DNA from: Candidatus Bathyarchaeia archaeon
GTDB lineage: Archaea > Thermoproteota > Bathyarchaeia > Bathyarchaeales > Bathycorpusculaceae
DNA: 64,000 nt
Assembly: GCA_049512935.1 (NCBI GenBank)
Contig: JBEKWR010000011.1
Location: forward strand, 1 to 64,000
Direction of reading: 5' to 3'
Numbering within the stretch: the first letter of the stretch is position 1; every line of letters begins with the position of its first letter. Below, piece by piece: positions 1 through 64,000 of this stretch. Both the position numbers and the translations under genes were made by a program. The notes beneath the pieces were generated by a model that worked only from the letters and a program-made list of their open reading frames with translations, was not told where the DNA came from and ran no database searches.

Positions 1-293
1 CAGTACTGAGAGCCAAACGATTCTTTAGTATTTTCCTCATTTATTTTTAAACTCCTTGAAAAGCACTTAGCGCAACTTTCGGATAAGTAAACTTGTGCGT
101 AGACAAATAAGACACATAACAAGACATGGTGAAGGCTGACAAGAAAACAATAAAAAAACATCTGGTTTTCCAAAAATACCCTAAAAACCTGGAAAAATCT
201 GAAGCAATCAGTCGCCTAAAAACAAAAATAACTTACTAAAAATGAAAGAATAAAGGGCAGCGTGATTTCAGGTTAGTTTATTTCACCGTTGAA

Positions 294-902
294 TTATGCT
301 GCGGGTGCTGCTTGAACATTCGTTTCGGTGTAGTACATTGCCTGCGCCGTGAAGACCGTCAGCCCGATTGTTGTGCCTATGTCGTTGATGGTGACGCTGT
401 TGGGGCTGTTGATGTACACGACCATTACGTCGCCCGACGGCAGCACCAGTTGCCCCGTAGTCGAACCAAGGGTGTTTGCAAATACTTGAGTGCCGTCTAT
501 CTTGACTGCAGTAGCGGCCGCAACTGGGGAAGTTATGTATGGTAAGGGCTGAGTCAAACCAGCATCAGGGGTTTGTCCTGTCGTAACCGCGTAAAGGTAG
601 AATACGCTGGTCCATGGAATGGGAATCCCGCGCACTTCAATCTGTTTAATGACTACGTCACGCCCGCCTAAATTAGATATCATGATTGCGCCCTCAGCAG
701 TACCAGTCGAGTCAACCCACACGTGCGGGTTACTAACTGAAAGGCTTTCCTGCTGAACTCTGGTGCTGACAACGTTCACTGCGAAGTAAACTAGTACGCT
801 TGCGAGTAGTATCGATACTACGAGGATTATCAGCGTTGTTATTACCGTGCTGAGTGCAAGACGGTTTTTTAATAGCCGGTTCATTCGGATCATTGGCTTC
901 AT
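294..902 (-). CDS. Archaellin/type IV pilin-like protein
   Basis: Class III-like signal peptide (KNRLA/LSTVITTLIILVVSILLASVLVYFA) followed by a beta-rich domain; start uncertain (902, 893 or 884). Confidence 0.7.
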   Translation of the reverse strand: MKPMIRMNRLLKNRLALSTVITTLIILVVSILLASVLVYFAVNVVSTRVQQESLSVSNPHVWVDSTGTAEGAIMISNLGGRDVVIKQIEVRGIPIPWTSVFYLYAVTTGQTPDAGLTQPLPYITSPVAAATAVKIDGTQVFANTLGSTTGQLVLPSGDVMVVYINSPNSVTINDIGTTIGLTVFTAQAMYYTETNVQAAPAA

Positions 903-1200
903 TTCACCTGTAGCAGTAAGAACAGACACTTCCTTATAAATATCTTCCGTAGCAAGATTCAATACACAATATAATTCTTGAAAATAAGAAACACAAAACT
1001 GATTTCAGAGTAAGTATTAAGCATGCAGGTCGAAAATGTAAGGTCTAAAATGCGGTGAGTTTCTGGTGAAAACTTTGGCGTTTTGCTGGCAGATTTTGTC
1101 ATAAGCCTACGTGGGCAGGCTTATATGATTAATTTTCTGTCTTTCAAATTCAGATTGAGCCTTCATAACTGATATTGTCCAGCAGCGCATTACCTAGCGT

Positions 1201-2865
1201 TTGCAAGCTGATTTAGCCATGCCCCCCAAAAACAGCAGCGCAGCAGCAATCCTATCGCTGATTACAGTCTTAGCGTTGATTATCAGTCCACTTGCCATTG
1301 CTTCAACGTCCAGCACCAGCACGCAGTCGTCCACCGTCCAATTAACTGCGACGCAGGAGTACCTCAATTACGTGCACAACTTTGTTGGCGCGCAGGGAAA
1401 CTGCACCTACGTTGAAAAACCAATGTTCCCAGTTCTAATCAACAACAATCAGATTCCAATCGGCCAAAACTGGACCATCATCTGCCCCCTGCAGAAGGGT
1501 CACAACTACCATATCTACTTTTATGGGTCTTACATAAACACCTCATCCGTTGCGAAATGTGACTACAACGTCTACGTCTACGACCCAGATGGAGCGTTGG
1601 AGAGTACCCACACCCAGTCAGCTGGACTTCCCGAGCACTTAGGCACAAACGTTACTGTTCCGCTTTTCACGCCGACGCAAACGGGCAACTACACGTTTGT
1701 CATAACCAACAACCCGGTGGACAGCTACAGCGCGCAGGAAGCTACCTTCATGATTATTGAGAACCTTCAGACCGATGTGTGGTACACGACTCCTATTGAA
1801 GGCACAAACGATGGCAGCACAAGTTTCTACACGAACTGGGCGTATGAGTTTGAAACCAACGCGTCCAAAGTCGCCCTGTACATAAATGTTCCAGACACGC
1901 TAGACATGTATGAAGCCAGACTCTACTTGATGAATAACGCGCAATCTCCAACCTTGGACAACTTTCCGCTTCCCTGGGAGCCGGGCTTGTACGGTAACCT
2001 GAGCGGTTCAGTAGGCGGCTACAACTTCGAACCAAACAGCTACAGGGGCGTCGCCTACGCGAGCTGCGAGTACATGGGGGAACCGATGTTTCTAAACTAC
2101 ACTTCACCTAACAAGGGAGCAAACCTCTACCAGGTAGTGCTTATGGGCGAGGTAGGTTCAGGAAATCTCACGTTCATGTTGAAGAGCAGCTTTTTGAATT
2201 CCACTTTGACGCCGGTAACGGTTCCAAAAAAAGTGTTTCCTGACGAGGCAGCCCAAGTCGCCTTCACCTCGAACAACACGGATTTGTCGTCGGCTCAACT
2301 TTCATACACCACGGACGACTGGAACAGGAGTTACGCGGTCAGCATGCAGGTCAGCAACCAAACATGTAGCGGCTCTATTCCAGGACAAAAGGCGGGGTCG
2401 TTTGTGCAGTACAGAGTTAACGCGACAGACGTTATGGAGAACATGTGGCTGGCGTCAGGGAACTACACTGTAAAAGGCAATGCTACACTGGACATCGCCG
2501 TTGCCAAAAACAAAATACTCTTGGGACAAAGCATCAAGGTCACGGGAACCCTAACCCCGAACTTTAACAACTCAATCGTCAACATCCAGTTTGCCGATGC
2601 CAACTCAGTCAAAATCCTCAACTGCACGGTCAGCGGAAACGGCACGTTCACGGCAACTTGGAAGCCCACCGCTTCTGGACTTTGGTCTGTAATTGCAAAT
2701 ACAAACATGACACAAACGAGCTTCGCCGCCTATAGCCAACAAGTCATGGTTACGGTCACTCCGCCGCCGCTTTACATCAGGTACTCGCTATACCTTATAG
2801 TGGGGTTTGTCGCTCTTATGGCACTGTGCGGAGTAGCCTACTTTTTAAGCTCTAGACGAAGCTAA
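1201..2865 (+). CDS. Secreted, C-terminally membrane-anchored surface protein with Ig-like domains
   Basis: Signal peptide, many N-x-S/T sequons, C-terminal TM helix with basic tail. Confidence 0.7.
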   Translation: MQADLAMPPKNSSAAAILSLITVLALIISPLAIASTSSTSTQSSTVQLTATQEYLNYVHNFVGAQGNCTYVEKPMFPVLINNNQIPIGQNWTIICPLQKGHNYHIYFYGSYINTSSVAKCDYNVYVYDPDGALESTHTQSAGLPEHLGTNVTVPLFTPTQTGNYTFVITNNPVDSYSAQEATFMIIENLQTDVWYTTPIEGTNDGSTSFYTNWAYEFETNASKVALYINVPDTLDMYEARLYLMNNAQSPTLDNFPLPWEPGLYGNLSGSVGGYNFEPNSYRGVAYASCEYMGEPMFLNYTSPNKGANLYQVVLMGEVGSGNLTFMLKSSFLNSTLTPVTVPKKVFPDEAAQVAFTSNNTDLSSAQLSYTTDDWNRSYAVSMQVSNQTCSGSIPGQKAGSFVQYRVNATDVMENMWLASGNYTVKGNATLDIAVAKNKILLGQSIKVTGTLTPNFNNSIVNIQFADANSVKILNCTVSGNGTFTATWKPTASGLWSVIANTNMTQTSFAAYSQQVMVTVTPPPLYIRYSLYLIVGFVALMALCGVAYFLSSRRS

Positions 2866-3360
2866 GAGGCAAGCCGCGCTTAATCAGGCAAGACCGGGTA
2901 AGAAGCTACAGCTAAGTTTTCAGTGGATCTAGCTTGTGCTTTAAAAAGAGTTTGTTCTTTAAAGTTCTGTTTGTTATTCATGACTAATTGTGTGTTGCTG
3001 TAGTATGCCACCCACATAATTTTAATAACTTAATTCAAGAAATCACTGTTGAGAGATTATGTGTAATTTACCAAACATGCAAGTTTCTGAGCTTAAAGAG
3101 ATTTCTCAATCCGCTGGCAAACGAACGGGAAAAAGCGAGCCTGAACTGGTTAGCATAAGACTAGCTGATTACCAGCTAATGGGAAATACTCGTTAATAAG
3201 CGAAAAAGTCTACTTGCAAATGCTTCGGAAAAAGTCTTTTGTAAACTAAACTGTAATTTTCCACCGTAGGTTCTAAATGAGTCTGGTTTTAGAACGATAA
3301 GGTTGCAAAAAACAAAGCCTTATTTGATATTGAACCTTAATTCTTAGCGGAGGCAGATTC

Positions 3361-3681
3361 GTGGACGACATGGAAAATTTTTGCCCTGCTTTAGATGAGA
3401 AAGAACTCAAAGAGGGAACAATGAAGCTCGTATCCATCGATGGCACACCGATCCTACTGATTAAACAGGGAGGTCAAATCTTCGCTATCGACAACCGATG
3501 CCCACACCAAGGCTGCGGGTTTTCAGGAGGAACCTTGGACGGCTTCATCATAGTTTGTCCCTGTCATGACTGGCATTTTGACCTCAGAACGGGCGAGTAC
3601 GATAAAGAGCCAACGTTTACACTCACAGTGTACGAGTGGAAAATTAAAGATGGAAAAATCTGGGTGCGGCTCGAAGACTAG
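3361..3681 (+). CDS. Rieske [2Fe-2S] ferredoxin
   Basis: CPH...CPCH Rieske ligands. Confidence 0.9.
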   Translation: MDDMENFCPALDEKELKEGTMKLVSIDGTPILLIKQGGQIFAIDNRCPHQGCGFSGGTLDGFIIVCPCHDWHFDLRTGEYDKEPTFTLTVYEWKIKDGKIWVRLED

Positions 3682-3709
3682 AACTCAGTGGGGCAAGCAG
3701 CTTTGTCTT

Positions 3710-4642
3710 TTAGTGTTCAAGGCATGAAATGGCTTCATTTTTGAATTTGTAGTTCTTGCAGAAGCCCCAGAATGCCTCGGCTATTTTTATTAGAGGTCTT
3801 TTCGGTCTCGCCATGTATAGTTTTCGAGGATTTTTTGCTTCTTTGATTTTGACCATTCTAATTAAGCCTGCAGCTTGAGCTTTCGTCGCCGCTATTGAGC
3901 CGACTACGCTTATGCCTCTTCCTTCTGAAACTGCGGTAATTACTGATTCTGTGCTTCCAAGTTCCAACCCTGCCCTCAACCGTTCAACTGAGAATTTACT
4001 GTCTTGAAGTAGTCGCTCGACCTCTTTTCTGGTTCCCGATGTCTCTTCGCGGCTGATGAACGGGTACTTGGCTAATTCAGCGACCTTGACCGCTTCATCC
4101 TTGGCTAATTCATGATTGCACGGCACGATAAGGACCAACTCTTCTTCGCCTACTTGAACAAAATCAAACTTTTCTTCAAACCCCCTCATCGTTCCGACAG
4201 CTGCAAAATCAACGTTGTCCGCTTCAAGGCTGCCCAGACTGCTGAGGCTGTCTTCCGCTTTTATTCGGAATTTCACGTCGGGATGACGCTTTTGAAATTC
4301 AGCGATCAAGCTGGGAATTATGTGCTCTCCAGGTATGGTGCTTGCAGCAATTCTTATCATGCCCGACAGATTTTGTTTGGCTGAAGAAATTTTAGCCTTA
4401 GCCTCTTGAGCTTCTTGCAGCATTTTTTCAGCGGCTTCCTTCAGCGTCGCGCCAGCCGTGGTGACCTCTACGCCGTTTGCCGTTCGCATGAACAGTTCAA
4501 CGTCGAAGCATTCCTCTAACGCGGCTACATGATGGCTAACGGTGCCTTGGCTGGTTCCAAGCTCCTTAGCGGCTGCCGAGAAGCTGCGGGTTCTCGCCAC
4601 CGTAAGGAACGTCTTGAGGTAATCGAGCCTGATCGTTTCCAC
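3710..4642 (-). CDS. LysR-family regulator (CysL/selenium-metabolism-associated type)
   Basis: N-terminal HTH (SFSAAAKELGTSQGTVS); IAASTIPGEH and SREETSGTR motifs. Confidence 0.9.
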   Translation of the reverse strand: METIRLDYLKTFLTVARTRSFSAAAKELGTSQGTVSHHVAALEECFDVELFMRTANGVEVTTAGATLKEAAEKMLQEAQEAKAKISSAKQNLSGMIRIAASTIPGEHIIPSLIAEFQKRHPDVKFRIKAEDSLSSLGSLEADNVDFAAVGTMRGFEEKFDFVQVGEEELVLIVPCNHELAKDEAVKVAELAKYPFISREETSGTRKEVERLLQDSKFSVERLRAGLELGSTESVITAVSEGRGISVVGSIAATKAQAAGLIRMVKIKEAKNPRKLYMARPKRPLIKIAEAFWGFCKNYKFKNEAISCLEH

Positions 4643-4958
4643 GCGTTTTGCGCCTCTGCTAAGTTTGAGGGTCGATGTTGGTTATTTGCGTTTTGTATAG
4701 TAGGTCCTTCTAAGTCCGCACGGAAATTATAGTATCAACAACAACATCAACAACAACCAAAAATGGGCGTTACTCCTATGGACCTATTACTGGCTATCCA
4801 TTATTGATTGGAATGGTTTCATCTATGCTGCTAGGTACGGAAATGATGAATAGCTATGCAGGAGCACTTCACCAAATGTCTCAATATATCCCAAAATATT
4901 CAATCATATAAGTTTATATAACTGTTTTAGTAGTAGTGATAGTGGTAAGTAAAAGAGG

Positions 4959-5225
4959 TTGGGCAAGATGTCTAAAGTATTGCATGAACCAAAATTGGAT
5001 AGCATACTAATGGTAGAAAATGCAATCTTAACGGCTGATGATTACTATACAAGAACACAACTCTGGAAGAGACTGCCCAAAAAGATGCAATACCAAACAT
5101 ATAAGCGAATACTAAATTATCTGGAAGCTTCTGGAAAGATAGCATTTAATTCAACACGCATCATCTATACGGGCGCTAATAACGACAAACTAAAGCAAAT
5201 GATAGCATCTTGTGTTGAAATCTAA
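4959..5225 (+). CDS. Small winged-helix protein, possible antitoxin
   Basis: 88 aa; wHTH-like ILNYLEASGKI; converges on and overlaps a RelE-like ORF. Confidence 0.55.
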   Translation: MGKMSKVLHEPKLDSILMVENAILTADDYYTRTQLWKRLPKKMQYQTYKRILNYLEASGKIAFNSTRIIYTGANNDKLKQMIASCVEI

Positions 5226-5545
5226 GTCGTATTATAACCAAAACGCAAATCATATTCTGCATGAGTCATAATATCGAAAATGCGTGGACAGCCCTCTATT
5301 ATTGCGTAGCATGAACGGTGTCCTTCAGGATGGTCATACCTGTACAAGTGTGAAACGCCAAATTTCTCGATGTAATACTTAGGTATTCTGTTTTTCTTAA
5401 TTAATTCTCCAGAAAACTTGTTTTCTTTGAGTACAATCTTCATATCAGCAACCCATTTGCGAAACTTGTGGTCGACAGACAAGGTTTGCAGGAAATCGTC
5501 CAATTCCTTGACAACATAAACATGGCTAGCGGGTACTCTAGGCAT
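5222..5545 (-). CDS. Putative RelE/ParE-like toxin
   Basis: 107 aa basic protein; LYRYDHPEGHRSCY and THAEYDLRFGY resemble archaeal RelE-fold proteins. Confidence 0.5.
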   Translation of the reverse strand: MPRVPASHVYVVKELDDFLQTLSVDHKFRKWVADMKIVLKENKFSGELIKKNRIPKYYIEKFGVSHLYRYDHPEGHRSCYAIIEGCPRIFDIMTHAEYDLRFGYNTT

Positions 5546-5675
5546 GGCTATTAACGATAACCCGCAGGCACTTAAGAGTTTTCCATAAAATACAAACGCT
5601 TAAAACTGCTCAGATATCAATTTTCTGTAGAAGAAACCCTTATATCAGTTTTTTTAATATTCATTATTAAGTTAT

Positions 5676-6041
5676 TTGAGGTTGAAAAAGTTGGCAACAT
5701 TCACCTTGATAATATACGAAGCACCATACGCAAAAGAACGTGCACTCTCCGCCCTCCGATTCGCATGGACCTGTGACATAGAAGGACACAAAGTAAGAAT
5801 CTGGCTCTTTGAAAACGGCGTTTACCTAGCCAAGAAGGGCCAGAAACCCGCCCAAGGCTTAACCAACTACGGGCAAATGCTCGAAGACCTGATCAAAGGC
5901 GGGGCGGAAGCCAAAGCCTGCGTCGTCTGCTGCGAAGCCCGAGGCTTAACCCAAGCTGACCTTCTGGACGGCGTGAAGGTTGCTACTGTTCATGAGCTTG
6001 TTGATTGGACAGTTAACTGTGACAAAGTAATTACCTTCTAG
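5676..6041 (+). CDS. DsrE-family sulfur relay protein
   Basis: APYAKER, LFENGVY and CVVCCEARG motifs. Confidence 0.88.
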   Translation: MRLKKLATFTLIIYEAPYAKERALSALRFAWTCDIEGHKVRIWLFENGVYLAKKGQKPAQGLTNYGQMLEDLIKGGAEAKACVVCCEARGLTQADLLDGVKVATVHELVDWTVNCDKVITF

Positions 6042-6050
6042 GGGCTGAAG

Positions 6051-6275
6051 ATGGAAACCGAAAAGTTAGACGTTAAAGGAAAGATGTGCCCCATGCCAGT
6101 GGCGTTCACTAAACGGAAGCTGGAGGGCATGGCGTCTGGGCAGCTTCTGGAAGTTATCGGTGAGGGTGAACTCGAGTTTGATAACGTTCAGCGTTGGGTT
6201 AAGAATAACGGACACGAGGTTGTTGAGGCTTCCAAGAGTGGAGCCGAATTCAAGATAGTGATTAAGAAACGTTGA
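6051..6275 (+). CDS. tusA: TusA/SirA-family sulfur carrier
   Basis: LDVKGKMCPMP motif, 74 aa. Confidence 0.9.
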   Translation: METEKLDVKGKMCPMPVAFTKRKLEGMASGQLLEVIGEGELEFDNVQRWVKNNGHEVVEASKSGAEFKIVIKKR

Positions 6276-6303
6276 GTTGTTGTTAACGGAGGAAGAATGA
6301 CTC

Positions 6304-7323
6304 ATGACCTACAGATTAACTAAGGCTGTTCCAGTTCACGGTTGCAGCTGCAAACTCCCACAATACCAGCTGGGAAGACTGCTTGATAACGCGGGTTTGT
6401 CAGGTGATTTCGGCGAGGCTGTCCTGGCTGGCCCATGGGAAAACTCCAGCGTAGTAAAAATAGCCGACAACATCGCGGTGTTGAACACTCTGGATTTCTT
6501 CACGCCCATGGTTGATGAAGCCGAGATTCAAGGCAGAATCGCGGGAAGCAACGTGACAAGCGACATATACGCTTTAGCAGTAACCAACATTGTCAGCGTC
6601 CTGTCGATCATGGCTTATCCCGAGAACATGCCTGACGAACTGGCGGTGGGCATGCTGAAAGGCTTCGGCGATTTCTGCCGTGAAATGGGCGCCCCCGTCG
6701 TCGGCGGCCACACCATCCGAAACCCTTGGCCAATCATCGGCGGAGCAGCAACAGGCATAGGCAACCCAGAAAAGATCGTTTACACGCGAGGCGCTAAGCC
6801 TGGCGACCAACTCTTCTTGACAAAGCCGCTCGGGATTGCTCCTGCGATGGCTGCGTACAGGCTTAGAAAAGAGGAAGAGGGAAAGGAACTGCTCAAAGAC
6901 ATCTCTGAGGAACTAGTGGAAGCCGCAGTTACCGAAGCCATTGAGGGAATGACAAGCTCGAACAAGCCCGTTGCTGAAGCCATGCAGAAGGTTCCAGTTC
7001 ACGCGGCAACTGACGTGACAGGCTTCGGCTTGACTGGACACGCGGGAAACATGGCTGTGCTCGGCAAAGTTGACATAGTCATCGACCAGTTGCCCGTGAT
7101 TCGTGGGACACCAGCATTGGCGGAACTCTTCGGTTACCCCTTGTTGACTGGGGAAGCGAAGGAAACCGCTGGCGGAATGCTGATTGCCGTCGCCAAGGGT
7201 GACGCGGATGATTTGGAAGATGAGTTGGACAAGCGCAGGGTAAGGCACTTCAAGGTGGGCTACGTGGCTGAAGGCCTAGGAAACGTTAAAGTTCTCAAGA
7301 ACGCCAAGGTCATTGAAACGTAA
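6304..7323 (+). CDS. selD: Selenophosphate synthetase (SelD) homolog, Cys type
   Basis: HGCSCKL, DFFTP, SDIYA, GGHT, TDVTGFGL and ETAGG motifs. Confidence 0.9.
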   Translation: MTYRLTKAVPVHGCSCKLPQYQLGRLLDNAGLSGDFGEAVLAGPWENSSVVKIADNIAVLNTLDFFTPMVDEAEIQGRIAGSNVTSDIYALAVTNIVSVLSIMAYPENMPDELAVGMLKGFGDFCREMGAPVVGGHTIRNPWPIIGGAATGIGNPEKIVYTRGAKPGDQLFLTKPLGIAPAMAAYRLRKEEEGKELLKDISEELVEAAVTEAIEGMTSSNKPVAEAMQKVPVHAATDVTGFGLTGHAGNMAVLGKVDIVIDQLPVIRGTPALAELFGYPLLTGEAKETAGGMLIAVAKGDADDLEDELDKRRVRHFKVGYVAEGLGNVKVLKNAKVIET

Positions 7324-7369
7324 AGATAACGTTAAACTTAATTCTTCTTGACGCCTCTATGTAGCTTCG

Positions 7370-7708
7370 GTGCCTTCAATGTCCGCGTTGCGCTATGAGG
7401 TTAAGCTTTGGATGGTTAACGAGAAGGGTGAATCTGTTTTCGGCGACGGTTTAGCTGAGCTGTTGGAAGAAATCGACAGACGCCATTCGATGCTGGAGAC
7501 CGCCAAGAATCTAGGCATGTCCTACCGTTATGCTCTCCACCGTATCACTTTGGCCGAGGAGAGGCTTGGTCAATCGCTTGTCAAACGCGTTCATGGCGGA
7601 GCGAAGGGCGGCGGCTCGTCTGAGGTTACGGATTTTGGCAGGGATTTAGTTAAGCGGTACCGCAATGCTCAAGTGGAGCTTAGCAAGCTTTTGGATAAAA
7701 TGCCCTGA
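7370..7708 (+). CDS. modE: ModE-type winged-helix molybdate regulator (HTH domain only)
   Basis: AKNLGMSYR and GGAKGGGS motifs; directly upstream of modABC. Confidence 0.85.
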   Translation: MPSMSALRYEVKLWMVNEKGESVFGDGLAELLEEIDRRHSMLETAKNLGMSYRYALHRITLAEERLGQSLVKRVHGGAKGGGSSEVTDFGRDLVKRYRNAQVELSKLLDKMP

Positions 7709-7798
7709 GAATCCACGGGCTAACGCTTATTTTTCTGTTGGCTTGATTGGTTGCCGCTGCGTTTTTTCTCTGGAAAGGTTTATATTTGAACAATAAAT

Positions 7799-7824
7799 TC
7801 GATATGACTAAATGATAATATCGA
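7799..7824. promoter_or_regulatory. Putative ModE operator at the modA promoter
   Basis: TCGATAT-N12-ATATCGA inverted repeat just downstream of the TTTATAT TATA box; CG-to-CG span of 24 bp as in the ModE box. Confidence 0.6.
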
Positions 7825-7834
7825 GATAATCAAC

Positions 7835-8686
7835 ATGAACACAAAATACCTTGCAATAATATTAGCGGTAATAATAGTAGTTGCTGCAGTATTAGGCTTC
7901 TTAGCATACAACGGAACATTCTCAGCTAAAAAGCCTACACTCATAGTTTTCGCCGCATCAAGCATGACCAACGTTATTGCCAACATGACCCAAGCATTCG
8001 AAAACGCAAACAACTGCAAGATAGTAGTTAACTCTGCCTCATCAAGCACCTTAGAAACTCAAATCGTTGCGGGATCACCATGCGATGTCTTCATGTCAGC
8101 TAACAACAAATGGACCATAGCACTAGACAGTTCAGGACTTCTATATCAAAACTATTACAATAATTTCACGAAGAACAGCCTTTGTATCATAGTGGCAGCA
8201 GGAAACCCGAAGGATATTACATCACTTGCAGATTTAGTTAAATCTGGAGTACGACTAATCGTAGCAGACGCGTCAGTACCTGTAGGCGAATACGCAAATG
8301 ACACCGTTTACAACATCGCTGCAACATGGGGCAACGCAACCAGCCCACTCTACGTATCCTCTGGCGCTTACCTAAATTACCCCACGAAATTTGCGGCAAA
8401 TGTCGTTTCCTATGAAGACACCGATGAAAACATAGTTGGCGATGTCTCCCTCAACGTTGGCACAGCTGACGCAGGCATCGTATTTGTCTCTGACTGGGCG
8501 TATGCCAACATGACACACGAACAAGTAACTTTCCTTCCAATACCTGCTTCGGTTAATCACATTGGCACTTACGGTATATGCATACCTAGCGAATCCACCC
8601 AGATAGCCTTATCACAAAAGTTCGAAAATTACTGGCTTTCATCTCAGGGGCAAGCGCTACTCACGGAATTCGGGTTCGGAACCTAA
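7835..8686 (+). CDS. modA: Molybdate ABC transporter substrate-binding protein
   Basis: VFAASSM, SSSTL, DVFMSAN and VPVGEYA motifs; N-terminal anchor. Confidence 0.9.
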   Translation: MNTKYLAIILAVIIVVAAVLGFLAYNGTFSAKKPTLIVFAASSMTNVIANMTQAFENANNCKIVVNSASSSTLETQIVAGSPCDVFMSANNKWTIALDSSGLLYQNYYNNFTKNSLCIIVAAGNPKDITSLADLVKSGVRLIVADASVPVGEYANDTVYNIAATWGNATSPLYVSSGAYLNYPTKFAANVVSYEDTDENIVGDVSLNVGTADAGIVFVSDWAYANMTHEQVTFLPIPASVNHIGTYGICIPSESTQIALSQKFENYWLSSQGQALLTEFGFGT

Positions 8687-8746
8687 GAGTGCATATAAGG
8701 CACTTCCACACCCCTTTTTTAACTAATTAACCGGTGTAAAAAAATA

Positions 8747-9565
8747 TTGAAGCGCACAAACGCGAATTCGTTATCAGACAAAATCGTACTTGTAATTCTA
8801 GGCCTCATCGTATTAACCTATTTTCTTTTCATCGCCATACCCGTCGTAGGAATCTTCTTAAAAATCGAGCCAAGCCAAGTTAACGCTCAACTGCATAACG
8901 CTCAGATAATAAACGCCATACAACTGAGCCTGTTTACGTCTGCCACTGCAACCCTTATCGCGTTTGTCTTAGCGGTGCCCACCGCTTATTTTATGGCGAC
9001 GAGAAATTTCCCTGGAAAAACAGTCTTAGACACCTTGATGGATTTACCTATAGTTTTGCCGCCTGCCGTGGCAGGTATAGTTCTGCTTTATGCTTTCGCG
9101 CCTAAGGGCATATTAGGTCCCATTTTTAACAGGTTAGGATTAATCATACCCGGCAGCACAATAGCAGTTATCATCGCTGAATGTTTCGTAGCATCGCCCT
9201 TCCTGTTAAGATCCGCCAAAACAGGGTTCGAAAACATGGATAAAGACATCATCAATAGCGCCAAAATGCTAAGTGACTCTCGCCTAAGGATATTTTTCAC
9301 AATCGCTCTTCCTTTGTCGATACGCGCAATAATTTCTGGAACCATGATGACCTGGGCAAGAGCCATGGGCGAGTTCGGCGCAACTCTAATGTTTGCGGGG
9401 AACCTGCCGGGTATCACGCAGACAATGCCTCTGGCAATCTACGTGCTACTGTACTCTAATCCTCTAGGCGGAGTCATGTTAGCCATCATCTTAATTATCA
9501 TCTCGTTCTCTATCCTCATAGTCGTTAAGGTTCTTGAACAAAAACGGTTTGGACCCAAAAAATGA
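8747..9565 (+). CDS. modB: Molybdate ABC transporter permease
   Basis: DLPIVLPPAVAG and WARAMGEFGAT motifs. Confidence 0.92.
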   Translation: MKRTNANSLSDKIVLVILGLIVLTYFLFIAIPVVGIFLKIEPSQVNAQLHNAQIINAIQLSLFTSATATLIAFVLAVPTAYFMATRNFPGKTVLDTLMDLPIVLPPAVAGIVLLYAFAPKGILGPIFNRLGLIIPGSTIAVIIAECFVASPFLLRSAKTGFENMDKDIINSAKMLSDSRLRIFFTIALPLSIRAIISGTMMTWARAMGEFGATLMFAGNLPGITQTMPLAIYVLLYSNPLGGVMLAIILIIISFSILIVVKVLEQKRFGPKK

Positions 9566-10668
9566 TTAAAGTTAATTCAGTCTCAAAGTCATTCGGCGAA
9601 AAAAAAGTTATAGAAAACTTGAATCTGGAAGTCGAAAACGAAGAAATCCTGTCATTACTTGGGCCAAACGGTTGCGGAAAAACGACGCTGCTGAATATCC
9701 TGTCAGGCTTACTAAGACAAGACTGCGGCGACGTTTACATTAACGATGCTTTAGTCAGTGGAAATTCGGGCGCAAAAAATGTTCATGTGAAGCCTTCAGA
9801 CCGCAAAGTCGGCTACGTGTTCCAAACGACATCTCTTTTCCCGCACATGCGCGTTCAAGACAACGTGGCATACGGGCTGAAAGCCTTGCATTTTCCCAGC
9901 CAAGAAGTCAAAAAAAGAACCAATGATCTGCTTGATTTTGTCGGTCTTCGTGAATACGCAATGTTCTACCCAAACCAACTCAGTGGAGGACAAAAGCAGC
10001 GAATTGCGTTGGCCAGATCATTAGCAACCGAGCCGGAAGTCCTGCTTTTAGACGAGCCTGTTTCCGCGGTTGACCCGCAATTAAGAGAATCATTCAGGTT
10101 GGAACTCAAGAATTATCTGCAGGCGCTCAAAATCACGGTGGTTTACGTTACGCATAATTTGTCTGAAGCATTCGTGATGTCCGACAGGATAGCAGTTATG
10201 GGTAACGGGCACATTGAGCAGGTAGGCGACAAAACTGAGATTTTCGATAAGCCAAGTTCATCGTACGTTGCAAAGTTTTTGGGGATCAACACGTTCAAGG
10301 GTAAAGTCGTTAAAACTGGCACTGAACTTATGGAAATCGAAGCAAACGGCGTGAAACTGTTGGCGCCCGCAGCAACTAGCCTGCTTGGAAAAGGGGTAAT
10401 AGCTACAATAAAATCTGAAGACATCTCGGTTTCAAAATCGCCTATTTCAGATTTTAAAGATCCTTCTTGGAACACTGTCGAAGGTACTATCGCCGAGATG
10501 GTTCAGATGAGGTCAAACGCCCAGGTCACCATAGACGCGGGATTCTTGATTAAAACTCGGATTTCCTTGAGCTCCATTAAAGATCAGCAGCTTAGCATAG
10601 GAGACAAAGTGTACGTGCGTTTTAGCGCCACAGCATTAAATGTCTTCGCAGATAGTATCAGTGGCTAA
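9562..10668 (+). CDS. modC: Molybdate ABC transporter ATPase with TOBE domains
   Basis: GPNGCGKT, LSGGQ and LLLDEP motifs. Confidence 0.9.
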   Translation: MIKVNSVSKSFGEKKVIENLNLEVENEEILSLLGPNGCGKTTLLNILSGLLRQDCGDVYINDALVSGNSGAKNVHVKPSDRKVGYVFQTTSLFPHMRVQDNVAYGLKALHFPSQEVKKRTNDLLDFVGLREYAMFYPNQLSGGQKQRIALARSLATEPEVLLLDEPVSAVDPQLRESFRLELKNYLQALKITVVYVTHNLSEAFVMSDRIAVMGNGHIEQVGDKTEIFDKPSSSYVAKFLGINTFKGKVVKTGTELMEIEANGVKLLAPAATSLLGKGVIATIKSEDISVSKSPISDFKDPSWNTVEGTIAEMVQMRSNAQVTIDAGFLIKTRISLSSIKDQQLSIGDKVYVRFSATALNVFADSISG

Positions 10669-10673
10669 CGACC

Positions 10674-11174
10674 TTACAGCTTCTCAACCAAATCCGCAAG
10701 TTTTCCCTCTTCATTTAAACTACTAAACATTGGAAGCCCAAACGCTTCAGCTTTCTTTCTTTCCAACTGAGACTCCATTATCAAACCTGAAATGGCCACG
10801 GTTTTTTCGTCCACGTAGTTTTTTGCTTCATCCGCGGTTTTTGCAGCAACGATCTTTGACAGTTCCTTCTCATGCTCGAAGCCTTCTAAAATAACGAAGT
10901 TGACACCTGCGAGATGCGACAAAATTTCTTTTATGTTGAGCCGTTTTTTTAAGAATATGACGGTTTCTTCCCGCGGAACCGCCACTATGATTTCCGCGCC
11001 CGCTCTTTTGTACCTGTCAGTTTCTGTCTCGGGCGTGTCCAACGTCGGAATCCTGACCATCTCCTTCACCGTTGCCACATGGTAGCCGCGGCTCTTCAGT
11101 TCAGCTATTAAGTGCTCTATCACCGTGGTTTTTCCCGAATGCTTCCCGCCGACGACCGCGACTATTTTTTGCAA
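10674..11174 (-). CDS. mobB: Molybdopterin-guanine dinucleotide biosynthesis protein B (copy 1)
   Basis: VVGGKHSGKTT P-loop and ILEGF; likely TTG start at 11174. Confidence 0.85.
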   Translation of the reverse strand: MQKIVAVVGGKHSGKTTVIEHLIAELKSRGYHVATVKEMVRIPTLDTPETETDRYKRAGAEIIVAVPREETVIFLKKRLNIKEILSHLAGVNFVILEGFEHEKELSKIVAAKTADEAKNYVDEKTVAISGLIMESQLERKKAEAFGLPMFSSLNEEGKLADLVEKL

Positions 11175-11241
11175 CTCGCAACCCCTATTAAGCCTTTTAC
11201 GATAAACGAGCCATATAAGTTTGAGTCTAATCAGCTTTTGG

Positions 11242-12624
11242 TTAATTTGCGCTGTGCTGTGTGGCGTAGAGTGCGGCGTCAAGGATTAAGCCGTTCGTGC
11301 CGCTGCCACCCCCAGGAATGTATTCTCCGCTGTTGTCCGCGCCGTCGTAGTACCCGTGTGTTGGGGTGGGAAGAGTTTTTTGAAGGTAAAGAATCAGTTT
11401 TAGGGCGTATGTCGAGTTGTAGAGAGCCATGAAGCTGAAGGCCACTTTGATGTAGATGAGGGGCTCAATGTTCAAGTACCCGCTCGCTTGGGCACTCGTA
11501 ATTTTCCATGTGCCACCGTCGGGACCAACTACCCACTCGTAAATGTACGTGCTTGTGAAAGAGTTGCCTTCGCTGAAAGCAACGTACTTTCCAGTCGCCT
11601 CATAGTTCGCCACGTGGGCAAGGTAAACCTGCTTCATCAAAGCGTTCAGCTGAGGGTTGCTGCTGTTAAGTTCGAAGATTGCGCAAAGCAAGGGTTCACA
11701 GGTAATTGCCGTGGCAGGCAAAGAAACGCCGTAAGTTGTCACGTTCTCGGTTTTATCGATATTGTTCATGATTGCGTCTGGAACGTTACCTACTTGCTGG
11801 GGCCAAAAGCTTGCAAACCCGCTGTCAATGTAGACATTGTAAACGTCGTTGGACGAAACGTTGCTCTCGACACTTGGGATCAAGGCTGCGTAGTCACTTT
11901 CATTGTAAACGATGTAATCTATGCTTGACGACAAACTAGCGTTGAAGTTTCTAAGATTGTTGAGAGCGACAAACAATCTTCCCGTGTCAGCCACGTCAAC
12001 GATGCCTGTCGCCTGGTTCGACAATGAACTGTAGTCCTGCCCGTTTGTGGCACTGTAAAACCAGAATGGATAGCCAGTAGTTGCGTTCAGGGGTCGAGTT
12101 TCCAGAAAATCAATAACCTTCTCTAATCTTTCGCTTGAACCCCACGTGCCGCTAGAATTGACCAACCCAAGTTCCTGCGCGTCGATAACGGCTTGGATGT
12201 AAACGCCTAAATCCCAAGCGGTAAAAGCCTTAAAACTGCTTCCTCCAGCGTAGGGGAGCCCCGTGTTAGGGTCAACGCCCACGCCTGGTTGAAAGTAAGC
12301 CCAAGCATTTGCCGCCACACTAAGCCAGACAGACGAGTTGAAAGGTTGACTTGACGAAATCAACACGGCTCCAGTTTGAGCAGGCGGGACATCAGCGCCG
12401 AGCCATCGACACAATTGCGGGTTCTCATAGGACAGGGACACAACAAAGGAAATCAGGATGACGGCGATGATAGCGGTTGCAGCCAGAATCTTGGTTTTCC
12501 TGCCAAAACGCAAACGGCTCTGCTTTCCAGAGGCTTTTTTGTCGTCAGCCACGGTGAGAGCGGCTAAATTGGCAAGTCTGACTCGTCTATGCAAACCGAT
12601 TTTGTCTTTTGATGTTTGTGTCAT
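11242..12624 (-). CDS. DUF3131-like glycoside hydrolase-fold membrane-anchored protein
   Basis: AANAWAYF, TAWDLGVYIQAVIDAQELGL and DTGRLFVAL motifs. Confidence 0.7.
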   Translation of the reverse strand: MTQTSKDKIGLHRRVRLANLAALTVADDKKASGKQSRLRFGRKTKILAATAIIAVILISFVVSLSYENPQLCRWLGADVPPAQTGAVLISSSQPFNSSVWLSVAANAWAYFQPGVGVDPNTGLPYAGGSSFKAFTAWDLGVYIQAVIDAQELGLVNSSGTWGSSERLEKVIDFLETRPLNATTGYPFWFYSATNGQDYSSLSNQATGIVDVADTGRLFVALNNLRNFNASLSSSIDYIVYNESDYAALIPSVESNVSSNDVYNVYIDSGFASFWPQQVGNVPDAIMNNIDKTENVTTYGVSLPATAITCEPLLCAIFELNSSNPQLNALMKQVYLAHVANYEATGKYVAFSEGNSFTSTYIYEWVVGPDGGTWKITSAQASGYLNIEPLIYIKVAFSFMALYNSTYALKLILYLQKTLPTPTHGYYDGADNSGEYIPGGGSGTNGLILDAALYATQHSAN

Positions 12625-12843
12625 TGAAGCCAGCTTAAATGTTTGGTTAAGGACATGGATAAGTAAATAGTTTGATTTAAAACTATGGCAAAATCGAAGA
12701 TTCTAAATAGTTTCCCAGCGTGAGACAAACCCTGTTTCTCGCTCAATGGCTTAGAAACGCAGCCAATGACGCTGAAAATTGGGAAGCTGAGCGCAATTTA
12801 TAAAACCAAGCGGGCGGCTTTTCAATCAGGAGCGTGAAGTTGC

Positions 12844-13410
12844 ACGGTTTTAGTTGTTGCCGCCGTCGGCGTGAGCGGCTCAGGAAAAACGGTTACTTTA
12901 GAGTACTTGATTTCTCGCCTGTCAGCCGAAGGCTTCAAAATCGGCTCTATCAAGCATGTTCACCACAAAGGCTTCACCATGGATAGGGAAGGCACGAACA
13001 CTTGGCGGTACGCTAAGGCAGGCTCCAAGGTAATCGTGGCGATTTCGCCTGAAGAAATAGACATCATAAAGAAAACTCAGATGGCTCTCAACGATTTAGA
13101 CCGCATAATCGCGCTTCTTGCAGATGAGAAGCTGGACGTCGTTTTCATCGAGGGCTTCCACAGCCTAATCGCTAAAAGACAAGACGTACCCAAAATCGTA
13201 ACTGCGAAAGATCAAGCGGGTCTCGAGCAGACGTTGCAGGGCACCGTGGAGCCGATCATCGCGATCGCTGGAGTAGTCGCCAAAAACTCAGCCAGCAACA
13301 CATACCGCAACATACCGATAATCAAGGTTCCCGAAGACGGAGAAAAACTCGTCGCCCTAATCAAGAACCATCTAAGCCAAAGTAAACCCAGCGGAAAAAC
13401 CGTGAACTGA
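12844..13410 (+). CDS. mobB: MobB (copy 2), probable ACG start
   Basis: VVAAVGVSGSGKT, IKHVHH, GTNTWRY and FIEGF; the ORF-track start at 12871 truncates the P-loop strand. Confidence 0.88.
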   Translation, partial: TVLVVAAVGVSGSGKTVTLEYLISRLSAEGFKIGSIKHVHHKGFTMDREGTNTWRYAKAGSKVIVAISPEEIDIIKKTQMALNDLDRIIALLADEKLDVVFIEGFHSLIAKRQDVPKIVTAKDQAGLEQTLQGTVEPIIAIAGVVAKNSASNTYRNIPIIKVPEDGEKLVALIKNHLSQSKPSGKTVN

Positions 13411-13420
13411 GGGAAAGGAC

Positions 13421-14506
13421 ATGGCTAAACGGGCTGCGCTTATACTGGCTGGAGGGAAAGCCCGCAGGTTCCAGGTTAAAGGCGGAAAATGGGAAGATAA
13501 GGCGCTAGCTACACTTGCAGGCAAGCCTCTTCTGGTTCACGCCGTGGAAAACGTGCAGGGCGTCGTTGACAAGGTTGCGGTAAGCGTAAGTGATGAGGAA
13601 CGAGGGGCAAGGTACGCTGAAATCCTAAAAACGCATGGTCTAAAAGTCGCGCAGATCGTGCTTGATGAAAAAACCGAAATCAGCGGTCCTACGGTGGCAA
13701 TCATGTCGGGGCTAAAACGGGTTCAAGCCGATTACTGCCTCACTTTGCCCTGTGACATGCCGTTTTTGCAGCCTGAAGTTGCAGATTACCTGTTCAGGCA
13801 GGCGCAGGGGTTCGACGTGGCTGTCCCGATGTGGCCTAACGGCAGGCTTGAAACCCTGTTGAACGTGATAGAGCGGCAAAACGGGTTAGAAATCACCGAG
13901 ACCCTTTGCAAGCTTAAGCGTCCAAGGTCAGACGACATCCAGCGGGGCGCAGGAAAAATCCTTTTGGCATCCACCGTAGGCGAGATTAAGGCGCTAGACC
14001 CTGAACTCGAAAGCTTCGTCAACATCAACTCCAAAGAAGACCTCAAGCAACCGCGAACCCGCCTTGGTCATGGTCCAGTCCAAGAAAACCTGCAGCTTAA
14101 CCTGGGTTCTTTTTCAACTTCTGGTTTGAATCTTCTTAGGGGCGGGGCAGGAATGGTTCAGGAAGGAAAACTTGCTGAGGCACAAAGCGTTTTTTCGTCA
14201 TGCACCAGAAACTTTGAGGCTAAGGAATCGTTCTTTTGGGCTGGAGTAAGCGGGGAAAACCAGGGTGAAGCTTTGTTGAAGCTTTCCGAACAGCAGCATG
14301 GACAGCAAGAGGCGGTTGAGCTGGATTTTGAGGGTAAAGACGCGTTCCTGCGGGCGGCGAACAATTATCGGGTCGAGGCGGAATGGCTTGAGGAGAACCG
14401 CTGCCGACTTCTGGCTGAACGAGCGTTTTCTGACAAGGCATGGTGCGAGTCATGGGCGATGGGAAAACACAGTCACGCTCACCGCTACCCGCCAAAAGTG
14501 GCTTAA
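13421..14506 (+). CDS. mobA: Molybdenum cofactor guanylyltransferase with C-terminal helical extension
   Basis: ILAGGKARRF, DKAL, PCDMPF and NINS motifs; ~150 extra residues. Confidence 0.88.
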   Translation: MAKRAALILAGGKARRFQVKGGKWEDKALATLAGKPLLVHAVENVQGVVDKVAVSVSDEERGARYAEILKTHGLKVAQIVLDEKTEISGPTVAIMSGLKRVQADYCLTLPCDMPFLQPEVADYLFRQAQGFDVAVPMWPNGRLETLLNVIERQNGLEITETLCKLKRPRSDDIQRGAGKILLASTVGEIKALDPELESFVNINSKEDLKQPRTRLGHGPVQENLQLNLGSFSTSGLNLLRGGAGMVQEGKLAEAQSVFSSCTRNFEAKESFFWAGVSGENQGEALLKLSEQQHGQQEAVELDFEGKDAFLRAANNYRVEAEWLEENRCRLLAERAFSDKAWCESWAMGKHSHAHRYPPKVA

Positions 14507-15774
14507 GGTTCAAGCACGGACAATTCCATTTTACCGAACAAGTTGACTTCCACTCTGCTGTCTTTTGCCAACGTGGTGTGTGGCGGCACGATGATGTACC
14601 CGTTTGATTTCACAATTGTTGTCAAGGCGCTTGAGCCGCCCTCAACAGGCTCAGCTAAAAACTTGTCTTCAGCCCGCCTTAGACGAACGAGCAGGAACCT
14701 GTATTGAGGGTCAGAATCCAGCGTTTCAGTTAACTCGGCAGTTAAACGTGGAAGCATGTCGGCGCCAGCTAGCTGGCTAATTAAGGGTGCGACGAAAAGG
14801 TAGAATCCAGCGATGCAAGACCCGATGTGCCCAGGCAGCATGACGACGGGTTTGCCGTTGACGATGCCGAGACCTGAAACCGCGCCAGGCCGCAGCAGCA
14901 CTCCTTGCACAATAACGCCTGGTTTTCCCAGCGAGTTTACCGCGTCGGGAACAAAATCTTTCACCCCGACCGAGGAGCCGCCGATAGTAACAACAATATC
15001 AGCCTCTGCCAAGGCTCCCCCGATTTTCCCCTGCACTTCATCTAAAGAATCAGGCATAATTCCCAGCAGCACCACCGAAGCGCCAAGCTCAGAAGCCAAG
15101 CCCGAGACGACGAGCGCGTAGTTGTTAGCGATTCCTTCAGGGTTTTCTTGGCATTGCTTGATTAACTCGTCTCCGCCTGACAGGATGGCGACCGTTGGCT
15201 TCTTGAACACTTCAGCCTTCGTTGACCCCACTGAGGCGAGCAACCCAACGTCTTGCGGCCTCAAAACCTGACCTTCCCTAAGAATCAAAGCGCCCTTCTT
15301 CACGTCGTCGCCTCGCGGAATTATTCCTTCCCCAAGCTCGATTAAACGAAGAACTTGAATTTGGTCGCCGCTTAGCCTGGTTTCCTCCACTTTCACGGTT
15401 GCGCCAGCGCCTTTAGGAATGGGTGCTCCGGTAGCAACGTAAACAGCTTCTCCGCTCCCAACTTTTATCGTCGTTGGATAGTCAGCTGGGAACAGCTTGC
15501 CAACAACCTTGAAAGTTGCGGGTTGGTTGACTGAGGCGCCTTTGGTTTGCTGCGGGTTGATTGCGTAGCCGTCGATGAAGGTTTTGTCGTAAGCTGGGAT
15601 GTTAACGTCCGAAAATGCGTCTTTTGCTAAGACTCTGCCTAAAGCCTCTGTTAACGGGATGGTTTCGCTGTGCAGTTTGACTTGGCGCATGGCGTCAAGG
15701 AGTTGTTTTTGCGCGTCCAGCGGGTTCGCGCGTTTGAGTAGCCTTCTAATATCGGGTCTGTTCACTTTGGGCAC
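14503..15774 (-). CDS. moeA: Molybdopterin molybdenumtransferase
   Basis: DGYA, TGAPIP, SGGDEL and GGSSVG motifs. Confidence 0.92.
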   Translation of the reverse strand: MPKVNRPDIRRLLKRANPLDAQKQLLDAMRQVKLHSETIPLTEALGRVLAKDAFSDVNIPAYDKTFIDGYAINPQQTKGASVNQPATFKVVGKLFPADYPTTIKVGSGEAVYVATGAPIPKGAGATVKVEETRLSGDQIQVLRLIELGEGIIPRGDDVKKGALILREGQVLRPQDVGLLASVGSTKAEVFKKPTVAILSGGDELIKQCQENPEGIANNYALVVSGLASELGASVVLLGIMPDSLDEVQGKIGGALAEADIVVTIGGSSVGVKDFVPDAVNSLGKPGVIVQGVLLRPGAVSGLGIVNGKPVVMLPGHIGSCIAGFYLFVAPLISQLAGADMLPRLTAELTETLDSDPQYRFLLVRLRRAEDKFLAEPVEGGSSALTTIVKSNGYIIVPPHTTLAKDSRVEVNLFGKMELSVLEP

Positions 15775-16560
15775 CTACAGAATTATTCTTTCCGCTCCCG
15801 TGTAAACGTTCATTCGGGTTCCGCGGACGAAGCCTACGAGGGCGATGTTGGCTTTTTCAGCCGACGAGATGCCTGAGTTAAGAACCGCCGCCACCGACGC
15901 CACGATGGGCAACCCGACTTTCGCCGCCTTGTAAATCATGTCGCCTGGCACCCGACCCGTAATAATCATGAAGCACTGGCTGAAATCCACGCGGGCAAGC
16001 GACGCCTCACCGATGACCTTGTCAACCGTGTTGTGCCTGCCGACGTCTTCGGAGAAAGCCACCATTGTCCCGTCTGCCTTAAAAATGCCTGAGTCATGAA
16101 GTCCCCCAGTTTCCTTGAAGCCTTTGGCTTTGCTGTTCATCTGGTTTATGCAGTCGAGAATGACCTGCGCCTTCACCTTCAGCGGCGACTTCACGACGGG
16201 TATTTTTTCGTCATGCTGGTACGGGGATGTGCTAGCTTTGATTAGCGGTATGATGCGCGTGCTACGGCGTGAATGCTTCATTCGCTCATTCAAATCCACG
16301 CTTGCCTTCAGCTTGACCTTACATGTATTCGCTTTTTCATCGGCACTTAACGATTCGATTTCGTCAACATCCCGGATAATGTCCTCGGCAAGCAGGTACC
16401 CGACCGCGAGCTCCTTGAACTGGCTTGGAGAACACCAAATCACAAACGTGTAAGCATCGTTGAGTGATATTTGGAGAGGAACTTCTTCGGCGACGCAATC
16501 TTTTGTTTTTTCTGTTTTCCCCGTTGATAAATCAAGCCTTATCATGTCAACCTGACGCAT
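15775..16560 (-). CDS. fdhD: FdhD-family cofactor sulfurtransferase lacking the Cys loop
   Basis: ELAVGYL, TGGLH, EDVGRHNTVDK and GFVRG motifs. Confidence 0.9.
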   Translation of the reverse strand: MRQVDMIRLDLSTGKTEKTKDCVAEEVPLQISLNDAYTFVIWCSPSQFKELAVGYLLAEDIIRDVDEIESLSADEKANTCKVKLKASVDLNERMKHSRRSTRIIPLIKASTSPYQHDEKIPVVKSPLKVKAQVILDCINQMNSKAKGFKETGGLHDSGIFKADGTMVAFSEDVGRHNTVDKVIGEASLARVDFSQCFMIITGRVPGDMIYKAAKVGLPIVASVAAVLNSGISSAEKANIALVGFVRGTRMNVYTGAERIIL

Positions 16561-16653
16561 AACGCTATCCTCTTGTATCGTTGTGTTTTGAACTCAACCC
16601 ACTTGATAAGGCATTCGGCTATTCTGACTTCTGTTCATTAGCGACTCGTATAG

Positions 16654-16698
16654 TATAGTAAACGTAATTCCCTGCTTTTCGTTTACTATAGTAAACGA
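16654..16698. promoter_or_regulatory. Perfect 20-bp palindrome plus an extra half site upstream of fdhD
   Basis: TCGTTTACTATAGTAAACGA at 16679-16698; TATAGTAAACG at 16654-16664. Confidence 0.6.
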
Positions 16699-16873
16699 GC
16701 ACGGTGCTTGCTCAAAAGTTTTGGGTGTTTATAAATTAGATGAAGCGAAGAGACTTAGTTTGCGGTGGCTTAATTTTTCCTCTATTTTTAGGCTGTAGAT
16801 GCAAAATGTATATGCTTTGACCTACCCGCAGGCTTGCAAGAGAGTACAAATAAAAAATAGCGAAGAAGGAAAA

Positions 16874-17689
16874 TTATAGGTATTTTTCGTAGAATTTCAG
16901 TTGCGGGTTGTTGGCTTTGTTGACGAAGATTTTGCCTGTGCCGTGCTCTGCGAGGTCGCCAAGGAACACGTAGAATGGCCCCGCCACGCTCTGTGTGTCG
17001 TCGACTTTGACTTTGGGTTTGACGCTGTCGATGGTGAACCCGGGCATTACCTCTTGAATCGTGCCTGTTATGACGATTTTGCCGCCTGTCATCAACGCGC
17101 CCGCGCGCGTGTCGCATTCCTTGTCCACGAGGATTGCGCCGTCGCTCATGTGGTAGCCGAGGAACCTGCCTGCGCCGCCTTTGATTTTGAGCACTCCGCC
17201 GTGCAGGTAGCAGCCGACGTCGCTTCCGACTTTGCCGTCAACCGTGATTAAGCCGCCCCTCATGCCTGTGCTGCTGCTTCCACGGTACGGTGAAGCCAAG
17301 TAGTCGCCTGCGTCGCCGTGAACCTCGATGGTTCCAGCTTTCATTTCGTTGCCTGACCATCCGCCGACGTTGCCGTTCACCGTGATTTTGCCGCCCTGCA
17401 TTTTTTCGCCCGTGTGCATGCCGCAGTCTCCGTTGACGACGATTTCGCCGCTTGTCATGCATTGGCCGATGCGTTTGACTTTGCCGCAGTCGCCGTTGAT
17501 GGTGATGTCTGGGGTTTCAGCGTTGTCCTTGGTTATTTCGAAGAGGTTGCATAGTTTCAGCTGCTGGTTTCCCTCGGTTGCGGGGAGATTTGCGATTTCA
17601 GCGATGGTTTTGCCTTTGAAGACGTCTGGGCTGATGCAAGCCGCTTGGACGGGCACCTCGAATTTTCGGAGGGGTCTTAGAGTTATCAT
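16874..17689 (-). CDS. fwdC: Formylmethanofuran dehydrogenase subunit C
   Basis: GxxMxxG beta-helix repeats and FLGDLAE. Confidence 0.93.
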   Translation of the reverse strand: MITLRPLRKFEVPVQAACISPDVFKGKTIAEIANLPATEGNQQLKLCNLFEITKDNAETPDITINGDCGKVKRIGQCMTSGEIVVNGDCGMHTGEKMQGGKITVNGNVGGWSGNEMKAGTIEVHGDAGDYLASPYRGSSSTGMRGGLITVDGKVGSDVGCYLHGGVLKIKGGAGRFLGYHMSDGAILVDKECDTRAGALMTGGKIVITGTIQEVMPGFTIDSVKPKVKVDDTQSVAGPFYVFLGDLAEHGTGKIFVNKANNPQLKFYEKYL

Positions 17690-17693
17690 TTTT

Positions 17694-19391
17694 TTACACC
17701 GTTGCCTTTATGGTTAGTTTTTCTGGGACTTTCAGGTAGTGATCGAACACTGGGTAGTTGTCGTATTCGATGGTCCAGTACTCACGGAATTTGCGTTTCA
17801 TTTCCTCGTCGATGATGCACGGCTCCTTTGTTTGCACGTCAAGCCACATGGTTCTGCCGCTGGCTTCGCCGACGACTTTGCCGTCTTTAACCACGATTTT
17901 TCCATCCTTGATGGTGTAGGCTGCATGCTTGAAGGCTTTGCGCACAGGCTTAAAGTCGACGGCTATGTCGGTTGTTTCAGGGTTAATGTTATAGATTGCA
18001 ACGTCCGCGTCTGCGCCGACGCCGAGGTGCCCCTTGTTTTTGAGCCCTAAAGCTTTGGCTTGCCCCGCCCGGGTCATGATTGCAAGCTCGTAAAGTGTGA
18101 GTTCCCTGTCGATTGAGGGCAGCAGACTCTTTTTCTGGGCTTTCTTGTTGCAGTGATTCAGTGTTGCCGTCCGTGCCTTCTTGCTGTAAAGCCAGGCGAG
18201 GATCCGCGGGTAAGCAAAGAATGGTCCTGCGTTGGGGTGGTCGGTTGTCAGGAAGATTTTCCACGGGTCCTTAACCAGCAACGCCAGCTCTAAGCCGATT
18301 GACCACTGTGTCGCGTTTACGGCGTTGTTTTTCTTGTATTGGAAGGGGATGATGCCGCCGCTTGTCTCGGTTTCTACGTCGCTGTTGACCCATTTGTGCC
18401 CGCTTAGCTCGTAGAGCGTGAACTCGAAGGGTCCGTCAGCGGTCATGGTTGTGGTGTCGGTGAATATGATTTGTCCCATGTCCACGGTCATGTGAGTGTG
18501 GGCGTTGAGGTAGCTGCTAATTTCCTCCGCCGCCGATTTAAAGTGGCTCCAGCCGTCACCTGCGAAACTGCTGAACTGCAAGTGCGTAATGTGCGCTACG
18601 GGTTTGCCGTCCGTGGACAAGTCTTCAAGCGCCCTCATCGTGTCCAAGGTTGTCGTGTAGTTTCCCGGCAGCCCCAGATTGTTGGTGTGAAGATGAATCG
18701 TGTGAGGCAGGTTAAGCATCTTGTTGACTTTCACTAAGCCACGCATGATTTCGCGCGGTGTGATGCCGAAGTTCGGCACTTGGTCGTCGATGCTGTGGAC
18801 GTTATGCCCAAAGCCCCAAGACTCCAAGCCGCCTGGGTTAACGATTTTTATCGCGTACCCCTTGGTGGTGTCCAGCATCCACGCTACGTGACGCGCGCAC
18901 TCTTCGATGTTGCCTTTGGCGAGGTTTTCAAGCACGAACCACCAGTCGCCCAGCAGCGGGTAAGTGGCTTTGTCCACGAGCGGGATGTCGTTGAGTTCTT
19001 CATGCGTGTGCTTCGCTTCAAGCGGCGCCATCGACGGGTTCATGATTGTCGTGTAACCCATGTGTGAGTAGCGGTAGCCAGTGACGAACGTTGACGGGAT
19101 CGAGTAGCCCGTGCCTGACCTTGTCATCGCGGTTTTGCGCACGACGTCTTTGACGTGGTCTTCAGGACGTACGATTCTGCCCGTGTTAACTTCGGCGCCT
19201 GCAACGTGAGTGTGAATGTCTACGCCGCCAGGCATGACTGTTAAGCCTGTAGCGTCAATCACTTGGGCTTTGCTGGATACTTTTTTGACGATTTTGCCGT
19301 TCTTGATGGCTATGTCCATTTTTTCTCCGTTGATCCCGTTTAGGGGGTCGAAGACGAATCCGTTTTTTATGATTAATTCAGTCATTTGCAA
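17694..19391 (-). CDS. fwdA: Formylmethanofuran dehydrogenase subunit A
   Basis: PGGVDIHTH, KIVNPGG and TTDHPNAGPF motifs. Confidence 0.95.
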   Translation of the reverse strand: MQMTELIIKNGFVFDPLNGINGEKMDIAIKNGKIVKKVSSKAQVIDATGLTVMPGGVDIHTHVAGAEVNTGRIVRPEDHVKDVVRKTAMTRSGTGYSIPSTFVTGYRYSHMGYTTIMNPSMAPLEAKHTHEELNDIPLVDKATYPLLGDWWFVLENLAKGNIEECARHVAWMLDTTKGYAIKIVNPGGLESWGFGHNVHSIDDQVPNFGITPREIMRGLVKVNKMLNLPHTIHLHTNNLGLPGNYTTTLDTMRALEDLSTDGKPVAHITHLQFSSFAGDGWSHFKSAAEEISSYLNAHTHMTVDMGQIIFTDTTTMTADGPFEFTLYELSGHKWVNSDVETETSGGIIPFQYKKNNAVNATQWSIGLELALLVKDPWKIFLTTDHPNAGPFFAYPRILAWLYSKKARTATLNHCNKKAQKKSLLPSIDRELTLYELAIMTRAGQAKALGLKNKGHLGVGADADVAIYNINPETTDIAVDFKPVRKAFKHAAYTIKDGKIVVKDGKVVGEASGRTMWLDVQTKEPCIIDEEMKRKFREYWTIEYDNYPVFDHYLKVPEKLTIKATV

Positions 19392-20869
19392 ACCGCCTCA
19401 ACTTCAACTTCTTTCTCCGCTTTCTGCGCTTTGATTAATCGGACTTCCTCAAGGATTCTCTTTAGGAGCTCCTCGTCGTTGAGGATTCCCGGCGGTGGCT
19501 CCACAACTTTCCGTAACATTATTGGCACGTGATCCATGCGGTAAGCTGAGCCCTCGTATTCTATTCCACACCACTGTGTTGGAAACACCACGTCGCCAAG
19601 CCGTGAGATAGCGTTCATGTCAGGGTTAATCGTGATTAACGGGTGCTTCAGCATATTTTGCATGGCTACCTTCGGAAAGTTCGCACCTGGATCTGACGAA
19701 ATAACCAGTGTTGCGTCGTTGTCGCCGCGTCTTAACAGGTCGATGGCTGTGAATTCCCCTGGATTGTATTGTGGGTACCCTTGTGAAAAGTCAATAGCAT
19801 AGGGGTAACCTGTTGACCACGCGAAAACCACGTTTGCGCCTGTAACATTGAAGTGCCCCCGCATAGGCGAGATTACAAATTTGGTTTTTCTGTTAAGGTC
19901 CCGCGTTAACGCAATTGCTATTTCGATGTTTCTGAACCTGCCAGCGCTTTGAGTTAAGCCAAGACCGAAGAAAATGACTCCGAAGTCGCAGTTCACCATT
20001 GCGTCGGTCACTTCTTTGAGGTATTCGACAGGGACACCGCCAACTTGGTCAACGTCGAGTTCTTGATCAACTACTAAACATCTCATGGCGTCAAGTATTT
20101 CATAGTCTTTGTTTGGTTGAACTTGAATGAAGTAGTCAGCTGCCTCGGCAGTCATGGTTTTTCTTACGTCGACAACGATCAGTTTACGCCCCAGCTTCTG
20201 CATAGCCTGTGGCGGTGCACCTACAGTGCATGCTTGTGGAGCAATTGGAGGTTTATAGCCCTCTAATATTCGTCGCGAGACTGCTTCTAATTTTTTCTTG
20301 CTTTGGGTACCTTTTAGTTTTTCCAGGTAACTTTTCCATTCGCTGTCTTCGAAGCGTCCGTCAGTGAAACTGGTGTATCTTTCAAGATGTCTTGGATGTG
20401 AAGACCATGGGTCGCATGCCCAGTAAACTATTAGGTCTGCACGATGTCTGATTTGACCAAGAGTGCATGAGGGGATACCGATTTCCTGTGTTGCCATAAC
20501 CGATGGTCCGTGGCAAACGCTGCAACAGTTATCTAAGGCTGAGCCTAATTCTTCGGCTAATTGGACGCCGATGCGCTGCGCTTCGCAGGTTGAACTGCTC
20601 CAACCGAACAGCAACGGGTACTTTGCGTCTGTGAGAATTTGGGCTGCTTTGTGTACCGCTTCATCCATTGACACGGGAACTAACTTGCCGTCTTTTCGTA
20701 TCAGGGGTTTTAGAATTCGCTCGTCGCTCTTGTACCCGTGGACCATTTTAGCTTCACATTGGGCGCAGCCGTTCTTCATTTTGACGATTTCGTTGTTTTC
20801 CACTGTTACTTCCAGGTCATCACATAGGCAACCGCATATTGGGCAAACAACTGATTTTATTTCTGTCAT
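19382..20869 (-). CDS. fwdB: Formylmethanofuran dehydrogenase subunit B (Mo/W-bisPGD)
   Basis: CPICGCLCDD, SVCHGP and PMRGHFNVTG motifs. Confidence 0.95.
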   Translation of the reverse strand: MTEIKSVVCPICGCLCDDLEVTVENNEIVKMKNGCAQCEAKMVHGYKSDERILKPLIRKDGKLVPVSMDEAVHKAAQILTDAKYPLLFGWSSSTCEAQRIGVQLAEELGSALDNCCSVCHGPSVMATQEIGIPSCTLGQIRHRADLIVYWACDPWSSHPRHLERYTSFTDGRFEDSEWKSYLEKLKGTQSKKKLEAVSRRILEGYKPPIAPQACTVGAPPQAMQKLGRKLIVVDVRKTMTAEAADYFIQVQPNKDYEILDAMRCLVVDQELDVDQVGGVPVEYLKEVTDAMVNCDFGVIFFGLGLTQSAGRFRNIEIAIALTRDLNRKTKFVISPMRGHFNVTGANVVFAWSTGYPYAIDFSQGYPQYNPGEFTAIDLLRRGDNDATLVISSDPGANFPKVAMQNMLKHPLITINPDMNAISRLGDVVFPTQWCGIEYEGSAYRMDHVPIMLRKVVEPPPGILNDEELLKRILEEVRLIKAQKAEKEVEVEAVCK

Positions 20870-20874
20870 GACAA

Positions 20875-21276
20875 TTACCTTCCATACTCCAGTTTTAAAA
20901 GTTCATCCAAGGTCAAGACAGGCTCGTCGGGGGCGGGTTCAACGTCAACCATGAAGCCTTTGTACAGGGGCATGCCCATGCCGAAGGTTTCATCTCCGCA
21001 TACGGCGTTCGCCCACAAACCGCAAGGGATGAAGACCAAGCCAGGGTTGCAGCCGTAGGGGTTCTTAGCTGCTTTAACGATGACTGAACCGTACTTTGAA
21101 GTGACTTTAACGTTTGTGTGGCTTTTTATGCCTAGTTTTTTCATGTCAGCTTCATCAATAATGCAGATTGAGGAGCTATCAGAGTATTCTTTGGAGCCTT
21201 TCCCCATCTCTTTCCCCACGCCTTGATCGATCGTTCTACCTGTAATCAGAATAACGCGCAGTTTCTGCTCTACCAT
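20875..21276 (-). CDS. fwdD: Formylmethanofuran dehydrogenase subunit D
   Basis: LITGRTIDQG, FIPCGLWAN and GMPLYKG motifs. Confidence 0.93.
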   Translation of the reverse strand: MVEQKLRVILITGRTIDQGVGKEMGKGSKEYSDSSSICIIDEADMKKLGIKSHTNVKVTSKYGSVIVKAAKNPYGCNPGLVFIPCGLWANAVCGDETFGMGMPLYKGFMVDVEPAPDEPVLTLDELLKLEYGR

Positions 21277-21592
21277 GCCTAAGACCTACCCAATAGAAAT
21301 TTATAGAGTTATATTTAAAATTAAGTTAAATAAAAGTGTAAAATCCACCTGTAACTCGGCAGATGACATCAATTTAATCAATCCCTGAGCCGCTTAGATT
21401 CTCCTGAAGGAAAGTTTTCCTCAAAATTTAGCAGAAATATGCCGTTTTGCGACGGGTTCTGGTTTGTCAAGGTTTCTGGACTAAACCCCAGTCAAGGTTT
21501 GTTGACAAAAACCTATTTATGAAAACCTAGCTGAGAGATAGGCTGACTGCGAGTCTGACATTGAAAGTTGGAAGCCTCTGAGAGCGATTAAA

Positions 21593-22873
21593 GTGTTCGG
21601 CATAAAGAAAGCCTTCGTTATCTTCATCGTGTGCCTGATGATCATAGGTATGTTTCTCGACCAACCCGTAAAGGCCCAAGCCCAAATCAACATAACAATC
21701 AGCCCAAACGGGAGCCTAAGTCCGTTGACAGCGCCGGTAAAGCAAACAGGTGACATTTACGAGCTGACAAGAAATTTGGAGGGAACCATAACAATAGAAA
21801 GAAACAACACGGTCCTCAATGGAAACGGATATGACGTTTACGGGGAATGCGAGGTTAACGACTTTAACTACGTTTTCGTTACTCCCCCAGTGGGCTCCTC
21901 GATTATTTCAAACGTAACCATTGAGAACTTGACGGTTTTCGGGAGCTACACGGGGTGCCTGATTGGCATTGAATTAAGCGATGCCGCGCATTCGAAAGTT
22001 ATCAACGACACTGTTGCTGGAGTTACGAGCCTGCTTGCAATGAACGGTGAGTTCTATTGTGGAGTCGACGTCGAGGGCGGAGGCTCAAACGTCATATCTG
22101 GGAACACCTTGCTGAATGATCTCACTGGCACCTCGTTCTCTGAAACTCAACACAACCTTGTTGTCGACAACATCATTCTGGATAACGCAAGCAGTGGGGG
22201 CCTTGGCAGTTGCTGTATTTCATTCTGGAATGCCTCTAACAACATGATATACCATAACGACTTTATCGACAACATCACATATGGCGTGCAGGCTTGCGAC
22301 GGCGCTTGGCCTGGTCTTGGAAGCCCCGATTCAAACAACACATGGGATGACGGTTACCCTAACGGCGGGAACTATTGGGGCGACTACTGGAAGCAGAACC
22401 CCGACGCTGGCGAAGTGTACAATTCGGGAATCCTCAACATGCCCTACGTCATCGACCCGAAGAACAAGGATTTGTACCCTCTCCAAAACCCGTTTAACGC
22501 GACCCTGTACGCGCTGGAGACGGTTCCGCCGAAAATATCCATCCTGTCACCGCTAAGCATGGCGTACAAGGAATCCACCGTGGCTTTGGTTTTCACCGTG
22601 GATAAAGCCGCCACGCGGATGGGTTACAGCTTGGATGGAAAGCAAACCGTACCCGTAACTGGCAACGTCACCGTAGCCAACATGACGAACGGGTTGCACA
22701 GCCTTACGGTTTACGCTAACGACACGTTCGGCGACATCGGCTCCGCAACCGTCAACTTCACCATTGCGAAGCCAGTGTCCTTCCCGACCGTGCCCGTCGC
22801 CGCCGCTTCAGCCGCATCGGCAATCGCCATCATCGTAGGCTTAGCCTTTTACTTCAAAAAACGCCGTCGCTAA
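21593..22873 (+). CDS. NosD-like beta-helix surface protein with Ig domain and C-terminal anchor
   Basis: Signal peptide, NNMIYHNDF, GGNYWGDY, GLHSLTVYANDT and YFKKRRR tail. Confidence 0.8.
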   Translation: MFGIKKAFVIFIVCLMIIGMFLDQPVKAQAQINITISPNGSLSPLTAPVKQTGDIYELTRNLEGTITIERNNTVLNGNGYDVYGECEVNDFNYVFVTPPVGSSIISNVTIENLTVFGSYTGCLIGIELSDAAHSKVINDTVAGVTSLLAMNGEFYCGVDVEGGGSNVISGNTLLNDLTGTSFSETQHNLVVDNIILDNASSGGLGSCCISFWNASNNMIYHNDFIDNITYGVQACDGAWPGLGSPDSNNTWDDGYPNGGNYWGDYWKQNPDAGEVYNSGILNMPYVIDPKNKDLYPLQNPFNATLYALETVPPKISILSPLSMAYKESTVALVFTVDKAATRMGYSLDGKQTVPVTGNVTVANMTNGLHSLTVYANDTFGDIGSATVNFTIAKPVSFPTVPVAAASAASAIAIIVGLAFYFKKRRR

Positions 22874-23015
22874 GGCTTGCCTGTTTGGCATTTCGAGATG
22901 CGCCTATCTGGATCATCTGGAAAACTGGTAGGGTAGAAGGGACGGAAATGTTTTTGTTGGGTTCGTCGGTACTTTACTAAGTAAAGTTATTAAGCTTAAT
23001 GCAGCCATATGATTA

Positions 23016-23663
23016 ATGAAGCTGGTTTCAATGGATTTGGTTTCTCTAACGCCCCAGGGTCGAATCCTGCTGACTCTGGCTCATGGGCAGCACACGTATG
23101 CAGAGCTGAAGGCTGAGTCTGGGCTCAGCGACAGATGGCTAACCATAAAGCTTCAGGAACTTGTTGCTGACGGCTCCGTTGCGAAAGATGGAAGATGGTA
23201 CAGGGTATGCGAAGGAGCGAAAGTTTCAGCTTACGAGTTAAGTCTTTTCATGCGGGGTCAGGCGCAGCGAGTTGCTGCTGAGCTTGGAAAGCTGCCGCTG
23301 GTGGAGCTCGTTGTGCTTTTCGGGAGTGTAGCTCAACGGAAGGCGGAGCAATACAGCGACATTGACCTTCTAATAGTCGCGGCTGACACTGGTGAAAAAT
23401 CACGCGGGATGATTGTGAATGAATTAAGGCGGCTTGAATCAACCTTTCATTTTGCAATCGAATCCCTGATATTGTCAGAGCAAGATTTCGCCAAAAACTT
23501 ACGGACGGCAGAGGGAGGAATCATTTTTGGTTTAGCTGAGGGCTTCGAGGTTTTGCTGGATCGAAAAGCCAACTTAAGTGATATGCTGCAAAGTCGGGTG
23601 CAGGAGATATTGAGCAGTTTCACTCGCCTAGACGAGGAAGCAATATGGTTGAAAGCAAAGTAA
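23016..23663 (+). CDS. wHTH-fused minimal nucleotidyltransferase (MNT antitoxin)
   Basis: LFGSVAQ...SDIDLL motif with an N-terminal HTH. Confidence 0.85.
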   Translation: MKLVSMDLVSLTPQGRILLTLAHGQHTYAELKAESGLSDRWLTIKLQELVADGSVAKDGRWYRVCEGAKVSAYELSLFMRGQAQRVAAELGKLPLVELVVLFGSVAQRKAEQYSDIDLLIVAADTGEKSRGMIVNELRRLESTFHFAIESLILSEQDFAKNLRTAEGGIIFGLAEGFEVLLDRKANLSDMLQSRVQEILSSFTRLDEEAIWLKAK

Positions 23664-24076
23664 GCGTTCTGATGAGAATTTCGGAAGCTAACCTGGCAAA
23701 GGCTGAGAAGCGCTTCAAGGATTCAGAGTTTGACTCGGCCGTTTTTCATGCGTCGATGGCGGTTGAGACGGCGGCTAACGCGATGATTCTCCGCTTAGGC
23801 GGCAGTGAAGCAAGAGACCATCGGGCGATAAGTGGGTTGGCGGCGGTTTTGAGGCGGGTGAAACCTGAGTTGCTTCAAAAGTTTGAGTTCAGGCAGTTGA
23901 TTGAGAAAGGGTCAGACATTCAACGGGAAGTCGTCTACACTCGTTACCCGATAAGTACGGGCGGCAAATGGGTTACCCCCATGGAGTACTACAGCCGTGA
24001 GAAGGCTAAGGCGGTGCTCGAGAACGCTAAACTTGTTTGCGGCATCATCGAGAAGTACCTTGAAGAAAACAATTAA
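23645..24076 (+). CDS. HEPN-domain protein (MNT-HEPN pair)
   Basis: AVFHASMAVE and YTRYP motifs; overlaps the MNT gene. Confidence 0.85.
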   Translation: MVESKVSVLMRISEANLAKAEKRFKDSEFDSAVFHASMAVETAANAMILRLGGSEARDHRAISGLAAVLRRVKPELLQKFEFRQLIEKGSDIQREVVYTRYPISTGGKWVTPMEYYSREKAKAVLENAKLVCGIIEKYLEENN

Positions 24077-24239
24077 TCAATTTGTCTCGGGGTATTCCTT
24101 CGAAAATGCGAGGAGAAAAATGGGAAAAGAAACCAAAAGCTTAACCTACAGGACAAAACAGCACAATCAATTAATGGTTAGCTTAGTTTTTCATCGCACA
24201 TGGGACAGTGAATAGGAAGCTTCTTTTGCAGATGCAGCA

Positions 24240-24548
24240 CTAAATCCAAAGTGACGGCTTTTGACGGGCATCTGTTACATCGGGTTCCATTATGTCGGCA
24301 GCTCGCTGTAAGACCTGCTTGGTTAGATCCATGCAAATAGTCGGCGCTTTCAGGTGAACCGCTGCCACGTCGCCCTTTGGCTGCGTTCTGTGCGTGCTTA
24401 CGTGATGGTTGATTTCTTCGATCATTTCTCCCAAAGTTGGAACCATAGGGATTTTTTCGCCGCACTCCGGGCACCTTATGTATTTGATTTGGGTTTGTTC
24501 GTTCCCGTTTTCTTTGGTTGCTGGGTTATTTTCTGAGTTAGTTATCAT
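24240..24548 (-). CDS. Small zinc-finger-like protein
   Basis: IRCPECGE...HVSTH; likely start MITNS at 24548. Confidence 0.6.
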   Translation of the reverse strand: MITNSENNPATKENGNEQTQIKYIRCPECGEKIPMVPTLGEMIEEINHHVSTHRTQPKGDVAAVHLKAPTICMDLTKQVLQRAADIMEPDVTDARQKPSLWI

Positions 24549-24802
24549 GGGCAGACGCCTTGCACGTAAAGGGGCTGAATCGGGGTTTAAGCGCTTATAA
24601 TATGCGGGTATAGTTGCGAAGACTATCTTGGCTGCTTTTTCCAAATTTGAGTTCCTTGCGCTCGCACTTATTTGTGCATCTTGCGGCTGGGATTACCCGG
24701 ATTTGCATGTTTCATGCCTAAAAAATTAACGGCTAATCTGGATGCAGATAGCTGAATTGGAGGCAGAACAGAGAAATGGACTCGAATGAAGGCCTAACGA
24801 GC

Positions 24803-25090
24803 CTAAGTAGTCCCGAATTGCTCCAGTACTTGCCGTCCAAAATCCGTGATTTCCACTGCGTAAAACTTGTAAGGCGCCAAATTCTTCAAGGCGTCAGGTA
24901 TATTCACCAGCAAAGACTTTGCCAGACTCCTAACGGCTTCATTTATCTCATCTGGAAGTAACCCTGTTTTTTTGTGAATTAATTCGCCTTTCACCAGTTC
25001 ACCCTTATCAAATTCCGCCAAGGCTTCCAGAACTTTTTTGGCTTCCATATCAATCATGTTGAAATCTTCAAGGTCAAAATTTTCAGACAT
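24803..25090 (-). CDS. Winged-helix hypothetical protein
   Basis: IHKKTGLLPDEINEAVRSL...ITDFGRQVL. Confidence 0.6.
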   Translation of the reverse strand: MSENFDLEDFNMIDMEAKKVLEALAEFDKGELVKGELIHKKTGLLPDEINEAVRSLAKSLLVNIPDALKNLAPYKFYAVEITDFGRQVLEQFGTT

Positions 25091-25264
25091 TTGAAAAACC
25101 CTGTTTAAACTTATGCATTATCCCTTAAAAACTCTTTGAAAAGCTCTGGGTAGCCAGATTAGGTCTACATTAATTTTTCACGGCACATCGGGCATTTAAG
25201 CGGGAGGCTCTTTTGCAGGTGGTTTTGTTCAACCATGCATGCGAAGCAAACTAGCAGGTAAGCG

Positions 25265-25552
25265 CTAAGAAGGGTTCTGTTTCGTTTCTTTGCTTGTTAG
25301 CAGTTTTATTATGAAGCAAGCATTTACTATCAAAAAGAAGACAAAGACGTAGAATGGGAAGTTAGCAATTGACATTGCAATTGGTACAATAACTTGACCT
25401 GTCGGTGCTGGTGCAATGGCAATGTTGGTAAGACTGTAGCTGTTTACTACTGAGCCGTTGATTTCTGAGAGCATCAATTGGCTGGAAAGATAAAGAAGCA
25501 AACCCATAATGACATTGACACCGACAATGATAGCCGTAAATCTTTTTGTCAT
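25265..25552 (-). CDS. Small two-TM membrane protein (cassette)
   Basis: Two hydrophobic segments; motif copy 24 bp upstream. Confidence 0.7.
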   Translation of the reverse strand: MTKRFTAIIVGVNVIMGLLLYLSSQLMLSEINGSVVNSYSLTNIAIAPAPTGQVIVPIAMSIANFPFYVFVFFLIVNACFIIKLLTSKETKQNPS

Positions 25553-25558
25553 GTTAGT

Positions 25559-25660
25559 CTATCTCTAACGCTTTTCAGATTTAAGACTTATCTACCCTCT
25601 AATAGCGAAATTCCTAACCCTCGAATGTATTCGGTCATAGCCCTAACCGTTTAATGTACT
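25559..25660. repeat. Cassette motif copy 1 plus extended module B
   Basis: ctatctctaacgcttttCAGATTTAAGACTT followed by ...cctaaccctcgaatgtattcggtcatagccctaaccgtttaatgta. Confidence 0.85.
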
Positions 25661-25683
25661 TTGCAGAATAGAAAGAACAGTGA

Positions 25684-26265
25684 TTATGGGGAATTTGTCC
25701 ATACTGGCGTTACAGTCCAGTTGGCGAGGACGCCTTCATGGTAGATATCTAGGTTAACAGTTGCGCATTGTCCAGCTGTTAAATTTCCAAGTTGTGTTGG
25801 ACCAATGTCATATCCTATGTCTGAAACAATCGCAGCGTCAGTTCCATAATTGTAACCGTTAACTAAAGGAACAGTCATGTTTATTGCTATGTGTCCCGAG
25901 GTGGCGTAGGCGATGACTTTTAATCCTGCGTTGTACGCTGTCATGTTTCCCACGTTAACTGCTGAACCTTGAATGAAAAGTCTCCAATAATCAGCACCGT
26001 ATGCATCAATCGAGTTCCCAACACCTATTTGAGCCACACCTAATTGAGCCGTGATTTTTGGGTTGGTTAATAGTGAGATTTGATTGTTCAAATTAGCTAT
26101 CTCTGTATTTTGATTTGCTATTTGATTGTTCAGAGAAGCTATCTTAGAATTTTCTTGTTTGACTACACCGTTATAATAAACTATTGTTCCAGCAAGTGCA
26201 CTTGCAAAGAGTATAGCAATAACTGTGGCGGACACCACTTTAATTTTGCTAACCATACTTGCCAA
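25684..26265 (-). CDS. Membrane-anchored coiled-coil secreted protein (cassette)
   Basis: N-terminal TM, IASLNNQI/IANLNNQI heptads and a beta domain. Confidence 0.75.
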   Translation of the reverse strand: MASMVSKIKVVSATVIAILFASALAGTIVYYNGVVKQENSKIASLNNQIANQNTEIANLNNQISLLTNPKITAQLGVAQIGVGNSIDAYGADYWRLFIQGSAVNVGNMTAYNAGLKVIAYATSGHIAINMTVPLVNGYNYGTDAAIVSDIGYDIGPTQLGNLTAGQCATVNLDIYHEGVLANWTVTPVWTNSP

Positions 26266-26356
26266 TAAAATGTTTTTTCAATAAAAGCGTATTCGTCAAG
26301 ATTCCTTGACTAAAAGCGTAACCCATCAAGTCAAAGTTTCTTGACTAAGAATTAGT

Positions 26357-26593
26357 CTATTTCTGCGCTTTCAGATTTGCGATGTTTGCATCATGCCTTT
26401 TGATTTCTTGGTGCTCATGGTATCCTGCTATGGATGCTATAATCATTCCTGCAAACCAAATAATTATAATAAAGGGGCTGATGACGCCCGGTGGGTTAAT
26501 ATAAAAAATATAGTACAAAGAAGAAAAAAACAAAATTAGCCATACTACACCACAGATTATTAGAATTTTATTCCATTTTGTTATCTTTAACAC
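26357..26593 (-). CDS. Small two-TM protein (cassette)
   Basis: Two TM helices; motif core at 26622. Confidence 0.65.
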   Translation of the reverse strand: MLKITKWNKILIICGVVWLILFFSSLYYIFYINPPGVISPFIIIIWFAGMIIASIAGYHEHQEIKRHDANIANLKAQK

Positions 26594-26606
26594 CTTACCA
26601 GTTTCT

Positions 26607-26635
26607 TTATTCTACGCCATGCAGATTTAAGACTT
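26607..26635. repeat. Cassette motif copy 2
   Basis: ttattctacgccatgCAGATTTAAGACTT. Confidence 0.85.
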
Positions 26636-26666
26636 GCTTTCTTGAATAGTGCAAAAAAACAAATCA

Positions 26667-27068
26667 TTAGGGGCTTGAGATTGGACCACCGTCAAATACT
26701 ACATATATTGCTTGGCGTGCTACATCGTACGAAACTATTGTAACGTATTCAGAAGTAATGAATTCATAATCTAAGTAATTAGTTGTATTACCATTAGGAT
26801 TTAATTGCCAATCGTCCTCTGCAGGTTCAGAAGTCCAGCCAACATATTGAGATTTTGGCTTAAAAACAGCTGTTAACACAAGGTGAGTAGTGCGAGGCGC
26901 TTCTGTGTATGTGAATCCAGCAAAGTAAAACCCAGTGTTACCCACTTTTTCGCCCTTATAAATAAGAGTTAATGATTTTGTTTGGTCAAAGCCCCAAACA
27001 ATAAGTGCCGTTACAGTGACCAATACAACAACAATTTCCGCTATTTCATAATACTTGGATTTTTTCAT
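26667..27068 (-). CDS. Membrane-anchored hypothetical protein (cassette)
   Basis: N-terminal TM; motif core at 27101. Confidence 0.7.
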   Translation of the reverse strand: MKKSKYYEIAEIVVVLVTVTALIVWGFDQTKSLTLIYKGEKVGNTGFYFAGFTYTEAPRTTHLVLTAVFKPKSQYVGWTSEPAEDDWQLNPNGNTTNYLDYEFITSEYVTIVSYDVARQAIYVVFDGGPISSP

Positions 27069-27084
27069 TCTATCTCTGATATTT

Positions 27085-27114
27085 CTATTTCTACGCTATG
27101 CAGATTTAAGATTT
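27085..27114. repeat. Cassette motif copy 3 (contains the stop codon of 27106..27309)
   Basis: ctatttctacgctatgCAGATTTAAGATTT. Confidence 0.85.
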
Positions 27115-27309
27115 TTTTGAGCCAAAAAATACCGTGAGACCGCCAGCAACCAGAAAAGCAATCGCGAGGGTAGCCACTATTAAAGAACCATAAAAGTTAG
27201 AAGACATGTTTCCAGTAGTCTTATACATCAATTCCCTTCCAGCAAAGTATGCAATAATGAGACCGTCAATTAACAACAATATTCCGAGACCGATAAGTGT
27301 TGATTTCAT
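27106..27309 (-). CDS. Small two-TM protein ending FGSKKS (cassette)
   Basis: Two TM helices; TAA stop lies inside the motif. Confidence 0.65.
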   Translation of the reverse strand: MKSTLIGLGILLLIDGLIIAYFAGRELMYKTTGNMSSNFYGSLIVATLAIAFLVAGGLTVFFGSKKS

Positions 27310-27322
27310 TTCGGCTCAATTT

Positions 27323-27440
27323 CCATTTATACGCCATGCAGATTTAAGACTTGTCATCAATGAAGACTTGCTAAAAACTAATGAGCATATCCTTAACCCT
27401 TGAATGCACTCGGTAATAGTACTGATCGTTTGATCTACTA
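27323..27440. repeat. Cassette motif copy 4 plus module B
   Basis: ccatttatacgccatgCAGATTTAAGACTT...ccttaacccttgaatgcactcggtaatagtactgatcgtttgatcta. Confidence 0.8.
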
Positions 27441-27451
27441 CGGAGACATGG

Positions 27452-27784
27452 TTATTCTAATTTGTGTAACTTAGCCCTTGCTCTTAACAACATTACTGTA
27501 CATAACAACAAAGAAATTATTGCAAATACACCAATAAGAGTCGTTGCGTACAAAAAGATTGCTTTGAGTGCGAGGTTATCTGTAGAAAAGTATTCTTCAT
27601 AATTTACAGTGAATAAAGCTGCAAAAAAAGCAAGACTGCCAAAGAGAAATGTTCCCCATAACTGAATATCAGCTTGAAGTTTAGCAAGGTCAATTTGTAA
27701 TTTTCTCTCGATATCTATTTCATCATCTTTTTCTTCATGCTCTATAGAAAACAACCCAAGAATACTGATTTTTATCTTGGACAC
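27452..27784 (-). CDS. Two-TM membrane protein (cassette)
   Basis: Two TM helices; motif core at 27816. Confidence 0.65.
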   Translation of the reverse strand: MSKIKISILGLFSIEHEEKDDEIDIERKLQIDLAKLQADIQLWGTFLFGSLAFFAALFTVNYEEYFSTDNLALKAIFLYATTLIGVFAIISLLLCTVMLLRARAKLHKLE

Positions 27785-27799
27785 TTGAATCCCTAAGTT

Positions 27800-27829
27800 C
27801 TATTTCTACGCTTCACTGATTTAAGACTT
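27800..27829. repeat. Cassette motif copy 5 (contains the stop codon of 27821..28033)
   Basis: ctatttctacgcttcaCTGATTTAAGACTT. Confidence 0.85.
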
Positions 27830-28033
27830 TTTAACTCCAAAAATAACCATGAGACCGCCGATTGCGACTATGACAGCGGCTATGATAATATCCCAAAGAT
27901 ACGAGCCTATCGCTGAAAGAATGTTAACTGTGGTCACGGTGTGTTCCATGTGCACACCTGAGAAATAGCCAAAAACTAACCCTATCGCAATCAGCACTAT
28001 TCCAATGCCAGCAACTATTGAACCGTGCCCCAT
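27821..28033 (-). CDS. Small two-TM protein ending FGVKKS (cassette)
   Basis: Two TM helices; TAA stop lies inside the motif. Confidence 0.65.
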   Translation of the reverse strand: MGHGSIVAGIGIVLIAIGLVFGYFSGVHMEHTVTTVNILSAIGSYLWDIIIAAVIVAIGGLMVIFGVKKS

Positions 28034-28038
28034 GACTG

Positions 28039-28110
28039 CTATTTCTACGCTATTCAGATTTAAAACTTATCTACTCTATAATTGTGAAATCCCTAACCCT
28101 TGAATGTACC
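28039..28110. repeat. Cassette motif copy 6 plus partial module B
   Basis: ctatttctacgctattCAGATTTAAAACTTatctactctataattgtgaaatccctaacccttgaatgtac. Confidence 0.85.
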
Positions 28111-28126
28111 CTTAAAATCTATACTA

Positions 28127-28336
28127 TCAGAGATACAATATAACCCAAAGCACAAATCCAATAACGGCGAAAACTAACATACCACCAAAAAACTTTGGAA
28201 GAAAACTGTATCTTGAAATGTCTTTGTTCTTATCGAGTAAAATCTTGAATACTTCTCCAAATAAATCATAAAGTACTTGTGCAAACACAGCAAGCAAAAC
28301 ACCAAATAGTAGCCAGAAGAACTCCGAATTTATCAT
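28127..28336 (-). CDS. Small two-TM protein (cassette)
   Basis: Two TM helices; motif core at 28358. Confidence 0.65.
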   Translation of the reverse strand: MINSEFFWLLFGVLLAVFAQVLYDLFGEVFKILLDKNKDISRYSFLPKFFGGMLVFAVIGFVLWVILYL

Positions 28337-28342
28337 AATAAT

Positions 28343-28371
28343 CTATCTTTGAGCATGCAGATTTAAGACTT
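28343..28371. repeat. Cassette motif copy 7
   Basis: ctatctttgagcatgCAGATTTAAGACTT. Confidence 0.8.
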
Positions 28372-28427
28372 ATCGTGCTTTCAAAACGTCAAAAAATCTT
28401 GGGTATACGGTTAACTTTAATCTGGGT

Positions 28428-28643
28428 TTACCTACGCAAAATGCGAAGAATAATTAAGCCTGCAACGAAAAGCACGATGCCACCGAACATTATGAATACC
28501 ATCATTAAGTATATTGCTCCTCCAGCCCACTGATGAAAACGTAATGGTATATGCAACAATGGAATAGCCCACGTGAATAGTGTGTAGAACCACCAAACGA
28601 TGTATGCCAATGGCAATAAAACCCACACGTGTTTCTTGTTCAT
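28428..28643 (-). CDS. Small two-TM protein (cassette)
   Basis: Likely start MNKKHVW at 28643, 33 bp from the motif core. Confidence 0.65.
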   Translation of the reverse strand: MNKKHVWVLLPLAYIVWWFYTLFTWAIPLLHIPLRFHQWAGGAIYLMMVFIMFGGIVLFVAGLIILRILRR

Positions 28644-28660
28644 TTCTATCTCTGATACTT

Positions 28661-28689
28661 CTATTCCACGCTGTGCAGATTTAAGATTT
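28661..28689. repeat. Cassette motif copy 8
   Basis: ctattccacgctgtgCAGATTTAAGATTT; ~50 bp nearly identical to the copy 3 region. Confidence 0.85.
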
Positions 28690-28768
28690 TTGACCATTAT
28701 GGCAGTTGCTTAAAAACAATTGCAAAAAATCAATTTATAGCTGCCGAAATAAAAAACGGGACTATATT

Positions 28769-29362
28769 CTATTCACTCTTTAAGAAAATTAGAAGTTCTT
28801 TCAAGCCTTTTTCTTCAGGTTTTCGTAATTCACCATCTTTCTTAAGCTGTTCGATAGTTTTTTTGAGATAAAGTTCTTTGGCTCTCTTTTTGCGAAAAAC
28901 TAATGCGTATACTTCTGCCTCTGGGTAAATTATTTTGTCAGGATATGATAACCTCTCAGAAAGAATAATTGTAGCGAAACGCAAGTTTTTATTTTTTTGT
29001 TTGAATTTGTCAAATGTGGTTTTTATATCCTCTGATTTCTTCTTACCAACAACGGCACTGTTACTGATTTTCAGAACAGCATCCAATTCTTTAACTGAAT
29101 ACTCTTTTCTGTTTTGGTCAACATCAGTCTTAATTAGATACAAAAGGTTCATTCCCGTTTTTACATCTTTTATTTTTACTCTAACATTCTGAGGCAATCT
29201 AATATCTTTAGGAAGACAGTTATGAATGGCAATTTGGGTTGCTTTCCCAGATTTTAGCATTGGAGAACCAGTTTGATTAGGATATTCCTTTGTGACTTCG
29301 ATAAGCATCTTATATTCTGTATCTTCATCAGATAATGATTTCAATTCTTCAAATTTAGTCAT
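28769..29362 (-). CDS. Lys-rich cytoplasmic hypothetical protein, possibly restriction-endonuclease-like fold (cassette)
   Basis: 197 aa; beta/alpha pattern LDAVLKI...RFATIILSER; motif core at 29395. Confidence 0.55.
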   Translation of the reverse strand: MTKFEELKSLSDEDTEYKMLIEVTKEYPNQTGSPMLKSGKATQIAIHNCLPKDIRLPQNVRVKIKDVKTGMNLLYLIKTDVDQNRKEYSVKELDAVLKISNSAVVGKKKSEDIKTTFDKFKQKNKNLRFATIILSERLSYPDKIIYPEAEVYALVFRKKRAKELYLKKTIEQLKKDGELRKPEEKGLKELLIFLKSE

Positions 29363-29378
29363 TTTTTATCCTATAGCC

Positions 29379-29478
29379 CTATTTCTACACTAACCAGATT
29401 TAAAACTTCTCTACTCTGTAATAGCGAAGTCCCTGACCCTTGAATGTACTCGATAATAGCGTAATCGTTTAATGTAAA
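29379..29478. repeat. Cassette motif copy 9 plus module B
   Basis: ctatttctacactaacCAGATTTAAAACTT...ccctgacccttgaatgtactcgataatagcgtaatcgtttaatgta. Confidence 0.85.
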
Positions 29479-29501
29479 CTTCACGTATGCGTAGGAAAAG
29501 G

Positions 29502-30143
29502 TCACTGATTTAAGTTAGCGGTTTTTCGAAGCTTAACTATCACAGCAGCGGAGAACACGGAAAGAAGCAAGGGCACAATCACCGACCAAGACAGTTCTGA
29601 AACTGCTTGGGTTGAGGCTGGTGTTGATGTAGGTGTTGCAGTAGTAGGTGTTGGCGTTGCGGTTGGAGAATTACTAGTCGTTGTCGAAGCTTGACCGTTC
29701 CAGATTATATTGTAGGTCTGCAACGTTGCGCTGTCAAGCATGGCGTAATCCATACTGCTTATTGAACTGCCAGAGGGAATTTGAAAGACTAATGCACCAC
29801 TGAATGAACCGCCATTAAGTACATTCACTGTACTCCAATTATTGAGGGCAAAAGTTTCAATGTCATAATAGTAAGCAACATTATTAGCTGTAGCTGAAAA
29901 ATATACTGGGTTAGTATCGAAACTGTCATAGCCATTGTTAGTAATAGTTATGTTAACAATCGCAAAAACGTAGCCTGATTGCGGACTGACATAAGCCAAG
30001 CCATTCCAAATTTGGTTCACCGTGAATGAACTGAAATTAATCGCTATGTTATCATCAGCTTTAACGGATTTTATGTTTGTCATCCAAACGACTGAAGCGA
30101 GAAATAACATTAAAAGAATGGAGATTAGGATTTTTTTGTTCAT
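29502..30143 (-). CDS. DUF4352-like Ig-fold surface protein with PT linker and C-terminal anchor
   Basis: GYVFAIVNITITNNG, GALVFQIP, TPTATPTP linker and VSELS + TM + basic tail. Confidence 0.75.
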   Translation of the reverse strand: MNKKILISILLMLFLASVVWMTNIKSVKADDNIAINFSSFTVNQIWNGLAYVSPQSGYVFAIVNITITNNGYDSFDTNPVYFSATANNVAYYYDIETFALNNWSTVNVLNGGSFSGALVFQIPSGSSISSMDYAMLDSATLQTYNIIWNGQASTTTSNSPTATPTPTTATPTSTPASTQAVSELSWSVIVPLLLSVFSAAVIVKLRKTANLNQ

Positions 30144-30270
30144 TTTCTGCCCCTTGCTGGCTCTATCTGCTGCTTTAGCATATAAGCTTTAACAGGCTTG
30201 CCTTTTTGCCGTCGCTAGGTTGCCAACACAAAAAGCGAAAATAAAAAAGAAAAGAAAAGGGTTTGTTGGT

Positions 30271-30555
30271 TTAGAGGCGTTTGATGTAGCGGTTGACTTC
30301 CCAGTCGGTTACTTGCGTGCGGTACAGGTTCCATTCGCGGCGTTTTTCCCGCAAAAAGTTGTCAAACGCGGTTTCGCCCAAGGTCTCGCGCATCAGGTCG
30401 CTGGTTTCCAACTCGTCTAAGGCTTCCTCAAGCGAGTCTGGCAGGGAAACGATGTTTCGTTCTTTGCGTTCTTCGTAGGTCATCTGGTAAATGTTCAGCT
30501 CCACCGGGTCGCCTGGGTCAATGCGGTTCCTGATGCCGTCCAAACCCGCCGCCAA
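30271..30555 (-). pseudogene. glnA: Duplicated 3' fragment of glnA (last 94 codons)
   Basis: Aligns without gaps to 33900-34184, with scattered, mostly third-position differences. Confidence 0.92.
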
Positions 30556-31238
30556 AGCCTGCTTGCTTACCCATAGATAGCAATGGACCAGAAACCAAAA
30601 CTAACCCGCATAGATTATGTAAAAACCAAAAAGTTAACCCGTACACATAAGGGCAAAAAAGCAGGTTACGGTTAATAGATGGTACACGTGCCTCTTTCAT
30701 TATCCTTAGAGAACATTAATTCTTTGTCTGCTAAAAACGCTCTTAACTCTGTAATGTTGCCGTTTGTCCTTATTGTAAGAATAAAAGCGCCACGTTCGTT
30801 TTTTCAATTACATTGACAAACTCTTTTTGTGAATATGATGACTGATTGTGCAAGCGTTAAAAAATAGCATCAAAAACTTCTCTTCCAATGAGGCGCACTC
30901 TTTTGTCAAAATTGCAGGGTTTGCATTTTCCACAATGGAGCATTTAGCAGAATATGATCTCCCTAACAATCGCAATTCAATGTCTTTGTAATCTTCGAAG
31001 TGCATTGGCTCCATGCAAATCGCGTTCATGGTAATTCGTTCTCTCACACTGCATCGTAGGCTACTTCTTGCGGGTGGTTTCGATTGACAAAAGAATTATT
31101 TGCAGAAGATGTTTAAAAAATAGGTATAAAAGTGCAGACTTTCTATTGTGAGTCTGATTCCAGAAAATACATAAGCTTTTTTACTAATTTAACGTAATAG
31201 TCGAACAATCTAGATACTATCACAATAGCGATGATAAA

Positions 31239-32084
31239 ATGGAAAAACCCGCTGTCGATACGATTATTTGCGGAGATTGTGAGCAAGTTCTCAGAGAAAA
31301 CTATCCCAAAAACTTCTTCAACTTGATTGTCACATCGCCACCATATGCAGACAGAAGAAAGAAAATATATGGTGGCATCCATCCTGACAAATATGTAGAT
31401 TGGTTCTTGCCAAAAAGCAAGGAATTTCTGAGAGTCTTAAAAGATGATGGAACATTCATTCTTAATCTTAAAGAGAGAGTTGCAGATGGAGAAAGACACA
31501 CTTTCAGATTAGAGCTAATTTTAGAGATGCGAAAGCAAGGTTGGCTGTGGACTGAAGAGTTCATATGGCATAAGAAAAACTGCTACCCTGGTAAATGGCC
31601 CAATCGTTTCAGAGATGCATGGGAACCAATATTGCAGTTCAACAAGAAGAAAAAGTTCAAAATGTTCCAAGAAGAAGTTATGATTCCAGTAGGCGACTGG
31701 TCTAAAAGAAGGCTGAGCAAACTAAGCGAGACTGACTACGTTAGAGACGAATCTAAAACTAGCAGCGGTTTTGGAAAGAAAATTGTCAATTGGGTTGGAA
31801 GAGACAAAGTTTATCCCACTAATGTTCTGCACATGGCAACTGAATGTGCATATAGAGGACACAGCGCTACATTTCCAATTGAGTTGCCTTCATGGTTCAT
31901 TAAGTTGTTCACTGAGAAGCATGATGTTGTGTTAGACCCTTTCATGGGTTCTGGAACAACAGCTCTAGCGTCAAAACAATTGAGCAGACACTATGTTGGA
32001 ATAGACACCTCGGAAGAATATTGTGAGGTTGCTAAAGAGAGAGCTACAGTTGTGAGTCAATCATCATTGGATGTCTTACTATGA
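31239..32084 (+). CDS. Site-specific DNA methyltransferase (beta class, N4-C/N6-A)
   Basis: TSPPY motif IV precedes DPFMGSGT motif I. Confidence 0.93.
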   Translation: MEKPAVDTIICGDCEQVLRENYPKNFFNLIVTSPPYADRRKKIYGGIHPDKYVDWFLPKSKEFLRVLKDDGTFILNLKERVADGERHTFRLELILEMRKQGWLWTEEFIWHKKNCYPGKWPNRFRDAWEPILQFNKKKKFKMFQEEVMIPVGDWSKRRLSKLSETDYVRDESKTSSGFGKKIVNWVGRDKVYPTNVLHMATECAYRGHSATFPIELPSWFIKLFTEKHDVVLDPFMGSGTTALASKQLSRHYVGIDTSEEYCEVAKERATVVSQSSLDVLL

Positions 32085-32842
32085 ACCAAATAGACATGAA
32101 GAAGGTTGTAGAGTTTGTTGATAGCAATATCGTTAACTTTCACAATGCAAAACTAGAATCTATTAAAGTGCTTCAACTTGATGAATTGTTAAAAAGAAAA
32201 AATCCGTACATGTTCAAAGCAAAAAACATTGCCACTGTTGAAGATTACGTGAGAAATCTTCTTGACGCACATCTGTATTCGCAAGAAGAAACAATGTTTG
32301 GCACTTTCTTAGAGAAACTTGCTATCTTCGTATGCAGCGAAGCCTTTGGCGGTCAGAAAACTCCTGCTGAAGGAATAGACTTAGATTTTTGTCGAGATGA
32401 CAAACGATACTTAGTGGCAATTAAGTCTGGCCCTCATTGGGGCAACAGTACACAAATAAAGAAGATGCTAGACTACTTCGCTCAAGCTAAAAGAATACTG
32501 AATTTAGATAACGTCTGTTGCCTCAATGGATGTTGCTATGGAAGATGCAACAAAGAGAACAAGGGCAAGTACATTAAGAAATGCGGGCAGTCTTTTTGGG
32601 AATTCATCTCTGGAAGTAGCGAATTCTACAAAGAAATAATTGAACCACTTGGACATAAAGCAAAAGAGAGAAACGAAGAATTCAACCAAGAATACGCAAA
32701 AGTCATAAATAAATTTGGGTTAGAATTTAGCGCTCTCTACTTGAAGGCAGACCACAGCATTGATTGGGAAAAAATTGTAGAATTCAACAGTGCAAGAAAA
32801 AAGCAGAAGAAATTTATTGCTGCAACACAAATAACTCTTTAA
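32081..32842 (+). CDS. Type II restriction endonuclease (PmeII-like)
   Basis: RKNPYMFKAK, GIDLDF and AIKSGPHWGNS; ATGA overlap with the MTase. Confidence 0.8.
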   Translation: MNQIDMKKVVEFVDSNIVNFHNAKLESIKVLQLDELLKRKNPYMFKAKNIATVEDYVRNLLDAHLYSQEETMFGTFLEKLAIFVCSEAFGGQKTPAEGIDLDFCRDDKRYLVAIKSGPHWGNSTQIKKMLDYFAQAKRILNLDNVCCLNGCCYGRCNKENKGKYIKKCGQSFWEFISGSSEFYKEIIEPLGHKAKERNEEFNQEYAKVINKFGLEFSALYLKADHSIDWEKIVEFNSARKKQKKFIAATQITL

Positions 32843-32918
32843 AATAACTTCTACTGATGCATTCTATTTCAATTGCAATTGATGAACTTTTTGCACTCAT
32901 ATCTAACATTGGCTTAAG

Positions 32919-33689
32919 CTATGCATTTACTGTGAGAGTAACTTCATGAGTTGTTACTTCGTTGCCGTCTGCTAAAACAGTGATAGTGATAACGTACTTT
33001 CCTGGCAGCACATTGTGCGACGCTAGATTGAAGCTGTAGTCTGTACTTTGCCCTAATGGTCCTAAACCAGTGATTGAACTAAAATTAGGTGTTATAGTCA
33101 GTCCTGAAGTACCTGATGGCGCTGTTGCTGTTGCAGAGAAATCCGAATAAGCGCCATGACCGTTGCTCTTAATTTCAAAGTGCAGAGCTGTATTGTCATT
33201 TTGTCCAATTTGACTTTTTTCTGGAACAACTGGATACCCAAAGGGTTCAGTCCAATGAACATTTGTAATTTCTATTGATGGAAGCACATAGCACGTAGGA
33301 CTTATATTAGCTGGGGTTGTGGTTCCATTGTAGGTATAGCTAATTGATATTGGGTAATAGCCATTAGCAATATCTGCCACTTGAATAAGGCAGGAAACTT
33401 GTTCCGTGGCGTTAGCTGCGACGTTAATTGAGTTTGAAGTAACTGTGCCAAATGCGTTTGACTCCAGAGTCACAAAAACTCCTTTTGCCTCTCCACCAGT
33501 ATTCTGAACACTAACAGCAACTGAATAGTTCAACGTGGCTTCTGCCAAAAATGAGTCTAAACTGACAGATAGTACTGGGGGTTGTGATGGCTCTTTTGGT
33601 GGCAAACTTAAGTAATACAAAGTACCAGCCAAACCAGCCGCTAAGATTAAACATACAATAGCAATTGCTGCAATGTACTTCGGTTTCAT
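32919..33689 (-). CDS. Membrane-anchored Ig-like surface protein
   Basis: N-terminal TM and two beta-sandwich-like segments. Confidence 0.7.
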   Translation of the reverse strand: MKPKYIAAIAIVCLILAAGLAGTLYYLSLPPKEPSQPPVLSVSLDSFLAEATLNYSVAVSVQNTGGEAKGVFVTLESNAFGTVTSNSINVAANATEQVSCLIQVADIANGYYPISISYTYNGTTTPANISPTCYVLPSIEITNVHWTEPFGYPVVPEKSQIGQNDNTALHFEIKSNGHGAYSDFSATATAPSGTSGLTITPNFSSITGLGPLGQSTDYSFNLASHNVLPGKYVITITVLADGNEVTTHEVTLTVNA

Positions 33690-33899
33690 TATCAGTGCCT
33701 CAAATTACGCACTCTATCGTTTTCAGTATTTAGTTATTGTTAACTTATATGTGTCAAAATCAAACAGTTAATTGAAATTGATCCCATACAGACTTAATGA
33801 GTACGCAAATGTATCAAACTGAACAGAGTTGTAGTATGCAAAAAAGTGAATTGAGACCCTGATTAAGCAAAAGAAAGGGGAAGGGAGGCTTTTCTTGTT

Positions 33900-35267
33900 T
33901 TAGAGTCGTTTGATGTAACGGTTGACTTCCCAGTCAGTTACTTGCGTGCGGTACAGGTCCCATTCCCTGCGTTTTTCCCGCAAAAAGTTGTCAAACGCGG
34001 TTTCGCCCAACGTTTCACGCATCAGGTCGCTGGTTTCCAGCTCGTCTAAGGCTTCCTGTAACGACTCGGGCAGGGATACGATGTTGCGTTCTTTGCGTTC
34101 TTCGTAGGTCATCTGGTAAACGTTCAGCTCCACTGGGTCGCCTGGGTCAATGCGGTTGCGTATGCCGTCTAAACCCGTCGCCAACAGCACCGCAAACTGC
34201 AGATACGGGTTTCCTGCGCCGTCTGGGTTGCGGATTTCGCATCGGGCAGCGTTCTTGCGTCCGCCGAAGTTGGGTACGCGGATGAGTGGAGAGCGGTTCT
34301 TGTGCGCCCAAGCAAGATACACTGGCGCCTCGTAGCCTGGAACCAGCCGTTTGAAACTGTTCGGCCAAGAGTCAAGGATTGCGCACATTTTGCGTCCGTG
34401 AGCCAGTTGCCCGCCGATGAAGTTCCTTGCGAGGTCGGAGAGGTAACCGCTCTTTTCGTCGTTCGCGTAAAACAGGTTCTGGGTTGCATCCTTGTTCCAG
34501 AGGCTCTGGTGAGTGTGCATTCCTGACCCGTTTATGCCGCTGAAAGGCTTAGGCATGTAAGTGGTGACGTAGCCGTTTCTGGCGGCGACCACTTTCCCGC
34601 ACATCTTCATTGTAATTGTTCGGTCAGCCGTCTTGAGCGCTTCGTCGTACTTGAAGTCGATTTCGTTCTGTCCCAAAGCGACCTCGTGATGGGATATTTC
34701 TATTTCGATGCCGAAGGCTTCAGCCGTGTCAGCTATTTCCCGCCTTAAATCATCTGTTAAGTCGCCTGGGTGAAAATCAAAGTAGCCCGCCATGTCAATC
34801 GGCGTCGGCAACCCGCCCTTTTCCTCGCTTTCCTTAACGATGAAAAACTCCAGTTCAGGAGCGCAGAAAAACGTGTAACCAGCCTTAGTCGCCTTGTCGA
34901 TGGCTCGCTCCAAAACAAACCTTGGGTCGCCTTCGAACCGCTTGTTCTGCGGAGTGTAAATGTCGCAGAGGAGCCGCGCGGAAGACTTCTCTTTTGGACG
35001 CCACGGCAAAACCGCGAAAGTTGTCGGGTCAGGATAAAGCACCATGTCCGACTCTTCAATGGGCCTGTAACCCGTGATAGACGAGCCGTCGAAGGACTGC
35101 CCATTCTCAAAAATTGATTCAATGTTTTTCGAGTTTACAGCCAAATTCTTAAGCATGCCGTTTATGTCGGTGAATTGTAGCCTGATGAACTTGATTTCTT
35201 GCTCTTGGATTTGCTGGACAACTTTTGTTACGCTTTCTTTCCACGCCGCGTCTTTAAAATTTTTCAT
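33900..35267 (-). CDS. glnA: Glutamine synthetase type I (alpha-like)
   Basis: FDGSS, HHEVALGQNEI, NGSGMH and RLVPGYEAP motifs. Confidence 0.95.
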   Translation of the reverse strand: MKNFKDAAWKESVTKVVQQIQEQEIKFIRLQFTDINGMLKNLAVNSKNIESIFENGQSFDGSSITGYRPIEESDMVLYPDPTTFAVLPWRPKEKSSARLLCDIYTPQNKRFEGDPRFVLERAIDKATKAGYTFFCAPELEFFIVKESEEKGGLPTPIDMAGYFDFHPGDLTDDLRREIADTAEAFGIEIEISHHEVALGQNEIDFKYDEALKTADRTITMKMCGKVVAARNGYVTTYMPKPFSGINGSGMHTHQSLWNKDATQNLFYANDEKSGYLSDLARNFIGGQLAHGRKMCAILDSWPNSFKRLVPGYEAPVYLAWAHKNRSPLIRVPNFGGRKNAARCEIRNPDGAGNPYLQFAVLLATGLDGIRNRIDPGDPVELNVYQMTYEERKERNIVSLPESLQEALDELETSDLMRETLGETAFDNFLREKRREWDLYRTQVTDWEVNRYIKRL

Positions 35268-35616
35268 GTTCCCATTTCACCTAGCGTTTAACTGTTTTAC
35301 CCCGTTTAAATTAATAAGTGTTTAAGCATAAATATCTTTAACGACCCAAGGCTCTTTATAAGCAAAATACGCAAACGTTCAAAAACCAAACCTTTTTTCG
35401 ACAAACGAACAAACAAAAAAGGCAAACCCGCAGAACCTTCGAAGAAAAACAGGAGCTTTTTAAAGGGTGAAAAAAGTTTCCGCAGGCAACGCATCCTCCA
35501 CAGACAGGTTTTCCAAGGGTTTCATGCGTAAACGTTCGGTCTAAAACCTCTTTTCTATAGATACCCTGCTCTTTGAAAAAAATCTTTTAAGCAAGGTCAA
35601 AACAAATACAAAATAG

Positions 35617-35853
35617 TTGAGAAAAATGAGACGGGTAAGATTAGCAGGTTTATTTCTTTTATATTTCGCTATAGCTATCCTAATTGAGGCTCTAATTTAT
35701 ATTATAGCAATAAATTCGCAAGCCAATAGAACTATTAATGATTTAGATTTAATCGGTTTTGCCATAGGCATATCAGGTGCTGCGTTATATCGAATACCGA
35801 AAGAGCCTAAAGCAAAACAGAACCCTGCTCAGAATGCCCCTCTACCCCCTTGA
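35617..35853 (+). CDS. Small two-TM hypothetical protein
   Basis: Two hydrophobic helices; TATA-like sequence upstream. Confidence 0.55.
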   Translation: MRKMRRVRLAGLFLLYFAIAILIEALIYIIAINSQANRTINDLDLIGFAIGISGAALYRIPKEPKAKQNPAQNAPLPP

Positions 35854-35994
35854 GAACTTGGGTAATAAAAAATCGGTGAAAAAAATTTGGGTAAAGCCAA
35901 AAAGTTTAGGAAAGACTTCACGCCCGAGCAATATGCTGCTTATTTAGAAAGATGGGCGAAGAATCCAGATAGTAGACCAAACCCGTGAATAGAC

Positions 35995-36210
35995 TTATTC
36001 GAATTCGGAGCGTGGCTTTTCCGTTTGTTTGATAATGTATTGGATCACAAAGACTGTGACTTCTTTGTGATGGGGCACCCATGTTGTTAAAATACGCTGA
36101 CCCGCCTTTTTCTTGAATGTAATGTGCTTACTGAACCTCACTTCTTGAAATCCATTAGACCTTAGAATCTCAATTACTTTTCGCTAAGGCAACGGTCGGA
36201 GCTTTGCCAT
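35995..36210 (-). pseudogene. hicA: HicA toxin with a premature TAG at codon 9
   Basis: MAKLRPLP*RKVIEILRSNGF...VPHHKEV...IIKQT; overlaps the hicB 3' end. Confidence 0.8.
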
Positions 36211-36469
36211 GCATAACACTCTCAGGAACCTTGACGGGAATGTTCGTTAGAGAAAAAGACATTAAATCATCCAAAGAAGGCTTTGCAGTGTCTGGGTCAC
36301 TTAAGTATTCATTGATGAGTTCAGCCAAGTTTTCTTTTACTTCTTTTTCTGTTTTTCCTTGCGTAGCAATGTCCAACGTAGGACAGGAAGCTACAAACCA
36401 TTTTCCCTCTTTTGTTATCAGAATTGGAAGAGGTATCGTCTCACACATAATCGTTAGAAATCCCATCAT
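36170..36469 (-). CDS. hicB: HicB-family antitoxin
   Basis: WFVASCPTLDIATQGKTEKEVKENLAELI. Confidence 0.85.
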   Translation of the reverse strand: MMGFLTIMCETIPLPILITKEGKWFVASCPTLDIATQGKTEKEVKENLAELINEYLSDPDTAKPSLDDLMSFSLTNIPVKVPESVMHGKAPTVALAKSN

Positions 36470-36593
36470 TGTCTTATAAGGATTTTACTAATCCAGAAAC
36501 TCTAATATCTGAAGATAATATGCCGCAGAATACAAAATTTAAAATGCGAAAAGGCGGACCTGAAAAATCAAAGGAACAGGCTTGCCTGGGAAT

Positions 36594-36777
36594 CAGGTAT
36601 CAATCGGTTTATACCTGTTTTTTCCGCCAGTTCATTGTTTTCTGCATTAGGAAAAAAGTTAAGCTTACGCTTGATTTGGACTCTAAATCAAAAAATCAAC
36701 CCGAAACAAGCCCCAAGCAGAAGCGCCTATCCTATAGGGGTCTATACTATTTGTGACAAAAAACCAACACAAAAAGC
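36594..36777 (-). repeat. Dispersed structured repeat, copy A (downstream of glnA-2)
   Basis: Reverse complement matches 44576-44826. Confidence 0.85.
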
Positions 36778-36855
36778 GCAAACGAAAAATCAGCGGAATG
36801 TCTCATGTCGAAAAAACGACAAAAAGAGGAAAATGGGGGTTGGGTTTGCCTCGGC

Positions 36856-38328
36856 TTAGTAGTCGAGGTACTTCATTATTTCCCACGGGGACACGTACAG
36901 GCAGTACTGGTTCCAGTCGTTGGTTTTGAGCTCTATGAAGGCTTCGAACACGTGGTCTCCGAGGGCTGCTTTGATGACGTCGTCGCTTTCCATCTCGTCC
37001 AACGCGCCTTTCAGCGTGGTCGGAAGCTCTTTTATGCCGAGTTCCTTGCGCTTCGCCTTGGTCAGTTTGTAGACGTCCTCGTCAACTGGGTCGCCTGGGT
37101 CAAGCTTCTTCTTCACGCCGTCCAAACCAGCCATCATGATGCAGCTGAAAGCCAAGTACGGGTTGCATGAGGGGTCGACGCCGCGGTATTCGACGCGTTT
37201 CTGCGCCTGGTGCGAGGGACCCTTGTAGTACATGGGTATGCGTGCGAGTGCGCTGCGGTTGGCTTTTGACCACATGACGTAAATCGGAGCCTCGAAGCCT
37301 GGAACAAGACGTTTGTAGCTGCTCACTGTTGGGCAGCACACTGCGGTTAAGGCTTTTGCGTGTGCAAGGACGCCGCCCACGTAGTACCTGCCAGTCTGGC
37401 TTAGCTCAGCATAGTCGTCTTTTGCGTCGTACATCGCGTTCTTGCCGTCTTTCCAGATGCTTGAGTGAACATGCATGCCGCTGGCGTTGTCAAGGTAAAT
37501 CGGCTTAGGCATGAACGTCGCGATCAACCCATGCTTCTTAGCGATGTTCTTGGCGACAAACTTGAAGAACAACGCGCGGTCAGCGGTTTCCAGCAGCTCA
37601 CCGTACTTGTAGTCGATTTCCACCTGTCCGACCGTGGCTACCTCGTGGTGATGCTTCTCAATCGTCAAGCCGAAGTTGTCCTCCAAAATCTGCGAAACCT
37701 CGTTACGGTAAGCCACCGTCGTGTCCTCGGGCGGGGTTCGATAGTATGCCTCTTTTGGTCTGAGGATGAAGCCGCCGGGCGTGATTTCGGGAGAGTTCGG
37801 AACAACACGTGGGGCACCCCATGCGTCTCCTTCGCCGCTTTTTGGGGCGGCCCAAAGGTCCCATGTCATTTTGGTTGGGTCAATTGAGGTGAAGACGAAG
37901 TGTTCAAGTTCAGGAGCGAAAATTCCAGTGTATCCCATGTCCTTGGCTGCTTTTATGGCTCTTTTCGCGACGTAGCCTCTTGGACACGTCACAGAGGGCT
38001 CTTTTGCGCCTGAAGCCTCCAACGCGTCGCCGAGCACTATCGCGCTTTTCTGAGCAGGTTCAGTTTCCCAGGGCATTACGGATAAGGTTTTGGCGTCAGG
38101 CATGAAGATCATGTCGGATTCTTCGATTGATTTGAAGCCGCGCACGGAGGACCCGTCGAAGCCAACGCCGTCTGTGAACGCTGAGCCGCTTACATATTCT
38201 CGGGCAGGCAAAACCATGTCTTGAAGGATGCCTCTTACATCGACGAATGCGCTGTGCACCCATCGAATATTATTTGATTTGAGGGTTTCAATTGCTTTCT
38301 TTACCTGTTCACTCATGACTTTCACCAT
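36856..38328 (-). CDS. glnA: Glutamine synthetase type I (beta-like, with insertion)
   Basis: FDGSS, HHHEVAT, NASGMH, RLVPGFEAP and NRSALARIP motifs. Confidence 0.95.
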   Translation of the reverse strand: MVKVMSEQVKKAIETLKSNNIRWVHSAFVDVRGILQDMVLPAREYVSGSAFTDGVGFDGSSVRGFKSIEESDMIFMPDAKTLSVMPWETEPAQKSAIVLGDALEASGAKEPSVTCPRGYVAKRAIKAAKDMGYTGIFAPELEHFVFTSIDPTKMTWDLWAAPKSGEGDAWGAPRVVPNSPEITPGGFILRPKEAYYRTPPEDTTVAYRNEVSQILEDNFGLTIEKHHHEVATVGQVEIDYKYGELLETADRALFFKFVAKNIAKKHGLIATFMPKPIYLDNASGMHVHSSIWKDGKNAMYDAKDDYAELSQTGRYYVGGVLAHAKALTAVCCPTVSSYKRLVPGFEAPIYVMWSKANRSALARIPMYYKGPSHQAQKRVEYRGVDPSCNPYLAFSCIMMAGLDGVKKKLDPGDPVDEDVYKLTKAKRKELGIKELPTTLKGALDEMESDDVIKAALGDHVFEAFIELKTNDWNQYCLYVSPWEIMKYLDY

Positions 38329-38512
38329 ACTAAATCATATGTTTTAGAATCCCTTTAAAACGTAAACATATATAAGTTTATCCCTGAAATGTTTGAATAA
38401 ACGTTCACCATGGAAAACTAAACGCGTGACCGTATGGTAATTCATAATTCTTAGGAATGGGTCATAAGATTGCATAACAAAAAAACGTTTTATTCTTCAC
38501 ATTTTCCGTTTC

Positions 38513-38971
38513 CTACGTTTCCCGCCGCAGAAAATCCCCAATATCAAGCACGTTCTTAACAGCCACCTTCTCTGCAGAACCGCCTAAGTCGCCAGTTATC
38601 CTCCCGAAGCCGAGGCATTCACCAAACTCATTCAGCACCAAGACAGCGTCGCCCTTCCGTTTGGACCCCATCGCCTTAGCTACGCCTGACCCGAAAACGT
38701 CTCTGCCGCAGATGAAAAGCCACGCAGCCTTCCCATTCAAGACCACCTTGTTTGCCGCCGCGTCAACAAGCATGTTAAGCAAGTTGAAGCTTGGAAAGAA
38801 AATTCCCTTCTTGACCTTGCCCAGGTACATGCCCGCACAGTAAAAGTTCGCAGGCATCCGCTTAAGCCGAGGATTAAGGAGGTAAAACCGCTGGTTTCTT
38901 TCAACAATGAATTCCGCGTTAAACTCTACCTTAGCGCCCACAGCGGAAGCGAAGGATTCGTACGGCTTCAA
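38513..38971 (-). CDS. Nip7/PUA-domain ribosome biogenesis protein
   Basis: AWLFICGRDVF and LDIGDFLRRE motifs. Confidence 0.8.
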   Translation of the reverse strand: MKPYESFASAVGAKVEFNAEFIVERNQRFYLLNPRLKRMPANFYCAGMYLGKVKKGIFFPSFNLLNMLVDAAANKVVLNGKAAWLFICGRDVFGSGVAKAMGSKRKGDAVLVLNEFGECLGFGRITGDLGGSAEKVAVKNVLDIGDFLRRET

Positions 38972-39855
38972 TGTTCAGCCTCCTTCTTGAGTTTGCAGAC
39001 AAAAAAGCCCTGCGTTTCACCAGGCCAAATTCTTCTGGAAAGGGCAACTTGAGCGTCAAGTTTTTTGCCAAACACGTCAGTCAACCCGTTTGCGCCTAAG
39101 CAGTCAACCTTCTGAATCTGAAGCCCCAGGTTTTTGATTGCCCAATCCATGTTTAACTCGTCCTCTTCGGGCTCAAGGGAACAGGTGGAATAGACTATTT
39201 CGCCGCTGTCCGTTAAGCACGCTGCTGCTTCCTTCAAGATTGCTCTCTGCACGTTCGCGTTCCGTTCAACGTCATCAATGGTTCTTCGGTAAAACCAATC
39301 CTTGTCACCTGCAAAGTTACCCGAGCAGGGAACGTCAAGCAGTATGCGGTCGAACTTTCGGTTAAGCATCCCAGCTTGACGCGCATCAACATTGTAAACG
39401 ATTGTGTTGCTGACATGGCAGCGTTCCAGCTGGTTAGCCATCACGTTAAGCCTCTGCTTATTTGTGTCTAACGCGGTTATGACGCCGCTGTTTCCCATGA
39501 CGTCAGCAAGCTGAACCGTTTTGCCCCCGGGCGCAGCGCAGGCATCAAGCACGGTTTTGCCGCTCAGGGCAGAAAAAAGCGTGGCGGGGATTTGCGCGGC
39601 TGCTTCCTGGATAGAGTACAGCCCGAGCAGGTATTCTGCTGTAGCGCCGACGGAAACTTTGGTTTTGCCGACCCAGTACCCCGCAGGCAAAAAAGGGATT
39701 TTCTCAAGTTCAACGCCTAAGCCATATAGCCGTTCTGGAAGGTTTTTTCCTTTACCGCTAGCTTGGTTTATTCGGATTGACTGCTTCAGGTTGACTTCCC
39801 TAAAGGTCCAGCCGAGCCGTGCGTAGCGGTCTAGGAAAAACTGTTTAGCTGACAT
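38968..39855 (-). CDS. NOL1/NOP2/Sun RNA m5C methyltransferase
   Basis: DACAAPGGKT, LDVPCSG and YSTCS motifs; likely start MSAKQ at 39855. Confidence 0.92.
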   Translation of the reverse strand: MSAKQFFLDRYARLGWTFREVNLKQSIRINQASGKGKNLPERLYGLGVELEKIPFLPAGYWVGKTKVSVGATAEYLLGLYSIQEAAAQIPATLFSALSGKTVLDACAAPGGKTVQLADVMGNSGVITALDTNKQRLNVMANQLERCHVSNTIVYNVDARQAGMLNRKFDRILLDVPCSGNFAGDKDWFYRRTIDDVERNANVQRAILKEAAACLTDSGEIVYSTCSLEPEEDELNMDWAIKNLGLQIQKVDCLGANGLTDVFGKKLDAQVALSRRIWPGETQGFFVCKLKKEAEH

Positions 39856-40122
39856 CACCTCTACATTGCAAGGAGCAAATAAAAACTTTGCAGCAGCACC
39901 AACGCCTTCATCCCTATAGTTTCCAAAGCAATGATAACAGAAATAGCCAATAACTAACCTGTAAGCTATAACGCAATACATTGCAAGCTTATGAGAAAGA
40001 AAATTCCGCCAAGATTCAAAAAGCTAAGAAGATATGAAAACATTTGGAAATATCGTATTAGGAGCAGAAGAGAGTTTTGAAAAACTTTTGCTATCTTAGT
40101 CTTCTTCTAAGTGCCCTCTTAA

Positions 40123-40278
40123 TTATTGCCACTGTGGTAAAAACTCGACTCTACTTTTAAGGTAGCATGCTTGATAGATGCCTTTGTGGGAGTCTATCCT
40201 GTGTACTCTTAGTTGCTCTGGATTACTACATATTTTATCGCAAATTGGACATTTAAGCAGGAGCAATAGTTTCTGCAA
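40123..40278 (-). CDS. Small C2H2 zinc-finger protein (51 aa, not in ORF track)
   Basis: Manual translation from TTG gives LKCPICDKICSNPEQLRVHRIDSH (C-x2-C-x12-H-x4-H). Confidence 0.55.
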   Translation of the reverse strand: MQKLLLLLKCPICDKICSNPEQLRVHRIDSHKGIYQACYLKSRVEFLPQWQ

Positions 40279-40388
40279 ATCAAAAACCTAACCTGCAGGT
40301 ATAAGTTGATTAACTATAATAAGCAATGTGAATGTAACCCTACAGCAACAACAAGCATAGCGCTTGTCACTTTCACTTCACTTCTCAC

Positions 40389-40414
40389 CTCTATGTTATG
40401 CAGATTTAAGACTT
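40389..40414. repeat. Solitary copy of the cassette motif
   Basis: ctctatgttatgCAGATTTAAGACTT, exact 14-bp core at 40401-40414. Confidence 0.7.
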
Positions 40415-40783
40415 TCATTAGGAGGCTGGCGCTTTACTCGCCCATTTTTTGGTGTAGAGCATCGATAAGGGTGTGGAGTATTGTAGCGGGTTATCTTGGG
40501 CGGTTTTCGATGTGGGGTTCTGCTGCGGCCGCTGTTTCCATGTTTAGCCTGTGATGCATCTTGGTTTTTCCACTTGGTTCGCCTGCTTTCGAGCGCTCAG
40601 CTTTCCGTTTAATGCTCGAACCCTCGGGTGGTTAATGGCAGGAGCATCGAAGAAAAGCAGAACACCTGTACTATCCCAAATAATGGAGGGTCATAGTTTA
40701 GGTATCACTCGTGAACACTTTGCACGTGCACTGCGCTGATTCAATTTTTATATTTGAAAACTAACTTGTAACAGGGGAAGCAG

Positions 40784-41878
40784 TTGAAGAATCCCGCCGC
40801 TTATTCATTCGAAACAGTTTTGGAAAAAGAGGGGAAGGCTCGGGAGGTTATAGAGGGGTGTAGAACGGAGAACGGCTTCAACGCCAGTACGCAACTCTAT
40901 CACCAGCTTTGGCTAAGGGACCTTGTCTACTCTGAAGATGTCCTGCTAAGACTTGGATACCACAAGGATGTCGAAAATCACTTGTCCGAATTCATAAAGT
41001 TGCAGCGCAGAAGTGGGCAGATGCCGACTGTGATTGATTTTAGCGTCAGCAAATTGATTCGTCAAAGGTTTCAGCGCTGCTCATCTGATGCAGAAATTTT
41101 GTTTGTTATAGGGATGCACAAGTACGCTACCAGTGGAGGGAGCAGGTTTTTCGAAGAAAATGGGGAAGCTGTGAAATCGTGCGTTGCATTCCTCGAGAGC
41201 AAACTGGAGGCGAACAGGCTTATTCCCGGCATGGATTGGAGGGATGCAATGCCAGTTTACATTGACAAGTGCCTTCTTGCTAACCAGATGCTTCTAGCGG
41301 ACATGTACGAGTTGCTTGGGAACTCCACGGCGTCGAACTTGGTCAAGGAAAACGTGAACAGGCTCTTTTATTTGGGGGATTTGGGGTGGTATGCAGACGC
41401 CGTCAGTTGGGAGGGCAGTGAACTGAAGCAGAATCATCACTTTGACAGCCTCGGAAACGCCTTAGCCGTCCTTAATGGAACTGCTTCGGGAAAAGCCCGC
41501 GACGGTTTTCTCAGAGGCTTTGATGTTGCAAAAACACCTTTCGGCTACAGAAACATCACGCCGTACTACGAATTCGACAGGGAAAAGGCGTTGGCAACGT
41601 GGTATAGGGCATGTCGGGTGCCGTTCGGGGTGTTTCTCAGGAACAGGCCGGGCAAATACCAGAACTCTGCGATATGGTCTTTTGTCGAGGTAAGAGTGAT
41701 TGAGGCACTAAGAAAACTGAAAGCCGACAGCGAAGCCCAAGCAGCAATCAGCCTGCTCCTTGAGCGCAAAGGCTTCAGCGAGTTCTACGATCCAACAACT
41801 GGAGCGCCAGAAGGAAGCGGGGGACAGCTTTGGACAGCAGCGGCAACGCTTTCAGCAATTAATCATTGCAAGCCTTGA
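40784..41878 (+). CDS. (alpha/alpha)6 glycoside hydrolase (debranching-enzyme/GH100-like)
   Basis: WLRD, YQNSAIW, EFYDPTTG and QLWTAA motifs. Confidence 0.75.
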   Translation: MKNPAAYSFETVLEKEGKAREVIEGCRTENGFNASTQLYHQLWLRDLVYSEDVLLRLGYHKDVENHLSEFIKLQRRSGQMPTVIDFSVSKLIRQRFQRCSSDAEILFVIGMHKYATSGGSRFFEENGEAVKSCVAFLESKLEANRLIPGMDWRDAMPVYIDKCLLANQMLLADMYELLGNSTASNLVKENVNRLFYLGDLGWYADAVSWEGSELKQNHHFDSLGNALAVLNGTASGKARDGFLRGFDVAKTPFGYRNITPYYEFDREKALATWYRACRVPFGVFLRNRPGKYQNSAIWSFVEVRVIEALRKLKADSEAQAAISLLLERKGFSEFYDPTTGAPEGSGGQLWTAAATLSAINHCKP

Positions 41879-42329
41879 AAACCAAAACCCAAGCAAACCC
41901 TGAACCAAAGCTCATGCGGAAACCCGCCCGTAACCGACAATAACGTCAACATGGAGTCAACATTGAAAGTCGCATCCCGCCCATAGCAAAGTCGCAACGC
42001 GCAAACGTCTTCAAGCCCCAAACCAAAAAAGCAACACGGAACGCAAAGCGCCAAGGAGGAATGTCGCAACTTTCCCGCAGGCAAAAGTCGCAACTTAAAA
42101 ATTTAAACCAAAATCGACCCTGAAAGAACCCAAAAAACGGCGAAGACCAATCAGAAAACAGGAATCGTAGGCGCCAAATTTTTTCGGGAAAGCTTGCCAT
42201 AAAGCTTAATAGGCTTCAATTCACTTTCCATGTCAGCTTACCAATTCCGAGAGTTATTAAAATGCCGAATAAACAGAAAAATCAACCAGTAAAAGTTACA
42301 TATTCACGCAAAACGGAGAGCGCATAGTT

Positions 42330-44546
42330 ATGGCGCGTTACAGGCAAACAGAAGAAATCGTCAAGCTGATGGAAACCCCAACTTTCATACGCAACACCAG
42401 CATCATCGCACACGTAGACCACGGAAAAACCACCCTGTCAGACAGCCTACTAGCGGCAGCAGGAATCATCAGCACGCAAACCGCCGGGCAAAAACTGTTC
42501 CTTGACTCATGGGATCTGGAGCAGAAACGCCAAATGACCGTTTTCGCCTCAAACGTCAGCCTAGTCCACACGTACCAAGGCCAAGATTACCTCATCAACC
42601 TCATCGACACGCCTGGACACATCGACTTTTCAGGCGCAGTCACCAGAAGCCTAAGAGCAGTAGACGGCGCACTTGTGGTTGTAGACGCCGTTGAAGGACC
42701 CATGACCCAGACAGAAACCGTTCTCATGCAAGCCCTAAGAGAACGCGTCAAACCGATCCTATTCATCAACAAGGTTGACCGATTAATCAAGGAAATCAAG
42801 CTTTCGCCAGTGGAGATTCAACGCAAGTTCGCGAAGATTCTTCTAAGAGTCAACAACCTCATCGAAAAATACGCGCCTGCCGAACACAAGAAAGACTGGC
42901 AGGTCACGGTGGAAGATGGCCGCGTGGCTTTCGGTTCAGCCCTTCATAAGTGGGGCTTAAACATTGACCACATGAAACTAAAGAAAGTCACCTTCCAAGA
43001 CATCATCGACGCGTACACAGGCGACCCAATAGACGTCGGAAGGAAAGTTGACGAACTCAGCAAAAGAGCGCCCCTGCCAGAACCCATCCTAGACATGTTC
43101 TGCAAGCATCTGCCTAATCCTTATCAAGCGCAGCCTTACAGGCAGCCGCAGATTTGGCCAGGAGACGTGAACAGCCCGACAGGTGTCGGCATGGCAAAAG
43201 TTGACCCGAACGCGCCTCTGCTTATGTGCATATCCACCATCGAGGTTGACCCACACAGCGGAACGGTCGCAATCGGCAGAATTTTCAGCGGTTCAATTGA
43301 GCGAGGCAAAGTAGTTCAGCTTGTCAGCAGCAACCAGAAAGGCACGATTCAGCAGGTTTTCATGAGTATGGCGACGGACCGAGTTATCATTGACCGTGTT
43401 CCAGCAGGCAACATTGGAGCCATCGCCGGGTTGCCGTCGATTCACGTTGGTGAAACCATTGCTGAGGAAGGCATTGAGGTTCACTCGTTTGAAGGTTTAA
43501 GGTACGTTTCGGACCCAGTCGTTACCGTTGCGGTTGAGCCTGAAGACGTCAAAGACTTGCCGTTGTTCGATAAAGTCATGCATAAGTTGACAACTGAAGA
43601 CCCTAACTTGCACTTCATCATGAACAAGGAAAGCGGCGAGTTCCTGCTTTCAGGCATGGGTGAGCTTCACCTTGAAATCACGGCTTACCGCATGCAGGAG
43701 GCTGGCCTAAAAGTGAAGCTTAGCAAGCCTATCGTCATCTACAGGGAAACCATAAGCCACGATTACCGCGGTCCACCGATCATGGGTAAGAGCCCCAACA
43801 AGCATAACAAGCTGTGGATAACGATCGAGAAGCTGTCTGACGAAGTGATTGAAGCCATAAAGTCTGACAAGATCAATGACATGCAGAGCAAAGATGAGCG
43901 GACTAAGATTCTGCGTTCGATGGGTTGGGAAGCGGATGAGGCTAAGGGCGCGGTTGCTGTTGAAGAAAACTGTATTCTTTGCAATCGTATTAGGGGACGG
44001 CAATACGTGGAGGAAGTTTTAGATCACATTAAATCGGGGTTCCGCGAGGCAGTGCACACTTCGCCTTTAGCTAAGGAACCCGCGTACGGCCTCAAAATCA
44101 ACCTTGAAGACATCGTATTGCACGAAGACCCAGTTCACAGGGGTCCTGCTCAGGCTATCCCGATGACTTGGAGACCGATATACTGCGCTATTCTGCTCAG
44201 CGACCCGAAGCTTTTGGAGCCGCTTATGAGTTTTGAATGCAAAGTTCCAAGCGAATTCGTCAGCGCCGTAATCACGCTGCTGAACAAACGCCGAGGCAAA
44301 ATCCTTGACATGCCATCCGAAGAAGACATGATCACCGTTAAAGCTGAAATGCCGGTTTCCGAGAGCTTCGGCATAGCTGATGAATTGCGCGGTTCAACTT
44401 CAGGCAGAGCTTTCTGGGCGACGCAGTTTAGCCGTTGGGCGCCCGTTCCCGAGCAGTTGCAGGCTGAAACCATCAAGAAGATCCGTGAACGCAGAGGATT
44501 ACCGCCGATCCCGCCGAAACCAGAAGAATACTTCGAATCGGAGTAA
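42330..44546 (+). CDS. fusA: Archaeal translation elongation factor 2
   Basis: AHVDHGKTT, DTPGH, NKVD, GMGELH and HEDPVHRG motifs. Confidence 0.95.
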   Translation: MARYRQTEEIVKLMETPTFIRNTSIIAHVDHGKTTLSDSLLAAAGIISTQTAGQKLFLDSWDLEQKRQMTVFASNVSLVHTYQGQDYLINLIDTPGHIDFSGAVTRSLRAVDGALVVVDAVEGPMTQTETVLMQALRERVKPILFINKVDRLIKEIKLSPVEIQRKFAKILLRVNNLIEKYAPAEHKKDWQVTVEDGRVAFGSALHKWGLNIDHMKLKKVTFQDIIDAYTGDPIDVGRKVDELSKRAPLPEPILDMFCKHLPNPYQAQPYRQPQIWPGDVNSPTGVGMAKVDPNAPLLMCISTIEVDPHSGTVAIGRIFSGSIERGKVVQLVSSNQKGTIQQVFMSMATDRVIIDRVPAGNIGAIAGLPSIHVGETIAEEGIEVHSFEGLRYVSDPVVTVAVEPEDVKDLPLFDKVMHKLTTEDPNLHFIMNKESGEFLLSGMGELHLEITAYRMQEAGLKVKLSKPIVIYRETISHDYRGPPIMGKSPNKHNKLWITIEKLSDEVIEAIKSDKINDMQSKDERTKILRSMGWEADEAKGAVAVEENCILCNRIRGRQYVEEVLDHIKSGFREAVHTSPLAKEPAYGLKINLEDIVLHEDPVHRGPAQAIPMTWRPIYCAILLSDPKLLEPLMSFECKVPSEFVSAVITLLNKRRGKILDMPSEEDMITVKAEMPVSESFGIADELRGSTSGRAFWATQFSRWAPVPEQLQAETIKKIRERRGLPPIPPKPEEYFESE

Positions 44547-44575
44547 ACCGCTCCCCCTTTCCTTTTTTCAGTCTT

Positions 44576-44826
44576 GCTTTTTGTGATGGTTTTTTGTCAC
44601 AAATAGTAGAGACCCCTATAGGGTCGTAATCTGTCAACATACGTCATTTTAGTGATGGAATTCAACCACAAATACTAGACCCCCTCCCCTCTCCTTGTCA
44701 GATAGGTCAGGGCTTGTTTCAGGTTCGCTTTTTGGTTTAGAGCTCAAATTAAGCTCTAAAGAATTTTTTTTCCTGTGCGGAAACAACGAACTACCTGAAA
44801 AAGCAGGTTTAATCCATTGATACCTG
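44576..44826 (+). repeat. Dispersed structured repeat, copy B (downstream of EF-2)
   Basis: Matches the reverse complement of 36594-36777, with a longer internal segment. Confidence 0.85.
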
Positions 44827-45048
44827 TTTTCAGACGCTCCGCCAAGCGGCAGCTCGCTTCAAGCAGAGATGTTTTGGGTTGCCTCTATGGTTTAGAGTCT
44901 GAATCAGTCTCAGCTTACTCTGTCTTGTGCGATTCTTGGCATATGAAGAGCCGGAAACAGGTACCGCCAACTTTTACGTCGTTGACGGGGAGGCGTTCGG
45001 CTCGCGGTCGGGGTAAGGCTTTAAAGCTGAAAAGCGGTTAAACCTGAT

Positions 45049-45654
45049 GTGACATTTATGATACTTGGAGTCTGCGGCAGCCCGAGAGAACAAGCCACCG
45101 AGTACGTGTTAAACGAAGCCCTGCGGATGCTCAGCGAGAAAGGGTTCGAAACCCAGTTTTGGACGGTGCGGGGAAAATGGGTTGACTTCTGCGAGCACTG
45201 CGACTACTGCCTCCAGAACAAGGAGTGCGTTATCCAAGACGACGTGCAAGAGCTCTACGCGTTGCTCACCGAGGCGAAGGGAATCATTTTTGCGTCGCCC
45301 GTGTACAATGGCGGAGTCAGCGCCCAAATCAAAGCGTTGATGGACAGGACACGCGCGCTGGTCGCGGAGGACAAAGATGTTTTCAAAGGCAAAATCGGGA
45401 TGGCCATCGCGGTAGGCGGAGACAGGAACGGCGGACAAGAGTTTGCGCTCATGCAGATCCACTCGTTCTTCATCATCAACGGCATGGTTCCTGTAGGCGG
45501 CGGATTCTTCGGCGCCAACTTGGGAGCGACCTTCTGGAGCAGAGACACGCTAGACGGGGTCAAGGCGGATGAGGAGGGCTTCAGAAGCTTGAAGAAAACC
45601 GTTAAAAAGTTTGCAGCCGTCATGGAAGAGGCTGGGGAAAAGCCAAAGAGTTGA
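45049..45654 (+). CDS. Iron-sulfur flavoprotein (Isf/flavodoxin family)
   Basis: GSPR, CEHCDYC-x5-C, SPVY and GGDRNGGQE motifs. Confidence 0.9.
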   Translation: MTFMILGVCGSPREQATEYVLNEALRMLSEKGFETQFWTVRGKWVDFCEHCDYCLQNKECVIQDDVQELYALLTEAKGIIFASPVYNGGVSAQIKALMDRTRALVAEDKDVFKGKIGMAIAVGGDRNGGQEFALMQIHSFFIINGMVPVGGGFFGANLGATFWSRDTLDGVKADEEGFRSLKKTVKKFAAVMEEAGEKPKS

Positions 45655-46247
45655 TTGTCATGGGTGAAAGCGTTAAGGTTAAGAAACTTAAGGTTGCTTG
45701 GGGAATAACTGGGGCTGGGGACAAAATCGCTGAAATCGTCGAAGTCATGAAGGATCTCAAGAAGCAATCGGAGGACAAGGTGGAGATTGACGTGTACATC
45801 TCCAAAGCCGCAGACACCATGCTCAAATTCTACAGGCTAGACGGGGAAATCAAAAAGAACTTCCCGAAAGTCATGGTTGAAATCAACGCCAACTCACCTT
45901 TTCTTGCCGCGTGGATGCAAAGCGGCAAATACGAGTTCCTGCTAATTGCGCCTTGTTCATCAAACTCAGTTGCCAAAATCGTTAACAGCATAAGCGACAC
46001 TATGCTAACCAACGCCGCGCTCATGGCGCTCAAAGCGTTTCAGCACGTGTGGATTCTGCCGACGGATTACCGCGAAAGCGTCGTGTCCACGTTGCTGCCT
46101 AACGGGAAAGAAATGAAGCTGCGGGTACGCAAAGAAGAGGCCGACCAAGTGCGGAAACTGGAAGCCACCGAAGACGTAACCGTGTTCGCTAATCCACAGA
46201 AAATGAAAGAACATTTCTTGGAATGGCTAAAGACCATAAAAAACTAG
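45651..46247 (+). CDS. afpA: Archaeoflavoprotein AfpA
   Basis: AWGITGAG, APCSSNSVAKI and LPTD motifs. Confidence 0.85.
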   Translation: MIVMGESVKVKKLKVAWGITGAGDKIAEIVEVMKDLKKQSEDKVEIDVYISKAADTMLKFYRLDGEIKKNFPKVMVEINANSPFLAAWMQSGKYEFLLIAPCSSNSVAKIVNSISDTMLTNAALMALKAFQHVWILPTDYRESVVSTLLPNGKEMKLRVRKEEADQVRKLEATEDVTVFANPQKMKEHFLEWLKTIKN

Positions 46248-46315
46248 CTGCTAGCTGCACAACGAAATTGCCTCGTCTTTCATCATTTGCGGTTGACAGG
46301 TCAGTTTCCATTTCT

Positions 46316-47014
46316 TCATTGATTGATTTCGTAGGGTCGAGCGCGCATCTTGTCTTTTGCATTGTTTTCTTTCGCTTGCTTATCCCATTCTCTGTTTCCG
46401 AATAGGCTTGACATGGCCTTTGCGACGAAAAGCGGGAGGAAAAGGGCGGAAACTAAAGCTTCGGCTTCTTGTGATATGGGTTGACCAGTTGCGAGGTTGG
46501 CAGCCGCTAACGAAAGTCCCTTCGTAAGTTTTCGAGTCATGCCCCTCTTTTCGTTCAGCGGTTCACTGTTCAGAGCCATGCCCCAGCCGACTCGGATTTC
46601 TCCGCCCCACCTGAAATTTGACGCGTCAGCAAAATTTCGAATGATTTTAAACGCGATATCCATGTGCTCCTTTTCGGGGAAGCCGCAGTTCATAACTGCA
46701 ACAAGCATCTGCGGTTTCGTCGGCGCGACGGCTTTTCGATGTTCATGAATCAGCTCCAACGCTCTGATGGTTGGCGAGGGGAAACTGTCAACGTACAATG
46801 GCGTAGCTAAGACCACTATGTCAGCGTTGTCAACGGACTTCAATAGCTTTTCTGTGCCGTCGCGCGTGTAAACTGAGCGAATAGCAAACGCTTCTTCGGA
46901 AACCAAACCTTTCTGCTCCAATTTGTCAACCAAGAATTTTCCAATTACACGCGAGTTGCTTTTGTCGCCTCTCGGGCTCCCATTCAAAAGCAGAACGTTT
47001 CTCGGTTGGCTCAT
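46316..47014 (-). CDS. Flavodoxin-like NAD(P)H-dependent oxidoreductase
   Basis: NGSPR, PLYVDS and NCGFPE motifs. Confidence 0.85.
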   Translation of the reverse strand: MSQPRNVLLLNGSPRGDKSNSRVIGKFLVDKLEQKGLVSEEAFAIRSVYTRDGTEKLLKSVDNADIVVLATPLYVDSFPSPTIRALELIHEHRKAVAPTKPQMLVAVMNCGFPEKEHMDIAFKIIRNFADASNFRWGGEIRVGWGMALNSEPLNEKRGMTRKLTKGLSLAAANLATGQPISQEAEALVSALFLPLFVAKAMSSLFGNREWDKQAKENNAKDKMRARPYEINQ

Positions 47015-47583
47015 GATTTAACCTCCACCTTTTGCAACTGTTCCTCGACAAAGGCGGGTACCGTCTTGGGATCGTTATCCCGCTGGAAAACGCTGACGGC
47101 ATGCGCGGGCGGACGAAAATTAAGCATGTTCCGCTCAGCTAACGCCACGAAGGTTTCTTCATAGTCTGCGCCGGGTTCTTGCGTTCCGATGACGAGTAGG
47201 TTTGGATATTTTGTGTAGCGCATCTGGTGATGGATTTGCCCATGGTAAACTTTGAAATAGGGCAGTAGGATCGGGATGATGCGGTCAAGCGCCTTCTTCA
47301 GTTCAGAGGAGTATCCGCCGAAGGTAACTGGGGTCAGCCACACCAGCAGGTCGCTTTGAATGGCTTTCCTAGTGGTTTCCCGTCCCGCGTCATTAATCAC
47401 GCAAACGCCAGGAGTCTTAACCCAGCAGCCGAAGCAGCCAAGGCAAGGAGCAATCTGAGTGGAGCGAAGTTCGATTGGTTCAACCTCCCAACCCGCTTTG
47501 GTCAATTGATCAACAATGGCTTTTTCTATCGCTTCGAGGGTTAGGTCGCCTTCTTTGGCGCCGTTAAAGATTACAGCTTTCAT
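47011..47583 (-). CDS. Flavodoxin-family Fe-S protein
   Basis: CLGCFGCWVKTPGVC motif. Confidence 0.85.
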   Translation of the reverse strand: MKAVIFNGAKEGDLTLEAIEKAIVDQLTKAGWEVEPIELRSTQIAPCLGCFGCWVKTPGVCVINDAGRETTRKAIQSDLLVWLTPVTFGGYSSELKKALDRIIPILLPYFKVYHGQIHHQMRYTKYPNLLVIGTQEPGADYEETFVALAERNMLNFRPPAHAVSVFQRDNDPKTVPAFVEEQLQKVEVKS

Positions 47584-47588
47584 TTTTT

Positions 47589-48257
47589 TTAGTCTCCAAT
47601 TTTTTTGGTTTGAATGTTCTCGATCGAGCCGCGCAGGGCACGCAGCGTGAACTTAACCGTAGCGTCCCTGTCTGCATCCGCCCGTCTAAGGAATATCTCG
47701 AAACCTGGCGGAAGCAGAATCATGGCTCTTGTTGACTGAATGAGAAAAATCGATGTTTGCTGCGGATTTAGGTCAGGTTTAATAGAGCCATCCTTTATGC
47801 CCGTGACCACTGCATTTAATACTGTTTCGAGGTTTTCGCAGCTTACCCTGATTAATTCCGCTGCGTTTATGTCGTCACTGCGTGCAACGGGTAAGTTTTC
47901 AGCTTCTACCAGTACGTGAAAGTAGTGGGGATGGCGCTTGTAGAATTCGTAATACGCCTGGCCTATTGCAAAAGCTTTTTCCAGTCCGCTCTGGTTTCGG
48001 TCTGCTGCGTCTTTGAACATTTCGTTCATTATGTGTGCTCCTCTTAGGGCGACGGCTGAGTACAGCGCTTCTTTGCTCTTGAAATACGTGTACAGTGTGC
48101 CTTTGGCAAGCTGTGCCTTGTCTGCAATTTCCTCTATGGTTATTTCGCTATAGTTTTTGGAGAAGAAGAGGGTTTGGGCAGCGTCCAAGATGAGGTTGCG
48201 GCGTTGTTCTTTCTCTTTTTCTCGTCTCTGCTGTGTTAACATTATTGTGACCGCCAT
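47589..48257 (-). CDS. TetR/AcrR regulator
   Basis: EEIADKAQLAKGTLYTYFKSKE. Confidence 0.9.
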   Translation of the reverse strand: MAVTIMLTQQRREKEKEQRRNLILDAAQTLFFSKNYSEITIEEIADKAQLAKGTLYTYFKSKEALYSAVALRGAHIMNEMFKDAADRNQSGLEKAFAIGQAYYEFYKRHPHYFHVLVEAENLPVARSDDINAAELIRVSCENLETVLNAVVTGIKDGSIKPDLNPQQTSIFLIQSTRAMILLPPGFEIFLRRADADRDATVKFTLRALRGSIENIQTKKIGD

Positions 48258-48479
48258 CCATTATTTGACTATCAGTCAATTAATGACTAACAGTCACACA
48301 ACCCTTAAAAACCTTCCCACCCAAAACAAGCCAACAAAGAAACAGCCAAAGTTACCTCGGGTTCAAAAAAAGCCGCGCCTTGAAAAACAAGCCGAGAGAG
48401 ATTCAAAACTCGCTCAAGCGATCCAAAGCCGCAGAAACGGGCTTCGCATTGAAGCTAAAAACTATGGCACAGGATTTTC

Positions 48480-49745
48480 TTAGCGTGATGGCGCATGAAT
48501 ATATTTGTTCACCAGATCTCGCTTGTTTACAACGTTGAGTTGTTTGAAGAGGAAATCAAACTTTACCTCGATTTCAGCTGCAATTGCGTCGCGCGTTTCC
48601 TGCGGCAACCGCATAATGTCTTTCTTGAAGGGCCCTAACCCTTTTTTGCGGGTTTTGTAGAGGAACTGCTCTTCTGTTTCGCCAGGTTTAGCCTCGTTTG
48701 CCGCGTTGACTTTTAGCCAAGCATAAATTTTCTTCTTCAGGTCGTCTGGGAAATGATTTGACTCGTAAATCATGTTCTGGAACTCCGTGGCTAAGTGCAC
48801 CTCGGCGGTTTCGCATTCGACGAACTTGTGGAAAGCCGAGGGCGGCAACGTTGATGCGCCATGCTGGACGGCTCCCGCGAGCCCATATCGTTTGCGGGCA
48901 ATCTCTGAGAGGGTCTTGAGCGTGTTAAAGTCGAGACTGATTTGCGCGATTGACCCATCAGGCAGGACTATGCCGCCGTGAGTTGTCCCAGTCTGAACAG
49001 AAATCTTGCTGATGCTGACTAACCCTTTAGGAAGCCTTTCTTTTAGGCCATCCATGAAGACGTGCAGGTCTTCAGGCGTCGAATTCTGATGCCCAATCTC
49101 GCCGATTTCTCCGCCCACCGAAATCGTGGTTCCCTTCGGTTCATGTTGGCGAACAAACTGGGCAAGTTTTGCGCAGACGTCATAATTTAGGAGTTGCTGC
49201 TCTTTGTAGGTCGGTTTCGATAAGTCGACAAGGGTTGAGGAGTCTATGTCGATGTTGTAGAATCCCGAGCTTATGGCATCCGCAATTAAAGCTTGCAGGG
49301 CTTCAGTTTCTTTCTGCGGGTTTTCTTTGTACTTGGCGGCGTTGGCTTGGAAATGGTCGCCTTGGATAAAGACTGGTCCAGAATAACCCTCTTTTATCGC
49401 CGCTGCCATAACCATGCTTGCGAACTCGATTGGCGGCTGAAAAGTGTAACCGATCTCGGAGCGGGCAATCTCAAAGACGAAAGCGCCAGAATCATTTTTC
49501 TCCGCCACCCTGAATATTGCCCGAGCCAAATCATAAGTCATGCTGCGCAGGTTTATCGCTGGAACGGTGAAACCAGAGAATTCGCCCCTGCCGCGCGCCA
49601 TGTAAAATTCTTGGATACTTGCGGGGTAAATTCCCTTGGCGGAAGCCGCGTCAAAAACTTTTTGAGCTAACGGCTTCTTTTTTGAAATGTCATCTTCCAA
49701 AATTATTTCTGTTACGGTTTTCTCAACGTCAAACGATTTTGCCAT
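48480..49745 (-). CDS. Class II fructose-bisphosphate aldolase family protein
   Basis: QGDH, GEIGEIG, GTTHGG and QHGAS motifs. Confidence 0.85.
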   Translation of the reverse strand: MAKSFDVEKTVTEIILEDDISKKKPLAQKVFDAASAKGIYPASIQEFYMARGRGEFSGFTVPAINLRSMTYDLARAIFRVAEKNDSGAFVFEIARSEIGYTFQPPIEFASMVMAAAIKEGYSGPVFIQGDHFQANAAKYKENPQKETEALQALIADAISSGFYNIDIDSSTLVDLSKPTYKEQQLLNYDVCAKLAQFVRQHEPKGTTISVGGEIGEIGHQNSTPEDLHVFMDGLKERLPKGLVSISKISVQTGTTHGGIVLPDGSIAQISLDFNTLKTLSEIARKRYGLAGAVQHGASTLPPSAFHKFVECETAEVHLATEFQNMIYESNHFPDDLKKKIYAWLKVNAANEAKPGETEEQFLYKTRKKGLGPFKKDIMRLPQETRDAIAAEIEVKFDFLFKQLNVVNKRDLVNKYIHAPSR

Positions 49746-49874
49746 ACAGTCTCACATCCTCATATCGGTGCCTAACTTATGAGCCCTATTTCTCGTATTT
49801 GAGTATTAAGCCTTGCTGAGCGCTAGCTTGCTGCAAATAAAAGTTAATATTGTTTTGTTGCTTAATGTGGATGC

Positions 49875-50399
49875 ATGTCTTTTCATGTTAGGCGCAAAGA
49901 TCGAGAAATAACTGACCCTGAAGAGATGCGGCAGGTTCTGAAAACGACCCAGTACGTCACTGTCGCCCTCTGCATGGACAACGAACCCTACCTTGTCTCT
50001 CTAAGCCACGGGTACGACCAAGCCAAAAACTGCATTTACTTCCACTGCGCACCCGAAGGCAAAAAACTCGTTTACCAGAAGGCGAACAACAGGGTGTGGG
50101 GTCAAGCGGTGCTGGATTTCGGCGTGACGGACGAGTGCGACTACGTTTACACTTCAGTTCACTTCTGCGGCAAAATGGTCCTTGTCAGCGACCTCGGCGA
50201 GAAACAGCACGCGATTGAAGTGCTGATACGTCAGCTTTCACTGGACCCAGACGCTAAACTTGCAAAGGTCAAGCCCGAGAAGCTGGAGAAGACAACGATC
50301 GGAAGAATCGACATCGAGTACATGACGGGCAAAAAGGGTTCGCCTAACAAAGACAGACTGCAAGAGTTGAATTACGTTTTCCGAAGAAAACCCAGTTAA
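49875..50399 (+). CDS. Pyridoxamine 5'-phosphate oxidase-like (NimA-like) flavin-binding protein
   Basis: RRKDREI and YFHCAPEGKK motifs. Confidence 0.85.
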   Translation: MSFHVRRKDREITDPEEMRQVLKTTQYVTVALCMDNEPYLVSLSHGYDQAKNCIYFHCAPEGKKLVYQKANNRVWGQAVLDFGVTDECDYVYTSVHFCGKMVLVSDLGEKQHAIEVLIRQLSLDPDAKLAKVKPEKLEKTTIGRIDIEYMTGKKGSPNKDRLQELNYVFRRKPS

Positions 50400-50441
50400 G
50401 ATTGCACGCAAGGAAAACGTCAAGGGCGGGTAAAGCGGGTT

Positions 50442-51587
50442 TTAGAATGCCCACGCACCCGAAGCGAACAACCACGTGAAAAAGAACAAGCCCGCGCAGA
50501 AAACCACGGCTATAGCGATGTTAACTGATTTTTTTGTTGAAAGAAGCCCGAGCGCGAGGAAAAGCGGGAACATGGAGAGCACGTAGCGGGGTATGCTTAT
50601 CCAGAAGCCTGTTGAAACCGCAAGCATCCAAGTCAGCAGCATGTAAACTTGGTAGGATGGCCGCAGCTTCATTTTGTAGGCGAGCCCGATCATCAGGTAC
50701 CCGAAGACGGCGAAGACGATTTCAGCGTAGCCGATGGTGACGTTGAAGGGGTACGATGCGCCGCGTGCCCAGCCTAACGCCGTTCGCAAGGCGCTCAACG
50801 GCTGAAGGGTCTGGTACCAATGCGAGCTTTCAACCTGCATGAACGTGAAGAAGCTTCCAGTAACCTCAAAATTGATTCCAAGGTAAATCAGGAAACCTAC
50901 GGCGGGCAGGCTCAGCCAGAGGAGACGAAGATCCGACGATTTCAATTTCCAGTTTTTCTGGTGGAAATACTCAACAATCAAAGCTGGAAGAAGAATTAAC
51001 CCTGCGATCCGCGTTAACGATGCAAGAAAACCCAAGAAAGCCGCCAAAGACCAACGTGCGTTTCTCGCGTAGTAGAGGCTGGCTACGACCAGAGCGAGGA
51101 ACAGGCTTTCGGTGTAGACGGCGGACATGAAATAGGCTGTTGGGAAAACGCATAGGAAAAGTACGGCTTTTTTGGCTACGCTGTCGCTGTAGTCGAGCTT
51201 TGCAAGTTTAAAGAGGTAAACGACGGCGACGATTGAGGCTACGTTTGACACTATGAGCCCTGACAGGTTGACGTATGAAAAATCAAACGTTATCAGCCGC
51301 ACCAGAACGGGGTAGAGTGGGAAGAAAACGATGAAGTTGGCTTCGTCGCCTTGGTTCGTGTAGCCATGCTGGGCTATGTACATGTAATGGGGGCTGTCCC
51401 ATCTTGCAAACATGCCCATCAGCAAACCGAACGGCTGAGTGGAAGATCCACTTGCAACCGCCGAATCTAACGCTGAAGCATAGCCTAAAACGAAAACTGC
51501 AAACTTGGCAACCAAAGCGATGACGACGGCGACTTTCAGCGAGTAAGGAATTTTCGCATACCAAGCTTTGATTTTCTCCCAAGCCAC
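50442..51587 (-). CDS. PIG-V-like GT-C mannosyltransferase
   Basis: RWDSPHY, FFPLYP and YTESLF motifs; probable GTG start at 51587 after an SD. Confidence 0.85.
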   Translation of the reverse strand: MAWEKIKAWYAKIPYSLKVAVVIALVAKFAVFVLGYASALDSAVASGSSTQPFGLLMGMFARWDSPHYMYIAQHGYTNQGDEANFIVFFPLYPVLVRLITFDFSYVNLSGLIVSNVASIVAVVYLFKLAKLDYSDSVAKKAVLFLCVFPTAYFMSAVYTESLFLALVVASLYYARNARWSLAAFLGFLASLTRIAGLILLPALIVEYFHQKNWKLKSSDLRLLWLSLPAVGFLIYLGINFEVTGSFFTFMQVESSHWYQTLQPLSALRTALGWARGASYPFNVTIGYAEIVFAVFGYLMIGLAYKMKLRPSYQVYMLLTWMLAVSTGFWISIPRYVLSMFPLFLALGLLSTKKSVNIAIAVVFCAGLFFFTWLFASGAWAF

Positions 51588-51717
51588 GGATAAACCTCCT
51601 GCGCGTGCATAATTTCTTTGAAAGATCATTTTCATGATTCAATACGTCGTGAACGTCATATAGTTTTTTGGATGATTCTCAAAGAAAGGGCAAAAGCGTT
51701 GAAGAGGCAATTTGCAT

Positions 51718-53550
51718 TTAGGAGCCACTTTGAGGTTCAACTTGGTATATTCTCAGGTCTCCGTTTGTGTAAACAACCTTCAGCCAGCTGATCGAGTTGA
51801 ACCATGCCGTGCAGCCTGGATAATGGGACAATTCGTCGTTGCCGACGTAAACGTATGACACCTTGTAGTCGGCTATCACCTGCTGCAGCGCCGTTAAGTT
51901 GCCTTGATACGCCGCTTGGACTTGGTCTTGCCGCTGGATAATCTCGCCAAGTGGCACGCCCCAGCCGTAGGCCCAGTTAACGTAGGAGGAAACGGTGATT
52001 CTTCCGCCGATGAACGCTGGCGGGCACTGAATGGAGTTGTTGTACGTCAGGAAAACCGAGTCCTGCGGAGTGTTGCTTCTGACCCAGAGCCCAAGCTGAT
52101 ACTCCTGCCAACTCGCAGCCGTGTAGTTTGTTCCAACGTTGTAGATGATGACACTTGCTGAAGTCAAAACGCAGAGCAAAACCACCGTTACGATGACGAT
52201 TTTTCGGGTTTTGGCTAACATCACGCCAGCCAACACCGCGATGGGTATCCACGCGAAAATGAATAACTTGTACATGTCCCACACGTTGGGCGTGAGCACC
52301 AAAATGTTTGGTAGCAGCACCAGGAAAATCATCGTGCCTTTGAGAAGTTCGTTCCCCGACTTCACGAAGGAAACGATTGCGATGATGAAGGGGATGCCGA
52401 GGTTCAGAAGGTAGTAGAGGGGCGGGTTATGCGCGAAGTTGGCGATCCACGCCGTGCTCAAAGAAATCGTCGCAGGCGGCCCGTTGTGGAAGATGAATGG
52501 CAATGCCAAAGCAGTCGGCAACACGAAGTAAAGGCAGTTTGTCAGCTTAAACCGCTTGAAGTTAAACAGGACAGCCACGGCGAAGGCGACGTAGCAGCAC
52601 AAGAAAGCGACGTTGTGGAACTCGAAGAGCAAACCCGTCATGACGCCCGCCAACAGGAGCCTGTTTCGGCTGTTCATGTTCCTGAGCAAAGCCAACACGA
52701 AGGCAAACACGGGCAAGCCGATCAGAAGTGGTCTCTGCTGAAGCAGGTTATCAAATATGCTGGGCAAACCGAACAGCCCACCGTACTGGTAACCGTAATT
52801 TTGTGTCACGTTAAACGTTCCATTTAGCAACGCGCTGAACAGCCCAAAGTAGCTTAAACCCCAACCAAACGTCGCTATCACGGTGGCGATCACCGCGGCG
52901 CGCCTGCCGTCGGGTCGCGTCAAAGCGTAGATTGCGAAGCCGAAGATGACGATGAAGACGGCGTTTAGGAAGGGCAGAAGCTGGGGCAGGTAGCCGAAGA
53001 CGTTTTCGACGATGGCAGTGTGGAAATCAACAAAGTAATAGTAGGTCATGGGTACCCCAGCGAAGTTAGGCATCTGCGGCGGAAAGTTCCCGTTGTTTAT
53101 GCTCTCTATTATTTCGTAGTGCAGCGGCGTGTCCTGCCAGTTTGAACCCGTTAAAACTATCCCGTACTGGCTGCCGCGCCAAACGCTGATGAACAGGACA
53201 ATTAGGGCAATGGCGAAAATGGTGGCAAACAGGAGAAGACTTGTTTTCTTTATGCGGTCTAGCCGAAGGAACTTTGGCGGCTGCAGTGGTTCACCCTTCT
53301 TGTAAACCACCAGCGTGTAGGCTGCTGTCAAGGCGAGGAAGCTTAGCAATATTGTTTCGCGTGAGTAGCCGACAGCCAGGGAAAGGTAGTAAATGAATTC
53401 GACTGAAACCATGACGCTGAAAAGCGGCACGAAAGCCCAAATTTCATGGGACTTCAACTTGAAGAAGCGGTAGGCAATCAAGCCTGGAACGAGGAAAGTG
53501 AAGACTAAAGCGGCGAAGAGGGCGATGTAGATTGAGGGAAACGACGCCAA
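51718..53550 (-). CDS. Multi-TM GT-C-like membrane protein
   Basis: WQDTPLH and YYYFVDF motifs with many TM helices; frame stays open upstream to ~53628. Confidence 0.7.
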   Translation of the reverse strand: MASFPSIYIALFAALVFTFLVPGLIAYRFFKLKSHEIWAFVPLFSVMVSVEFIYYLSLAVGYSRETILLSFLALTAAYTLVVYKKGEPLQPPKFLRLDRIKKTSLLLFATIFAIALIVLFISVWRGSQYGIVLTGSNWQDTPLHYEIIESINNGNFPPQMPNFAGVPMTYYYFVDFHTAIVENVFGYLPQLLPFLNAVFIVIFGFAIYALTRPDGRRAAVIATVIATFGWGLSYFGLFSALLNGTFNVTQNYGYQYGGLFGLPSIFDNLLQQRPLLIGLPVFAFVLALLRNMNSRNRLLLAGVMTGLLFEFHNVAFLCCYVAFAVAVLFNFKRFKLTNCLYFVLPTALALPFIFHNGPPATISLSTAWIANFAHNPPLYYLLNLGIPFIIAIVSFVKSGNELLKGTMIFLVLLPNILVLTPNVWDMYKLFIFAWIPIAVLAGVMLAKTRKIVIVTVVLLCVLTSASVIIYNVGTNYTAASWQEYQLGLWVRSNTPQDSVFLTYNNSIQCPPAFIGGRITVSSYVNWAYGWGVPLGEIIQRQDQVQAAYQGNLTALQQVIADYKVSYVYVGNDELSHYPGCTAWFNSISWLKVVYTNGDLRIYQVEPQSGS

Positions 53551-53804
53551 CGCGAGAATCAGCAGGAGGATGCAGAGCCAGTACTTCTGCAGAACCGATC
53601 GGTAATCAGTGTTCCTTAATACTTCCTCTCACCGCCCCCAGCCGAACATTCAGACTAAAATATGCGGCACCGTATTAAAATTACGCTTAAACCCCACTTT
53701 CAGCAGGGCAAGCGACAAAAGAAATCCGATTCCAACAAGCTCATCAACTGCGCCTGCGGGAAAAGTTAATTAGCTAAATTATCGTGTATTGTTGCGGCGC
53801 TTAA

Positions 53805-53882
53805 GCCCAGGTAGTATAGTTCGGTCCAGTATATGCGGCTGTCGCCCGCAGGACCCGGGTCCAAATCCCGGCCTGGGCGCCA
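53805..53882 (+). tRNA. tRNA-Asp(GTC)
   Basis: Acceptor stem GCCCAGG/CCTGGGC, anticodon arm TGCGG-CTGTCGC-CCGCA, T arm CCGGG-TCCAAAT-CCCGG, encoded CCA. Confidence 0.93.
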
Positions 53883-53977
53883 CTTCTTCATGTCCGAATC
53901 TCCTCCTGAGGTTCTTAAAATTTCCAGTGCAAACAGTTAAATTTCAATTCAAGTAACTCTATTCTGAGTGTTAAAAG

Positions 53978-54235
53978 ATGTCCTTGGAAAGTGTTGTAGA
54001 CGAGTTTCCTTTATTTAAGGAAAGAGAGGAGAAAGAACGCTTTCTTGTCATCTTAGGTCTTCTTGCTTCTCGAACCGTTACCTTGGCCAAAGCTGCCGAA
54101 GTTATGGGTATGTCTCGTAATGAGTTCTCAGCCTTGCTTCGGACTGCTGGTTTTAAGTACAGCTACCTGGATGAGGCAGAGCTAAAGAAAGAAGCACAAG
54201 CTAGCAAGAGCTTACTCAAGAAGCGTTGCAATTGA
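53978..54235 (+). CDS. UPF0175-family HTH antitoxin
   Basis: VTLAKAAEVMGMSRNEF. Confidence 0.8.
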   Translation: MSLESVVDEFPLFKEREEKERFLVILGLLASRTVTLAKAAEVMGMSRNEFSALLRTAGFKYSYLDEAELKKEAQASKSLLKKRCN

Positions 54236-54714
54236 AAGCCACAGTTGACAGTTCAGTTCTGCTAGCACTTGGCAAACTCGGCTACCTTAAACTTCTTGGG
54301 AAAGTTTTCGACAAGCTGTTTGTAGCTCAATCAGTTTTTGAAGAAGTAAGAAACGATGAGGTAGCGGCGCAAATCCAAGAACTAAGGAACGAGAGATTGA
54401 TTGAGATAGTAAAATGTTCAAACCCCGAGTTACTTAACCTGTTGTCATCTAGCCTTGGAAAAGGCGAGATAGAAACCATGGTGTTAGCGCTTGAGTTAAA
54501 AACTGATGCAACGTTGCTAGACGATTTGAAAGCTCGTAAAACGGCAAGACGATTAAAGATTAAAGTCATGGGTACAATGGCTTTGTTAAAGGCTTTCTTG
54601 GACCTAAAGCTAATCGAGCAGTCCCCTGAAGATTTATGCAAACAGCTTATCGATCAAGGCTTCTGGATCGACGAGGAACTATGCCTAAAAATACTCAAAG
54701 ATAAGACGGATTAA
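54226..54714 (+). CDS. DUF3368-like PIN-domain protein
   Basis: VDSSVL, LGKGEIE and LDDLKAR motifs. Confidence 0.85.
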   Translation: MQLKATVDSSVLLALGKLGYLKLLGKVFDKLFVAQSVFEEVRNDEVAAQIQELRNERLIEIVKCSNPELLNLLSSSLGKGEIETMVLALELKTDATLLDDLKARKTARRLKIKVMGTMALLKAFLDLKLIEQSPEDLCKQLIDQGFWIDEELCLKILKDKTD

Positions 54715-54782
54715 TCGAAAAATTACACTCAGCTATAATGCATGTGATTTTGAGGGCGAAAAACGAACTAGACCAAGCGAAG

Positions 54783-54802
54783 CCTGGTCTGGGCGCCACT
54801 TC
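54783..54802 (+). repeat. Duplicated tRNA-Asp 3' end (att-like)
   Basis: cctggtCTGGGCGCCACTTC versus cccggcCTGGGCGCCACTTC at 53867-53886. Confidence 0.8.
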
Positions 54803-54898
54803 AATTATTTTTTGGGATTCACGATACAGATGACAGGTTAAGATTTCCCGTTCATAACCGATAAATTAACCGTAAGATAAACGAATGCAGGGTCAGAA

Positions 54899-55096
54899 AT
54901 GGAAAGCAAACAAGAAACTCAAATTCCCTGCGTCACCTGCAAGTCTTATCACGCTAAACTCAGGAAGTTTTCCTGCAAACCGCATGATTGCAAGGAGCTC
55001 TCTTCGTGGCTTCTACAACACGTTCCTCAGCTTAGGCCAGACCGCGTGGAGATGGGAGTTCAGCTCCCTGAAACGTCGATTCCATACGTGGTTTAA
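54899..55096 (+). CDS. Small Cys-rich hypothetical protein
   Basis: CVTC...CKPHDC, 65 aa. Confidence 0.55.
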   Translation: MESKQETQIPCVTCKSYHAKLRKFSCKPHDCKELSSWLLQHVPQLRPDRVEMGVQLPETSIPYVV

Positions 55097-55180
55097 AGTC
55101 AGGTTCATCCTTCTTCTTCAATCTGCCATTTAGTTGTTTGTGGTTCCTGTCTTGTTTTTTCGGAAAAACATATCAAGCCG

Positions 55181-56539
55181 ATGCAGTCATCATGCAAGTG
55201 TAACATGACAGTCACATCGCCCCTGCAAAACGTTCATGGTTCAGATAATTGGTTAAAAGACATTTTGACCGCTGCGAAACTGGGAAGCACCGACCAATTG
55301 GTTACCCGGAGCTCGGAGGATAGCCTGTGCGTTCTATGCAAAGGCTCAAGGTTTCTCTGCGGCAAAACCCGCTGTCCCATCATGGTTAAAGTCAACTACT
55401 TCCTCAAAAGCGTCCCGTTGATGAGTGAAGACATCGCAGGCATGTCGCCCCCGAGCGTTTTCATCGGGCGAATCGGCTACCCCAACGTCTACGCGGGTCC
55501 CCTCGTGCCGCCAGTGCATGAAGACACAAGCGTTTACGATTTGCCTGAACGCTGGTTCGGGAAATCCATGGATGAAATCGTCGGTTTCCGCAGCCTGCTT
55601 GTCAGGGGCAAGTACAGGGTTAATGTGCAGAGGTTCATGGATGCAGGCAAAATCTTGGATAGCACACGCGAGTTAGCCCTTGCTGACAGCAGCGTAGACA
55701 TCGAACTGAACCTTACTAAGAAACCCCACAGCTCCATTTTTTTGGATGACAACGTTCAACCGTTCGGTCCCTCCGCGCCAATTCGCGACCTGCACGTCGG
55801 CAACGCACGTTACGATGACAAGATCGAGAAGGCGTACTACGACACGGACCTGCGTGCTCAACCCGCGGTGCTTGAGCTTTACGGCAAAGGCGTCGTGGTA
55901 AGCAAGATTCAGAAGGCTTTCAGCGTCGGCGCTTTCGGAGTTGAAAAGAACAGGCGCTTGGTTCCGACAAGGTGGAGCATAACCGCGGTCGATGACATCA
56001 TTTCTAAGAGTCTGATGGCGAAAGTCAAGACCTGCCCTGAAATCAACGAGTACAGGGTTTACGAGTCAATCTACCTGGATAACGTTTTTGAAATCTTGAT
56101 GATTCCGCAGCAGTGGAGCTACGAATCCATGGAAGCATGGTATCCAGGCACGGTTTGGAACCCGACTGGGAACAGCGTGGCGATTTATTCAGATTGGGAA
56201 GGCAACAGTGGACGAACCACCTACGCGTCGATTGGAGGCTGCTACTACTCCGCTAGGCTGGCAAGTTGCGAGCAACTGGTGAAGGAACGGCGGCAAGCCA
56301 CGGTCATCGTGCTGCGGGAAGCGCGCCCAGGATACATAATGCCGATAGGCGTCTGGCAAGTCCGCGAAAACGTCAGAAACGCAATGCGGCAAAAACCCTT
56401 CCTGTTCAAGAGCCTCGGCGAATCCTTGCAGTTCATCAGCGGCAAATTTGAGATTCCGATGCAGCGGTGGATACTGCAAAGCGAACTTTTGAAGCAGGCG
56501 TTGTTCCAAAAGAAAATATCAGACTTCTTCAAAGCTTAG
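55181..56539 (+). CDS. nreA: Nre-family archaeal DNA repair protein
   Basis: CVLCKG..LCG..RCP, RRLVPTRWSITAVDD and C-terminal PIP box QKKISDFF. Confidence 0.92.
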   Translation: MQSSCKCNMTVTSPLQNVHGSDNWLKDILTAAKLGSTDQLVTRSSEDSLCVLCKGSRFLCGKTRCPIMVKVNYFLKSVPLMSEDIAGMSPPSVFIGRIGYPNVYAGPLVPPVHEDTSVYDLPERWFGKSMDEIVGFRSLLVRGKYRVNVQRFMDAGKILDSTRELALADSSVDIELNLTKKPHSSIFLDDNVQPFGPSAPIRDLHVGNARYDDKIEKAYYDTDLRAQPAVLELYGKGVVVSKIQKAFSVGAFGVEKNRRLVPTRWSITAVDDIISKSLMAKVKTCPEINEYRVYESIYLDNVFEILMIPQQWSYESMEAWYPGTVWNPTGNSVAIYSDWEGNSGRTTYASIGGCYYSARLASCEQLVKERRQATVIVLREARPGYIMPIGVWQVRENVRNAMRQKPFLFKSLGESLQFISGKFEIPMQRWILQSELLKQALFQKKISDFFKA

Positions 56540-56611
56540 AACGAAAAATAATCAGGAAAAACCGATAAAGTAAGGCTAAAAATGAAGGGTGCGCCACGGC
56601 GGACTTGGGTT

Positions 56612-57613
56612 TTACGGTTTGGTTATTTTGGGGCGCTTTATTTTGATGAAGACAAAGAAGGCTGCTGCGATCGCTGCAATCATTGCGAAGGACCCGACGG
56701 CTGATTCAGGCGCCACCTGTATGAAACCCGCGATGCTTATGCTGGTTGACACTGTCAGGTTTAAGGCTGGTCCGAGCCCGAGCAGGTTTTGGGCTGTGCT
56801 TGTCTGGTTCGTGAGGTCTATGTATTCCTGCGGCCACACGCTCTGAGTTGAGGCTTCAAGTTTGATCGTTGAACCAGGCGGCGTGTCTGTGGGAACCTTA
56901 ACGGTGACCTGTGCGACACCATTGCTGTCTGTGAAGGCCTGCGCTGAGTTAACGTACGTGGAGTTCAATGTTTCGCTGGTGCCGCCTGAAAGTTCAAGCG
57001 TCGCGTTAAAGAGGATTTGAACGCTCGCCCGCGGCGTGCCCGTTGAATTGGTCAGCTGCGCTTGAAAAGTTACTGTTTGACCTGGAAGGGCAGTCAAGTT
57101 GCCAACTGCAGGCGAGACCCATTTCAACTGGTCTCCCTGACGCACCACGTCTTTGCCTGCGGCGGTTGCCGCCAAGTTGATTCCCGCGTTTTGGATGGAT
57201 GAAGGCAGATTCAACTGGCTCGAATTGTAGTTGCCTATGATTCTCCAGATTGCGTCTTGAACGATGGCTGCGGTGTCGTTGTTTGTCACGGGAGTCCAGC
57301 TTAGGATGTAGCTGATTGCTCGCCATTGTGCCGTGTCGTTTGCTTGTGCAATATCGGCTTGGTAGGTTGAGTTTTCGTAGACTGTGCCGTTGTAGTTTAG
57401 GCAGTAGACTTCATCGGAGTATGTTGACGCGCCTGACGTTATCGTGACGGGAAACTGGCCGACCCAGGTGTTGTCTGAAATAATGCCTAAGTCCCCGTTG
57501 GAGTAGCTTGGGTAGCCCATTGTCACGCTGACGGCTTGCGCATAAACCAACGTAGTTGCAGCGGAAACGATTAATGCTGAAAGGATTACTGTTAACACTG
57601 CTTGCCTTCTCAC
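56612..57613 (-). CDS. Surface protein with a thioester (Cys-Gln/TQXA-type) domain, an Ig domain and a C-terminal sorting signal
   Basis: Signal peptide, VYCLNY, IVQDAIW and VAPES + TM + basic tail. Confidence 0.7.
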   Translation of the reverse strand: MRRQAVLTVILSALIVSAATTLVYAQAVSVTMGYPSYSNGDLGIISDNTWVGQFPVTITSGASTYSDEVYCLNYNGTVYENSTYQADIAQANDTAQWRAISYILSWTPVTNNDTAAIVQDAIWRIIGNYNSSQLNLPSSIQNAGINLAATAAGKDVVRQGDQLKWVSPAVGNLTALPGQTVTFQAQLTNSTGTPRASVQILFNATLELSGGTSETLNSTYVNSAQAFTDSNGVAQVTVKVPTDTPPGSTIKLEASTQSVWPQEYIDLTNQTSTAQNLLGLGPALNLTVSTSISIAGFIQVAPESAVGSFAMIAAIAAAFFVFIKIKRPKITKP

Positions 57614-57820
57614 GTTTTCTCACGTCGTACTTGTTAAGATACTTCGGAATGACGCAACGGTTAATATAAGCAGAATTTCCAAACGTAAAATGAGTCAAGA
57701 ACCGATATATTCCAAGATTCAGACACACGAGGCTTCGGCGGAAAAGCGAGCTTGAGGATAAGCAGTGAGCAACGCAAAATTTTAAAAAAGCAGACTCTCA
57801 TAACACTGAACTGGAACGCC

Positions 57821-59446
57821 ATGTTCAACTCTGCGCCTCGACGGTTAATTTTGCCTTTCGCACCGCAAAAAAGCAGGGAACCGTTCAACGCCCAAGTTGA
57901 AGAAGCCGCTGTCTACGCGTTGGCTGAGCTTGAACGAATGAAGGGCGGCGGCTTGATTTTGAAGCAGCCAGAGGAAAAACTCTTGTTCTTAAGCAAGATC
58001 GGGTATCCCCTGTGGCTGTACCCCACAGGCGAAGCCGCGTACCTTTTCGACGGGTTGAACGGCTCCGCTTTCACCATGTCATATTTTGAGTTGCCCGCCG
58101 CCAAGGGGTTCATGGACAGTTTGGAAGACAACTCAAAAACTCGGGAAGGCTTCATGACTTTCCTCTCCGACCACAACAACTATTTTACGCAGCCGAAGAG
58201 GGAGAAGGAGCTTTCGCTCAGCAACCTGATCGTTGACGTGGAGTTTCTAAAGGAGCTTGATGTTTACCGCAAAGAAGCCGTTGAACTGGCTGGTCAGCCT
58301 GAAAATTTGTCTTTGCTTCCTCCGAGGCTTGACGAAGCAGCCATCGCTTCAATGCTGACGGAAATTGGCAACCTACAAGCGACTGTCAGGATGGACACTG
58401 AAACCTTCCAAGAATGTTTAAGGCTTCTGAACAAGACAACGGGGCAGTTCATCACCGAACTGGATTACGCGGCTGAAGCAGTAAAAGATGAGGCGAACGC
58501 TAAAATTAAGGCTCAAGAAGAAGTGATTAACCCCAAAATCGCCGCGTTGAACAGCCAATACAAACGGCGAATAGCCGACTTAACCAGCAGCTTCGATCAG
58601 GAACTTGAGAACCTGGGAAAGCAGAGAGCTAAAACTCAAAGCTCCATTGAAAGCGGCGAAGTCAAGATCAGGCTTTACCAGCGGGAAGCTGAAGCCCAAG
58701 CCTCCAAAAATCATTCGATCTACGAGAAGCGTTGGAGAGAAAAAAGCGCCCAAGCCAAGAAGGAGCTTGACGGGCTGAAGAAAGATCTGAAACGTGCCCA
58801 GAAAAACATCAAGAACCTAACCAAGCAGAAAGAGGCGCAAACAGCCCAGCTAAAGGCTGAGCTTGACGCGGAAATTAAGCATGCTCGACAACCCATAGTG
58901 GACCTTGAAAAAGCACGTGACGCTGAAATGCTTGTTTTCAAGCGGGAAACTGAGAAGTTGCTTAGGCTGGAGAAACCGATGGTTGATGGGCTTAACGGCG
59001 CCATTAACCTGGGCGAGGCTGTCAGCGCCAAATTCGCGTTGCTGGGCTTCGCAGATCAGCAGCTGAAGACTTCAGCGCTTTTTTATGTGCCCTTCTACGT
59101 GGCATGTTACCAGTCTGGGTTCAGCAAACGCTTCCTGTTCCTACCCCCGTTGACCTCAAGCACCATGAATTTCGTCGCCAAACTCAAAGGCGCATTCGGC
59201 GCGTCAAGAATCAAGCAGGTCCTGACGCCCCGCTTCAAATCCATAAGCGTGCTGATCGACAGTGTCCAAGAGCTCGCTAAACAAGAATCCCTGTTCGAGA
59301 GCCAAATTGTAGATTTAGGCGAAAAAAACAATCTCCTCATCAGGCAGTTTTCCCGCGGCAACATCGTTGAAGGCTTGGGTTACCTGCGGGCCGAAGGCTG
59401 GCTTTCAGACAAAGAGTACCAAGCAGTCAAGGACAGCTTGGCTTGA
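57821..59446 (+). CDS. Long coiled-coil hypothetical protein
   Basis: Central ~250-aa heptad region flanked by YPLW and FYVPFY domains. Confidence 0.75.
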   Translation: MFNSAPRRLILPFAPQKSREPFNAQVEEAAVYALAELERMKGGGLILKQPEEKLLFLSKIGYPLWLYPTGEAAYLFDGLNGSAFTMSYFELPAAKGFMDSLEDNSKTREGFMTFLSDHNNYFTQPKREKELSLSNLIVDVEFLKELDVYRKEAVELAGQPENLSLLPPRLDEAAIASMLTEIGNLQATVRMDTETFQECLRLLNKTTGQFITELDYAAEAVKDEANAKIKAQEEVINPKIAALNSQYKRRIADLTSSFDQELENLGKQRAKTQSSIESGEVKIRLYQREAEAQASKNHSIYEKRWREKSAQAKKELDGLKKDLKRAQKNIKNLTKQKEAQTAQLKAELDAEIKHARQPIVDLEKARDAEMLVFKRETEKLLRLEKPMVDGLNGAINLGEAVSAKFALLGFADQQLKTSALFYVPFYVACYQSGFSKRFLFLPPLTSSTMNFVAKLKGAFGASRIKQVLTPRFKSISVLIDSVQELAKQESLFESQIVDLGEKNNLLIRQFSRGNIVEGLGYLRAEGWLSDKEYQAVKDSLA

Positions 59447-59586
59447 TTCTTAGAAAGGTTTCAAAAAATTTATTGTACCTAAGCCGCAAGGACAAAAAAA
59501 TCCCCCGTCCAAAATTCAAAATCGAATAGCTGATTTTCAGAAAAAGACTTATAGGCTACCAGTGCTAACGTGTGGTGGTTTTTGAA

Positions 59587-59670
59587 ATGGTAAACCTATT
59601 TGTCAGAGAAGAAGAAGACGAAGAAGACTGCGACGACTGTGACTGCGAAGATTGCGAAGACGAAGAATAA
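59587..59670 (+). CDS. 27-aa acidic Cys-rich peptide (not in ORF track)
   Basis: MVNLFVREEEDEEDCDDCDCEDCEDEE*, followed by a T-rich tract. Confidence 0.5.
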   Translation: MVNLFVREEEDEEDCDDCDCEDCEDEE

Positions 59671-59721
59671 AACTTCTCACAACTTCCTTTTTCTTTCAGA
59701 TAAATCAAAGGCGGTTTAGAA

Positions 59722-60129
59722 ATGAAAAAGTTTACGGGCAAAACCTCGACGGCAATAATTCCTTTTCCAGACGACAAGATTTTGCTTGTTAAAAGGGACA
59801 CAGTGCCTTTCAAGTGCTACTGGGCACTGCCAGGCGGCAGAATGGAGCCGGGCGAAACCGTCGAGCAAACCATCGTTCGCGAATGCAAGGAGGAAACGGG
59901 GCTTAACGTGGAAATTGTTCGAGTAATCGGCGAGTACGTTGAGAAAGGCGTTAAGGACGACGTGAAATACGAGTATTACCCAACCTGTTTTGTGGTGAAG
60001 CCAGTCGGCGGGGAAATCAAGCGGCAGGAAAGCGAAATCCAGGAAATCCAGCTGTTCAGCCTAAAAGCGCTGCCAAAGCCGCTCGCGTTCGAACACGATA
60101 AGATGATAGTGGATTATTTAAGCCAATAA
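59722..60129 (+). CDS. NUDIX hydrolase
   Basis: PGGRMEPGETVEQTIVRECKEETGL Nudix box. Confidence 0.92.
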   Translation: MKKFTGKTSTAIIPFPDDKILLVKRDTVPFKCYWALPGGRMEPGETVEQTIVRECKEETGLNVEIVRVIGEYVEKGVKDDVKYEYYPTCFVVKPVGGEIKRQESEIQEIQLFSLKALPKPLAFEHDKMIVDYLSQ

Positions 60130-60135
60130 AATTGG

Positions 60136-60546
60136 CTACTGCTTCTCCAGTGCCTTTTTCAATTCGGCAAGTTCTTTTGAGAAGTCTGCTTCTTTGTCGG
60201 GCTTCATGCCCTTCTTGGAAACCTTAAGCACAGTTTCGTACCCCGTGTACTCCAGCATTTTCTCCATAATCCCCATTGCTCTGCCGCTCCCGAATAGGCG
60301 GTGAGTGCAAAACACGACGGCTTTTTTACCTTCCACTTTAGGCATGTTTTCGATGAAGGCTGAGGCTTCTTTTGCTGGGCTGGCACCTTCAACGGGAGTG
60401 CCAACAATTACGAGGTCAAAGTCTTGGATGGCTGACGGCTGCGTTTCTGCCATGGCGAAAATGGGCGCTTTCAGGGAATCGGCTATTGCTTGGGCTAAGC
60501 GTTTAGTGTTTCCGGTTCTTGAAAAGTAAACTACGCAGGTCTTCAT
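60136..60546 (-). CDS. Flavodoxin
   Basis: YFSRTGNT and GTPV motifs; likely start MKTC at 60546. Confidence 0.88.
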   Translation of the reverse strand: MKTCVVYFSRTGNTKRLAQAIADSLKAPIFAMAETQPSAIQDFDLVIVGTPVEGASPAKEASAFIENMPKVEGKKAVVFCTHRLFGSGRAMGIMEKMLEYTGYETVLKVSKKGMKPDKEADFSKELAELKKALEKQ

Positions 60547-60655
60547 GGTTTCTGATAGCGCTTGGTCGGTTAATATAACCTTCCATATAGCCACGGCGAG
60601 TTGGGGTGTTAATTTTAATAGTTAAGCAATAGTATTTTCTTTTGAGCGAAAAATC

Positions 60656-62428
60656 ATGGATTACTCAATAATCGCTGAAGCCTACGAGAAGATTGAAGCA
60701 ACCACGAAACGGCTTGAAATGACCGATTTGCTGGTTGAATTGCTAAAGAAAACGCCTAAAGAAGTCATAGCAAGGGTTGTTTACTTGACACAGGGCAAAC
60801 TTTACCCAGATTTCCTGGGCGTCGAGATGGGGGTCGCTGAAAAACTCGCCATCAAAGCCCTAGCCCGCGCTTCAGGGCAGAGCGAAACCGCCATCACAAA
60901 TGACCTGCAGAAAAGCGGCGACATAGGCCAAACGTCACAGACATTTCTGACTAAACGTAAGCAGTCAACGTTTTTCACTCGGAAACTCACCGCCGAGCAG
61001 GTTTATGAGACGCTGGACAAGCTGGCTAAAACTTCAGGGTCAGGTGCCGTGGACACGAAAATGGCGATGCTTTGCGGTCTTCTGACTGACGCGTCGCCCA
61101 TGGAGGCAAAATGGATTGTTCGAACGGTTACAGGCAACCTGCGGCTTGGCATCGCGGACATGACGGTTCTTGACGCTTTGGCAATTGCTTACGGCGGCGG
61201 GAAAGAAGCTCGGGAACTGGTTGAACGCGCTTACAACATTTCATCTGACCTCGGCAGGGTTGCAAACATAGTTGTCGAGAAAGGTTTAGACGGAATCGAA
61301 AAGTTCCAAGTGATGGTTTTCGAGCCGATAAGACCCATGCTTGCCGAGCGGCTGGCTTCTCCTGAGGAAATCCTCGACAAGCTGGGCGGAAAATGCGCAG
61401 CCGAGTACAAGTATGACGGGGAACGGGTACAGGCGCACAAGAAAGATGACAAAGTAATTTTGTTTTCCAGGCGCCTAGAAAACATTTCCAGCCAGTACCC
61501 TGACGCCGTGGAATTGATTAAGGAAAAAATCGGCGCTAAAGAAGCCATTTTGGAAGCCGAATGCGTCGCGATGGACTTGGATACAGGCGACATGCGACCC
61601 TTCCAAGAGCTGATGCATCGGCGGCGAAAGTACGGCGTTGAAGAAGCAATTTCGCAGTACCCGATTTCACTCTTCCCCTTTGACCTGCTCTACGTCGACG
61701 GCAAAGACTTAACCCTTGAACCCCTCCGCGAAAGACGCCGCGAACTCCAAAAAATCATCAAGGAAACCGACCGCGTAACCCCCGCCATCCAAAAAATCGT
61801 TAAAAACCCGAAGGAGCTTGAGGCTTTCTTCGAGGAAGCCATCGAGAAAGGCTGCGAAGGGTTAATGTGCAAATCCATCGCTGCAGACTCAGTTTACCAG
61901 GCGGGAAGCCGAGGTTGGCTGTGGATAAAGTACAAGCGCGACTACAAGAGCGAGATGACTGACACGGTGGATCTTGTGGTTGTCGGCGCTTTCCACGGCA
62001 GAGGCAAACGGGTTGGAACCTACGGCGCCCTGCTTTTAGCCACGTACAACGATGAAGAGGACACTTTTGAAACCGTAACTAAATGCGGCACAGGCTTCAC
62101 CGACAAAGACCTCGTAACGCTTCGAGACACCCTCGCGAAGCACATTATTCCCCGAAAAAACAGCCGCGTCAAATCCTTGCTGGAAGCAGATGTTTGGTTT
62201 GAACCCAGCTTGGTGCTTGAGATTTTAGGCGCTGAAATCACTTTGAGCCCCATTCACGTGTGCGCGATGGATTCAATACGGAAAGACAGCGGCTTGGCGA
62301 TTCGATTCCCCCGCTTCACAGGCAAGTACCGCACCGACAAAAGCCCCGAAGACGCAACAACTTCCAAGGAAATCGTTGAAATGTACCGCGCACAACTCAA
62401 AAAAATAAGCGAAACCCAAACTGCATAG
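60656..62428 (+). CDS. lig: ATP-dependent DNA ligase
   Basis: EYKYDGER, EGLMCK, WIKYK and RFPRF motifs. Confidence 0.96.
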   Translation: MDYSIIAEAYEKIEATTKRLEMTDLLVELLKKTPKEVIARVVYLTQGKLYPDFLGVEMGVAEKLAIKALARASGQSETAITNDLQKSGDIGQTSQTFLTKRKQSTFFTRKLTAEQVYETLDKLAKTSGSGAVDTKMAMLCGLLTDASPMEAKWIVRTVTGNLRLGIADMTVLDALAIAYGGGKEARELVERAYNISSDLGRVANIVVEKGLDGIEKFQVMVFEPIRPMLAERLASPEEILDKLGGKCAAEYKYDGERVQAHKKDDKVILFSRRLENISSQYPDAVELIKEKIGAKEAILEAECVAMDLDTGDMRPFQELMHRRRKYGVEEAISQYPISLFPFDLLYVDGKDLTLEPLRERRRELQKIIKETDRVTPAIQKIVKNPKELEAFFEEAIEKGCEGLMCKSIAADSVYQAGSRGWLWIKYKRDYKSEMTDTVDLVVVGAFHGRGKRVGTYGALLLATYNDEEDTFETVTKCGTGFTDKDLVTLRDTLAKHIIPRKNSRVKSLLEADVWFEPSLVLEILGAEITLSPIHVCAMDSIRKDSGLAIRFPRFTGKYRTDKSPEDATTSKEIVEMYRAQLKKISETQTA

Positions 62429-62430
62429 CG

Positions 62431-62699
62431 TCATTTCTTGCCGTAGGCAGTTTCCCGGGGAAGAATTGCGTATACTACAATTGAGCCTTCTTCTGAAAGG
62501 TCGAGGAGTAATCGGTAATCTCCAACTCTGACGCGATAGCTTTTGCCTAGACCCTGCAATTTCTTGACATCAAGCGACCGCACAAGCCTTCTTCTTCCAG
62601 CGTTCCTATGACATTGTTTATTCTTGACTGGACCCTGACAGACAAATGCTCAAGCTATTTCTGTGCCTTCTTCTCTATGAAAACTGAGAGTTTGGGCAA
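62431..62699 (-). pseudogene. relE: RelE-family toxin with an in-frame TAG and a frameshift
   Basis: LPKLSVFIEKKAQK*LEHL..., then a shifted frame LDVKKLQG..YRVRVGDYRL..ILPRETAY. Confidence 0.8.
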
Positions 62700-62706
62700 G
62701 AATCGA

Positions 62707-62916
62707 CTATCTTCCTTTTCCCGTCTTTTTCCAAGGCACAACTTCTAAAGTCTTGTTTTTCTTTTCCGCTTCGTATTCTCGGTAGGCTTCCGCCTCATCA
62801 GGCAAAGGTGCACATCCGATCACGCGTTCTTCAAGCAGTCCACTTAATCCTTCGACTTTTTTGTTCAGCTCCAAAAGCAAGCTTCGAATCTCCTTAAGTT
62901 CGGTTTCAGTGGTCAT
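62707..62916 (-). CDS. Probable antitoxin of the RelE pair
   Basis: 69 aa with PLPDEAEAYREY, directly upstream of the relE remnant. Confidence 0.65.
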   Translation of the reverse strand: MTTETELKEIRSLLLELNKKVEGLSGLLEERVIGCAPLPDEAEAYREYEAEKKNKTLEVVPWKKTGKGR

Positions 62917-63008
62917 GGCTTATCCTAAAATCCTATTGTGCCCATTTGTATTTAATGGTTGTCGATAGAAACAAATTGCGGGACCTTAAACCAAGAACTG
63001 TCGCGAGG

Positions 63009-63359
63009 TCATTTAAGGCGAAGGGCTCGTATTTTATTTTCTCTGACTATGATAAAATGCTTTTCAATTTGGGCTTGGCTTTTCAAAGCGTTTGAGACAA
63101 CTTCAACCACATGTTGGGATGATTTGGGAGCAAACTTTAGAAGGATTACACCCCAAGTCTTGAGTTTCTGCCTGAAAACAAGTTCTGAAAAGTCGGAATC
63201 AAATGTTATCAATACCCTTTGCTGCTGGACCGCAATCGCTAGTACTGCCTCGTCGCTTACTCCTGACGTTAGCTCCTTTAATGAAATAATGTCTATTCCT
63301 TTTCTTTTGAGCGCATTAACTGCTTTTTGGGAGATGTTTTCGTCGGCAAGAAGCTTTAT
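63009..63359 (-). CDS. DUF5615-like PIN protein with ATA at the start position
   Basis: IKLLADENI...SDEAVL...LITFDSDF; ATA overlaps the DUF433 stop. Confidence 0.75.
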   Translation of the reverse strand: MKLLADENISQKAVNALKRKGIDIISLKELTSGVSDEAVLAIAVQQQRVLITFDSDFSELVFRQKLKTWGVILLKFAPKSSQHVVEVVSNALKSQAQIEKHFIIVRENKIRALRLK

Positions 63360-63589
63360 GGTAATGGGTATACCTTCTCTTCTTTTACCATTTCAGCAGC
63401 GTACTTCAAGACAGCCATTATATCTTCGCGCTTTAACTGAGGATAATCATCCAATATTCTCTCAGTAGTCCAGCCGTTGGCAAGAAGATCTAAAACAAAC
63501 TCAACTGAAAGCCGCGTGTCCCTTATTACTGGTTTTCCAACTAGAATTTTTGGGTCAACTACGATTCTTTCTTGCCAATCATCCTGCAT
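63356..63589 (-). CDS. DUF433 antitoxin
   Basis: GKPVIRDTRLSV...YPQL motifs. Confidence 0.9.
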   Translation of the reverse strand: MQDDWQERIVVDPKILVGKPVIRDTRLSVEFVLDLLANGWTTERILDDYPQLKREDIMAVLKYAAEMVKEEKVYPLP

Positions 63590-63743
63590 ATTTTTTACCG
63601 ATTCATATTAAATCTATCAAGAAATATTAACACTTTTGCCTTACCTAAAACTGATTGAACACTTAATTCAGCTTCATTCTATTTTTGGAAGGCTAAAACT
63701 GATAAGCATCTACCGCTAAAATAAGAGTCGTGCGTGAATTGGT

Positions 63744-64000
63744 TTGGCGCAAGACCCAGAAAGAATGAAGTCACTTATCGCTTTTAAGAAGCGGCTTGAA
63801 GACCAGCTTGAAAAATTAGCTGCTGAATCCAAAGAATTGGAGGCGGCGCTGGATACGGTTAACGAGATTTTGCTTGAGAAAGGCTTCAAACGCGGGGACA
63901 TGAAAGAGGTTTCTGAAACGCCTCCGCCGACTATGCCTAAAGAAGTTGTTCTGCCGAAGCCCACGCCTGAGCCGCCAATCGTTGTTCAATATGCGCCTGA
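63744..64000 (+). CDS. Coiled-coil hypothetical protein (runs off the window)
   Basis: TTG start, LAQDPERMKSLIAFKKRLEDQLEKL..., open to the window end. Confidence 0.6.
   Translation, partial: MAQDPERMKSLIAFKKRLEDQLEKLAAESKELEAALDTVNEILLEKGFKRGDMKEVSETPPPTMPKEVVLPKPTPEPPIVVQYAP

Follow-up and report, generated by a model that had tools for sequence, protein, structure and literature searches.

A repeated 30-nt sequence of probable promoter character heads small-protein genes in a bathyarchaeal subclade and may mark points of module exchange

An array of small, co-oriented genes, most of them preceded by the same short sequence, raises the question of whether that sequence is the site of a cassette-moving recombinase, a promoter, or a promoter whose copies also serve as places of rearrangement. 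We consider this question for a bathyarchaeal stretch of 64,000 nucleotides (the window; contig JBEKWR010000011.1, positions 1 to 64,000), its source genome (G000) and related genomes.

The array and its repeated element

Eleven minus-strand ORFs lie head to tail within 25265-30143, as the preliminary description had it, and the AT-richness and mostly membrane or secreted character that it ascribed to them are likewise borne out (33-42% G+C versus 47.7% genome-wide; a span predicted for 10 of the 11 with a 19-residue hydropathy window). Its nine motif copies were all located, matching the core positions it gave. With its consensus and at most three mismatches, six array copies are recovered versus none in 100 shuffles, and the starts in the array lie 5-16 nt past the motif end, in agreement with the claim of a motif upstream of start codons. 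The features are, in reading direction:

40385-40414, minus strand: outlying motif copy, right half degenerate, 403 nt upstream of ORF 38968-39981
30245-30555, minus strand: upstream limit of the array, a duplicated glnA 3' end, 89% identical to 33869-34184
25265-30143, minus strand: the array itself, AT-rich, 11 small ORFs head to tail
29502-30143, minus strand: first ORF, 213 aa; DUF4352 domain, signal-like N-terminus, C-terminal span; motif absent, own TATA-like sequence only
29379-29408, minus strand: motif copy 1; ATG of ORF 28769-29362 16 nt after
28769-29362, minus strand: 197-aa ORF, soluble basic protein
28660-28689, minus strand: motif copy 2; ATG at 28643 16 nt after, for the 71-aa reading
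28428-28643, minus strand: 71-aa ORF with ATG at 28643, two predicted spans
28342-28371, minus strand: motif copy 3, right half divergent; ATG of ORF 28127-28336 5 nt after
28127-28336, minus strand: 69-aa ORF, two predicted spans; a relative stands behind a motif at another locus (L086)
28039-28068, minus strand: motif copy 4, leaderless geometry; ATG of ORF 27821-28033 5 nt after
27821-28033, minus strand: 70-aa ORF, two predicted spans; paralogue of 27106-27309; stop inside the next motif
27800-27829, minus strand: motif copy 5; contains the TAA stop of ORF 27821-28033; GTG of ORF 27452-27784 15 nt after
27452-27784, minus strand: 110-aa ORF, GTG start, two predicted C-terminal spans
27323-27352, minus strand: motif copy 6; ATG of ORF 27106-27309 13 nt after
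27106-27309, minus strand: 67-aa ORF, two predicted spans; paralogue of 27821-28033
27085-27114, minus strand: motif copy 7, closest to consensus; contains the TAA stop of ORF 27106-27309; ATG of ORF 26667-27068 16 nt after
26667-27068, minus strand: 133-aa ORF, predicted N-terminal span
26606-26635, minus strand: motif copy 8; GTG of ORF 26357-26593 12 nt after
26357-26593, minus strand: 78-aa ORF, GTG start, two predicted spans
about 26357-26385, minus strand: decayed tenth copy, right half kept, TATA part lost; read as the terminal codons and stop of ORF 26357-26593; lies upstream of ORF 25684-26265
25684-26265, minus strand: 193-aa ORF, predicted N-terminal span and a repeat-rich stretch
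25590-25680, minus strand: upstream extension of motif copy 9, two direct 15-nt boxes
25560-25589, minus strand: motif copy 9, right half with a one-base insertion; ATG of ORF 25265-25552 7 nt after
25265-25552, minus strand: 95-aa ORF, two predicted spans

Twenty motif copies occur in the source genome, and apart from the one at 40385-40414 none lies near a housekeeping-type gene. Shorter versions of the upstream extension are found at 28069-28109, 29409-29476 and 27353-27419. A restriction-modification module is inserted beside the array.

The ORFs had been called mutually unrelated, which does not quite hold for 27106-27309 and 27821-28033, paralogues with 38% identity over 66 aa (E 8e-11); the former has a third paralogue on another contig of the same genome (C15) and relatives in other species. 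ORF 25684-26265, which has no intact motif here, has a paralogue on contig C24 and a relative with a perfect motif in another species (G019, locus L019). The 95-aa ORF belongs to the most widespread motif-headed family, whose nine members have different neighbours in every species seen. For the 197-aa protein, the ESM Atlas model offers a resemblance to clusters of PD-(D/E)XK restriction-endonuclease-like proteins (TM 0.5-0.69), to be taken as a lead only.

Anatomy, distribution and promoter character of the motif

Read on the minus strand, the 30-mer is AAGTCTTAAATCTG-CATA-GCGTAGAAATAG. Over 229 sites the conserved block spans positions -3 to 30; because the motif itself was used in collecting the sites, the values for positions 1-14 and 19-26 are inflated. 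The proposed layout of two arms around a variable central 4 bp did not survive this larger sample: position 16 is A in 94% and position 18 is A in 90% of the sites, variation within the supposed spacer is limited to positions 15 and 17, and positions 27-30 vary just as much as these two. In the source genome, 17 of the 20 left-half matches (at most one mismatch) also carry the right half.

The motif is not private to a local array, since the same 30-mer heads 20 genes of the source genome and occurs at no fewer than 229 sites in the clade, singly as well as in arrays. Of 80 other species in the genus, 42 have it, in a pattern that follows relatedness: it occurs in all 12 genomes whose glnA DNA is 80% or more identical to that of the source genome, in none of the 14 with at most 74% identity, and in none of the 16 genomes of other families of the order. 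Exact matches amount to 103 stretches among 185,579 species genomes (among the 80 matches listed, all are Bathyarchaeota or Bathyarchaeia MAGs), and the exact pattern was found in none of 2.9 million IMG/VR contigs. Judged by these sequences, the motif is confined to one clade, a subclade within a single Bathyarchaeia genus of peat and wetland, and is inherited by descent. Contigs of several MAGs end at motif clusters.

A BRE/TATA promoter within the site had been claimed, and both the resemblance of the left half to tRNA-gene boxes and the start-codon register agree with it. The tRNA genes of the source genome have AAAG(C/T)TTAAAT-like boxes 34-38 nt before the tRNA, and the promoter of one tRNA-Ser gene is almost the same as the motif's left half. 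Of the 157 ORFs of at least 40 aa that follow a motif, 54 have their start 5-8 nt downstream of it, so that 27-30 nt separate the TATA centre from the ATG, and another 71 begin 11-25 nt after it. Archaeal promoters obey a rule of distance between TATA box and start, and on sequence grounds the 5-8 nt spacing is what a leaderless promoter in archaea would show. The 30-mer is thus very probably an archaeal promoter. As to a binding factor, no DNA-binding gene recurs beside the motif sites. TFB genes number two in G019, with its 31 sites, and also two in the motif-free genomes G008 and G065, so TFB copy number does not track the motif.

The 157 motif-headed ORFs fall into 106 clusters, so that at least 106 families are headed by the motif. 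With 81 of them singletons, the set is unlike known regulons, an observation that speaks against the promoter-operator reading preferred below. A span is predicted in 81 of the 157. A Pfam scan of 150 motif-headed ORFs returned only 17 family rows with one member each, among them the nuclease-like NYN, HNH, PLD and EVE, and no housekeeping family. The median dN/dS of 0.19-0.58 in nine families indicates that these ORFs are real genes. Each has its own site, as the idea of one site per gene implied; 159 of the 229 sites have a neighbour within 1.5 kb, 76 are single sites before isolated genes, and 100 of 106 adjacent motif pairs are co-oriented, head to tail. The sites are dispersed in islets of one to nine genes.

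Homology borders and the competing explanations

The view of motif-headed genes as modules is upheld by comparison between species, in which order and content shift and homology borders pile up at the motif. Among 675 untruncated homology borders between loci, 36, at 29 distinct sites, fall no more than 3 nt from a motif's outer edge on the 5' side, and 26, at 22 distinct sites, are equally close to the outer edge on the 3' side, versus means of 0.65 and 0.59 and maxima of 6 and 8 in 300 trials of random motif placement. This null is naive: selection for gene integrity restricts breakpoints to the short spacers, and motif copies will always align pairwise. The enrichment is not exclusive, because 62 borders continue 4-100 nt upstream past the 5' edge and 25 fall short of a motif by 0-70 nt. 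In G019, a module of 57/58 aa is duplicated at 88% identity between unrelated flanks, with homology from the first base of the upstream motif to a few bases past the downstream one. The paralogue on contig C15 retains only the left half of a motif at its 3' end, and at three loci the ORFs of one family terminate within the motif that follows. PGK and HAD are 27 nt apart at one locus (L121) versus 2.25 kb, with two motif genes, in the source genome. Upstream of GDPD, three species carry wholly different islets between flanks that are alike in nearly all aligned columns, and at one of these loci (L017) the shared flank terminates at the motif edge. Whether the promoter copies are real recombination points is, on such sequence comparisons, an evenly balanced matter.

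The reading that we prefer, at a probability of roughly 0.55, is that of a clade-specific promoter and operator on self-expressing modules, the copies of which also act as passive recombination points. The 30-mer would be a complete archaeal core promoter, its left half the ordinary BRE/TATA of the organism and its right half a clade-specific box that fills the space between TATA and transcription start. This right half would most likely be the operator of one putative DNA-binding factor, and the operator position suggests a repressor. Transcription would start 4-8 nt after the motif, which would leave a third of the genes leaderless and give the rest leaders of 11-25 nt. Promoter, short ORF and T-rich tail may then form a self-expressing module, and the subclade would keep a large, fluid pool of such modules, encoding mostly small membrane proteins or proteins of no known family and a few nuclease-like ones, placed head to tail in AT-rich islets with fast turnover. 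The identical promoter repeats would be the places of module exchange, duplication and loss, most simply by homologous or unequal recombination or by replication slippage between promoter copies, a process for which a dedicated enzyme would not be needed.

It is possible, if rather unlikely, that the motif is a plain regulon promoter and operator without a role in rearrangement, where genes move or vanish as whole units under selection and the pile-up of borders is a by-product of motif copies aligning mutually. All of the promoter evidence applies here equally, the border enrichment is partial, and the PGK|HAD islet has its outer borders off the motifs, with 213 nt and 459 nt of other DNA outside. 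Cassette identity is also close to that of core genes (74-85% between species for the 95-aa gene, 80-84% for glnA), and the array recurs colinear and 100% identical over 27086-30369 in contigs of another study (run X3). However, the borders exactly at the 3' edge, where the upstream gene and the whole motif are shared and the downstream gene differs, are not predicted at all by selection for gene integrity; the G019 duplicate is bounded by two motifs, and a co-orientation of 94% is unexpected for independent promoters.

An integron-like system had been proposed, in which a dedicated recombinase encoded elsewhere moves one-gene cassettes at the motif. The co-oriented arrays with one gene per site, the module borders at the motif and the orthologous hot spots with completely different content would all suit it, as would the ORF family that terminates within the following motif, whose left half would then seem to be part of the preceding cassette. 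This mechanism is nevertheless quite improbable and the proposal is not sustained. The absence of attC ends, already noted in the preliminary description, is confirmed (no RYYYAAC...GTTRRRY pairs; shuffles mean 1.2), no single-strand hairpin forms at the motif (MFE -0.3 to -3.1 kcal/mol, eight of nine z-scores positive), dyad symmetry is weak (14 of 28 positions self-complementary), and the supposed spacer is largely conserved. Nor is a recombinase linked to the array: for its 20 sites the source genome has just one PF00589 match, located on a different contig, and none to PF00239; in G047, where the motif matches 15 times, PF00589 matches are weak only; and no recombinase recurs among the neighbours of 121 motif segments. 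An integrase gene does lie 1.2 kb from two sites at one locus (L059), in a small integrase-bearing element. The fixed start-codon register is a promoter property, and the motif also heads isolated genes.

That same small element, the restriction-modification module next to the array, the AT-rich and co-oriented DNA with its mostly family-less products, the NYN, HNH, PLD and EVE matches and the PD-(D/E)XK-like lead would fit a promoter of an integrated virus or plasmid family with an element-encoded regulator, the arrays being decayed remnants. We regard this as very improbable, given the absence from the IMG/VR contigs, the lack of capsid, replication and integrase genes in or beside the arrays of the source genome, the dispersal of sites in small islets and a distribution that tracks host relatedness. 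Most improbable is a MITE-like non-autonomous transposon with an outward promoter that lands before genes, for which the longer upstream unit (about 47-95 nt, at 24 of the 229 sites and conserved across species) and the contig ends at motif clusters could be cited, but which is at odds with the lack of terminal inverted repeats, hairpins and conserved structure, the fixed register, the sharp end of conservation at position 30 and the 30-mer standing alone at most sites.

Comparison with known systems

Conserved sequences that precede many membrane or surface protein genes and are places of exchange are known from the Mycoplasma vsa/vpma loci, with 5' sites and a linked recombinase, and from the 70-bp repeats upstream of trypanosome VSG genes. 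There the members of a family are paralogues, and antigenic switching makes use of a single active promoter, whereas the motif genes are unrelated and have their own promoters, with no inversions and no linked recombinase found.

Closer in geometry are archaeal promoters under repressors such as MDR1, Phr and TrmB-family factors, in which the operator lies between TATA and start; they share with the motif a conserved box just downstream of TATA that overlaps the start region in constant register. Known regulons of this kind have few to tens of conserved members, in contrast to 106 clusters in 157 genes, where 81 clusters have a single member and hardly any gene has a known family, and the BRE/TATA of the motif is as invariant as its box, the factor being only putative.

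Ghaly et al. 2022 (PMC9668308) define archaeal integrons from MAGs by IntI together with attC sites that fold as single strands in the way bacterial ones do. The likeness lies in tandem, co-oriented, short and mostly unrelated ORFs with one conserved site per gene and content that varies among relatives. The motif differs in having no attC core, hairpin or linked IntI, in its place on the 5' side of every gene, in constant promoter register, in giving each gene its own promoter where integrons share a common Pc, and in heading isolated genes as well.

The putative mobile promoters of Matus-Garcia, Nijveen and van Passel (2012; commentary PMC3575422) are defined as stretches of 50 nt or more, with at least 80% identity, between -150 and -50; according to the commentary they come mostly in pairs, none common to both domains. 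Closely similar sequences before non-homologous genes, within and between genomes, are common to both cases. The bathyarchaeal motif is distinguished from them as a 30-nt probable core promoter that occupies -36 to -6 relative to the start codon. A genome carries tens of copies and the clade no fewer than 229, set in head-to-tail arrays in which synteny breaks at the motif.

The repeat and the array it precedes

The minus strand of 25265-30143 carries 11 ORFs of 67-213 aa (our own crude ORF calls) in DNA of 33-42% G+C, compared with 47.7% genome-wide. A simple hydropathy window predicts at least one membrane span in 10 of the 11. Nine ORFs each have the 30-nt motif (positions 1-30, 5' to 3') 5' of them, exactly where the preliminary description had placed it; its consensus is matched by six copies with at most three mismatches, and by none in shuffled sequence. 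The proposed lack of relationship among the ORFs holds for all but one pair. The features of the array needed below are:

25684-26265, minus strand: ORF without an intact motif
26295-26313 and 26330-26348: small palindrome of GTCAAG-N-CTTGAC type, present twice as a direct repeat upstream of ORF 25684-26265
26357-26593, minus strand: ORF whose last codons and stop are formed by a tenth, decayed motif copy (about 26357-26385)
27106-27309 and 27821-28033, minus strand: the one related pair (38% identity, E 8e-11)
28769-29362, minus strand: ORF of the sole soluble array protein (197 aa, basic)

Above the cut-off, Pfam recognised only the first array ORF (DUF4352). PADLOC returned nothing firm for 10 proteins, with two weak matches (E 0.001-0.005), and the two Rfam matches were both sub-threshold. 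Sequence searches with the 197-aa protein remained without result; its ESM Atlas model resembles PD-(D/E)XK endonucleases (DUF6602, Bpu10I and DpnII type, TM 0.5-0.69), which we regard as a lead only. Several loose contig ends of other sequencing runs fall at 26328-26367, suggesting that the palindrome region also recurs as a repeat in the community.

With a weight matrix made of the nine array copies, 229 distinct sites were gathered from the genome of the window and related loci. Across these sites, conservation begins abruptly at position -3 and extends to position 30; it is inflated at positions 1-14 and 19-26 because the sites were gathered with the motif itself; positions 15-18 were left free in exact-pattern searches. 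The arm-spacer-arm layout suggested earlier is not borne out. Of the four supposedly variable spacer positions, two are conserved (A at position 16 in 94% and at position 18 in 90% of the 229 sites), so that within the spacer just 15 and 17 vary, and positions 27-30 are equally variable.

The left half of the motif, (AT)AAGTCTTAAAT, resembles the AAAG(C/T)TTAAAT-like boxes found 34-38 nt upstream of the tRNA genes of this genome, and one tRNA-Ser promoter is nearly identical to it. We interpret the left half, therefore, as the ordinary BRE/TATA of the organism. Beyond it, a box spanning positions 15-30 is conserved in fixed register at the 229 sites. The right half, CATAGCGTAGAAATAG, is peculiar to motif sites and present at 17 of the 20 left-half matches in the genome.

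Among 157 ORFs of at least 40 aa starting within 75 nt of a motif, the start codon follows the motif by 5-8 nt in 54 and by 11-25 nt in 71. As the TATA centre is at position 8-9, the ATG of the former class lies 27-30 nt downstream of it. Archaeal TATA boxes are centred about 26-27 nt before the transcription start, and the spacing thus matches the textbook distance for a leaderless mRNA. In ordinary long genes of the genome, a purine-rich Shine-Dalgarno signal lies at -12 to -9, and the distance to a TATA box is not fixed. The earlier suggestion that the site carries a BRE/TATA promoter is supported by the tRNA-like BRE/TATA of every copy and by the leaderless distance; we infer from these sequence features that the motif is an active promoter. 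The right half would bind a factor, judged by its position a repressor.

Taken with 10 nt on either side, the motif does not fold as a single strand (MFE -0.3 to -3.1 kcal/mol, z +0.4 to +1.1 in eight of nine copies), and its dyad symmetry is weak, with 14 of 28 positions self-complementary in the best register. The consensus holds stops in all three forward frames (TAA, TAA and TAG at -1 to 2, 7 to 9 and 17 to 19), so that any ORF entering the motif gets closed. ORFs ending inside a motif are 27106-27309, 27821-28033 (e.g., in the copy 27800-27829), a relative at locus L020 and a 57-aa module of the related genome G019. Directly upstream, 24 of the 229 sites have a conserved extension of about 47-95 nt (in the window at 25589-25680, 27353-27419, 28069-28109 and 29409-29476). 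It contains two direct 15-nt boxes about 29 nt apart and is conserved across species; no RNA structure was found in it (5 invariant pairs, no covariation). The extension may be an upstream activator site, and at least two other upstream variants occur at motif sites.

Distribution of the motif and the genes behind it

Further copies were found both in this genome and in other Bathyarchaeia. The genome of the window has 20 sites above 20 bits (ten on the array contig C11, four on C6, two each on C1 and C15, one each on C24 and C28), all in locally AT-rich DNA, and of 80 other species of the genus, 42 have the motif with up to two mismatches. None of 16 genomes from other families of the order has it. 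Motif counts follow relatedness: in the 69 of the 80 genomes covered by glnA DNA identity, all 12 with at least 80% identity have the motif (1-31 matches), compared with 24 of 43 with 75-79% and none of 14 with 74% or less. When one genome per species (185,579 species) was scanned for the exact pattern, 103 stretches matched, and all 80 among the matches listed are Bathyarchaeota/Bathyarchaeia MAGs, by title mostly from bog, palsa and SPRUCE sets. The exact pattern has no match in IMG/VR, and a viral origin was rejected on this ground. Distant homologues of a 95-aa protein in the motif-free genomes G065 and G008 (31-35% aa identity) have different promoters or upstream sequences. Contig C36 of the window's genome (10,575 nt) has 37.4% G+C throughout, compared with 47.7% for the genome, and no listed motif site above 12 bits.

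The genes behind the sites of this genome encode small membrane proteins, zinc-ribbon proteins, two secreted proteins (259 and 828 aa), a NUDIX protein, a weakly HEPN-like protein and a 283-aa protein without confident family. The sole copy near a housekeeping-type gene (40385-40414) is degenerate and lies 403 nt upstream of that gene. Across genomes, the 157 motif-headed ORFs (median 114 aa) form 106 sequence clusters, of which 81 have a single member, and a span is predicted by hydropathy window in 81 of the 157. Pfam (E <=1e-5) yielded just 17 family rows for 150 of these ORFs, with one member each (NYN, GNAT in four rows, RDD, HNH, PLD-like, EVE, ArsR-type HTH, PKD, NosD, zinc ribbon and three DUFs). 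No housekeeping family is among them. Median pairwise dN/dS is 0.19-0.58 in nine multi-member families, which argues that these are real, fast-evolving genes.

A second islet (an AT-rich cluster of modules, each consisting of promoter motif, short ORF and T-rich tail) lies at the start of contig C15 (locus L003, 1-3900). Encoded in it are a zinc-ribbon and secreted protein of 423 aa, two motif-headed genes (for a NUDIX protein and a membrane protein of 129 aa), a third member of the 67-aa paralogue family and a membrane protein of 309 aa, followed by endonuclease III and an XPD-like helicase. In the window, 23016-24076 contains an overlapping pair of a nucleotidyltransferase gene (HxlR-like HTH, below cut-off) and a HEPN gene, likely of toxin-antitoxin type at the edge of the variable region.

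Proposed exchange of modules between islets

The sites are clustered and mostly oriented alike: 159 of the 229 lie within 1.5 kb of a further site, and orientation agrees in 100 of 106 adjacent pairs. The numbers of runs with 1, 2, 3, 4, 5 and 9 sites are 76, 32, 14, 7, 2 and 1; the longest seen is the array of the window, although most loci spanned just 8 kb.

An all-vs-all comparison of 121 non-duplicate segments produced 175 HSPs of at least 120 nt and 80-99% identity. Among the 675 homology borders not cut by a segment end, 36 (29 distinct sites) lie within 3 nt of the 5' outer edge of the motif and 26 (22 distinct sites) within 3 nt of its 3' outer edge, compared with means of 0.65 and 0.59 and maxima of 6 and 8 in 300 trials of random motif placement, a naive null given that breakpoints must spare ORFs and that motif copies all align with each other. 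The 3'-edge borders are the informative class because here the upstream gene and the whole motif are common, with downstream genes that differ. Borders are not confined to the edges: 62 continue past the 5' edge on its upstream side for 4-100 nt, and 25 end 0-70 nt before a motif.

The clearest single case is a module of 57/58 aa on two contigs of G019 (88% identity, flanks unrelated), whose homology runs from base 1 of the upstream motif to a few bases past the downstream motif; a third copy in another genome has identical limits. In the two-span family of 27106-27309, the stop codon lies inside the next motif in three loci, with a different gene next each time, and the C15 paralogue, the third in this genome, has the left half of the motif at its 3' end, followed by unrelated sequence. 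Pieces of 170-260 nt with 88-96% identity are pairwise common to islets on contigs C18, C21 and C44 of G019 (L019/L049, L015/L079 and L014/L046), a mosaic that suggests repeated exchange among islets of one genome.

Comparisons between genomes are at species level. Locus L121 and contig C1 of the window's genome are syntenic from GAPDH (96% aa identity) and PGK (86%) through HAD, Mrp and HypA; the PGK-HAD gap measures 27 nt in the former and 2.25 kb, with two motif-headed genes, in the latter, and the outer limits of this islet are not at motifs. The GDPD-LarE interval holds three motif sites and four ORFs in G019, two sites and two other ORFs in L028, and other content in L103. Its common flank, identical in nearly all aligned columns of the three species, stops in G019 right at the 5' edge of a motif. 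Between species, gene content thus varies, in line with the preliminary description: orthologous islets differ, and borders pile up at motif edges. The surroundings of glnA (33900-35267) are likewise not conserved: in the nearest relatives examined, hisS rather than an array lies downstream of it (ORFs read by eye).

A separate event is visible at glnA itself. Its last 316 nt are duplicated with 89% identity (30245-30555 and 33869-34184), and the insert between the copies (30556-33868) contains an N6_N4 DNA methylase (31239-32084), an EcoO109I-type restriction endonuclease (32081-32842) and a 256-aa secreted protein (32919-33689); an integrase is absent. The arrangement looks like that of a restriction-modification module which brought along a 3' fragment of glnA and recombined through it into this place.

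Logan contigs of 20 runs contain parts of the array, all of them labelled peat or wetland metagenomes and none of them an RNA run. Run X3, from another study, contains 27086-30369 and other pieces at 100% identity in unchanged order, which indicates that the array of this strain is stable across samples. Logan contigs of the four runs X3-X6 end at motifs, and many loose ends run into other motif-headed genes. Contig joints connect 26346 to 29525 with 6 other letters (X3, X4, X6) and 27111 back to 25266 (X5, side 50); their sides are short (20-50 nt, at 90% likeness) and probably stem from other populations, and we count them as evidence neither for nor against excision. JGI metagenome contigs scanned with the 213-aa protein for strain variants returned the source contig only.

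The borders may be the product of recombination between promoter copies. A possible, still tentative reading, to which we assign a probability of about 0.3, is that the 30-nt promoter is both the switch of one putative common regulator and a homology handle for a clade-wide pool of one-gene modules, an archaeal analogue of integrons that is either recombinase-free or served by a not-yet-seen recombinase. By means of this handle, modules would undergo duplication, deletion and exchange, both among islets and among related cells, and a newly acquired module of a relative would immediately come under expression and regulation.

In the Bathyarchaeia, which are abundant but uncultivated, nothing is to our knowledge known experimentally of gene control. 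An element almost invariant at hundreds of sites would offer a ready promoter/operator for in vitro transcription, factor pull-down and genetic tools. It also groups more than 100 small membrane or family-less genes in one presumed control unit, whose common function (candidates are envelope remodelling, defence and stress) is testable with metatranscriptomes.

Comparison with known systems

The proposal of an integron-like cassette system survives in its organisation, one site per gene and swappable modules, and not in its mechanism, as every defining feature tested fails. Integrons have an IntI-type tyrosine recombinase beside the array, whereas the PF00589 search found none beside the motif array. 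A linked tyrosine recombinase is missing in this genome, its single PF00589 match being on C2 and none on C11; PF00239 has no match in the genome, and no recombinase recurs among the neighbours of motif loci. Five motif-rich genomes have 5-18 PF00589 matches each, one of which is close to motif sites, and in G047 (15 motif matches) they are weak only. The close one is a 444-aa tyrosine integrase at locus L059 (2146-3480, genome G085, contig C34), followed by small ORFs and, 1.2 kb away, motif sites at 4327 and 5321, all between the genes for HMG-CoA reductase and an acetyl-CoA synthetase subunit. This is a small integrated element using the same putative promoter. The attC sites of integrons are imperfect palindromes folding as single strands; the nine sites here neither fold nor have the cores, whose absence had been noted before (RYYYAAC...GTTRRRY: 0 pairs in 25201-30200, mean 1.2 in shuffles). 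Finally, integron cassettes are mostly promoterless and depend on a common Pc, whereas each motif copy has a BRE/TATA of putative promoter function.

Regulons of transcription factors have members conserved between species, unlike the 106 clusters among 157 ORFs and the differing orthologous islets found here. For a cognate factor, no recurrent DNA-binding neighbour was seen, and one ArsR-type ORF is among the 150 motif-headed ORFs searched. A dedicated TFB paralogue is unlikely, because G019 (31 sites) has two TFB genes, as do the motif-free G008 and G065.

Xer/dif sites consist of two inverted binding arms around a variable spacer of 6-8 nt, whereas the motif is self-complementary at 14 of 28 positions and conserved at spacer positions 16 and 18 (94% and 90%). 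MITEs have terminal inverted repeats and a target-site duplication. No inverted repeats flank the motif, which does not fold, and its upstream extension lacks conserved structure.

A literature search by motif letters matched only an unrelated plant primer, and one by words (Bathyarchaeia, promoter, leaderless, genomic island) had nothing relevant among the matches listed. The closest published ideas, as far as the main texts go, are putative mobile promoters (PMC3575422) and archaeal integrons (PMC9668308). Neither describes the element, supplements aside; data S1 of the latter may list Bathyarchaeia integrons. Putative mobile promoters are upstream sequences of unrelated genes that agree in at least 80% of positions across 50 nt or more (PMC3575422). 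The motif likewise precedes unrelated genes, but its core is just 30 nt, and 24 of the 229 sites have the longer block of about 47-95 nt. If promoter copies are indeed the recombination points, a cassette-like accessory genome would arise by ordinary recombination at a common promoter, a different and possibly new route to the cassette turnover that integrons achieve with a dedicated enzyme.
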